IMG/VR virus record: IMGVR_UViG_2579778856_000005
Length of the DNA stretch: 33,871 nt
Source of the DNA: a virus
Lineage: Duplodnaviria; Heunggongvirae; Uroviricota; Caudoviricetes
Reading direction: 5' to 3' (one strand)
Part shown: one piece after another, positions 1 through 33,871 of the stretch
Layout of the letters: each line of letters starts with the position of its first letter
How positions within the stretch are numbered: the first letter of the stretch is position 1
The notes under the pieces: generated by a model
Seen by the model: only the letters and a program-made list of their open reading frames with translations
Told to the model about the DNA's origin: nothing
Database searches by the model: none
Translations under genes and position numbers: made by a program

Positions 1-1284
1 ATGGAATCCCTAACGTTACAACCCATCGCTCGTGTCGATGGCACTATTAATCTGCCCGGTTCCAAGAGCGTTTCTAACCGCGCTTTATTGCTGGCGGCAT
101 TAGCACACGGCAAAACAGTATTAACCAATCTGCTGGATAGCGATGACGTGCGCCATATGCTGAATGCATTAACAGCGTTAGGGGTAAGCTATACGCTTTC
201 AGCCGATCGTACGCGTTGCGAAATTATCGGTAACGGTGGTCCATTACACGCAGAAAGTGCCCGGGAGTTGTTCCTCGGTAACGCCGGAACGGCAATGCGT
301 CCGCTGGCGGCAGCACTTTGCCTGGGTAGCAATGATATTGTACTGAGCGGTGAACCGCGAATGAAAGAACGCCCGATTGGTCATCTGGTGGATGCGCTGC
401 GCCAGGGCGGGGCGAAGATCACTTACCTGGAACAAGAAAATTATCCGCCATTGCGTTTACAGGGCGGCTTTACTGGCGGCAACGTTGATGTTGATGGCTC
501 CGTTTCCAGCCAGTTCCTCACCGCACTGTTAATGACTGCGCCTCTTGCGCCGGAAGATACGGTGATTCGTATTAAAGGCGATCTGGTTTCTAAACCTTAT
601 ATCGATATCACCCTCAATCTGATGAAGACGTTTGGTGTTGAAATTGAAAATCAGCACTATCAACAATTTGTCGTAAAAGGGGGGCAGTCTTACCAGTCTC
701 CGGGCACTTATTTGGTTGAAGGCGATGCATCTTCGGCTTCTTATTTCCTGGCAGCAGCAGCAATCAGAGGCGGCACTGTAAAAGTGACCGGCATTGGACG
801 CAACAGTATGCAGGGTGATATTCGCTTTGCTGATGTTCTGGAAAAAATGGGCGCGACCATTTGCTGGGGCGATGATTATATTTCCTGCACGCGTGGTGAA
901 CTGAACGCCATTGATATGGATATGAACCATATTCCCGATGCGGCGATGACCATTGCCACCGCGGCGTTATTTGCAAAAGGCACCACCACGCTGCGCAATA
1001 TCTATAACTGGCGTGTTAAAGAGACCGATCGCCTGTTTGCGATGGCAACAGAACTGCGTAAAGTCGGTGCGGAAGTCGAAGAGGGGCATGATTTCATTCG
1101 CATTACGCCACCGGAAAAACTGAAATTTGCTGAGATCGCCACTTATAATGATCACCGGATGGCGATGTGTTTCTCGCTGGTCGCATTATCAGATACGCCT
1201 GTGACGATTCTTGATCCAAAATGTACCGCTAAAACTTTTCCAGACTATTTCGAGCAATTGGCGCGGATAAGTCAACCCGGCTGA
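1..1284 (+). CDS. aroA: 3-phosphoshikimate 1-carboxyvinyltransferase (EPSP synthase), complete
   Basis: 427-aa ORF beginning [37 protein letters not shown] and ending [13 protein letters not shown]; recalled as near-identical to E. coli K-12 AroA over its full length. Not verified by search. Confidence 0.97.
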
Positions 1285-1329
1285 ATGAATAACGGGCGAT
1301 AACATAGACAATCCTTTCTTTTCAAAGAC

Positions 1330-1357
1330 GTCGGCACATTGCCGGCGTTTTTTTTCG
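1330..1357 (+). terminator. Rho-independent terminator downstream of aroA
   Basis: GC-rich inverted repeat cggca-cat-tgccg followed by a run of eight T (gcgttttttttcgg), about 50 nt after the aroA stop. Confidence 0.55.
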
Positions 1358-1461
1358 GACCTTGTGGGGTATTTTTATTAATGGTAGCGTTAATTATCAA
1401 TGTAACTTGTTGATACATAATGTTTATATATAATTAATCAACGGATGATTCACATGAAGAA

Positions 1462-1537
1462 TGATGCGCCGCGCGATAAATGCACTCTATCTTGTGCGAT
1501 AAATGGCATCCACGCGGCGTTTCATTATTTGAAAAAG
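1462..1537. repeat. Putative prophage terminus with Mu R-end-like transposase-binding repeats
   Basis: TGATGCGCCGCGCGATAAATGCA matches about 17 of 22 positions of the recalled phage Mu right-end terminal sequence (TGAAGCGGCGCACGAAAAACGC). Further CGATAAATG and GCGTTTCATTATTTGAAAAAG motifs follow. Recall-based, not verified. Confidence 0.45.
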
Positions 1538-1539
1538 AA

Positions 1540-2112
1540 TTACATTTCAGGTTGCGTTATGACAGTCCCAACAGGGTGATAGCGGTAGATCGTTGACAGT
1601 CCAATATCATAGATAATTGCCAGCCGCTTTCTGTCATACCCTTTCTGGAGCAATCTTGCGATCTGCTCATGCTGCTCCTTCGTCAGTTTCGGGCGACGTC
1701 CTCCAACTCTTCCTTGTGCTCGCGCAGCAGCCAGTCCAGCCAGCGTGCGCTCAACTATCAGTTCACGCTCCATTTCTGCCAGTGCACCCATCATATGAAA
1801 AAAGAACCTTCCCATCGGAGTGCTGGTATCGATTGAATCCGTCAGACTGCGAAAATTGACACCTTTTGCGCGTAGCTCTTCTGTGAGAGCAATGAGGTGT
1901 TTCATTCTTCTACCCAACCGATCCAGCTTCCAGACCACCAATGTATCCCCTCTTTTAAGGCACTTTAAAGCGCGTTTCAGGCCTGGTCGTTCCGACTTGG
2001 TTCCGCTCATTTTGTCCTCAAAAATCTGTTCACATCCTGCGCACATTAATGCATTGCGTTGCAAATCTGTGTTTTGGTCATTTGTTGACACACGTATGTA
2101 GCCAATCAGCAT
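1540..2112 (-). CDS. Serine DNA invertase, Pin/Gin/Cin/Hin family
   Basis: 190 aa from the internal ATG (MLIGYIRVSTNDQNTDLQRNAL...), with the catalytic Ser in the YxRVST motif and a C-terminal HTH. Strongly resembles e14 Pin and Mu Gin as recalled. The track ORF extends 43 codons upstream without an obvious start signal; an AAGGGAG RBS precedes the ATG at 2112. Confidence 0.92.
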   Translation of the reverse strand: MLIGYIRVSTNDQNTDLQRNALMCAGCEQIFEDKMSGTKSERPGLKRALKCLKRGDTLVVWKLDRLGRRMKHLIALTEELRAKGVNFRSLTDSIDTSTPMGRFFFHMMGALAEMERELIVERTLAGLAAARAQGRVGGRRPKLTKEQHEQIARLLQKGYDRKRLAIIYDIGLSTIYRYHPVGTVITQPEM

Positions 2113-2168
2113 TAAAAATACTCCCTTTTGAGTGGTTAAAGTACTGAGATAATGTGGGGAGGATTTGA

Positions 2169-2193
2169 GAGATAAACGTTGGTTTGGGGGAAG
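2169..2193 (+). other. Crossover site A (gix/cix-like) in front of cassette 1
   Basis: AGATAAACG-TT-GGTTTGGGGGAAGG. The half-site on the complementary strand (TTCCCCCAAACC) fits the invertase half-site consensus TTnTCnnAAACC, with a 2-bp core TT. Confidence 0.6.
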
Positions 2194-2612
2194 GCTCTGC
2201 ATTGCCTGTTGGTGTGCCTGTTCCATGGCCCACCGCCACACCGCCAGCAGGCTGGTTAAAGTGCGACGGGCGCGCCTTTACAAAAGAACAATATCCTGTT
2301 CTGGCCAGAGTCTACCCGACCCTCCGTCTTCCCGATTTACGCGGTGAGTTTATCCGTGGATGGGACGACGGGCGAAAAGTGGATACAGGGCGCGATCTGC
2401 TTTCACGGCAGGATGGTACAAGTTTTTCTCATTACGCAGGTAATTTTGACATTGGGTCTGGTCATTCAATCAATAACTATGACCAAATCGTTGACAACCA
2501 ACCTGGATTCTCCCGTTTTTCATTTGCAGGTCCTTCGCGAGGCGATGGGGTTAATTATGTGACCATTCGTCCCCGTAACATTGCGTTTAATTACATCGTA
2601 AGGGCGGCATAG
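2184..2612 (+). CDS. Silent tail-fibre C-terminal cassette 1 (promoterless, no ATG; collar-like conserved block plus variable tip)
   Basis: Open frame starting inside the crossover site. Encodes GEGSALPVGVPVPWPTATPPAGWLKCDGRAF...LPDLRGEFIRGWDDGRKVDTGR, then a unique ~58-aa tip, then the conserved end RPRNIAFNYIVRAA. Confidence 0.75.
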   Translation: MGEGSALPVGVPVPWPTATPPAGWLKCDGRAFTKEQYPVLARVYPTLRLPDLRGEFIRGWDDGRKVDTGRDLLSRQDGTSFSHYAGNFDIGSGHSINNYDQIVDNQPGFSRFSFAGPSRGDGVNYVTIRPRNIAFNYIVRAA

Positions 2613-2633
2613 AAACGTTGGTTTAGGAGAAGG
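2608..2633 (+). other. Crossover site B in front of cassette 2
   Basis: CATAGAAACG-TT-GGTTTAGGAGAAGG; same architecture as site A, with the conserved half abutting the repeated coding block. Confidence 0.6.
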
Positions 2634-2652
2634 CTCGGCGCTACCCGTTGGT

Positions 2653-3126
2653 GTGCCTGTTCCGTGGCCCACCGCCACACCGCCAGCAGGCTGGTTAAAG
2701 TGCGACGGGCGCGCCTTTACAAAAGAACAATATCCTGTTCTGGCCAGAGTCTACCCGACCCTCCGTCTTCCCGATTTGCGCGGTGAGTTTATCCGTGGAT
2801 GGGACGACGGGCGCAAAGTTGATACGGGGCGTTCATTGCTAAGTGGTCAGGCTGCAACATTTATTCGTACAGCTTTGCAGGATTATTACGGTTACGATCT
2901 GAATACTAATGTCAAAGTAGGTATCGCTTTTGCTACTGCTGATTCTGTTATAACCGTTGGAAACCCAGCTAATCCTAAAGCAGGAAATAATAGCGATTAT
3001 GTTCCTGCATCAGCAGATAACTCTATAACGGGTATTCAAAGGACAGCGGAGGATAATTTTACCGGGGCATGGATATCAATGCGCCCCCGCAATGTTGCGT
3101 TTAATTACATCGTAAGGGCCGCATAA
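2653..3126 (+). CDS. Silent tail-fibre C-terminal cassette 2
   Basis: The frame is open from just after the cassette-1 stop through the site (..RNVGLGEGSALPVGVPVPWP..). Same conserved block, unique AT-rich ~82-aa tip, same C-terminal RPRNVAFNYIVRAA. No ATG or RBS. Confidence 0.75.
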   Translation: MPVPWPTATPPAGWLKCDGRAFTKEQYPVLARVYPTLRLPDLRGEFIRGWDDGRKVDTGRSLLSGQAATFIRTALQDYYGYDLNTNVKVGIAFATADSVITVGNPANPKAGNNSDYVPASADNSITGIQRTAEDNFTGAWISMRPRNVAFNYIVRAA

Positions 3127-3147
3127 AAACGTTGGTTTAGGAGAAGG
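3122..3147 (+). other. Crossover site C in front of cassette 3
   Basis: CATAAAAACG-TT-GGTTTAGGAGAAGG. Confidence 0.6.
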
Positions 3148-3166
3148 CTCGGCGCTACCCGTTGGT

Positions 3167-3598
3167 GTGCCTGTTCCGTGGCCCACCGCCACACCGCCAG
3201 CAGGCTGGTTAAAGTGCGACGGGCGCGCCTTTACAAAAGAACAATATCCTGTTCTGGTCAGAGTCTACCCGACCCTCCGTCTTCCCGATTTGCGCGGTGA
3301 GTTTATCCGTGGATGGGACGGTGGTCGCAAGGTTGATACCGGGCGTGCGCTACTTTCATTTCAGGAAGGGACTATCGTATCCGGTTTTGATGATAATGAT
3401 ACCGGAGATATCAGTTCGCTCGGCTCTACACAATACGGATTTGGTGACGCTTTAACCTCTAATCAACTGGGGGTCTTAAATGGCAAAAAGTGGATATTTG
3501 ATGCATCCTCTAAAGGTGCACAAAGATATGACTGGTGGGCTTATGTATCAGCTCGCCCCCGCAATATCGCATTTAACTATATCGTGAGGGCGGCGTGA
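3167..3598 (+). CDS. Silent tail-fibre C-terminal cassette 3
   Basis: Same conserved block, unique ~70-aa tip, C-terminal RPRNIAFNYIVRAA. Confidence 0.75.
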   Translation: MPVPWPTATPPAGWLKCDGRAFTKEQYPVLVRVYPTLRLPDLRGEFIRGWDGGRKVDTGRALLSFQEGTIVSGFDDNDTGDISSLGSTQYGFGDALTSNQLGVLNGKKWIFDASSKGAQRYDWWAYVSARPRNIAFNYIVRAA

Positions 3599-3604
3599 TA
3601 CCGT

Positions 3605-4219
3605 TCAGCCGGCAAGCGCCAGTGGCGCTTCCGGCCAGCTGATTTCAGGTGCCTTGCTGATATCCAGTGCGTTCAGCTCGTCGATATAATCCAGCACGGC
3701 GTTCAGTTTTGCCGTTTCTTCTGGTTTCAGACTGCGACCAGCACGCAGTTTGAGGTTGATAAGATCGACGGACGCCATCGCCTGTTTCACCCGTTGCTGG
3801 CGTTGCTGTCTGGCAACCTCCAGTTCTGCGGCTCGCTGCCGTTCAGTATCGGTTACCCACGCCTCACCGTTCCAGGTATCCCATGGCGTGGCTGGCTGTT
3901 TTGTGGTGGTGTCCGCCGGGTAATCACCCGGTTGGGTAATCAGAACGGGGTTACCGTTCTCCGTGCTGTATACCGTCTCGCCGCGGTGATCAGGCACATG
4001 CTCCCACCCGTTCAGCGTGGCAGTCCGGCAAACCACGTAACCCGAAATTGCTTCCGGCGGTGCATCGGCGCACGAATGTGCCGGAGTACCCACCCCAAGG
4101 GCGAGATACTCCACAGAGGATGAGGTGTATTCCCGGGTTTCCTCGTCATAGTGATATACAGTGATATCGCCCGCTACAGTGGCGATACCGTTTTCATCCA
4201 GAACTGCAGTGTTACTCAT
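3605..4219 (-). CDS. Tail fibre assembly protein (Tfa family)
   Basis: 204 aa immediately downstream of the fibre gene (TAATG overlap). GEAWV motif and C-terminal LNAVLDYIDELNALDISKAPEISWPEAP, typical of lambda Tfa / Mu U-type chaperones. Confidence 0.85.
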   Translation of the reverse strand: MSNTAVLDENGIATVAGDITVYHYDEETREYTSSSVEYLALGVGTPAHSCADAPPEAISGYVVCRTATLNGWEHVPDHRGETVYSTENGNPVLITQPGDYPADTTTKQPATPWDTWNGEAWVTDTERQRAAELEVARQQRQQRVKQAMASVDLINLKLRAGRSLKPEETAKLNAVLDYIDELNALDISKAPEISWPEAPLALAG

Positions 4220-5550
4220 TAAACTGCCCTCACAATGTAATTAAGTGCAATGCTACGGGGTCTGACAGTGATACCCTTCGCATACCCGCTTCTGATAGAG
4301 GTCAGAATAGTAGCCTGCATACCATTGTCTGACATTGCCACGACAGGATCGCTGAATGTTGTCCCGTCCGGCATTTTAAAGCTGCCCTCACGAAGGTCTG
4401 TAATGGAATCTTCATTGTTGAATCCCATGCCGACTATCCCCGAGGTTCCCGTAGTGTCCTGGTTATAATAATCCAGCATTGCTGTTCTTAACAGCGTTGC
4501 CCCTTGTGCGGACAGCAACTTACGTCCTGTATCAACTTTGCGCCCGTCGTCCCATCCACGGATAAACTCACCGCGTAAATCGGGAAGACGGAGGGTCGGG
4601 TAGACTCTGGCCAGAACAGGATATTGTTCTTTTGTAAAGGCGCGCCCGTCGCACTTTAACCAGCCTGCTGGCGGTGTGGCAGTGGGCCACGGAACAGGTA
4701 CACCAACGGGCAGCGCCGAGCCTTCCCCCAAACCAAGGTAATTGAGGACATCTTTTATACTGCCCTTAGCGATAATAGCGCGACCAATAGCTGTAAGGGT
4801 TGCCAGCTCTGCGCGGTCTGCTCCGGTAAAATAAGGCAACCGATCTGCTGCAGTGGCAAGTCCTGCCAGAGCAGTGAGCGTGGCATCTGCCGGTTGTTTT
4901 CCGTTTGCCAGATCGTATGCAGCCTTGACCGCTTTCGGTGTGGCGGCCAGTATTTCAGACGTGCTGTTGATGGCACTGCTCAATTGTACGGTGCCTTTTG
5001 CCGTCAGCGAGGCAGCAGGCACTCCCGTTATCTGACTCCACGGGTGAGTGTGGCTGACGGGCGCCTTGCCGGCTGCAAGGTCGTATGCAGCCTTGACCGC
5101 CTTCGGCGTGGCAGCCTCAGTTTCTGATTGACTGTCCGTGGCGCTGCTCAGTTGTACGGTGCCTTTTGCCGTCAGTGAAGCCGCAGGCACTCCCGTTATC
5201 TGACTCCACGGGTGAGTGTGGCTGGCAGGCGCCTTGCCGGCTGCCAGGTCGTATGCAGCCTTGACCGCTTTTGGTGTGGCGGCCAGCGTTTCAGAGGTGC
5301 TGTTGGTGGCACTGCTCAGTTGGGTGAACCCCTTAGCTGTCAGTGTCGCGTCCGGGTGGTTACGGGAACGTACGTGTTCAGCCAGTGACTGTGCGGCTTC
5401 CTCCGTTTTCTTCTTCAGCCATTTCGTCCTGTTTGCCAGTTGCCGGGGGGCTCGATTTGATATCCCGTCTGCACCACCCAGAACCGGATCTGATGTCTCC
5501 AGTTGATAGATATTTTCTTCCCACTTTTCTGTTTCATTCAGGTTTCCCAT
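4219..5550 (-). CDS. Tail fibre protein (currently expressed copy)
   Basis: 443 aa from the ATG at 5550 (GGGAG RBS). Shaft repeats (TAKGTVQLSSA..ETEAATPKAVKAAYDLA..SHTHPWSQITGVPA). The C-terminal third carries the same collar-like block as the three cassettes and ends RPRSIALNYIVRAV. Confidence 0.9.
   Translation of the reverse strand: MGNLNETEKWEENIYQLETSDPVLGGADGISNRAPRQLANRTKWLKKKTEEAAQSLAEHVRSRNHPDATLTAKGFTQLSSATNSTSETLAATPKAVKAAYDLAAGKAPASHTHPWSQITGVPAASLTAKGTVQLSSATDSQSETEAATPKAVKAAYDLAAGKAPVSHTHPWSQITGVPAASLTAKGTVQLSSAINSTSEILAATPKAVKAAYDLANGKQPADATLTALAGLATAADRLPYFTGADRAELATLTAIGRAIIAKGSIKDVLNYLGLGEGSALPVGVPVPWPTATPPAGWLKCDGRAFTKEQYPVLARVYPTLRLPDLRGEFIRGWDDGRKVDTGRKLLSAQGATLLRTAMLDYYNQDTTGTSGIVGMGFNNEDSITDLREGSFKMPDGTTFSDPVVAMSDNGMQATILTSIRSGYAKGITVRPRSIALNYIVRAV
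4716..4745 (-). other. Crossover site D inside the expressed fibre gene (inverted relative to A-C)
   Basis: Reverse complement reads AATTACC-TT-GGTTTGGGGGAAGG. The conserved half is identical to site A; the site spans codons N-Y-L-G-L-G-E-G at the constant/variable boundary. Confidence 0.6.
4880..5340. repeat. About 170-bp in-frame tandem repeats (three copies) in the tail-fibre shaft
   Basis: gtcgtatgcagccttgaccgc recurs at ~4920, ~5090 and ~5258; the protein motif TAKGTVQLSSA...AATPKAVKAAYDLAAGK..SHTHPWSQITGVPAASL is repeated. Confidence 0.6.
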
Positions 5551-5552
5551 AA

Positions 5553-6131
5553 TCAACTGCTCCCGTGGTTATAACTGCCATCATGGATGGCGGTATTGTT
5601 ATAGCGAATGGCCACAGACTGATACTCCAGGCTGGCCAGATGGCAGCGGGCCGGTGCAAATGCAGCGAGCGTCTGACGCAGCATCGCGGCCTGATCGTTA
5701 GTAATGGGCTGTTTCAGAATAACGCGATAAACCGCCCAGGCGGCTGCATCTCCATGAACAAACAGTCCGTTATAGCTGCGATTGCCGTCGTAACTGAGAC
5801 GACCTGTGCCTTCAATCAGATCCACTTCACCAAAGCCAAAACGGCGGATAACTTCCCGGATTGACCACGGCGTCCCTTTATACCGGTGCAGTTCGATGGC
5901 TGCTTTTATAAGCATGCGGCGAACATCGTCCGATTCCGCCAGCTCCCAGCCATCGCCAGACAGTGAGAACTGCTCGCCCAGCCATGGCAGCGCGGAACTG
6001 TCGACGATATCGACGAGAAAGACCATCAGTACGCTCAGGTCGATGTTATCCAGCCGCCCTGCCAGTCTTCCCAGCGTCCTGAGACTGATATCACCCTCAA
6101 GCGGTGGCGGGAGTTGTAATGGCTCAGTCAT
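5553..6131 (-). CDS. Baseplate/tail protein, P2 gpI-like (Mu gp48-like)
   Basis: 192 aa from an ATG overlapping the upstream stop; sits between the J-like gene and the tail fibre. Family assignment by position and recall. Confidence 0.7.
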   Translation of the reverse strand: MTEPLQLPPPLEGDISLRTLGRLAGRLDNIDLSVLMVFLVDIVDSSALPWLGEQFSLSGDGWELAESDDVRRMLIKAAIELHRYKGTPWSIREVIRRFGFGEVDLIEGTGRLSYDGNRSYNGLFVHGDAAAWAVYRVILKQPITNDQAAMLRQTLAAFAPARCHLASLEYQSVAIRYNNTAIHDGSYNHGSS

Positions 6132-7227
6132 CAGACACTCCACTCATGTTAAGTGTGATCGCCGTACAGTTTGCCCATTCGTTTTCTGCCACCACCCGCA
6201 GTGCCGGTGTCACCAGTTCAACCTGGTACACCCCGGAAACGGACAATGCACTGATAATCTGGCTGGGGACAATATCACGCCCCAGCGTGGCGGCACGTGA
6301 TGCCACCCAGTTCTGTATGGCGCTGTTAGCGGCATCTTTTACAGACCTGGCATCCTGATCACGATAGATCGTAATCCTGGCTTCAATGGTGTAATCCACC
6401 TTCACTGGTGTTTTAGCCCGCACTGTATCAGTGAGTGGCCTGACTTTCTCATCAGAGCAGAAACTCTCTACCAGCGTGAGAACACCGCCGTCCGGCAGAC
6501 CGGTACTGAGCAGCGGATACAGATCTACGGTCCCGGGAACCGGGGAAAGCACAGCAACATCGACAATGTTGGGATGGGCCTGCATGGCATGAAAGCGGTA
6601 TGCGCCACGGCTTCCGGCATTGGTGAATGACTCCGGGGCCAGCCTGATACGCTCCCGGAGCCTGTCATCGTCTTCCTGTTCTGAACCGCCGGAACTGGCC
6701 ATCAGATTGCTCACCAGCAGGTTAACGTTATCAATCTCATCGAGTAACTGACTGACCTGCGCAGGTTGCCAGCCGTTACCAGCGGTACCGGGTTCGGTAC
6801 AGGTGGACGTGACATTGACCAGCAGCAATCCGGCCTTCAGTACCACATCTGTATCGGTGGCAAAAATAACGCTGTCGGAAGCGCTGACGCGGGTGCCTGC
6901 CGGGATCAGCACATCAATGGCCAGTGCCTCATCTACGGAGAACTGGAGCGTGGTGGTGGCAGGCTGCGCGGCAAGACGGTATACACCGACCAGTTCACCG
7001 AGGTAATCAATCATCGGCTCACGGGCAAAGGCGACCAGATTCTGCTTTGCTGCCTCCTGTACCGCAACCCTGACCAGCATTTCGCGATAGGCCCACAGAT
7101 CAATCAGCAGACGTTCTGCCTGTGCCGGGTACAGCGTTTTGCCGGTATCCGCTTCATACTTCGCAATCATTTCTGCCGTGATTTTGTCGGCATCGCGTTC
7201 AATAAAATCGGGTTCTGTCAGCGCCAT
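6124..7227 (-). CDS. Baseplate J-like protein (Mu gp47 / P2 gpJ family)
   Basis: 367 aa; AGGAG RBS; classic position between the W-like and I-like genes. Confidence 0.85.
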   Translation of the reverse strand: MALTEPDFIERDADKITAEMIAKYEADTGKTLYPAQAERLLIDLWAYREMLVRVAVQEAAKQNLVAFAREPMIDYLGELVGVYRLAAQPATTTLQFSVDEALAIDVLIPAGTRVSASDSVIFATDTDVVLKAGLLLVNVTSTCTEPGTAGNGWQPAQVSQLLDEIDNVNLLVSNLMASSGGSEQEDDDRLRERIRLAPESFTNAGSRGAYRFHAMQAHPNIVDVAVLSPVPGTVDLYPLLSTGLPDGGVLTLVESFCSDEKVRPLTDTVRAKTPVKVDYTIEARITIYRDQDARSVKDAANSAIQNWVASRAATLGRDIVPSQIISALSVSGVYQVELVTPALRVVAENEWANCTAITLNMSGVSDD

Positions 7228-7565
7228 AGCAGCTCCTGAGTCCGGGTCTGTCCGTCTGAGCCTTTCCAGCTCACCCGGAGCGTAAGATGTTCGCCGTCGA
7301 CGGCGGGTTTAACTGACATAAGCTGGCAGCGGGGCTCCCAGCGCCGGATGGCATCGACGGATTCGCGCACCACATGCGGAATGGCCCGGTCTACAGGCCA
7401 GTCGATATAAAGATGCAGATTGCTGCCGAACTCCGGGCGATGCGGGTCGCTGCCGCGGGGAGTCCGCAGGATAATTTGAATCGCCTGCCGGATATCATCC
7501 AGCCCCCGGACAATTTCGCCGGGAGCCTGCAGGGCTGGTTGCCAGAATACTGAGGTTGTTTTCAT
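7218..7565 (-). CDS. Baseplate wedge protein, gpW/gp25-like (Mu gp46)
   Basis: 115 aa, the size and position of GPW/gp25 family proteins. Confidence 0.8.
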   Translation of the reverse strand: MKTTSVFWQPALQAPGEIVRGLDDIRQAIQIILRTPRGSDPHRPEFGSNLHLYIDWPVDRAIPHVVRESVDAIRRWEPRCQLMSVKPAVDGEHLTLRVSWKGSDGQTRTQELLWR

Positions 7566-7619
7566 GGGGGCAGTATTGCCCCCGTGCGGGAACGCTGATA
7601 TTAAAGGCGTTTAAAAAGC

Positions 7620-8216
7620 TCAGTGGGAGTGGTGGCTGGAGTTTTCGCCATCAGACAACATACTGCCCGTGGCATGGACATTCCCTTTAATCTCGATATT
7701 GCCATGGATGGTCGCGGTAACACCTTCACCACCAGAACCCGCCATGCCTCCTTCGTAAATCAGCTTACCCCTGACACGCAGATCTCCGGTAAGTTCGGTT
7801 TCCGGTGCGTCAATCGTGGCTTTCTGTGTTTTCAATACCACATCAGCACCACACTCAATGACAATATGCTCAATGCCGCCCCGGATGATCAGAGTGTGCG
7901 TCTTCCGGTTGTAGCTGTACTCTGCACCATCAGCAAACCGGGTTCCCCGGATATTTTTGTCACTGAACGGTGGTTTATCGACGTCTGAATACACCGCGCC
8001 CAGAATAACACCATCCTCGCCGTTGGCATCGAGCAGCACCTCAACCTGCTCCCCCACGTCAGGGAGCCAGTAATCTTTGTTATCCTGGGTATTGCGCTGC
8101 AGCACGTTAAGCCAGTTTGTGCGCAGGTTATCGCATTCAGGCAGACGAACGCGGGCCTGAACCCTGTCGGCATCAACGGCACTGACCGTACCGACCTGAC
8201 GAGTGACACCAGTCAT
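7620..8216 (-). CDS. Baseplate assembly / spike protein, gpV-like (Mu gp45)
   Basis: 198 aa with a Gly-rich C-terminus; ATGA overlap with the upstream gene. Confidence 0.8.
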   Translation of the reverse strand: MTGVTRQVGTVSAVDADRVQARVRLPECDNLRTNWLNVLQRNTQDNKDYWLPDVGEQVEVLLDANGEDGVILGAVYSDVDKPPFSDKNIRGTRFADGAEYSYNRKTHTLIIRGGIEHIVIECGADVVLKTQKATIDAPETELTGDLRVRGKLIYEGGMAGSGGEGVTATIHGNIEIKGNVHATGSMLSDGENSSHHSH

Positions 8217-9367
8217 TTTTTCTTCTCCTTAATCACCGTCGATGTACTGCCATCCGGGTGATAAACCGTGAGTTTCTGAGTTTTTTGTTTTTTCCCTCTT
8301 GTGACTGGCCCCCGTGCCACTTCCAGCTCTGTGGTGTAGCCGCTGTTACGGTCAAACGCATGGCGGGCAGTGGTTATGAGCCATGGCCCGGATAACTGCC
8401 CAAAACTCACCAGTTCAATTTTGTTGCCTGCTGTCAGTTGAGGTGTTCCCGTCAGCGTCAGGGAGCCGTTCTGCTGGTATTCGTTATGTCTGGCCAGTGC
8501 TGAATCCGCTTTAATCCGGGCACTGTCCGGGTCGCTGACGCGGCTGTTAACTTTAAGTGAGTCAGCGCTGGTAACCTTACCACCTTTGAGCTTTTTGTCG
8601 CTTTCACGGGTACCACCATCAGCTTCGTAGACGATCAGTTTTTTACTGCTGCTTTTCTGGTGTTTTACCTTTGCAGATTTATAGACCCGGTTGATGGTGT
8701 CACGCAGGGAAAAGCGGGCCACATCCTGCGGTTTTAACTGCCTGACCGGCTCCTGACTGCGCAGTGTGGCCAGATGAGAAAAAATCAGCTGGTCACTGAC
8801 CACTTTCACTGCATAACCATACTCGCTGGCCAGCCGGCGCAGAAAACCCACGTCGGTTTCAGCATACTGGGTCACCCGGTCGATTCTGATGGACTCAATG
8901 CTGCCCACCAGTTTCAGCCGGTGCTTTCTGGCAATCCGCCCCGCAACAGCTGCCAGCGTGGTGTTCTCAAAACCACGACTGGTTTTAGTCCGCAGGGCAC
9001 TGTTAACCGAGGTGGCCACCCCACGGATAGAAACAACGGAAGCGGGCGAACTCACTTCGATCTCGTCTATAGAGAACGTACCGCAGGACAGCAGCTTCTC
9101 GCCCTGATAGCCCATTTTCAGCGTCAGCGTGTCACCCTTGCCCGGATACCATTTATCCAGCCAGCGGCCATCGGTGTCGTCCAGCTCCACCTCAATGGTA
9201 TCGGACTCATTTTTGATGTTATCGCTCCAGGTCACACGGGTGACATAAGGCGCGATATCAGAGGTGATGTTTTTCTGCAGATACCACAGAGTGAACACCG
9301 GTGTCAGCACATCGCTGACGCCGGTTAACGCTGATGTGACTTGCGCAGTGCTGTTTATCTCAGCCAT
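8213..9367 (-). CDS. Tail/baseplate hub protein, P2 gpD-like (Mu gp44)
   Basis: 384 aa between the X-like and V-like genes. Confidence 0.8.
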   Translation of the reverse strand: MAEINSTAQVTSALTGVSDVLTPVFTLWYLQKNITSDIAPYVTRVTWSDNIKNESDTIEVELDDTDGRWLDKWYPGKGDTLTLKMGYQGEKLLSCGTFSIDEIEVSSPASVVSIRGVATSVNSALRTKTSRGFENTTLAAVAGRIARKHRLKLVGSIESIRIDRVTQYAETDVGFLRRLASEYGYAVKVVSDQLIFSHLATLRSQEPVRQLKPQDVARFSLRDTINRVYKSAKVKHQKSSSKKLIVYEADGGTRESDKKLKGGKVTSADSLKVNSRVSDPDSARIKADSALARHNEYQQNGSLTLTGTPQLTAGNKIELVSFGQLSGPWLITTARHAFDRNSGYTTELEVARGPVTRGKKQKTQKLTVYHPDGSTSTVIKEKKK

Positions 9368-9567
9368 GGGGCAATATCCTCTTCTGTACGGGCTTCTTCA
9401 GCCTCAATCACCGGGATCAGTAACAACAGCCCGGAGGGCAGCACCGGCGTGATGGCCACGTGCGGATTGGCGGCAATAATCCGGGGATAGCCCAGCGGGT
9501 CACCGTAGTACTGCCATGCCAGCGAATCCCAGCGCTCTCCGTCACGGGTAACATGTTCAAGAAACAT
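9355..9567 (-). CDS. Tail protein X (LysM-like)
   Basis: 70 aa from the ATG (MFLEHVTRDGERWDSLAWQYYGDPLGYPRIIAANP), a P2 gpX-type LysM fold as recalled. Confidence 0.75.
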   Translation of the reverse strand: MFLEHVTRDGERWDSLAWQYYGDPLGYPRIIAANPHVAITPVLPSGLLLLIPVIEAEEARTEEDIAPWLR

Positions 9568-10451
9568 CACACACTCCTCGTCAGTATTCTGGCGGCCATT
9601 GCACTTAATCCCGGAGACATGCGGTTGAATGCTGTTCCGACGGCGTTAAGCTGCCCGGAAACGGTATCCAGAGCACCTGCAATATTTCTTTTGTCCACAC
9701 CACTCAGCGCAGACTGTGCCTGCTGTACATACGTGGCTGCTTCGCTGGCTGTTCTGGCCAGACTGATGGCATCGGGCATGGATTCAGAGAGTGCGTTAAA
9801 CGCCGGAACACTTTTCCCCAGAGCCCCGGAGATATTACCCAGTCCGCTCATCAGCCCCGGCACACGGGTCAGTGCGACAACGGGGTTATCCTTCATTTTC
9901 TGTGTCACCCGAACGGCGCTGATAGTGGTCTGGAGTACAGACTGCGCCTGTTTCGCATAGTTGACGCCGTTGCGGATGAACTGCGCCACCCCTGAAGGTG
10001 AAGGTATGGCACCGGAGACCGCCCCGACACCCGGGAGCTTCGTGCGTATTGCCGGTGGTTGCAGAGGATTTTTCGGGTCACCGGTGTATTCCCGGAGAGA
10101 CACGGTGGCACTGACAGCCAGCACGTTGCCGGTACTGTCAGTCTGCTCGCTGGTTGCAGTCACATCGGTGATCACGAACCAGCCGCGATAGTCACCGTTG
10201 CCGAAGACCAGCGCCAGTGCCTGATGGGCTTTCATGGCTGTTCGCAGTCTCGCCAGCTCCACATCGGGTACACAATAATGCTGATGGAAAACCAGAGTTA
10301 TCTGGATTTCGTCCAGCCTGTCGCCGACGAACTGCAGACCAGGCTTACCCCCGATGCGGGCATGCTCCGCATAATCGACGCCGAACGTGGCCTCGAAGCC
10401 GTCCCAGTAGGTAATCAGCTCAAACTCAATATCACCCAGTACGGCAAACAT
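9567..10451 (-). CDS. Tail protein with P2 gpU-like N-terminal domain and a long Ala/Ser-rich C-terminal extension
   Basis: 294 aa; the N-terminal ~125 aa (GKPGLQFVG..ITL..ALALVFGNGDYRGWFVITDVTATSEQ) resembles the gpU tail-terminator family. Intact only in this copy. Confidence 0.7.
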   Translation of the reverse strand: MFAVLGDIEFELITYWDGFEATFGVDYAEHARIGGKPGLQFVGDRLDEIQITLVFHQHYCVPDVELARLRTAMKAHQALALVFGNGDYRGWFVITDVTATSEQTDSTGNVLAVSATVSLREYTGDPKNPLQPPAIRTKLPGVGAVSGAIPSPSGVAQFIRNGVNYAKQAQSVLQTTISAVRVTQKMKDNPVVALTRVPGLMSGLGNISGALGKSVPAFNALSESMPDAISLARTASEAATYVQQAQSALSGVDKRNIAGALDTVSGQLNAVGTAFNRMSPGLSAMAARILTRSV

Positions 10452-13402
10452 CAGCGGTACTCCTTACGTTGTTTCTGAGCCAGCAGACGCTCCAGCATTT
10501 TTTCCAGCTCATGCAGACTCATATTCAGGGCACCAGTCAGTCCTGCAGGCGCTGTGGTTTCCCTGCCATTGAGGAAAAACTGAGGATTAAAGCTGACCTG
10601 GATACCACCAGACGTTCCACCGCCGGTTGCAGCTGCACCACGGCCTGAATATCCGGCAGCCAGGATTTCAGGCGAGGGGATACGGGGAACATCCGGTGTC
10701 ATCTCATTTGCCAGACGTTGCCCTGGTAAAATCGATGCCCGGGTGGAGAGCGGAATAGCGGGCATGGAAGACAAACTATTGATTACGGCTCCGATCGCAT
10801 TTTTAGCAGACGACATAAACCCATTGATATCGGGCAACGGCATACTGAAGCGAACACCTGAAGTGTTATCCCGTATTTCTGGCCCCTGAATGCTCACGGG
10901 CATTCTGGGGAGCAGTTCACTGGCCATTCGCTGCCCGGCCAGAGCTGCAAGCGGAGTGGTCCGCTGCAGGCCAATGGCGGCCCCCTGCGCGATATTGTCA
11001 CCAAAGCCCATAAACACGCGGCTCGGCGAATGAATGCCCAGCTTTTCGCTGAACCAGCCACTGATGCTGTCACCCATTCCGGTTACACTGGATTTGAGCG
11101 ACTCCCATTTGTTTTTGATACCGTTAATCAGACCGTCGACAAGATGGCCACCGAAGTCGGTGAACTTTGCCGGCAGATCAACACCAAGATATTTCAGCGC
11201 AGCTGCAAAGGCTTTATAGAGCAGACCTGCCGGCGACCAGTTAATCAGCAGCTTACCAGTTCCCGCGATACCGCCGTTAAAGGCTTCCTGAATGTCAGCC
11301 CAGCACTGTTTAAACCAGCTACTGATGCTGTCACCCATTCCGGTTACACTGGATTTGAGCGACCCCCATTTGTTTTTGATACCGTTAATCAGACCGTCGA
11401 TAAGATGGCCACCGAAGTCGGTGAACTTTGCCGGCAGAGCAACGCCGAAATATTTCAGCGCAGCCGCAAAGGCTTTATAGAGCAGGCCTGCCGGCGACCA
11501 GTTAATCAGCAACTTACCAATTCCCACAATGCCGCCGTTAAAGGCTTCCTGAATGTCAGCCCAGCGCTGTTTAAACCAACCACTGACAGCCCCCCAGTTG
11601 CGGTAGATAAGGTAAGCTGCTGTCGCGACAGCGGTGATAACGAGACCGATGGGATTCATCATCAGCGCTCGCCCAATCCAGAGAACGGCACGTGCAGCGC
11701 TCATAAAACCGCGAACGAGGCTGCCCGCCAGAACTTTGCTGAGTTTCAGTCCTCCGCTGGTCAGTCGGCTGAATCCAGTGACAAGCCAGCGTAATTTGCC
11801 ACCTTCTCCGAGTGCGGTAGTCAGTCGATGCCAGTTGGTCCGGAGTAAAACAGTAGTTTTCCAGACGTTCACAAAGGGGGAAATAAGGAGATTCAGCCCC
11901 AGTTTGAGACCAATAGTCGCTATCTTAATCGCAAGGAGCGCACTGATGAGCTTAAAAGCCCCACTGACAAATTGCGGGTGAGTCGCTACCCAGTGTTTTG
12001 TCCCCTGAATGAGTGGGAGCAGTTCCTGAGTCAGAGAAATAAAAGATGGAGCTAATTGATCGCCCAGCGTAATTGCCAGATCGCGACTGCTGACCATAAG
12101 TGTTTTAGTGGCTTCAAGGGGAGATTTCAGCCGCTGATCATAAGCACTGGCAAGCAAATCGTTATCCGCAGCCCTGAGAGCACCGGCACGGATCTCTCGA
12201 TATCTGTCCATGTTGGCCAGCATCGGGCGGATAAATGCCATGACCTGCATATCCGCGAACATATCGCCCAGACCAAAGTTTTTCGCCAGAGCCTGAAGTG
12301 CCTCATCTCTTGCCGTATCATTCTTTATTTTCATGGCTGATTTGAAGCCGGCCAGCGCTTCGGGGCTTTTGGCATTGAGGTAACGTTCTATAACACTCAA
12401 CATCCCTTCAATCGGAGAGATCCCCGCAGCTTTATAACTCGCAATAGATCCCTGCAAATCAATACCCAGATCAGCAAACTGTTTCTGAGTATCGCGGGCA
12501 AAAATTTTGGTAAGAAAGTTTTTAAAATTATTGGCTGCTTCGTCGGTGGAACCTGCACCGATTTTTGCTATCTGGAGACTGGCCCCGATTTCAGCAACAG
12601 CCTCTTTTCCACTGGCAATACCCGCCATCATTGGGGCCAGGGACTGCATCCACTTGACCTGATCCGGGATTTCAAATGACCCCTGGTCACCGGCATAAGC
12701 CATAATATTCTGAACGGCACCAAAATCTCTGGCCGCGCCTTTCAGGGAGTTTTGCCAGACTGCGGCCACTTTTGCCCAGTCCTGAGCAGACGTGCGTGTT
12801 GCCGTTGCCGCGCGGGCAATATCCGGCATCAGAAAACCGATATCTGACACATTATCAATATTGTCGCTGATGAGTGAACCCACCGCCTCCTGCAGCTCAT
12901 CCTGATACTGATTGTATTTAAGCGCCCAGCCTTTTATCTGTCCGGCAAGTGCATCCCGCGTTTTATTGTCATATTTTGCGGTGATCGACATATCAATCAT
13001 TTTGTCCTGAAAAGACATGGACTGCTGAACGGCAGGGGAAACCGTATGATAAACAGTCTGTGCCATGCCATACGCTTCAATCCCCTGACCATACAGCGCC
13101 ATGCGGTTAGCTTTCAGCGCATCACTGGTAGCGGATGCCGCTGACAGACGGCGCTGCTGGCGCTCAATTTGCTCCATGGTGCGGCTTACCCGCAGCAGCT
13201 CGCTGTTGAGATGCTGCATCCGGGAAGAACCCAGTTGACCATAACGTTCTGTTGCACGGGTTAAAGCGTTCTGACGTTCCTGCAGGCGGCGTGAGGTATC
13301 GCTCAGGGAATCAAGCGCACGGCGGGTACCGCTCATTGCAGAACGGAATGTGCTGCCAATCATCCCGCCGATAACAACGCCGACTGAAAACTGTCCCGAC
13401 AT
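10451..13402 (-). CDS. Tail tape measure protein (copy 1)
   Basis: 983 aa, N-terminal coiled coil, internal 86-aa tandem repeat, GGAGG RBS. Confidence 0.9.
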   Translation of the reverse strand: MSGQFSVGVVIGGMIGSTFRSAMSGTRRALDSLSDTSRRLQERQNALTRATERYGQLGSSRMQHLNSELLRVSRTMEQIERQQRRLSAASATSDALKANRMALYGQGIEAYGMAQTVYHTVSPAVQQSMSFQDKMIDMSITAKYDNKTRDALAGQIKGWALKYNQYQDELQEAVGSLISDNIDNVSDIGFLMPDIARAATATRTSAQDWAKVAAVWQNSLKGAARDFGAVQNIMAYAGDQGSFEIPDQVKWMQSLAPMMAGIASGKEAVAEIGASLQIAKIGAGSTDEAANNFKNFLTKIFARDTQKQFADLGIDLQGSIASYKAAGISPIEGMLSVIERYLNAKSPEALAGFKSAMKIKNDTARDEALQALAKNFGLGDMFADMQVMAFIRPMLANMDRYREIRAGALRAADNDLLASAYDQRLKSPLEATKTLMVSSRDLAITLGDQLAPSFISLTQELLPLIQGTKHWVATHPQFVSGAFKLISALLAIKIATIGLKLGLNLLISPFVNVWKTTVLLRTNWHRLTTALGEGGKLRWLVTGFSRLTSGGLKLSKVLAGSLVRGFMSAARAVLWIGRALMMNPIGLVITAVATAAYLIYRNWGAVSGWFKQRWADIQEAFNGGIVGIGKLLINWSPAGLLYKAFAAALKYFGVALPAKFTDFGGHLIDGLINGIKNKWGSLKSSVTGMGDSISSWFKQCWADIQEAFNGGIAGTGKLLINWSPAGLLYKAFAAALKYLGVDLPAKFTDFGGHLVDGLINGIKNKWESLKSSVTGMGDSISGWFSEKLGIHSPSRVFMGFGDNIAQGAAIGLQRTTPLAALAGQRMASELLPRMPVSIQGPEIRDNTSGVRFSMPLPDINGFMSSAKNAIGAVINSLSSMPAIPLSTRASILPGQRLANEMTPDVPRIPSPEILAAGYSGRGAAATGGGTSGGIQVSFNPQFFLNGRETTAPAGLTGALNMSLHELEKMLERLLAQKQRKEYR
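11040..11585. repeat. 258-bp in-frame tandem repeat inside the tape measure gene (two full copies plus a partial third)
   Basis: ccagc(c/t)actgatgctgtcacccattccggttacactggatttgagcga recurs at 11055 and 11313; the protein repeat is WFKQ(R/C)WADIQEAFNGG...SVTGMGDSIS. Confidence 0.8.
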
Positions 13403-13477
13403 AGTGGTTAACCTCCGGGGAAGGTGAAAAGACGTGAGGGGATAACGCAGAACAGCCGCTACTGGCGGCTGTCTGTA

Positions 13478-13895
13478 CTATGATTTGTCGCCGTACTCGC
13501 TTTTGATTTGCTCTTCAGCCTGCTCCAGCCACATCTCCAGATCGTCAGTATCGAGGGCATCAATCTCCCCCGGCTGAAACCGGAACCATCTCGCCAGCAG
13601 CCCCTGCGCCTGCGTCAGCGCCCTGGTTGCTCTCACCCATCCCCGTGATGAGCTGAAATCGTTTCTGTAACTGCAGGTAATCAGCCAGATCCATATTGTC
13701 GAGATCTTCCGGGAGAAGACCAGTACTGCGGGCAATCAGCGGTTCGTCCCAGTCTGCCGGGTTTTTGCTGATTTTGCGCACCTGCTTCAGGTCTTTTACC
13801 GTCAGGCGTTTCAGTTCAACCAGCTCAATTCTGGTGCCTGCAGCAGTGGTGAAGGGATAAGACAATTTAAAAGTATCGGATGGGGTCTGTGACAT
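13478..13895 (-). CDS. Tail assembly chaperone, putative frameshifted long form (GT / E+E' analogue)
   Basis: A second ORF (13478-13735) overlaps the 3' end of the chaperone ORF in the +1 (equivalently -2) frame and extends it by ~28 aa of plausible protein sequence (..IDALDTDDLEMWLEQAEEQIKSEYGDKS). Confidence 0.5.
13560..13895 (-). CDS. Tail assembly chaperone (lambda G / P2 E analogue), short form
   Basis: 111 aa, acidic, between tube and tape measure; AGGAG RBS. Confidence 0.8.
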   Translation of the reverse strand: MSQTPSDTFKLSYPFTTAAGTRIELVELKRLTVKDLKQVRKISKNPADWDEPLIARSTGLLPEDLDNMDLADYLQLQKRFQLITGMGESNQGADAGAGAAGEMVPVSAGGD

Positions 13896-13949
13896 GATTG
13901 TGCTCCTGTGTAAGTTCAGGGCAGTATGTCGGGAGAAGCGCGTGACGGA

Positions 13950-13990
13950 TATTAAAGGAGATTAAGAAGAAGGGGCCGGAGCCCCTGTGA
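13950..13990 (-). terminator. Putative intrinsic terminator/attenuator between tube region and chaperone
   Basis: Perfect palindrome AGGGGC-CGGA-GCCCCT (13971-13986) followed on the minus-strand transcript by a T-rich run (ttcttcttaatctccttt). Confidence 0.5.
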
Positions 13991-13992
13991 TG

Positions 13993-14274
13993 TCAGCAAG
14001 TGCGAAACCCCTTGCAGTTACGCAGGAAAGCGATGAGAAGCGTCTTTCCCTCAGATTTGCCGATGCCGGAGAACCAGTGGTCGGGAGGCTCCCATGCTTC
14101 AATCAAATCCGCCAGTTTGCGGGCCTTTGAACGTGTGCAGTCAATCGGGTCATTGGTTTTACGGGTATTAAAAAGGGTTTCCACCCCCGGAATATCAAGG
14201 AGGGTAAACCACGTACCATTTGACATGCCCAGTGCCGCACATCGTCCTCCTTTATCCGTCAGTTCAACACTCAC
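13993..14274 (-). CDS. Hypothetical small protein between tube and chaperone
   Basis: 93-codon open frame in a 380-bp gap; start codon ambiguous (GTG at 14274, or an internal ATG with a distant AAGGAGGA). Confidence 0.35.
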   Translation of the reverse strand: MSVELTDKGGRCAALGMSNGTWFTLLDIPGVETLFNTRKTNDPIDCTRSKARKLADLIEAWEPPDHWFSGIGKSEGKTLLIAFLRNCKGFRTC

Positions 14275-14276
14275 CG

Positions 14277-14798
14277 TCAGCCCCCGATATTGATACGGTA
14301 GTCAGTCAGTTGATCAACACCGCCGACCCGGAAGATGTTGGCCAGATAGTCCAGTTGCAGCAGCTCTTCACCATCCAGTACCTGTCTGATATACGTGCAG
14401 GTGAAGCTACTGGAGAACTCGGCGTTCTCGTGCTGTTTGAACGTCCCCAGCGGGTTCTTCTTGAACATAATCGTCAGGAAGGTGACCAGCGGGATTTCGT
14501 CAATCAGCCCCTGCGAGCTGTAGCGCTGGACGCTGGAACGACACTGCAGTGCCAGCGACCTGTACGGGTTCGCGGCAGACAGCATCGCATCGCGGTAAAA
14601 GCTGTTCCATTTGATTTCGCCTTCCAGCTTGTCAAAACCAGCCGGGAGTTCCACCTTACCCACCATCCCCAGCGCCTTGTGTTCCTGCATAATCATGGAG
14701 ACATCGGGGAGTTTAACTTCCTCAGCCCGTCCCAGCAGGTTAGTACCATCCAGATAGATGTTGGCATTCGTGATGCGGTTTATCTCAATCTTTGACAT
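14277..14798 (-). CDS. Tail tube protein (copy 1)
   Basis: 173 aa, ATGA overlap with the sheath stop; contractile-tail tube family by size and position. Confidence 0.9.
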   Translation of the reverse strand: MSKIEINRITNANIYLDGTNLLGRAEEVKLPDVSMIMQEHKALGMVGKVELPAGFDKLEGEIKWNSFYRDAMLSAANPYRSLALQCRSSVQRYSSQGLIDEIPLVTFLTIMFKKNPLGTFKQHENAEFSSSFTCTYIRQVLDGEELLQLDYLANIFRVGGVDQLTDYRINIGG

Positions 14799-16089
14799 CA
14801 GTTGCCCCCTTTCAGGGTTAACAGGTATTCCGAGGTGATCTCAGTCTCAAACGTCAGTCGCTCCAGCGGCGGTGGTGGCGTATATTTGTAGCTCAGCAAC
14901 AGGTGCCCGGCGGCCAGCTCCGTCTCCGGATTGCGGGCCGGATCAAACCAGCAACGGAAGCCCAGTACCGCACCATCACCAGTCATTTTGCGACCGTAGG
15001 CGTTGACCGACTCCGTCAGTGCATCAATCAGCGCCTGAGTAATCGGCATGTCGATGTACTGCTGGCTGAAATAACGAATGGACTCGTTGATCACATCACC
15101 GGTGCGGCGAACGTTCTCAAAGTTACGCATATGGGTGACCGTTGGCCATGCTGCCGTCCGGTTACCCCACAGACGAAGGCCGCTGCCGTAACTGCTGAAT
15201 ACCGTGGTGATCCCCTGTTCGTTAAGCAGGTTCACCTCACTCTGCGGGTCATCAATCATCGCGGACAGCTGGCGCTCCACGCCGGTGATCCCCAGAATCT
15301 CCTGATTGGAGGATGACCACCAGTAGCCCTTGTCCAGATCGACTCTGGCACGCAGACCTGCTGCACGCTGGCTGAGCGGCTCCAGACGCTCTGTGTTTGT
15401 CACCGGGTCATATACCTTCACATGCGGATAGCACAGACGGACGCGGTCGGAGCTGGTATTGAAGTTGATGGTGCCTTCCGGGCCACGACCTGCCAGAGCC
15501 TGTGCAAAGGTGGTACCGACAGGCGCATCAATGTAGGTTACCGCGCCCAGCTTCTCTGCCATGGCGATAAGCTCAACTGCGACACTCTTCTGGGTGCAGA
15601 ACACCGGCGCAATCAGAATTTTGGCGAAATAGCCGTACAGGTTGAAGCTGTCGTTAAGCAGCTTCATGCCGGTTCGGTTTCCGGCGCTGTTCACCCCGCC
15701 GATGATGTCCGCCGCAGTCACCTTCGACGGGTCCGCGTACTCATAGCTCACCTTCACGCTGCCACCGGCCTCAATAGCCTTGCCCAGGTTCGTGAGCACA
15801 CCCGCCTGCGCATCAACACGGTAGTCCGTGTTCGCCGTGTGGGTGGTGCTGCCTTCACTGTTTTTCACCACCACATTAGCGACAACCGGATGCGCCAGTC
15901 TGGCCTGCCCTGTCGATTTGTCAAAGGTAACCACCTCATCCTCGATCGCCGTTTTATGTTTCGCCGGGTCGAGGACGTTAATGACCAGAACGGTGCCTGC
16001 ACCATGGTCATAAATCGCATCCAGCGCCTGCGGAATGGTAAAGCCGGTGAACTGGCTGCCAAATGCCGCTGCGTCTTTCTCAGACAGGC
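14798..16089 (-). pseudogene. Tail sheath protein, 5'-truncated fragment (lacks ~45 N-terminal codons)
   Basis: Matches the intact sheath at 20649-22076 up to the duplication junction at 16089, then reads into out-of-frame U-derived sequence. Confidence 0.8.
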
Positions 16090-16302
16090 TGTTCGCAGTC
16101 TCGCCAGCTCCACATCGGGTACACAATAATGCTGATGGAAAACCAGAGTTATCTGGATTTCGTCCAGCCTGTCGCCGACGAACTGCAGACCAGGCTTACC
16201 CCCGATGCGGGCATGCTCCGCATAATCGACGCCGAACGTGGCCTCGAAGCCGTCCCAGTAGGTAATCAGCTCAAACTCAATATCACCCAGTACGGCAAAC
16301 AT
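16090..16302 (-). pseudogene. gpU-like tail protein, 3'-truncated fragment (first 71 codons)
   Basis: Identical to the N-terminus of the 9567-10451 protein (MFAVLGDIEFELITYWDGFEATFGVDYAEHARIGGKPGLQFVG...) then fused out of frame to sheath antisense sequence. Confidence 0.8.
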
Positions 16303-19253
16303 CAGCGGTACTCCTTACGTTGTTTCTGAGCCAGCAGACGCTCCAGCATTTTTTCCAGCTCATGCAGACTCATATTCAGGGCACCAGTCAGTCCTGCAGG
16401 CGCTGTGGTTTCCCTGCCATTGAGGAAAAACTGAGGATTAAAGCTGACCTGGATACCACCAGACGTTCCACCGCCGGTTGCAGCTGCACCACGGCCTGAA
16501 TATCCGGCAGCCAGGATTTCAGGCGAGGGGATACGGGGAACATCCGGTGTCATCTCATTTGCCAGACGTTGCCCTGGTAAAATCGATGCCCGGGTGGAGA
16601 GCGGAATAACGGGCATGGAAGACAAACTATTGATTACGGCTCCGATCGCATTTTTAGCAGACGACATAAACCCATTGATATCGGGCAACGGCATACTGAA
16701 GCGAACACCTGAAGTGTTATCCCGTATTTCTGGCCCCTGAATGCTCACGGGCATTCTGGGGAGCAGTTCACTGGCCATTCGCTGCCCGGCCAGAGCTGCA
16801 AGCGGAGTGGTCCGCTGCAGGCCAATGGCGGCCCCCTGCGCGATATTGTCACCAAAGCCCATAAACACGCGGCTCGGCGAATGAATGCCCAGCTTTTCGC
16901 TGAACCAGCCACTGATGCTGTCGCCCATTCCGGTTACACTGGATTTGAGCGACTCCCATTTGTTTTTGATACCGTTAATCAGACCATCGACAAGATGGCC
17001 ACCGAAGTCGGTAAACTTTGCCGGCAGATCAACACCAAGATATTTCAGCGCAGCTGCAAAGGCTTTATAGAGCAGACCTGCCGGCGACCAGTTAATCAGC
17101 AGCTTACCAGTTCCCGCGATACCGCCGTTAAAGGCTTCCTGAATGTCAGCCCAGCATTGTTTAAACCAGCTACTGATGCTGTCACCCATTCCGGTTACAC
17201 TGGATTTGAGCGACCCCCATTTGTTTTTGATACCGTTAATCAAACCGTCGATAAGATGGCCACCGAAGTCGGTGAACTTTGCCGGCAGAGTAACGCCGAA
17301 ATATTTCAGCGCAGCCGCAAAGGCTTTATAGAGCAGGCCTGCCGGCGACCAGTTAATCAGCAGCTTACCAGTTCCCGCGATACCGCCGTTAAAGGCTTCC
17401 TGAATGTCAGCCCAGCGCTGTTTAAACCAGCCACTGACTGCCCCCCAGTTGCGGTAGATAAGGTAAGCTGCTGCCGCGACAGCGGTGATAACGAGACCGA
17501 TGGGATTCATCATCAGCGCTCGCCCAATCCAGAGAACGGCACGTGCAGCGCTCATAAAACCGCGAACGAGGCTGCCCGCCAGAACTTTGCTGAGTTTCAG
17601 TCCTCCGCTGGTCAGTCGGCTGAATCCAGTGACAAGCCAGCGTAATTTGCCACCTTCTCCGAGTGCGGTAGTCAGTCGATGCCAGTTGGTCCGGAGTAAA
17701 ACAGCAGTTTTCCAGACGTTCACAAAGGGGGAAATAAGGAGATTCAGCCCCAGTTTGAGACCAACAGTCGCTATCTTAATCGCAAGGAGCGCACTGATGA
17801 GCTTAAAAGCCCCACTGACAAATTGCGGGTGAGTCGCCACCCAGTGTTTTGTCCCCTGAATGAGTGGGAGCAAGTCCTGAGTCAGAGAAATAAAAGATGG
17901 AGCTAATTGATCGCCCAGCGTAATTGCCAGATCGCGACTGCTGACCATAAGTGTTTTAGTGGCTTCAAGGGGAGATTTCAGCCGCTGATCATAAGCACTG
18001 GCAAGCAAATCGTTATCCGCAGCCCTGAGAGCACCGGCACGGATCTCTCGATATCTGTCCATGTTGGCCAGCATCGGGCGGATAAATGCCATGACCTGCA
18101 TATCCGCGAACATATCGCCCAGACCAAAGTTTTTCGCCAGAGCCTGAAGTGCCTCATCTCTTGCCGTATCATTCTTTATTTTCATGGCTGATTTGAAGCC
18201 GGCCAGCGCTTCGGGGCTTTTGGCATTGAGGTAACGTTCTATAACACTCAACATCCCTTCAATCGGAGAGATCCCCGCAGCTTTATAACTCGCAATAGAT
18301 CCCTGCAAATCAATACCCAGATCAGCAAACTGTTTCTGAGTATCGCGGGCAAAAATTTTGGTAAGAAAGTTTTTAAAATTATTGGCTGCTTCGTCGGTGG
18401 AACCTGCACCGATTTTTGCTATCTGGAGACTGGCCCCGATTTCAGCAACAGCCTCTTTTCCACTGGCAAGACCCGCCATCATTGGGGCCAGGGACTGCAT
18501 CCACTTGACCTGATCCGGGATTTCAAATGACCCCTGGTCACCGGCATAAGCCATAATATTCTGAACGGCACCAAAATCTCTGGCCGCACCTTTCAGGGAG
18601 TTTTGCCAGACTGCGGCCACTTTTGCCCAGTCCTGAGCAGACGTGCGTGTTGCCGTTGCCGCGCGGGCAATATCCGGCATCAGAAAACCGATATCTGACA
18701 CATTATCAATATTGTCGCTGATGAGTGAACCCATCGCCTCCTGCAGCTCATCCTGATACTGATTGTATTTAAGCGCCCAGCCTTTTATCTGTCCGGCAAG
18801 TGCATCCCGCGTTTTATTGTCATATTTTGCGGTGATCGACATATCAATCATTTTGTCCTGAAAAGACATGGACTGCTGAACGGCAGGGGAAACCGTATGA
18901 TAAACAGTCTGTGCCATGCCATACGCTTCAATCCCCTGACCATACAGCGCCATGCGGTTAGCTTTCAGCGCATCACTGGTAGCGGATGCCGCTGACAGAC
19001 GGCGCTGCTGGCGCTCAATTTGCTCCATGGTGCGGCTTACCCGCAGCAGCTCGCTGTTGAGATGCTGCATCCGGGAAGAACCCAGTTGACCATAACGTTC
19101 TGTTGCACGGGTTAAAGCGTTCTGACGTTCCTGCAGGCGGCGTGAGGTATCGCTCAGGGAATCAAGCGCACGGCGGGTACCGCTCATTGCAGAACGGAAT
19201 GTGCTGCCAATCATCCCGCCGATAACAACGCCGACTGAAAACTGTCCCGACAT
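16302..19253 (-). CDS. Tail tape measure protein (copy 2)
   Basis: 983 aa; about 9 amino-acid differences from copy 1. Confidence 0.9.
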   Translation of the reverse strand: MSGQFSVGVVIGGMIGSTFRSAMSGTRRALDSLSDTSRRLQERQNALTRATERYGQLGSSRMQHLNSELLRVSRTMEQIERQQRRLSAASATSDALKANRMALYGQGIEAYGMAQTVYHTVSPAVQQSMSFQDKMIDMSITAKYDNKTRDALAGQIKGWALKYNQYQDELQEAMGSLISDNIDNVSDIGFLMPDIARAATATRTSAQDWAKVAAVWQNSLKGAARDFGAVQNIMAYAGDQGSFEIPDQVKWMQSLAPMMAGLASGKEAVAEIGASLQIAKIGAGSTDEAANNFKNFLTKIFARDTQKQFADLGIDLQGSIASYKAAGISPIEGMLSVIERYLNAKSPEALAGFKSAMKIKNDTARDEALQALAKNFGLGDMFADMQVMAFIRPMLANMDRYREIRAGALRAADNDLLASAYDQRLKSPLEATKTLMVSSRDLAITLGDQLAPSFISLTQDLLPLIQGTKHWVATHPQFVSGAFKLISALLAIKIATVGLKLGLNLLISPFVNVWKTAVLLRTNWHRLTTALGEGGKLRWLVTGFSRLTSGGLKLSKVLAGSLVRGFMSAARAVLWIGRALMMNPIGLVITAVAAAAYLIYRNWGAVSGWFKQRWADIQEAFNGGIAGTGKLLINWSPAGLLYKAFAAALKYFGVTLPAKFTDFGGHLIDGLINGIKNKWGSLKSSVTGMGDSISSWFKQCWADIQEAFNGGIAGTGKLLINWSPAGLLYKAFAAALKYLGVDLPAKFTDFGGHLVDGLINGIKNKWESLKSSVTGMGDSISGWFSEKLGIHSPSRVFMGFGDNIAQGAAIGLQRTTPLAALAGQRMASELLPRMPVSIQGPEIRDNTSGVRFSMPLPDINGFMSSAKNAIGAVINSLSSMPVIPLSTRASILPGQRLANEMTPDVPRIPSPEILAAGYSGRGAAATGGGTSGGIQVSFNPQFFLNGRETTAPAGLTGALNMSLHELEKMLERLLAQKQRKEYR
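16891..17436. repeat. 258-bp tandem repeat inside tape measure gene, copy 2
   Basis: Same repeat as 11040-11585, offset by 5,851 bp. Confidence 0.8.
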
Positions 19254-19410
19254 AGTGGTTAACCTCCGGGGAAGGTGAAAAGACGTGAGGGGATAACGCA
19301 GAACAGCCGCTACTGGCGGCTGTCTGTACTATGATTTGTCGCCGTACTCGCTTTTGATTTGCTCTTCAGCCTGCTCCAGCCACATCTCCAGATCGTCAGT
19401 ATCGAGGGCA

Positions 19411-19746
19411 TCAATCTCCCCCGGCTGAAACCGGAACCATCTCGCCAGCAGCCCCTGCGCCTGCGTCAGCGCCCTGGTTGCTCTCACCCATCCCCGTGAT
19501 GAGCTGAAATCGTTTCTGTAACTGCAGGTAATCAGCCAGATCCATATTGTCGAGATCCTCCGGGAGAAGACCAGTACTGCGGGCAATCAGCGGTTCGTCC
19601 CAGTCTGCCGGGTTTTTGCTGATTTTGCGCACCTGCTTCAGGTCTTTTACCGTCAGGCGTTTCAGTTCAACCAGCTCAATTCTGGTGCCTGCAGCAGTGG
19701 TGAAGGGATAAGACAATTTAAAAGTATCGGATGGGGTCTGTGACAT
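19411..19746 (-). CDS. Tail assembly chaperone (copy 2)
   Basis: Identical to 13560-13895; overlapping +1-frame ORF at 19329-19586. Confidence 0.8.
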   Translation of the reverse strand: MSQTPSDTFKLSYPFTTAAGTRIELVELKRLTVKDLKQVRKISKNPADWDEPLIARSTGLLPEDLDNMDLADYLQLQKRFQLITGMGESNQGADAGAGAAGEMVPVSAGGD

Positions 19747-19843
19747 GATTGTGCTCCTGTGTAAGTTCAGGGCAGTATGTCGGGAGAAGCGCGTGACGGA
19801 TATTAAAGGAGATTAAGAAGAAGGGGCCGGAGCCCCTGTGATG

Positions 19844-20125
19844 TCAGCAAGTGCGAAACCCCTTGCAGTTACGCAGGAAAGCGATGAGAAGCGTCTTTCC
19901 CTCAGATTTGCCGATGCCGGAGAACCAGTGGTCGGGAGGCTCCCATGCTTCAATCAAATCCGCCAGTTTGCGGGCCTTTGAACGTGTGCAGTCAATCGGG
20001 TCATTGGTTTTACGGGTATTAAAAAGGGTTTCCACCCCCGGAATATCAAGGAGGGTAAACCACGTACCATTTGACATGCCCAGTGCCGCACATCGTCCTC
20101 CTTTATCCGTCAGTTCAACACTCAC
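19844..20125 (-). CDS. Hypothetical small protein (copy 2)
   Basis: Duplicate of 13993-14274. Confidence 0.35.
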   Translation of the reverse strand: MSVELTDKGGRCAALGMSNGTWFTLLDIPGVETLFNTRKTNDPIDCTRSKARKLADLIEAWEPPDHWFSGIGKSEGKTLLIAFLRNCKGFRTC

Positions 20126-20127
20126 CG

Positions 20128-20649
20128 TCAGCCCCCGATATTGATACGGTAGTCAGTCAGTTGATCAACACCGCCGACCCGGAAGATGTTGGCCAGATAG
20201 TCCAGTTGCAGCAGCTCTTCACCATCCAGTACCTGTCTGATATACGTGCAGGTGAAGCTACTGGAGAACTCGGCGTTCTCGTGCTGTTTGAACGTCCCCA
20301 GCGGGTTCTTCTTGAACATAATCGTCAGGAAGGTGACCAGCGGGATTTCGTCAATCAGCCCCTGCGAGCTGTAGCGCTGGACGCTGGAACGACACTGCAG
20401 TGCCAGCGACCTGTACGGGTTCGCGGCAGACAGCATCGCATCGCGGTAAAAGCTGTTCCATTTGATTTCGCCTTCCAGTTTGTCAAAACCAGCCGGGAGT
20501 TCCACCTTACCCACCATCCCCAGCGCCTTGTGTTCCTGCATAATCATGGAGACATCGGGGAGTTTGACTTCCTCAGCCCGTCCCAGCAGGTTAGTACCAT
20601 CCAGATAGATGTTGGCATTCGTGATGCGGTTTATCTCAATCTTTGACAT
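20128..20649 (-). CDS. Tail tube protein (copy 2)
   Basis: Protein identical to copy 1. Confidence 0.9.
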   Translation of the reverse strand: MSKIEINRITNANIYLDGTNLLGRAEEVKLPDVSMIMQEHKALGMVGKVELPAGFDKLEGEIKWNSFYRDAMLSAANPYRSLALQCRSSVQRYSSQGLIDEIPLVTFLTIMFKKNPLGTFKQHENAEFSSSFTCTYIRQVLDGEELLQLDYLANIFRVGGVDQLTDYRINIGG

Positions 20650-22076
20650 CAGTTGCCCCCTTTCAGGGTTAACAGGTATTCCGAGGTGATCTCAGTCTCA
20701 AACGTCAGTCGCTCCAGCGGCGGTGGTGGCGTATATTTGTAGCTCAGCAACAGGTGCCCGGCGGCCAGCTCCGTCTCCGGATTGCGGGCCGGATCAAACC
20801 AGCAACGGAAGCCCAGTACCGCACCATCACCAGTCATTTTGCGACCGTAGGCGTTGACCGACTCCGTCAGTGCATCAATCAGCGCCTGAGTAATCGGCAT
20901 GTCGATGTACTGCTGGCTGAAATAACGAATGGACTCGTTGATCACATCACCGGTGCGGCGAACGTTCTCAAAGTTACGCATATGGGTGACCGTTGGCCAT
21001 GCTGCCGTCCGGTTACCCCACAGACGAAGGCCGCTGCCGTAACTGCTGAATACCGTGGTGATCCCCTGTTCGTTAAGCAGGTTCACCTCACTCTGCGGGT
21101 CATCAATCATCGCGGACAGCTGGCGCTCCACGCCGGTGATCCCCAGAATCTCCTGATTGGAGGATGACCACCAGTAGCCCTTGTCCAGATCGACTCTGGC
21201 ACGCAGACCTGCTGCACGCTGGCTGAGCGGCTCCAGACGCTCTGTGTTTGTCACCGGGTCATATACCTTCACATGCGGATAGCACAGACGGACGCGGTCG
21301 GAGCTGGTATTGAAGTTGATGGTGCCTTCCGGGCCACGACCTGCCAGAGCCTGTGCAAAGGTGGTACCGACAGGCGCATCAATGTAGGTTACCGCGCCCA
21401 GCTTCTCTGCCATGGCGATAAGCTCAACTGCGACACTCTTCTGGGTGCAGAACACCGGCGCAATCAGAATTTTGGCGAAATAGCCGTACAGGTTGAAGCT
21501 GTCGTTAAGCAGCTTCATGCCGGTTCGGTTTCCGGCGCTGTTCCCCCCGCCGATGATGTCCGCCGCAGTCACCTTCGACGGGTCCGCGTACTCATAGCTC
21601 ACCTTCACGCTGCCACCGGCCTCAATAGCCTTGCCCAGGTTCGTGAGCACACCCGCCTGCGCATCAACACGGTAGTCCGTGTTCGCCGTGTGGGTGGTGC
21701 TGCCTTCACTGTTTTTCACCACCACATTAGCGACAACCGGATGCGCCAGTCTGGCCTGCCCTGTCGATTTGTCAAAGGTAACCACCTCATCCTCGATCGC
21801 CGTTTTATGTTTCGCCGGGTCGAGGACGTTAATGACCAGAACGGTGCCTGCACCATGGTCATAAATCGCATCCAGCGCCTGCGGAATGGTAAAGCCGGTG
21901 AACTGGCTGCCAAATGCCGCTGCGTCTTTCTCAGACAGGCACTGTACCAGCGTATTGACATCCCCCATCGGGGCGGTACCAATCAGGCCAATAACGGCAG
22001 ATTTCACCGTTTTAACCGGGCGGGCACCGTTTTCCACCTCAATGGTTTCGGGACCATGCAGATAGTTAGCTGCCAT
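20649..22076 (-). CDS. Tail sheath protein (intact copy)
   Basis: 475 aa, MAANYLHGPETIEVENGARPVKTVKSAVIGLIGTAP..; contractile sheath family. Confidence 0.9.
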   Translation of the reverse strand: MAANYLHGPETIEVENGARPVKTVKSAVIGLIGTAPMGDVNTLVQCLSEKDAAAFGSQFTGFTIPQALDAIYDHGAGTVLVINVLDPAKHKTAIEDEVVTFDKSTGQARLAHPVVANVVVKNSEGSTTHTANTDYRVDAQAGVLTNLGKAIEAGGSVKVSYEYADPSKVTAADIIGGGNSAGNRTGMKLLNDSFNLYGYFAKILIAPVFCTQKSVAVELIAMAEKLGAVTYIDAPVGTTFAQALAGRGPEGTINFNTSSDRVRLCYPHVKVYDPVTNTERLEPLSQRAAGLRARVDLDKGYWWSSSNQEILGITGVERQLSAMIDDPQSEVNLLNEQGITTVFSSYGSGLRLWGNRTAAWPTVTHMRNFENVRRTGDVINESIRYFSQQYIDMPITQALIDALTESVNAYGRKMTGDGAVLGFRCWFDPARNPETELAAGHLLLSYKYTPPPPLERLTFETEITSEYLLTLKGGN

Positions 22077-22317
22077 GGGTGTCCTCCGTTTTCACTTCGC
22101 TGTCACTGCTGCTTCTGCGCTTTGGTGACTGCACAGCCGGTGTGCCGGCGGGTTTAGTCTCTTCAGGTACCGGCGTCAGATGTTTCAGCGCCACCAGTAC
22201 CTTCACGTAGTCATGCTCCTCCGGCAGGGAAACCGTCTTCCCCGGCCAGAGCAGGATTTCGGTTCCGTCCGACAGCGTGACGCCGCTGGCCGGGCCGGAA
22301 TAGCGGTATTCTTTCAT
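22066..22317 (-). CDS. Hypothetical protein (Mu gp38 position)
   Basis: 83 aa from the ATG at 22317; stop/start overlap with the upstream gene. Confidence 0.6.
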   Translation of the reverse strand: MKEYRYSGPASGVTLSDGTEILLWPGKTVSLPEEHDYVKVLVALKHLTPVPEETKPAGTPAVQSPKRRSSSDSEVKTEDTHGS

Positions 22318-22781
22318 CACTCGCTTTCCTCATAGTTCACTTCGGTTAACAGCGGGCCGGACGGTAAATCGCTGTCTTCGATAAAGACGCTTTCAGTCGC
22401 GAAGTCGAGGGCGTACTGCCACAGCCCCCTGACTTCACCGATAAACACCTCGCGGGTCAGCCAGATACGGCGGCGGCAGCCGGGCGGGGTGTGGCCACCG
22501 AGAATGCGGCGGACAGCATCCAGGACATTAATCGCCCCTTTTTTACCGTTGAGCTGGCGGAAGACCACCGTGACGCAGAGCTGGATAGTCTGAGACTGGA
22601 TCACCGCACCGGTATCATCCGGCCTGTCAAAGCGCGAACCGGCATAGCTCAACAGCAACGCGCCAACCGGATGGTTCAGGCGATATTCAGCCGGTTTCTC
22701 CGGGAAGTACTCCACCTGCAGTTGCGGCAGCTTCTCGCGTAACCGGGCCAGTACCGCATCAAGGACGGGCAGAACGTTCAT
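22317..22781 (-). CDS. Head-tail joining protein (Mu gp37 position)
   Basis: 154 aa, ATGA overlap; position between the gp36-like gene and the sheath. Confidence 0.65.
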   Translation of the reverse strand: MNVLPVLDAVLARLREKLPQLQVEYFPEKPAEYRLNHPVGALLLSYAGSRFDRPDDTGAVIQSQTIQLCVTVVFRQLNGKKGAINVLDAVRRILGGHTPPGCRRRIWLTREVFIGEVRGLWQYALDFATESVFIEDSDLPSGPLLTEVNYEESE

Positions 22782-23227
22782 CAGTATTTCTCCAGTAAAC
22801 CGTCACGACCGCCGAAAGTGGCCGGGCGACTGCGTACACGAAACTCGCCAGGCTCAGGCACATCTTTCTGAGTGGACGGCAGCCCCAGCGTGAGCCTGTT
22901 ATCACGTAACTCCCTGAGTTGCCGCAGCGCTTCTTTGTGGTCATCCTTCACCGTATCCGGGAGGTCACCTTCCGGGCGGCGGGCGTAGAGCCGGTAACGG
23001 ACCAGCGTGATGGCAATGTCCCGCAGAACAGTCGGTATCTCTGCCAGTGGCAGGATATAGCGTCCGCGCAGATGGGCATCAATCAGCTCGTCGGCATAGC
23101 GGATACAGCTGTCCACCACACGGGTATTCACTGTTGCAGGTGAGTCGAAGTCCATCTCTTCACTGGTGAGCTCGATAAGCGTCCGCTCCGGCACCTGCGC
23201 AAGCAAATCCTCCAGGGTGCAGTACAT
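22781..23227 (-). CDS. Head-tail connector / head completion protein (Mu gp36 position)
   Basis: 148 aa from the ATG at 23227 (MYCTLEDLLAQVPERTLIELTSEEMDF..); the track ORF extends upstream across the preceding gene. Confidence 0.65.
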   Translation of the reverse strand: MYCTLEDLLAQVPERTLIELTSEEMDFDSPATVNTRVVDSCIRYADELIDAHLRGRYILPLAEIPTVLRDIAITLVRYRLYARRPEGDLPDTVKDDHKEALRQLRELRDNRLTLGLPSTQKDVPEPGEFRVRSRPATFGGRDGLLEKY

Positions 23228-23228
23228 G

Positions 23229-23567
23229 TCACACCCCGCGCAGGATACGAATGACGTCGCCTTCACCCCCGGCTTCATCAAGTGCAATACCACAGGATTT
23301 ACCGTCGCCGGACTGCGGCACGGCTCTGGCCTGAGCATCTGACTGAACAGCCACACCACGGCTGACAGCGGCCCCGGCCTCGACAGCAATAATGCCCAGA
23401 ACGCTCACCGGCGTGCTGTCGCCGGTAACAGCATCCACTTCGGCAACCCCGAGCGCTGCGGCACCGGCTTTACAGGGGGTATTATCTGCCCCGACAAAAC
23501 GCTGCTGTGCCAGTGCTGCCCCTGCCGTTACGGTTGTGATCAGAATGACCTGCTGAGTGGTTCCCAT
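23229..23567 (-). CDS. Hypothetical Ala/Gly-rich small head protein
   Basis: 112 aa with an AAGGAGG RBS 6 nt upstream; immediately downstream of the major capsid gene. Confidence 0.55.
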   Translation of the reverse strand: MGTTQQVILITTVTAGAALAQQRFVGADNTPCKAGAAALGVAEVDAVTGDSTPVSVLGIIAVEAGAAVSRGVAVQSDAQARAVPQSGDGKSCGIALDEAGGEGDVIRILRGV

Positions 23568-23576
23568 AACGCCTCC

Positions 23577-24530
23577 TTATTTACTGATACCGGTAATGAG
23601 ATACCCGGCATCGCCACCAACCACGGCGACTTTGTAGATATCGGTATAACGGCAGTACTTCACCTTGCCACCGGCTCCGTCGTATTTGTCGGCAACAGGC
23701 ATCCCCTTACGACGCAGGGTGTAGCCGAAGGACGGCTCGTTCTCGTCCGCGCTGTCCGCCCCCGGCTGCGGTTTGCCGACATAGTGCAGCATCAGATTGT
23801 CTCCCCAGATATCCGCCGGCACGCTGTTCTTATCCATTGCCGCTTTCATGGACGGCAGGGAGACTGGGGCACCGATGACGATCTCTTCGATCTGAAAGAG
23901 GTCCTGCAGGATTTCTGTGGTGATGCGCTTGCGTTCGTTGGCTCCGATGGCGGCCTGAATCGCCGGGTGGAACTTCAGCAGCGCCATCACGCCGGCCCCC
24001 ATGGTCATCAGGTTAGGACGCAGCCCCGTGGCCGTACGGACCGCTTCCATACCGGCTTCAATCACCCCGATGGGGTCCCCCTTACCACCGGCCCAGCGAT
24101 CACTGGCTGTCAGTTTTTTGACGTGCCCGGTACGGTAGACCTTTTCATCCTGAGCCAGACGGGCAGCGATAAGTTCACGGCGCAGGTTCACGCCATTCGT
24201 GGCGCGACGGATGGCCTTGCTCTCTTCGTTAAACATGGACTCCGCCTGCTCGCGATAGTCCACCGGCGCAGCCAGATCGTGTTCACCCAGCACCAGGTCC
24301 AGCGTGCCTGTTTTTTCACGGACCAGAACATTGCTGTCCGCCCCGACGGCACGCTCGGTGTCATATTCCACAAAGGCGGTTTTCCCGAAGGTCGGTACAC
24401 GCACGCCTTCCTTGTCCGTCAGCACGACGGGGAAAATACGTTCGCCGATGAATGCGGCATTTTTATAGCCACGGGCGATACTGGTCAGTACCGGATCAAC
24501 GACACGTTTACCTTTTAAGTAATCAGACAT
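23577..24530 (-). CDS. Major capsid protein (Mu T-like)
   Basis: 317 aa, AAGGAGAG RBS, follows the protease/scaffold gene. Confidence 0.85.
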   Translation of the reverse strand: MSDYLKGKRVVDPVLTSIARGYKNAAFIGERIFPVVLTDKEGVRVPTFGKTAFVEYDTERAVGADSNVLVREKTGTLDLVLGEHDLAAPVDYREQAESMFNEESKAIRRATNGVNLRRELIAARLAQDEKVYRTGHVKKLTASDRWAGGKGDPIGVIEAGMEAVRTATGLRPNLMTMGAGVMALLKFHPAIQAAIGANERKRITTEILQDLFQIEEIVIGAPVSLPSMKAAMDKNSVPADIWGDNLMLHYVGKPQPGADSADENEPSFGYTLRRKGMPVADKYDGAGGKVKYCRYTDIYKVAVVGGDAGYLITGISK

Positions 24531-24544
24531 GCTCTCTCCTTAAA

Positions 24545-25660
24545 TTACAGGCAGCGTGCGACAGCAGCCTCATAGCTGATGCCTTCTTTTTTGGACAGGG
24601 CCACTGCTTTCTGATGCAGGGCCAGACGCTCAGGATCGGCTTCCGCAAACTCTGCCACATCCACCTTCACCGTGTCGCCGACACGCTCTTTTGTGGCCTG
24701 TTCGGCGAAATTCATCACCGGCTCCCCGTCGGAGAGCAATGAACGAAAGGCGGTGGCCAGCGGTGTGCGGCTTTCCCCCTCAGCAAACTCCACCGGCTTG
24801 TCGCCACCGGCGACGGCATCCAGCAGGGCAACCACCACGGAGGAGGCGCGGGGAGCCAGACGGCCCTCTGCGACCAGTTTTTCTGCAAAGGCCACATTGT
24901 CCTTATGCAGTTGCTCCTGTCTGACCTGTGCATCACGCGCATCGCGATCAGCAGCCTGCTGCTTCAGGCGGCGGTTCTCCTCCTGAAGGGCTTCAATCTC
25001 TTCTTTTGTCATCGATGATTCCTCGTTACTTGCGGAAGACGGCCCCGGGCCTGTCTCACTGAATTGTGCACCTGCTGCATCCTGCGACAGTGTGTCGCGG
25101 TACGCCTCTTCGCGCAGACTGTTGAGCTGCCATTCCGGCAGGACTTTTTCTGCCTCGTCCAGACTGAAGCGGGCGATCAGAAAATCGCGCAGCTTTCCCC
25201 ACAGGGAGGCATTCGTGATGGCCTGCCAGTCGGCGAACTCCACCACACCTTCTTCCTGCTCACTGAAGGACACCTGTTTCAGCCCCTTGACGGAAGGTGG
25301 CTGTGCCCCGAGAAAGCCCACATGGCGAAGGTAGAGCACGCCGGGCTTCGGATTGGACGGTGAATCCGGGAGGTAGAAAGAGGCGGACACTTTTTTGAAT
25401 CGTCCGTCGGTGACCATCTCAGCAAACTGCGGGTCCAGCTGGGCAGGCTCTGCCATCAGATCGACGCCGCTGAGCGACAGGGCTTTCACCCAGCCCCACG
25501 CCGGGTCTTCCGTTCTGGGATGACCAATCACGAGTGGTGCTTCATGGACGGACGGGTCATAGGCTTTCACGCAGGCGGCAAGATCGTCTGGCGTGAACGG
25601 CAGTTTTTTGCCGTGCATATCGGTATGAGTACCGGCTTTAAAAATGTGAATGGCTGACAT
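24545..25660 (-). CDS. Head maturation protease with C-terminal scaffold domain (Mu I-like)
   Basis: 371 aa; N-terminal half MSAIHIFKAGTHTDMHGKKLPFTPDDLAACVKAYDP..; C-terminal half is a charged coiled coil. Confidence 0.85.
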   Translation of the reverse strand: MSAIHIFKAGTHTDMHGKKLPFTPDDLAACVKAYDPSVHEAPLVIGHPRTEDPAWGWVKALSLSGVDLMAEPAQLDPQFAEMVTDGRFKKVSASFYLPDSPSNPKPGVLYLRHVGFLGAQPPSVKGLKQVSFSEQEEGVVEFADWQAITNASLWGKLRDFLIARFSLDEAEKVLPEWQLNSLREEAYRDTLSQDAAGAQFSETGPGPSSASNEESSMTKEEIEALQEENRRLKQQAADRDARDAQVRQEQLHKDNVAFAEKLVAEGRLAPRASSVVVALLDAVAGGDKPVEFAEGESRTPLATAFRSLLSDGEPVMNFAEQATKERVGDTVKVDVAEFAEADPERLALHQKAVALSKKEGISYEAAVARCL

Positions 25661-25874
25661 TTTGCTGTCCCGCGTTATGTTGTCGGAGACAGTTTGTGAG
25701 AAATGCAGGCCCGGCGATTTTAATCTGCTTTAGAAAACATCAGGGGAGAAGGACAGGGAAAGCAATGCGGTGAACCGGAGGCGGTTATAAAACAGAGGCT
25801 GTAAAGCCTTTATAAAGGTAATACAGCCCCTCATTCGCTGGCAATGATAAATCACCCGCCTGAAGAGAGAAAAC

Positions 25875-26333
25875 TCAGCGACGGGCCGCTGATTCAAGAT
25901 GGCGGACAATGGTATCGAGGATGGGGATTACCACTTCAGGCTGTAGTTCTCCATCCCCCGTCACCGGCAGGAACGGGCGGGCCGGAAGTTCAACAGACTC
26001 ATTACGCCCCGTTTTACCCCCGAACTGGTGAATGGCACCGTAAACAACGTTGGTCCCCACAACAGCCTGCCGGTCGTCATGGTCGGTTGATACTGACCCC
26101 ATCAGACGCCCGGTATCCTGCAGTGTCTGCCCGTCACGTTCTTCCGCTGCCAGCGAGGGCATCCACCCCGGACGCCCCTCATCAAGAAAGTTAAACTGTG
26201 TTTCCGCCAGCAGGGTTCCGGCGATTTTGCGCATCGCGGGCTCCAGGTCTGTGGCAGCAAGATCCAGCGCACGGAGGCTCCGGCGCAGGGACTTATCGTT
26301 AATGGTGATACTGACCAGGTTATCGGAAGCCAT
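25875..26333 (-). CDS. Virion morphogenesis protein (Mu G-like)
   Basis: 152 aa, GAGAGGA RBS; position after the F-like gene. Confidence 0.8.
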   Translation of the reverse strand: MASDNLVSITINDKSLRRSLRALDLAATDLEPAMRKIAGTLLAETQFNFLDEGRPGWMPSLAAEERDGQTLQDTGRLMGSVSTDHDDRQAVVGTNVVYGAIHQFGGKTGRNESVELPARPFLPVTGDGELQPEVVIPILDTIVRHLESAARR

Positions 26334-26335
26334 TG

Positions 26336-27157
26336 TTATCCTCTCAGTTCCTGTTGTGCCAGTGGCTGAAGCGTACCCTGATAGCGGGCCAGGTCGGGAC
26401 GGTATGCTGCCCCCGGAGCATAAGACCAGCCGACGTCGGTGGTCACCTTCGTGGTGCCGGTATTAAAGGTGGCCACGTTCCGCATTTCGCCGGTTTTCTC
26501 TGAGACCAGTTTCAGTTCCTGGCCCATGGCAGAGCCGGAGCTGATAACCTTCAGGCCACGGGCACGGACATCCGCCGCACTCAGGGCAATCACACTACAG
26601 CGGCAGCGCCAGCCGTTCGGCGGGTAAAATGCCTGCCAGAACGGGTCATCCCAGCGCAGCACCAGACCATGCAGCGCCAGATGGCTCCTGCGGGTATGGC
26701 TGTCGTTGATGCCGGTATACATCCAGTACGGCCTGTCGTCGACGTTTTCCATCTGCTCCGCCCAACGACCGGCGCTGTAGAGTACGGACATATTGGTGCG
26801 AAAGATGGTATCGAGCCGCCACGGACTGCCCTGCTGAATGGTGACCGGCTCACCCGTTACCGGGTCAGTCGTGTCACGTGGTCCCCACCATCCCTTACGC
26901 TTCAGCACCGGCTCCAGCTCCTGCCGGAACCAGCGATCGGTTTTTCCTTCATCGACAGCCTGCTGCAGTGCCCCGCGAATATCTTCCAGAATATCCAGGC
27001 GGGTCACTTTAGCAACGGTAAAGGCGCGGGCATGGGCCTCCTGCCACATTTCTTCCCAGTCCCAGGTAATCTGATATCCTTTGGACTTCAGGTAGTTGAT
27101 TGCCCGCTTCGGGGGAAGCGTCATGCAGTACGCCAGTTCAGCCGTTGTCACGCTCAT
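26336..27157 (-). CDS. Minor head protein (Mu F-like head morphogenesis family)
   Basis: ~273 aa from the ATG at 27157 (GGGGA RBS); the track ORF begins 9 codons earlier at a TTG; overlaps the portal 3' end. Confidence 0.8.
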   Translation of the reverse strand: MSVTTAELAYCMTLPPKRAINYLKSKGYQITWDWEEMWQEAHARAFTVAKVTRLDILEDIRGALQQAVDEGKTDRWFRQELEPVLKRKGWWGPRDTTDPVTGEPVTIQQGSPWRLDTIFRTNMSVLYSAGRWAEQMENVDDRPYWMYTGINDSHTRRSHLALHGLVLRWDDPFWQAFYPPNGWRCRCSVIALSAADVRARGLKVISSGSAMGQELKLVSEKTGEMRNVATFNTGTTKVTTDVGWSYAPGAAYRPDLARYQGTLQPLAQQELRG

Positions 27158-28634
27158 GCAGACGTCCCCGGATATTTGCCACAAAGAGAATGCGGGCCAG
27201 CCGCTCCTGCAGATCGTCCGTGTTCATCTGAGGGTAGAGCTCCGCCAGTTCGCCCAGCAGCTCAGACGGGTTAACCCCGTTTTCGACCCGCTTAAACAGA
27301 GGTGCCAGGACGGGTTCCAGCGTGCCATTTAACACACCTCCGTTCATCAGAATGTCCAGCGCGTCGTCAAGCTGCTGCTGAGCCTGAATATCGGCATCAA
27401 TCGCCTCGGCAAATGACAGCGGCAGCATGTTATTCTGGCGTTCCGACGGTGGTGTCTCGTCAATATCGCCGTCCTGCAGCTGGTACTCACGCTTAAAGTA
27501 TTGCGGGGTCAGACGCAGACCCGCCCGGGTGAGTTTTTCGTCGCGGGTGGCGCGGGTGTCATCAATGGTCTCCTGTTCCCACATGGCCCAGACCGGACAC
27601 GGCACATCGCCGAAGTTCAGGGTGACCACCGTTCTGATAACCTGATTCACTGCTGCCTGAATGATGTCCGCATCCGCATCGCGGATATCAGCCGTTACCT
27701 CCAGCCCGGCCTGTGCAGAGGCCTTGTTACTGTTCGCTTCCGTGGTCTGATTCTGACCGAGTAATGCAATGGAGATCTCACTGCGTGACAGTGTGATCAG
27801 CTCGCGAAATACCTCGCTGCTGTCTGCCTTGCCATCCGCTGCCCTGAGCTCAATACTGCTGTCATCGGGGATGGCGGCCACCGCGTCCTCCACCATCTGC
27901 TCCATGGAGTCCAGCAGTTTTTCAATCTCTGCATCATTTGCGCCCCTCGGGTGCTTACCGATCACCCACGGGGAGCCAAACTTTTCGGCAAAGCGGAGCC
28001 AGAATTTCATCCCGCCTTTCTTGAAGGCGACCGGCCAGAAGCACATGGACAGGTCCGGGAAACCGTAAGGATTGTCATACGAGGCATCCTGTGCCGGCAC
28101 CACGAATTTTGACGGTGACAGCAGCTCACCCTCCACACCCGCATCACGCGCCCGGAAGCGCAGGCAGTTGTCCGTATCAAACTGAAACCACTCAGGCGGT
28201 TTGCCGACAATATCCGTCACTGCCCACGCCCTGACCGAACGGCCCCACATGATTTCACAGGGCTGATACCCGTAGAGCACGGCATCGCTCATTTCACCGA
28301 TGATGCGGGACAGATCCAGATCGTCGAGCATGTCGCGGATGAAACGGAAGACCCGGGCAGAAGCGTGACCGCGCTCCAGTCCACGCTCCAGCGATTTGAG
28401 CGCTGCTTTACGTCTGCGGATACAGCCCCCGACCAGCGGGTCGGTGCGCAGTTCGCGGTAGATACGGATATCCCGTCCCTGAGCCTTGAGAATGGGATCA
28501 GGATTGGGCAGATACATGCCCAGTCCGTAAAAGTCGATCGCGCGGCTGCGGGAGGCAATCTGCGCGGTCAGTGATTTCTGAGGCTCAGAAAAAGCAACAA
28601 ATTCATCGGGTGAAACCCAGATACCCCTCGCCAT
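27138..28634 (-). CDS. Portal protein (Mu H-like)
   Basis: 498 aa; ATGA overlap with the terminase stop. Confidence 0.9.
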   Translation of the reverse strand: MARGIWVSPDEFVAFSEPQKSLTAQIASRSRAIDFYGLGMYLPNPDPILKAQGRDIRIYRELRTDPLVGGCIRRRKAALKSLERGLERGHASARVFRFIRDMLDDLDLSRIIGEMSDAVLYGYQPCEIMWGRSVRAWAVTDIVGKPPEWFQFDTDNCLRFRARDAGVEGELLSPSKFVVPAQDASYDNPYGFPDLSMCFWPVAFKKGGMKFWLRFAEKFGSPWVIGKHPRGANDAEIEKLLDSMEQMVEDAVAAIPDDSSIELRAADGKADSSEVFRELITLSRSEISIALLGQNQTTEANSNKASAQAGLEVTADIRDADADIIQAAVNQVIRTVVTLNFGDVPCPVWAMWEQETIDDTRATRDEKLTRAGLRLTPQYFKREYQLQDGDIDETPPSERQNNMLPLSFAEAIDADIQAQQQLDDALDILMNGGVLNGTLEPVLAPLFKRVENGVNPSELLGELAELYPQMNTDDLQERLARILFVANIRGRLHERDNG

Positions 28635-30229
28635 CAGAATCCCTCCAGCATACGGGCCGCCTGACGACGACGGCGTGAGCTTGCCTTCACCGGCCCTTTG
28701 TTAATTTCACGGCTGGCGAAATACGCCAGCGCCAGTGCGATGGCTGAATCCCCGTGACGTTTACCACCATCAGCCTTTGCTTTTGAGCGTTGCTCCGGCA
28801 CGCGGGGGACACCGTTCACCACCTGAACGGCCCGCAGGTCATCCAGTGTGTCTTCATCCTTTGGTAAGTCCACCAGGTTGCCGTCTTCCAGTGCAGCTTT
28901 GACCGGAGGCATATGCTCCCGGTACCAGCCTTCGGTTGGCATCACCTGCTGAACCCGGCCGGAGCCGTAGCGCTGCATGGCGTATTCAGCCAGATAGGCA
29001 CCATTACCACGGGCATCAAACGCTGCACCCAGCAGACCGGGCAGGCCATCCATCAGATACCAGGTGATTTGCTCCTGCTGTCTGAACGGCACGTTACGCA
29101 GCTCCAGTACGAATGGCACGCGTCGTACCAGGTTCTTCTCCTGCAGCAGGGGATAGTCCACCGACAAATCACCGCTACGGCCAAAGTCGCGCCCCAGGAA
29201 AGAGCGGGCATCAGTGGGGAGTGCCTCCAGCAATGGTTTCAGATACTCATCAAGCCAGTCCTGCGTCTCGCGGAAGCGAACCTCATCAGACAGCAGTTCA
29301 TAACCTTCCTTGCAGGTCAGACGCAATACCGGCGTATCAGCGGACATGCGGGACTCTATCAGGGCACGGGACAGCCAGGCACCGCCACCGTTGGCCGGAA
29401 TACAGTCAAGCTCTTCGGATGCGCCGGCACCGTAGAATTTGTACACCGATGCCATCCAGGCCTGCTCGGATGCCTCCGACCATTCCTTCCCGGTGCGCAG
29501 ACAGACGCGCCGGAACAGCCCCTCAGATACGGCTTCCCGGAAAGTGATGCGATGTATGCTGCCTCCCTGACGTCCGGCACGGATATCCCCGATAAGCGTA
29601 TTGAACGGATTGTCGTCACCGTCATGGGTGGAGATAACGCGTACCTTTCCCCCCCAGATAAGCATCGCCAGCGCCGCTTTCAGCAGTTCGTCCAGTTGCT
29701 CATGGAACGCCGCTTCGTCGATAACAATAATACCCTGACGGCCACGCAGGTTAGACGGGCGGCTGGAGAGCGCAACAATACGAAAGCCGGAGTCAGGAAA
29801 TTTGATGGTGTAAGTCTTGATGTGTTTGTCGTCGTCGTCCTCTTCCCAGAATCCTTCTTCAATTTCACTGGCCGCATAGTTGAATGCCCGTGCCCACATC
29901 GCACACGCCTGAATGTATTCGACGGTCATGTCCTGGTTATAAGCGATGTAATACACATTCATCCCGCCTGCTGGCGCAGAAGAGGCGGCGGTCAGTACGT
30001 TATCGGATGCCTCAGCCCATGTAATACCGGTACGACGGCTCTTTTCTATCACCTTAAGCGGAGAGGTGTCTGCCACCCAGCGCTGCTGGTAAGGCAACAG
30101 AACGGGAGGGGCATCCAGCGCCGAGGTATCAGGCAAAACGGGAGCAAGGTTATTCCTCCCGTCCATGGGACTCATCCCTTCGGGGCCGCCGCCAGCGGCG
30201 TTTAAAATCACTCCGGATGATTTTGTCAT
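28634..30229 (-). CDS. Terminase large subunit
   Basis: 531 aa with an ATPase region (..GIIVIDEAAFHEQ.. Walker B-like) and a C-terminal nuclease half; directly precedes the portal. Confidence 0.85.
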   Translation of the reverse strand: MTKSSGVILNAAGGGPEGMSPMDGRNNLAPVLPDTSALDAPPVLLPYQQRWVADTSPLKVIEKSRRTGITWAEASDNVLTAASSAPAGGMNVYYIAYNQDMTVEYIQACAMWARAFNYAASEIEEGFWEEDDDDKHIKTYTIKFPDSGFRIVALSSRPSNLRGRQGIIVIDEAAFHEQLDELLKAALAMLIWGGKVRVISTHDGDDNPFNTLIGDIRAGRQGGSIHRITFREAVSEGLFRRVCLRTGKEWSEASEQAWMASVYKFYGAGASEELDCIPANGGGAWLSRALIESRMSADTPVLRLTCKEGYELLSDEVRFRETQDWLDEYLKPLLEALPTDARSFLGRDFGRSGDLSVDYPLLQEKNLVRRVPFVLELRNVPFRQQEQITWYLMDGLPGLLGAAFDARGNGAYLAEYAMQRYGSGRVQQVMPTEGWYREHMPPVKAALEDGNLVDLPKDEDTLDDLRAVQVVNGVPRVPEQRSKAKADGGKRHGDSAIALALAYFASREINKGPVKASSRRRRQAARMLEGF

Positions 30230-30771
30230 GTGGCAATCCCCAGAATCTCGCGACGAAGCGCCTGTACTGCGTCGCTTGACAGTCCCCCCTTACGGGCAAT
30301 TTTCTCGGCGTTGCTGGCTGCCTGCTGCGCTCTGGCCCGTACTTCAGACTGGAACTTTTTGAGGTTGACGGACGCGCGGGACAGCGTAGCCACATTCTTC
30401 GCCACCTTCGACAGCAGGGCCACGCGTTCTTTAGGATCGACTTCGCCTTCTTCCGCCTCCTGCAACTGGACAATACTCTCGAACAGCTCGGTCTGAATAA
30501 GGGCTATCACAGCCTCCGAACGCGCATCCTGATCGTCTGCTGCGCCTTCGGTCAGCATGCGGGCCGCTTCTGTTGCCGCACGGATAGCACCATAGCGGCG
30601 CTCAATCTTCTGTCCATAGCGATGGATAGCGGATTTGCTGATGACGTACCCCCGCTCACGCAACAGTGACTCCAGCTCGTTATACCCGCTGAAGCCGGAT
30701 TCAGTCAGCGCCCGTTCAAGCCAGCGGCGCACGTCTTCCGGCAGCTTTTCTATTGTGCTGCGTCTGGCCAT
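30226..30771 (-). CDS. Putative terminase small subunit (Mu gp27 position)
   Basis: 181 aa immediately upstream of the large terminase, overlapping it; N-terminal HTH-like segment. Confidence 0.5.
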   Translation of the reverse strand: MARRSTIEKLPEDVRRWLERALTESGFSGYNELESLLRERGYVISKSAIHRYGQKIERRYGAIRAATEAARMLTEGAADDQDARSEAVIALIQTELFESIVQLQEAEEGEVDPKERVALLSKVAKNVATLSRASVNLKKFQSEVRARAQQAASNAEKIARKGGLSSDAVQALRREILGIAT

Positions 30772-31082
30772 TATTCACTCCAGTACTTTTCCGGGCGGGC
30801 AATACCCGGACCACATTCCACGGTGTATTCCACCAGGTCTACGCCGAGGCGGGTCAGGTCAGCAAACCAGTCGCCAGAAGGTTTTTTCTCCAGCTCAACC
30901 ATTTTACGGTCAGCCAGATAATCCAGTTCGCGGCGCAGTTCCAGCGGTGTGGTGTCCGGGTAGATGGCACGGGACACATCCAGCAGCAGCGTCTCGCTGG
31001 CGGTGTAAGGGCGGGTCTTGTTCAGGGCAACCAGCAGACTCCAGCGCAGGGATTCGCGGCGTACCCGGGTAATATCGACCAT
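30771..31082 (-). CDS. Hypothetical protein
   Basis: 103 aa, TAATG coupling on both sides. Confidence 0.5.
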   Translation of the reverse strand: MVDITRVRRESLRWSLLVALNKTRPYTASETLLLDVSRAIYPDTTPLELRRELDYLADRKMVELEKKPSGDWFADLTRLGVDLVEYTVECGPGIARPEKYWSE

Positions 31083-31408
31083 TATTGACCTCCGGTATTG
31101 CGGTACTGCTGTACCACTTCCAGTTTGTTATAAAGCGCGTCCAGTTTGGCCTCAATGACTGTCTGGCCACGGATATAATCCTCTCGACGGACATAATTCA
31201 GCGGTAAATCCGCTTTAAATCGCATAAATTCTTTTTCCAGCTCGCCCCAGTTGGAGGCGGATTGTTGCAGGGCCTGTTCAAGGGAGGCGAATCGTGCCGC
31301 CTGGCGTTCTTCTGTTTTACTGAACAACCATTTGGCGAGCCCTCCCACAAACCTCATGAAGGTGAGCAGAAAACTCACCACCGTCCAGAATTCAACCTGC
31401 AGTGTCAT
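31082..31408 (-). CDS. Hypothetical membrane protein
   Basis: 108 aa with one N-terminal TM segment (FWTVVSFLLTFMRFVGGLAKWLF) followed by a coiled coil. Confidence 0.5.
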   Translation of the reverse strand: MTLQVEFWTVVSFLLTFMRFVGGLAKWLFSKTEERQAARFASLEQALQQSASNWGELEKEFMRFKADLPLNYVRREDYIRGQTVIEAKLDALYNKLEVVQQYRNTGGQ

Positions 31409-32055
31409 TTCTGTAATCCTTCCCGTTCATCCAGTAGCGCGTTTATCTGGTTTCGCCAGCGACGACATTGCCCTGCGTTGTCGATGATGTTGGCAAGGAC
31501 GTCAAGCTGGGAGACACCCGAATTGCGTAACCGGGCGTCAGCGGTTTCAGGTTGCCCGGTCGCTGCGCCAGTGCCGGTGCCAGCGGCGGCAACTGAGTCT
31601 GAATGACCGGTGTCGACGGATGCGTTGTCGTATCCGAGTGCGGCGTTGTACTGGCGCACGAAACCGCGAGTAAACACGCACTCAATGGGATGACTCTTAC
31701 CTTTTTCATCAATCCAGCGCTGTGTGACATCGTTAATTTGCCCCTGTAGTTGTTTGTTCCGGCTCTCCAGTTGAGCAATCTGCTCAAGATAACCGGCTTC
31801 AGCCCGCTGCCCGGCGGCCACCTGCTCCTGATACCGTCTGGCCCAGGCCCGCAGCGCAGCATTCTCAAGCGTTGCCTGCTCCGTTTTGTACGCGTCAAAT
31901 GCTGACTGCAACTGACTTAGCGCGGTATCACCGTCACGCTTTGCAGAGTCATGACCACTTCTGTATCCCATGGCATACAGGCCGACCAGAAAGGCATTGA
32001 TAAGAATGGCCAGCAGAATGCCGCGCCACGGCAGCTTTTTAACCAGATGCCACAC
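31405..32055 (-). CDS. i-spanin (Rz-like)
   Basis: Likely GTG start at 32055 preceded by GGGGAGG. N-terminal TM segment (GILLAILINAFLVGLYAMG) then a long coiled coil; contains an embedded +1-frame lipoprotein ORF. Confidence 0.6.
   Translation of the reverse strand: MWHLVKKLPWRGILLAILINAFLVGLYAMGYRSGHDSAKRDGDTALSQLQSAFDAYKTEQATLENAALRAWARRYQEQVAAGQRAEAGYLEQIAQLESRNKQLQGQINDVTQRWIDEKGKSHPIECVFTRGFVRQYNAALGYDNASVDTGHSDSVAAAGTGTGAATGQPETADARLRNSGVSQLDVLANIIDNAGQCRRWRNQINALLDEREGLQK
31443..31709 (-). CDS. o-spanin (Rz1-like), embedded in the i-spanin gene
   Basis: 88 aa from MKKVRVIPLSACLL; lipobox L-S-A-C, Pro-rich mature part. Confidence 0.6.
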   Translation of the reverse strand: MKKVRVIPLSACLLAVSCASTTPHSDTTTHPSTPVIQTQLPPLAPALAQRPGNLKPLTPGYAIRVSPSLTSLPTSSTTQGNVVAGETR

Positions 32056-32779
32056 AACTGCTGCCTCCCCATGTGAGATATCGCGGTGCCAGTTCGCGCA
32101 GGATGCGCTGCGGATAATGGCGGTTCTCCCGCCAGCTGGCAGTGCTGCGTCCGGCATTCACCGTGGCGACATGACCAAACCAGCGGGTGCTGTCCAGCCC
32201 TTTTTGTGATGCAAGCCGCCTGTCCCGCTGTACCCAGCCCAGACCACCGTTATAGCCCGACAGTGTCATGGCCATACGCTCGCAGTCACTGGCGGCGCTG
32301 ACGCGCTGCCACAGCCAGCGGTCATAGCTGACCAGCGCCCGGATGGCCCATGCCGGATTAAATGGCTCACGGCTGTTAAGCCCCGGCATCAACTGACTTA
32401 TCCAGTCGGCGGTGGCGGGCATGAACTGCGCCAGTCCCTGAGCGCCAACCGGCGAGATCGCATCAGGTCGCCAGCCGCTTTCCTGATGCAGTTGCGCAGC
32501 GAAATCAGCCACCGGCGCAGACAGTCCCCATTCAAGCCGGGCATTACGGATCACATCATCGCGATACTGCAGCGCTGCCTGCGGAGGCTGCGCTGCGCGG
32601 GCCTGACTGAAGAAGCCGCCACACCAGAGCAACATTGCGACAAAGAATACCCGTGCCATATGAACCAGAAAGGTCCCGGCGCGGACTGACAGGCGTTCGG
32701 TTCTGATGAAGACCCTAAAGGCTTCGAAAGCCAGTTTCAGGGACATGCATACAATCCAGGTGATCTGCGGCCAGTTCAT
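32039..32779 (-). CDS. Endolysin, lytic transglycosylase (SLT domain)
   Basis: Contains EsGwRPDAiSPvGAqGLaQfMPaTA, the SLT catalytic-Glu region. ATG at 32779 lies 2 nt after the holin-like stop. Alternative ATG at 32659 would give a classic Sec signal peptide (MARVFFVAMLLWCGGFFSQARA). Confidence 0.8.
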   Translation of the reverse strand: MNWPQITWIVCMSLKLAFEAFRVFIRTERLSVRAGTFLVHMARVFFVAMLLWCGGFFSQARAAQPPQAALQYRDDVIRNARLEWGLSAPVADFAAQLHQESGWRPDAISPVGAQGLAQFMPATADWISQLMPGLNSREPFNPAWAIRALVSYDRWLWQRVSAASDCERMAMTLSGYNGGLGWVQRDRRLASQKGLDSTRWFGHVATVNAGRSTASWRENRHYPQRILRELAPRYLTWGGSSCVASG

Positions 32780-32781
32780 GA

Positions 32782-33132
32782 TTAAAGCCCCATCGCAACA
32801 GCCAGACAGACCGCTGCAACAATCAGTGCACGGCGGATTAACGCAGCAGAAAACACCAGGTGAAGGCCGGTCTGTACCGGGAAACGCCCATCAGCCATCA
32901 GCCTGTCGTCATGTTTCAGGTACTGACCGGGACGGGCTTTGGGGAAGAGCGAACGGTCAAGCCAGTAACCCAGCACTGCTGCCAGCGTGATGAGTGCCAG
33001 CTTGTAGATCACAACAGGCAACTGCTGTGGCGAGACCAGAGCGATGGTGCCCAGCAACAGCACTGAGGTCAGCAGCCAGCCGCTGAGGCGAGGTTTTTTA
33101 ACAGGGGGAATGAATTTTTTCAGGTTTTTCAT
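32782..33132 (-). CDS. Putative holin / small membrane protein
   Basis: 116 aa from the ATG at 33132 (AAGGAGA RBS) with three hydrophobic segments; first gene of the lysis cluster. Confidence 0.5.
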   Translation of the reverse strand: MKNLKKFIPPVKKPRLSGWLLTSVLLLGTIALVSPQQLPVVIYKLALITLAAVLGYWLDRSLFPKARPGQYLKHDDRLMADGRFPVQTGLHLVFSAALIRRALIVAAVCLAVAMGL

Positions 33133-33261
33133 GTGTGTCTCCTTGTCTGGTGGAGACAGCATCACAAATACAGGGCGCGAAGGATTTTAAAGCGCGTTAA
33201 GAGAGCCGGGGATACGGGATGTGCAGGATAAACGATGAATTATTCACAGAGGAGAATACGA

Positions 33262-33871
33262 TATGACGCAGACACTGAATCCGGTCATCACTGTCACCGT
33301 GTCCGGTCCTGTGGGCAGCGGTAAAAGTTACGTACTGGCGCGAATAGAGGAAGTGGTGAAACAGGAATTCGGAAACAGCGTCATTGTCGACGCCGCAGAC
33401 GTGGACGGTGAGCGCCGTATGAGTGGGGATGATCTGAGCACATGGCAGAAACCACGGGCTGGCACAGTGATCAGGCTGGAGGAATACACGGGACAGGGCC
33501 TGTTGTCATACGGCGAGGAGCGTATCTGTCGGACGAATGAGCTGCTGGATGTTATATGCCCCACGGGCCGGCAACCCTGGATACTGCCCGATGCACTGCA
33601 TGCCACCATTGCGGCACTGATGACAGTTTACGATCAGGAGCTGCTCATGAAGGAGTTACGTAAACTCACTGGTCAGTCAACAGAATGTTGTTCGTCCCCG
33701 AAGTACGGCAAACAGGAACACATCCCGATTAACCAGCCTCCCCGGTTCTTCGACGAATACCTTCTGACACCGGAAAATAAAGCTGAGCATGAAGAGATCA
33801 AAGCGGCGTTGTTCCGGGAAATCAGGAAGATTGCTGAAATGCAACTGGAGGGCGGGCTGGACAGAGTGATG
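33262..33871 (+). CDS. Hypothetical P-loop NTPase, 3'-partial (runs off window end)
   Basis: ATG at 33262 with GAGGAGAA RBS; Walker A motif GPVGSGKS at residues 15-22; no stop codon before the window end. Not listed in the ORF track because it is unterminated; translated by hand. Confidence 0.6.

Follow-up and report, generated by a model that had tools for sequence, protein, structure and literature searches.

We asked whether the i-spanin (Rz-like) gene in a stretch of viral DNA holds a genuine second gene for an o-spanin (Rz1-like) within it, in the +1 frame, as a preliminary description had proposed. The window, that is, the whole stretch of 33,871 nt that was analyzed (IMG/VR record IMGVR_UViG_2579778856_000005), sets the candidate pair among genes that all lie on the minus strand, in the order holin, SLT endolysin, and two-component spanin with embedded architecture (Table 1). 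The spanin pair stands immediately downstream from the PF13272 holin and the PF01464 SLT endolysin, with overlapping stop and start codons. We place the probability at roughly 0.92 that the window contains the lysis cassette of a BcepMu-like (Mu-like) Escherichia coli prophage, with a two-component embedded spanin included. The holin reading frame as listed starts farther out, at a GTG (33165), but similarity to the family begins only at Met12 (33132), and the holin CDS in related records is 351 nt long. The N-terminus of the endolysin has a hydrophobic segment. The 108-aa protein encoded directly after the spanins is syntenic with gp25 of BcepMu, for which an inner membrane location is putative. 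We considered it as a releasin of the Mu gp25 type and dropped the idea, since it had no match to DUF2730 (Pfam) even at E ≤ 10 and the analogy is positional only. As a separate observation, the tail genes of the prophage hold an odd 5.85-kb tandem duplication, and the prophage may therefore not function as a whole.

Table 1. Features of the lysis cassette and its spanin genes, in positions of the window
Feature	Position	Strand	Basis
Holin	32782..33132	-	PF13272 Holin_2-3, E 1.5e-41; PHROG 1528 holin, E 8.2e-55
Endolysin, SLT-domain lytic transglycosylase	32039..32779	-	PF01464, E 2.2e-14; PHROG 669 endolysin, E 2.9e-68
Shine-Dalgarno GGGAGG of the i-spanin	32064..32069	-	8 nt before the GTG; read from the sequence
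i-spanin (Rz-like), 216 aa, GTG start	31405..32055	-	ORF and translation; PHROG 1403 Rz-like spanin, E 2.4e-90
i-spanin transmembrane codons (predicted), residues 12–30, GILLAILINAFLVGLYAMG	31966..32022	-	Kyte-Doolittle 19-residue mean 2.15
o-spanin (Rz1-like), 88-aa precursor, +1 frame	31443..31709	-	Conserved ORF; homology to BcepMu gp24
o-spanin signal peptide (predicted) MKKVRVIPLSACLLAVS	31659..31709	-	n-region MKKVR, h-region VIPLSACLLAV, lipobox L-A-V-S before Cys18
TGC codon of Cys18, predicted lipid-modified residue, Ala at +2	31656..31658	-	PS51257 rule; homologue alignments
o-spanin core motif LPPLAPALAQRPGNLKPLTPGYA, precursor residues 40–62	31524..31592	-	Conserved in homologue alignments
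108-aa membrane-anchored protein, directly after the spanins	31082..31408	-	PHROG 462, E 2.4e-35; position of BcepMu gp25

The i-spanin gene overlaps both of its neighbors, by 4 nt (ATGA) with the next gene and by 17 nt with the endolysin gene. Residues 12–30 are the sole hydrophobic segment of the protein, with K6, K7, and R11 ahead of them, which confirms the single N-terminal transmembrane segment described previously. For the coiled coil described alongside it, support extends only to predicted helices: AlphaFold2 gives long ones (residues 9–117 and 182–214, joined by a low-confidence linker at 118–181; mean pLDDT only 56), whereas a crude comparison of heptad (3.5-residue) periodicity with shuffled sequences was not significant for either residues 36–117 (p = 0.71) or residues 182–214 (p = 0.10). 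A coiled coil is thus something that we infer only, from the predicted helices. The predicted periplasmic part has two cysteines, C126 and C197 (C125 and C196 in alignment A1). Because both are invariant within the family, covalent i-spanin homodimers, as in lambda Rz, are possible. One or more periplasmic cysteines for intermolecular disulfides are found in 507 of 528 spanin systems (Kongari et al. 2018, PMC6139136), and in the present pair C126 and C197 provide them. The idea that the o-spanin loses its cysteine when the i-spanin gains a C-terminal one was not supported by the relatives from Brenneria and Pectobacterium, which have one Cys in the i-spanin and none in the o-spanin.

The ATG of the nested ORF lies 346 nt into the i-spanin gene, and its end falls 38 nt short of the i-spanin stop. 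It is therefore fully embedded, as first described, and covers 0.53–0.94 of the i-spanin gene length; ∼70% of embedded o-spanins start at 0.4–0.5 L and end at 0.9–1 L (Kongari et al. 2018, PMC6139136). The precursor begins MKKVRVIPLSACLLAVSCASTTP. A second in-frame ATG, at 31730, lies 21 nt upstream and would extend the precursor to 95 aa. Since this ATG is as well conserved as the one at 31709, and is the sole usable start in some distant relatives, the o-spanin start is ambiguous; the mature protein is identical from either. The Shine-Dalgarno sequence ahead of ATG 31709 is poor (GGA, 3 nt upstream).

The hydrophobicity of the o-spanin precursor peaks at residues 6–16 (Kyte-Doolittle 11-residue maximum of 2.55), and the signal-peptide segment is nearly invariant in both reading frames. 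The signal peptide is followed by a mature part that starts CASTTP and is 71 aa long from Cys18, with 11 Pro (15.5%) and 30% Ser+Thr. This agrees with the Pro-rich mature part of ∼70 aa noted earlier, and the length fits Cys18. The mature part has no Cys other than the lipid Cys, and no hydrophobic segment follows the signal peptide in the 88-aa product. A unimolecular spanin of the T1 gp11 type was ruled out, as there is no C-terminal transmembrane segment and a separate i-spanin is present. Within the core motif, L47, R50, P51, L57, and Y61 are invariant in both homologue alignments, together with P42 in alignment A2 and P59 in alignment A3.

The preliminary description had placed a lipobox cysteine in the string it quoted as the start of the ORF. 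A lipoprotein signal is indeed present, according to a scripted PROSITE PS51257-type rule; the residue predicted to be modified is Cys18, and not the Cys12 of that string. The rule is satisfied at Cys18 alone, and Cys18 is invariant in 16 diverse homologues, phage B3 among them, and aligned to LSA↓C of BcepMu gp24. The lipobox reads A-V-S-C, with an Ala at −3 that is outside the strict [LVI][ASTVI][GAS]C consensus and is permitted by PS51257. We regard as highly unlikely a genuine o-spanin that carries its lipid on Cys12, with a mature part of 77 aa starting CLLAVSC. L-S-A-C does fit the strict consensus better than A-V-S-C, and Cys12 is retained in nearly all enterobacterial relatives and, as LAAC, in BcepMu gp24. 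It exists only where the i-spanin uses GTG among the synonymous codons for Val, a choice that is conserved. The upstream ATG would moreover put a 19-residue peptide ahead of it. From ATG 31709, however, Cys12 is too near the start, the hydrophobic core preceding it is just VIPLSA (∼6 residues), and the Pro at −4 violates the PS51257 rule. Some relatives have L-N-A-C at this place, which is not a lipobox, and phage B3 has no Cys there, yet its LAAG↓C is aligned to Cys18. It is Cys18 that is invariant and then followed by a conserved [AS][STN][ST]TPP, and the signal peptide of lambda Rz1 likewise contains a spare Cys.

Two cysteines in the signal region, 6–8 residues apart (here C12 and C18), are common to the enterobacterial and BcepMu o-spanins. 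The 54-nt stretch that encodes i-spanin residues 116–133 shows almost no variation, whichever codon position is considered. We allow a slender chance that lipidation or cleavage can take place at either Cys12 or Cys18, perhaps depending on which of the two ATGs (31730 or 31709) is used, or that the 54-nt stretch has a further function. If both cysteines were used, the gene would yield a longer and a shorter mature o-spanin, which might differ in sorting or timing; the dual-coding stretch might, for example, contribute to the control of internal initiation.

Lipidation of a single mature o-spanin at Cys18 presupposes that the nested frame is translated at all. The +1 ORF could be a frame that is open by chance within a GC-rich gene, with no protein product and a coincidental lipobox. 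As a null model, we generated 5000 synonymous-codon permutations of the i-spanin gene. An ATG-initiated ORF of at least 88 aa arose in the +1 frame of 21% of permutations, and an open +1 run of at least 157 codons in 8.7%. The length of the ORF was therefore dropped as evidence. The weak Shine-Dalgarno at the o-spanin start, a product matched by no family library, and gene callers that almost never call the ORF are likewise what a chance frame would lead one to expect. ORFs that reached 60 aa and also contained a PS51257-type lipoprotein signal, on the other hand, appeared in only 0.34% of permutations.

Conservation was decisive, and confirms the nested ORF as a genuine gene under purifying selection. 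The +1 lipoprotein ORF is kept in 104 of 106 loci that encode an i-spanin relative (i-spanin identity of 35%–100%) in Escherichia, Klebsiella, Salmonella, Citrobacter, Serratia, Brenneria, Pectobacterium, and Pseudomonas phage B3, and the two loci without it are a single decayed prophage, sampled twice. The fully embedded arrangement was seen in 96 related loci. Relatives down to 35%–41% i-spanin identity retain the ORF together with its core motif and lipobox Cys, and their indels preserve the frame, being multiples of three. Among 57 distinct DNA variants, there were zero stops in the +1 frame, and the ATG and stop were common to all. Moreover, the diversity of i-spanin third positions was 0.289 outside the overlap versus 0.102 inside it (Mann-Whitney p = 5e-10), as expected if synonymous sites are suppressed by a second coding frame. 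Given these data and the homology of the product to the annotated Rz1 of BcepMu, a chance frame is extremely unlikely.

The frame under the stronger constraint changes along the overlap. Over the i-spanin linker, the +1 frame is the better conserved of the two, with an amino-acid diversity of 0.251 in the i-spanin versus 0.082 in the o-spanin (residues 42–64) over approximately the same bases. Over the C-terminal helix of the i-spanin, the relation is reversed (0.102 in the i-spanin versus 0.261 in the o-spanin). Purifying selection is thus observed on both frames. It is scarcely credible that the low synonymous variation instead reflects recent homogenizing recombination or an RNA or DNA element: prophage mosaicism is common and the 54-nt stretch fits a noncoding cause, but that stretch is accounted for by two overlapping constrained peptides (i-spanin ECVFTRGFV and the o-spanin signal peptide), and recombination would neither hold a lipobox ORF open across genera at 41%–53% i-spanin identity nor switch the conserved frame segment by segment.

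Searches with the o-spanin itself returned little. At E ≤ 0.01, it had no match in PHROGs or Pfam; relaxed searches of PHROGs gave only sub-significant matches, to Rz-like spanin families (812, 456, 1267, and 3198; E 0.013–0.6). These four families are ∼100 aa long, and the matches (for PHROG 812, E 0.18) are suggestive only. NCBIfam gave nothing meaningful. In a collection of 5.8 billion protein clusters, we found six matches with the o-spanin alone and 13 with a 16-sequence profile, none of them named a spanin. Most were chimeras of the two spanin frames, apparently produced by frameshifts, and correctly called o-spanin copies are almost absent from this collection.

In phage BcepMu, gp24 carries the annotation "Rz1, out of frame, embedded proline-rich protein." It is 37% identical to the o-spanin over 62 aa (E 6e-6), and BcepMu gp23 is 31% identical to the i-spanin over 118 aa (E 1e-9); both E-values are from pairwise BLASTP of single comparisons. 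The o-spanin and gp24 have in common the motif P.LPP.L..RP....PL.PGYA...SSPT and an additional Cys ahead of the one in the lipobox, and the i-spanin motif ECVFTRGFV also occurs in gp23. The nested gene of BcepMu is likewise in the +1 frame and occupies 0.51–0.94 of its host gene (0.53–0.94 here). The gene order matches that of BcepMu gp21–gp28, namely, holin, SLT endolysin, Rz with nested Rz1, membrane protein, gp26-like protein, TerS, and TerL; the TerS of the prophage is of the Mu gp27 type (PF11985). Among phage records, the closest is that of PhiKM, a member of Bcepmuvirus. The two systems also differ. BcepMu infects Burkholderia, whereas the host here belongs to Enterobacterales, and BcepMu is absent among the 60 phage records matched by the i-spanin in tblastn at E ≤ 1e-3. 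The mature part of gp24 has one extra Cys, whereas the o-spanin here has none; C197, the second and C-terminal Cys of the i-spanin, is missing from gp23; and the lipobox reads AVS↓C here versus LSA↓C in gp24.

BcepMu and B3 have both been counted among the embedded spanin families (Kongari et al. 2018, PMC6139136). ORF27 of Pseudomonas phage B3 (B3/JBD25/JBD18/JBD67 group) is 34%–35% identical to the i-spanin over 92% of its length and adjoins a BcepMu-like holin and SLT endolysin. The +1 frame of B3 encodes a lipoprotein with LAAG↓CATSTPP and an RP...LTP.Y core as here. It overruns the i-spanin stop by 7 nt, which makes the B3 pair strictly overlapped, not embedded, and the B3 o-spanin is extended by a longer tail and contains one more Cys. 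We considered whether the family mixes the two architectures and rejected this, since only B3 overruns and the remaining cases that looked "overlapped" come from symbionts in which the i-spanin is a pseudogene.

Phage Mu, in turn, has a two-component spanin, gp23/gp23.1, between its endolysin and the gp25–gp28 block, and is itself a transposable phage (Chamblee et al. 2022, PMC9239132). No sequence similarity of our pair to Mu gp23/gp23.1 was detectable. Mu has no holin and has the releasin gp25 (DUF2730), whereas the present cassette has a PF13272 holin and the 108-aa downstream protein.

The spanins of lambda resemble the pair in design, with no sequence similarity detected to Rz or Rz1. Lambda Rz/Rz1 is also an embedded two-component spanin in the +1 frame, with the nested gene at 0.48–0.87 L, where the i-spanin linker and second helix are encoded. 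Like the i-spanin here, Rz is anchored by a membrane segment at its N-terminus and has two Cys in the periplasm; like the o-spanin, Rz1 is a Pro-rich lipoprotein with a spare Cys inside its signal peptide. The proteins differ in size (i-spanin of 216 aa here versus 153 aa in lambda; mature o-spanin of 71 aa versus 40 aa), and Cys29 of Rz1, which serves an intermolecular disulfide, has no counterpart in the o-spanin. Lambda combines a cytoplasmic endolysin with a canonical holin, whereas the present cassette encodes an SLT transglycosylase, hydrophobic at its N-terminus, as endolysin. The PHROG 1403 match, the nested lipoprotein ORF, its conservation, and the homology to BcepMu gp24 together support classification of the pair as a probable embedded two-component spanin of the lambda Rz/Rz1 type, the architecture that the preliminary description had recognized. 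On these sequence grounds, the pair would have a function in lysis.

By analogy with lambda, we can outline how the two proteins may act. The N-terminal segment would hold the i-spanin in the inner membrane, and its helical domain would sit in the periplasm. The o-spanin would be translated from the internal +1 start on the same mRNA and exported by means of its signal peptide; Cys18 would then be lipid-modified, and the precursor cleaved by signal peptidase II. Because Ala, not Asp, follows Cys18, the Lol system would be expected to sort the o-spanin to the inner leaflet of the outer membrane. As proposed for Rz/Rz1, the two spanins would bind across the periplasm, threaded through the peptidoglycan mesh, until removal of the peptidoglycan by the endolysin frees the complexes. 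On collapse, the freed complexes could bring about fusion of the outer membrane with the inner one, and the last barrier to phage release would be gone.

The cassette is not rare, as we found it in 637 of 5426 complete E. coli genomes. The o-spanin is unannotated in all four records that we inspected, which were one RefSeq chromosome and phages PhiKM, KP12, and B3. The RefSeq E. coli chromosome labels the same 651-nt i-spanin CDS a "hypothetical protein," and PhiKM and KP12 label it a "putative lipoprotein." In biological terms, the o-spanin completes the lysis cassette as one would expect for a phage of Gram-negative bacteria, an ordinary last-step lysis device, and it confirms the earlier call of a lysis cassette in the window. 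Embedded spanins are already known, and judging from its homology, the present pair would add a member to the BcepMu gp23/gp24 family. The locus also exemplifies the division of constraint between overlapping genes, with a conserved o-spanin opposite the variable i-spanin linker and the reverse at the C-terminal helix.

Every gene in this region is on the minus strand. The i-spanin gene has a GTG start with a GGGAGG Shine-Dalgarno sequence 8 nt upstream and encodes 216 aa. It is closely packed with its neighbors, as in an operon: its first 17 nt lie within the end of the preceding gene, and its stop codon shares the sequence ATGA with the next start. A +1-frame ATG 346 nt inside this gene opens an 88-aa ORF that stops 38 nt ahead of the i-spanin stop and encodes the o-spanin precursor (MKKVRVIPLSACLLAVSCASTTPHSDTTTHPSTPVIQTQLPPLAPALAQRPGNLKPLTPGYAIRVSPSLTSLPTSSTTQGNVVAGETR). 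The coordinates and peptide quoted in the preliminary description were correct. Among phage records, PhiKM of Escherichia (genus Bcepmuvirus) is the closest, with 97.9% nucleotide identity.

Lysis cassette and neighboring genes in the window
Feature	Coordinates	Strand	Evidence
Holin	32782..33132	-	PF13272, E 1.5e-41; PHROG 1528
SLT-domain endolysin	32039..32779	-	PF01464, E 2.2e-14; PHROG 669
i-spanin (host gene)	31405..32055	-	PHROG 1403 Rz-like spanin, E 2.4e-90
o-spanin (nested +1 ORF)	31443..31709	-	
108-aa membrane-anchored protein	31082..31408	-	PHROG 462
103-aa protein, BcepMu gp26 position	30771..31082	-	PHROG 436
Mu gp27 small terminase	30226..30771	-	PF11985
Large terminase	28634..30229	-	position relative to BcepMu gp28 and annotation of phage KP12 only

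By itself, the open +1 frame is weak evidence for a gene, because a +1 ORF with an ATG start and a length of 88 aa or more appeared in 21% of 5000 permutations of the i-spanin synonymous codons (protein and codon usage kept). ORFs carrying a lipoprotein signal of the PROSITE PS51257 type appeared in only 0.46% of the permutations, and those of 60 aa or more in only 0.34%. The question is settled by comparative data, which argue that the nested ORF is more than chance. We compared 106 loci with an i-spanin relative at 35%–100% identity (four phage records, 21 bacterial genomes, 80 viral contigs, and the window). The +1 ORF, with its hydrophobic leader, ...SC[AS][STN]TTP... motif, and Pro-rich tail, was kept in 104; the remaining two loci are samples of a single Mixta mediterraneensis prophage, with a truncated i-spanin and the o-spanin lipobox Cys changed to Tyr. 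The frame was stop-free in all 57 distinct DNA variants (at least 69% identity), each with the identical ATG and identical stop.

Third-position diversity of the i-spanin gene was 0.289 outside the overlap versus 0.102 inside (57-sequence codon alignment; Mann-Whitney p = 5e-10). These positions are the second positions of the o-spanin, and such a drop would be expected if the +1 product were under purifying selection. Constraint was partitioned between the frames along the overlap: i-spanin residues 116–133 (DEKGKSHPIECVFTRGFV; diversity 0.011) face the o-spanin signal peptide (0.051), the Gly/Ala/Thr-rich linker 158–180 (0.251) faces the o-spanin core 42–64 (PLAPALAQRPGNLKPLTPGYAIR; 0.082), and the C-terminal helix 181–204 (0.102) faces the Ser/Thr-rich tail (0.261). 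Such switching of conservation between frames would not result from recombination or from a nucleic-acid element as the cause of the low diversity.

Cys occurs twice in the o-spanin precursor, as Cys12 and Cys18. The PS51257 rule (K or R within the first seven residues, then an uncharged stretch; pattern [LIVMFWSTAG](2)-[LIVMFYSTAGCQ]-[AGS]-C with Cys at position 15–35) matches only at Cys18 (L-A-V-S/C). This residue is invariant among 16 diverse homologs, including that of phage B3 (LAAG/CATSTPP), where the Cys12 position is without any Cys; in some relatives the first site reads L-N-A-C, which is not a lipobox. Further, AVS/CASTTP of the window aligns with ALSA/CGTPPP of BcepMu gp24, and lambda Rz1 too has an extra Cys within the signal peptide. 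Together, these observations point to Cys18 as the probable lipid-modified residue; the Ala at −3 falls outside the strict [LVI][ASTVI][GAS]C consensus. The lipoprotein signal proposed in the preliminary description stands, at Cys18 and not at the quoted Cys12, and the resulting mature part of 71 aa agrees with the ∼70 aa proposed. Under the Asp+2 rule of Lol sorting in E. coli, the Ala at +2 implies a predicted destination in the outer membrane.

In all 57 variants, the frame has a further ATG at 31730 (MSHSAGLMKKV...). For the Serratia and some Brenneria relatives, a usable signal peptide results only from this upstream Met; others, including a Salmonella diarizonae and a Citrobacter braakii relative, have the downstream Met alone. 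In the window, the Shine-Dalgarno sequence ahead of ATG 31709 is poor (GGA, 3 nt away); ATG 31730 has AGGGG 10 nt upstream, as read from the sequence. The start codon is ambiguous between the two, and the mature o-spanin is identical from either.

The PHROG 1403 match bears out the spanin classification of the host gene, and the single N-terminal membrane segment described earlier corresponds to one hydrophobic segment (residues 12–30) with basic residues ahead of it. An AlphaFold2 model (23-sequence alignment; mean pLDDT 56) has a continuous helix at 9–117, a low-confidence stretch at 118–181, and a helix at 182–214, a predicted layout that matches lambda Rz (membrane segment, helix, linker, helix). 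Tests for 3.5-residue periodicity in the helices gave p = 0.71 and p = 0.10, and a coiled coil is something we only infer. Two Cys of the i-spanin, Cys126 and Cys197 (numbered C125 and C196 in alignment A1, which omits the initiator residue), do not vary within the enterobacterial family, and Cys126 falls in the motif CVFT.GFVR..NAA.G, found in BcepMu gp23 as well.

Burkholderia phage BcepMu gp21–gp28 have the same order as the window: holin, endolysin, Rz[Rz1], membrane protein, gp26, TerS, and TerL. In pairwise BLASTP, gp23 is 31% identical to the i-spanin (E 1e-9), and gp24, annotated as "Rz1, out of frame, embedded proline-rich protein," is 37% identical to the o-spanin over 62 aa (E 6e-6), with the motif P.LPP.L..RP....PL.PGYA...SSPT in common. 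The nested genes of the window, BcepMu, and lambda all use the +1 frame and span 0.53–0.94, 0.51–0.94, and 0.48–0.87 of the host gene length (L), respectively. About 70% of embedded o-spanins start at 0.4–0.5 L and end at 0.9–1 L, and two i-spanin Cys with no o-spanin Cys is within the tabulated range (Kongari et al. 2018, PMC6139136). Embedded families there include (BcepMu, phiE255) and (B3, JBD25, JBD18, JBD67). In Pseudomonas phage B3 (locus L004), the +1 lipoprotein frame (1730–2074) ends 7 nt past the stop of the i-spanin gene ORF27 (1456–2067); strictly, this arrangement is overlapped, not embedded. Kongari et al. (2018) put it under embedded, and the RefSeq B3 record is without an o-spanin annotation. 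The nested +1 lipoprotein ORF, the PHROG 1403 host gene, and the BcepMu homology support the Rz/Rz1 embedded architecture: the pair is an ordinary embedded spanin, an unannotated member of the BcepMu-type family. The original observation is confirmed and its interpretation supported, with three details amended (Cys18, start codon, coiled coil).

The 108-aa protein is encoded immediately downstream of the spanins, its start codon overlapping the preceding stop as ATGA, and has an N-terminal membrane segment; PHROG 462 is described as "lipoprotein," and no lipobox is evident in this protein. It occupies the position of BcepMu gp25 and B3 ORF28. The corresponding neighborhood of Mu encodes the releasin gp25 (DUF2730) (PMC9239132), and the 108-aa protein had no DUF2730 match even at E ≤ 10. 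Toward its N terminus the endolysin has a weakly hydrophobic stretch rich in Gly and Ala, MARVFFVAMLLWCGGFFSQARA/AQ, preceded by ∼40 other residues whose status is uncertain; this stretch may act as a signal-anchor-release domain or as a cleavable signal with an A-x-A site. Annotated endolysin starts in related records differ by six codons.

Elsewhere, the window has a tandem direct duplication of ∼5.85 kb (10236–16086 and 16087–21937; offset 5851 nt), the copies ∼99.4% identical with roughly 35 mismatches. The unit holds a 983-aa tape-measure gene, a 173-aa gene (best PHROG match phrog_55, labeled head closure), and most of the tail-sheath gene, one copy of which is shortened to 442 aa versus 475 aa. 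The junction was found in none of 638 complete E. coli genomes carrying this prophage type, and the duplication reflects a rare event or else an artifact of assembly. The tape-measure gene also has a 261-nt internal tandem repeat (11052–11586, with a copy at 16903–17437) of two units, 94%–95% identical.

The cassette is present in 637 of 5426 complete E. coli genomes. In the RefSeq E. coli record inspected (L106; NZ_OW849064.1, 59834–60484), the i-spanin is a "hypothetical protein" with no nested CDS. PhiKM and KP12 label it "putative lipoprotein" and omit the nested gene, the label apparently borrowing a property of that unannotated gene. In a large protein collection, the o-spanin occurs almost only in apparent frameshift chimeras.

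By analogy with lambda Rz/Rz1 (summarized in PMC6139136), the i-spanin would be anchored in the inner membrane and the o-spanin held by its lipid anchor in the inner leaflet of the outer membrane, their periplasmic domains binding to span the periplasm through the peptidoglycan mesh. Holin triggering and peptidoglycan degradation by the SLT endolysin would then release the spanin complexes, which would collapse, fusing both membranes and completing lysis.

Decayed copies of the cassette occur in Candidatus Erwinia dacicola (L010/L091), Candidatus Symbiopectobacterium (L025), and M. mediterraneensis (L013/L095), with premature i-spanin stops in both symbiont copies. These are natural negative controls for the locus without selection.

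Follow-up and report, generated by a model that had tools for sequence, protein, structure and literature searches.

In its minimal and canonical form, a P-loop NTPase domain is built from five beta-loop-alpha units, and strand 3 carries the Walker B acid at its tip (PMC7758060). Much smaller versions have been made in the laboratory, where P-loop prototypes of about 50 residues were found to bind nucleotides, to transfer phosphoryl groups and to oligomerise (PMC10119929). In phage BcepMu, the early and late arms of the genome are divergent, and the slot between the immunity repressor and the holin varies among its relatives: it is occupied by gp18-20 in BcepMu and by a DUF2441 protein in Klebsiella phage KP12. 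Here, we describe a gene lying in that slot in a prophage of Escherichia coli. It was found at the right-hand end of a 33,871-nucleotide stretch of viral DNA (IMG/VR record IMGVR_UViG_2579778856_000005), which we call the window, and it encodes a Walker A protein whose conserved part is a domain of about 75 residues. The new element is that a miniature P-loop domain, restricted to phages and joined to interchangeable tails, is now recognised.

Of 5426 complete E. coli genomes, 583-636 carry a chromosomal prophage to which the window region is 99.5-100% identical; the region shows the same identity to Escherichia phage PhiKM, a phage assigned to Bcepmuvirus. The prophage is BcepMu-like (Bcepmuvirus-type), not Mu-like, and the left end of the window is the host gene aroA. 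A complete copy of the locus is found in E. coli 4/1-1, where the late genes, the SLT gene and the holin gene (minus strand) are followed by the mini-P-loop gene (plus), a 134-aa ORF (minus), a 71-aa ORF (plus), a Dam methylase gene (plus) and an HTH repressor gene (minus), and then by a ner-like gene, a transposase gene, an ExeA-type MuB analogue, Gam, GemA and Mor (plus), up to ycaL. Early and late arms are thus divergent in the window's prophage, as in BcepMu. Because the mini-P-loop gene stands at the natural boundary of these arms, its orientation is unremarkable and a comparison with Mu is uninformative. A preliminary description of the window had stressed that Mu has no leftward gene at this position, an argument that proved off target given the Bcepmuvirus-type prophage and the divergent arms of that group; it had also called the gene the only plus-strand gene in the prophage part of the window, which the plus-strand tail-collar ORFs listed in Table 1 contradict. 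On the other hand, the clear match to a conserved Mu-like early or middle gene that it had named as a refutation was not found: no conserved early or middle gene of Mu or BcepMu matched, and no homologue was present at the syntenic position in BcepMu or KP12.

The neighbourhood on the early side is compact and variable. The convergent 134-aa ORF (phrog_2266) overlaps the 3' end of the mini-P-loop gene by 25 bp, and its start overlaps the divergent start of the 71-aa ORF (phrog_4490) by 2 bp (L001 13268-13886), so that there is no room for promoters there. An obligate partnership between the mini-P-loop protein and the 134-aa protein was considered and rejected, since 247-aa alleles of the former persist at two loci where the latter is deleted (L019 and L024). 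In two other E. coli prophages of the lineage, the block formed by the 134-aa ORF, the 71-aa ORF and the Dam gene is replaced, by a 297-aa ORF and a 153-aa membrane protein in one (L034 8018-9308) and by ORFs of 328 and 196 aa in the other (L026 6515-8173). The replacement ORFs gave zero matches in Pfam and PADLOC and are therefore candidate unknown cargo. When PADLOC was run on the 134-aa and 71-aa proteins and on the alternative cargo, only a Dam-type methyltransferase was matched.

The window allele corresponds to WP_000194951.1, a 242-aa protein named "hypothetical protein" in RefSeq, and the 203 amino acids encoded in the window are all identical to those of the complete copy in 4/1-1 (203/203). 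From that copy, the stop codon lies 39 codons past the window edge. The gene is therefore truncated in the window, as had been reported, and the loss is small. The preliminary description had held that a stop shortly after the edge, revealing a short unremarkable protein, would count against its reading of the gene; the stop is indeed close, but the protein is not unremarkable. The full-length protein matched the HMM of phrog_3787 over residues 1-242 of 242 (E 4.9e-170), which places it in that family. The ribosome-binding site, described earlier as strong, lies 8 nt upstream of the ATG and is kept in diverged relatives, its core GAGGA being invariant in an alignment of six diverged loci from E. 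coli, Citrobacter and Salmonella-type prophages. The neighbour previously called holin-like is confirmed by its PF13272 match, and it is followed on the minus strand by the SLT transglycosylase gene and then by a Mu gp27-like small terminase gene.

Table 1. Coordinates of the features discussed, in window numbering.
Feature	Position	Strand	Remarks
Host gene aroA	1-1284		Left end of the window
Gin/Hin-type serine invertase	1540-2241	-	
Phage Tail Collar ORFs	2184-2612, 2653-3126, 3167-3598	+	Share a 268-nt repeat
Tail-fibre assembly gene	3605-4219		Faced by the three collar ORFs
Expressed tail-fibre gene	4219-5556		Faced by the three collar ORFs
Tandem duplication (5851 bp)	10236-16086, 16087-21937		About 99.5% identical; about 27 internal mismatches
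Holin gene	32782-33132	-	Holin_2-3 family, PF13272, E 1e-41
Divergent intergenic region, holin/mini-P-loop gene	33133..33262	.	130 bp; two conserved blocks
Inverted repeat TGTCTCC-N9-GGAGACA	33136-33158	-	Read in the minus-strand mRNA
Conserved block TTTTAAAGCGCGTTAAGAG	33185-33203		Alignment of E. coli, Citrobacter and Salmonella-type loci
Conserved block GCAGGAT	33223-33229		Same alignment
Ribosome-binding site AGGAG	33250-33254	+	8 nt before ATG; read directly
Mini-P-loop ORF, codons 1-203 of 242	33263..33871	+	Translation; ATG at 33263; exits the window end
N-terminal mini-P-loop domain, aa 1-75	33263..33487	+	
Walker A GPVGSGKS, aa 15-22	33305..33328	+	Translation; conserved over 54 representatives
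Walker-B-like strand VIRLEE, aa 69-74	33467..33484	+	Ends in conserved acid E74; predicted strand 68-75
Helical Z module, aa 85-139	33515..33679	+	BLASTP matches to P0024, P0028, P0057

The distribution of the gene was examined by megablast in the complete E. coli genomes. The gene was found at 639 places in 583 of the 5426 genomes, and the adjacent lysis cassette at 705 places in 636 of them. About 90% of the E. coli prophages of this BcepMu-like lineage thus carry the gene, which is near-core there and not sporadic. In each of the more than 24 loci from IMG/VR, Citrobacter and Salmonella-type prophages, a homologue was present with the same spacing to the holin gene. When E. coli alleles were compared in pairs, dN/dS ranged from 0.1 to 0.5, in head and tail alike, and these ratios indicate that the gene is under purifying selection. 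Taken with the invariant ribosome-binding site, the constant position beside the holin and the presence at 639 against 705 places, they identify it as a genuine coding gene. The natural alleles are 141, 158, 182, 242 and 247 aa long, of which the three shortest are truncated and mosaic, and one copy (P0019) is frameshifted. The GC content of the gene is 0.52-0.56, compared with 0.55-0.63 in the late genes.

These counts bear on the proposal that the gene is an accessory one of the moron type. The variable interval between holin and repressor and the mosaic alleles are in keeping with it; the expected sporadic presence is not what was observed in the E. coli lineage. Presence across relatives had been put forward as a check: of the 705 lysis-cassette places 639 have the gene, while KP12 and BcepMu lack it. 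The family is rare, with about 60 IMG/VR contigs over two scans and 3 of 50,697 phage genome records, which by tblastn are PhiKM and two distant homologues of the head. A profile scan of genome contigs was dominated by generic P-loop patterns and recovered one locus. As a separate observation, the gene is 100% identical to the 4/1-1 allele, whereas the adjacent holin/SLT segment is only 96.6% identical (window 32039-33871 against NZ_CP023844), and synonymous divergence between alleles is unequal, with a dS of about 0.2 in the head against about 0.07 in the tail. Such unequal identity and unequal dS point to likely recombination breakpoints in or next to the mini-P-loop gene.

We then turn to the protein itself. 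An exhaustive HMMER scan of 1.84e9 representative proteins returned 65 matches, almost all limited to residues 1-75, the part that we call the head; a word-indexed search with the same protein returned E. coli relatives only. Some proteins consist of the head alone and measure 71-90 aa; in others, which are 125-364 aa long, the head is N-terminal and the tails behind it are unrelated. Stand-alone heads came from Pseudomonas (one of 75 aa), Yersinia (one of 71 aa) and Acinetobacter prophages and from IMG/VR contigs, and all stand-alone or short-tailed homologues were in phages or prophages. These data establish the head as an autonomous, phage-restricted domain with variable tails.

Conservation was scored over 54 representatives below 80% identity, drawn from 142 unique domains. 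In the Walker A motif, G20 and K21 were found in 100% of them, G15 and S/T22 in 98% and G18 in 85%; along helix 1 the values were 98% for I28, 94% for L32 and 89% for G37, and further downstream 93% for E50, 78% for P64 and 94% for E74, the last reaching 100% of ungapped sequences. The head motifs are retained at 30-40% identity across genera. The Walker A motif that had been read at residues 15-22 is therefore present and, with G20 and K21 fully conserved, is no chance match. The elements follow one another in the order strand 1, Walker A, helix 1, strand 2, a loop with E50, W61 and P64, and strand 3. An AF2 model of residues 1-80, built from a 30-sequence alignment, was moderately confident (pLDDT 67.9, pTM 0.56). 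It places a strand at 8-14, a helix at 21-39 and two further strands at 40-43 and 68-75, with Walker A between the first strand and the helix and a poorly defined loop at 45-56; E74 terminates the last, hydrophobic strand. As modelled, the head is made of three strands and one helix, which is below the five-unit minimum of P-loop NTPases. The earlier name "P-loop NTPase" consequently holds for the Walker A motif but not for a full NTPase, the motifs being confined to a three-strand mini-domain of about 75 aa. Since three strands cannot close a P-loop core, the head may be homo-oligomeric.

Comparisons with known families and folds gave little above threshold. In Pfam, AAA_30, KAP, AAA_22 and T2SSE scored 12-17 bits over residues 3-50, all sub-threshold, and the best ATPase score was 16.9-19.4 bits over residues 3-52 only, against gathering cut-offs of 20-33; the curated families checked at the gathering threshold were AAA_30, AAA_22, ABC_tran, KAP_NTPase, T2SSE and Zeta_toxin. 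The NCBIfam search gave no match. In PADLOC-DB v2 the best hit covered the P-loop only and was not significant (E 0.003), leaving unsupported the defence or anti-defence role that had been suggested. Foldseek found nothing at E below 0.39 when the head model was compared to the PDB, and in BFVD the model matched a 72-aa phage homologue (E 3.7e-6). A PDB profile search matched only the Walker A/helix 1 part of ABC proteins, CMP kinase, PilT and UreG, with two exceptions, namely the designed ATPase 9jix (residues 8-76) and the engineered phosphate-loop protein 6c2u. The structure and profile comparisons thus agree, weakly, on a P-loop relationship. Stand-alone homologues match the first ~75 positions of phrog_3787. 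Literature searches on phrog_3787, WP_000194951 and PhiKM returned nothing relevant.

Unlike the head, the tails vary. The long relatives of the protein come from Salmonella enterica and Citrobacter braakii, and BLASTP comparisons among them revealed at least half a dozen tail modules recombined in differing orders. Residues 94-239 of P0029, for instance, correspond to residues 198-343 of P0037 (79%), residues 211-326 of P0038 to residues 100-215 of P0043 (65%) and residues 84-223 of P0051 to residues 201-340 of P0052 (81%). The Z module of the window protein (residues 85-139) is C-terminal in the Salmonella proteins P0024 (residues 200-253, 42%) and P0028 (residues 211-240, 63%); it is found as well in P0057 (residues 97-139, 52%) and P0058, both of which have N-termini that are not P-loops. 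In enterobacterial BcepMu-like prophages, the tails are therefore combinatorially recombined behind a constant head. No tail module matched Pfam, and with NCBIfam, PHROG and PADLOC included, neither the protein, nor the tails of its mosaic relatives, nor the adjacent and alternative cargo yielded a family that was informative. Two candidates were discarded in the course of this comparison: the long matches of P0046 and P0071 were repeat-protein artefacts, and a likeness, seen by eye, of a C-terminal W module to P0030, P0035 and P0039 was not significant by BLASTP. A full-length AF2 model (13-sequence alignment) was unusable, with a pLDDT of 42; its prediction of helices at 83-135 and 175-246 and of a disordered linker at 136-174 is accordingly unreliable.

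The contexts of the homologues in other phages are heterogeneous. In the commonest order, the holin, endolysin and spanin genes are followed by the mini-P-loop homologue and then by the HNH, TerS and TerL genes. Of the 26 non-redundant other loci, 12 have the homologue 0-770 bp ahead of an HNH gene, with TerS/TerL next (L006, L037, L050, L052, L055-L057, L064, L067, L069, L071 and L075); five of these 12 place it immediately behind spanin-like genes, and at two (L056 and L057) the stop codon of the homologue overlaps the start of the HNH gene. The position between spanin and HNH-TerS-TerL is fixed in HK97-like cos-type phages and prophages despite protein identities of 40-50%. Elsewhere, a Pseudomonas homologue stands first in an early operon, ahead of ERF/YqaJ; that of a 130-kb Vibrio phage lies between thymidylate synthase and DHFR (a thyA-frd context), near ribonucleotide reductase; and in contigs of 79 and 217 kb homologues lie upstream of an NAD-dependent ligase gene. 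One metagenomic protein (P0081, L046 1919-2398) carries a bona fide PG_binding_1 domain (E 4.7e-15) fused to the mini P-loop. This fusion was set aside as a functional clue, as it is a singleton on a 2.9-kb contig and no second example was found.

The spacer between the holin and the mini-P-loop gene was described earlier as a divergent promoter region of ~130 bp. The 130-bp spacer is there, but a scan for sigma-70 consensus promoters around the gene and the spacer found none; a terminator scan of the sequences flanking the gene found none either. Two blocks are conserved in the spacer (Table 1). The longer one reads ...CTTTAAAATCC on the minus strand and holds a TAAAAT element resembling a -10 box, and block and element together would fit a late promoter of the lysis operon that depends on a Mor/C-type activator. 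In the minus-strand mRNA, the inverted repeat pairs the Shine-Dalgarno sequence of the holin gene with an upstream complement. The predicted hairpin (-14.2 kcal/mol, z -2.3) occludes the start codon as well, both of its arms are invariant in Citrobacter and Salmonella-type loci, and it may control holin translation.

Two other features of the window were noted. Its part from 1540 to 5556 resembles the Mu G segment in that it seems to form an invertible tail-fibre switch with several cassettes, in which the three collar ORFs face the expressed tail-fibre gene and its assembly gene; standing on the plus strand beside a serine invertase gene, these ORFs are alternative tail-fibre cassettes of the prophage. 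Further on, the 5851-bp tandem duplication spans a 983-aa tape-measure gene, the genes for the chaperones and the tube, and the greater part of the sheath gene, whose left copy is truncated (442 against 475 aa). Its junction was found in none of the 636 prophage-carrying complete E. coli genomes, which makes it a strain-specific duplication or an assembly artefact.

The above findings suggested a working model for the protein, to which we assign a probability of about 40%: a phosphate-binding, oligomerising mini-P-loop head is joined to partner-specific, shuffled tails, the whole being encoded by a genuine BcepMu-like prophage gene. In this model the head may bind the phosphates of an NTP, or a related phosphorylated ligand, via K21 and S22, and E74 and/or E50 could hold the Mg2+; both assignments are tentative. 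The head would probably act as a homo-oligomer, as a binding switch or a sequestering module and not as a motor or a metabolic enzyme, though with low confidence. The shuffled tail modules might confer partner specificity, and the gene could be transcribed from the divergent region that it shares with the late lysis promoter; these last two steps are also put forward with caution. Shuffled tails are the pattern expected of a protein facing variable targets in the host or in rival phages. One extension of the model would make the head, there taken as a natural autonomous minimal P-loop of ~70 residues and so as a living equivalent of the laboratory prototypes, the source of oligomers that bind or sequester nucleotides, perhaps signalling nucleotides or NTPs; phages would deploy it, either by itself or linked to exchangeable targeting modules, in conflict with the host or with rival phages. 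We regard this extension as unlikely. Several points weigh against the working model itself: conflict cargo is not usually near-core in a lineage as this gene is, the contexts of the homologues are heterogeneous (lysis/HNH-terminase, thyA-frd, DNA ligase and early operon), the head model is only moderately confident, and the promoter and family searches found nothing.

Several other explanations have to be weighed against this model. The recurrent placement of the homologues would suit a late accessory factor for lysis or DNA packaging, such as a protein that senses nucleotides and modulates lysis timing or HNH/terminase cleavage: the gene is holin-adjacent in all BcepMu-like loci, and the 12 HNH-linked loci, the five positions directly after spanin-like genes, the two stop-start overlaps and the PG_binding_1 fusion point the same way. 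The lysis-terminase junction is, however, a classic insertion site for accessory genes, and at a junction that accepts inserted genes adjacency may reflect only a permissive site. The window gene is, moreover, on the strand opposite the lysis/packaging operon, the 12 HNH loci may all belong to a single phage lineage, the fusion comes from one short contig only, and other homologues lie in early or nucleotide-metabolism regions. Overall, we consider such a factor unlikely. The Vibrio phage homologue among thymidylate synthase, DHFR and ribonucleotide reductase genes brings to mind a primitive nucleotide kinase, or else a protein that regulates nucleotide metabolism; P-loop prototypes catalyse weak adenylate-kinase-like transfer (PMC10119929) and as one metagenomic phage record labels a homologue as thymidylate/uridylate kinase. 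That label is automatic and based on the Walker A region; NMP-binding and LID regions are missing, the BcepMu-like temperate phages have no other nucleotide-metabolism genes in the region examined, and variable tails would be unexpected in a metabolic enzyme. A kinase of this kind is thus improbable.

Little probability is also left for the view of the preliminary description, in which the protein is a conventional P-loop NTPase acting as a prophage defence or anti-defence effector and carried as a moron. The Walker A motif, weak sub-threshold matches to AAA_30, KAP, HerA, Csx3-AAA and mad8, the location in a variable interval near a Dam methylase gene and the mosaic alleles would all be consistent with it. 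Five units are needed for such an NTPase (PMC7758060), whereas the P-loop part here comprises three strands with a single helix, and helices or disorder are predicted for the remainder; all family matches are below cut-off and cover residues 3-50 only, PADLOC gave no significant match, the gene is present in ~90% of lineage members, and homologues lie within DNA-metabolism clusters of lytic phages. Finally, the truncated and mosaic alleles of 141, 158 and 182 aa, the frameshifted copy and the lack of a detected promoter could suggest that a larger ATPase gene has decayed to this remnant, or that the ORF is spurious and functionless. This we judge most improbable in view of the purifying selection, the strong and conserved ribosome-binding site, the motifs kept at 30-40% identity across genera and the independent stand-alone forms in unrelated phages; furthermore, no larger parent family was found among the 1.84e9 proteins.

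Roughly one of every nine complete E. coli genomes, clinical isolates in many cases, contains the gene, which has no annotation. If its head is a self-sufficient three-strand module, it is smaller than the minimum accepted for the P-loop NTPase fold and would offer a natural test case for the origin of P-loop enzymes from short beta-(P-loop)-alpha fragments. The constant head with shuffled tails, together with the recurrent placement at the boundary of lysis and packaging genes, define a new family of small phage proteins that is open to experiment. If, instead, the head were a relic without activity or an ordinary accessory protein, the locus would be of local interest only.

How the protein differs from known systems can be stated for each of them. 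The genes of BcepMu gp18-gp20 occupy the same slot as the mini-P-loop gene, between immunity repressor and holin, but they have no sequence similarity to it and the opposite orientation. phrog_3787, a family of unknown function, merges the widespread head with a lineage-specific tail. NCBI names truncated alleles "ABC transporter ATPase" or "KAP family NTPase", and what they have in common with these families is Walker A and the next helix; the LSGGQ motif, the Q-loop and the H-loop of ABC ATPases are missing from the 242-aa sequence, ABC_tran stays below its cut-off of 25 and KAP_NTPase scores 13.9 bits against a cut-off of 20. Compared to kinase-GTPase-type cores (thymidylate kinase, APS kinase, SRP GTPases and UreG/HypB), the head is smaller, with ~75 residues and three predicted strands, and it lacks LID, NMP-binding, switch and arginine-finger elements. 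The nearest likenesses in size are the P-loop prototypes and mini-ATPases (6c2u, 9jix and PMC10119929), which are synthetic; what the head shares with them is an idealised P-loop sequence and not descent.
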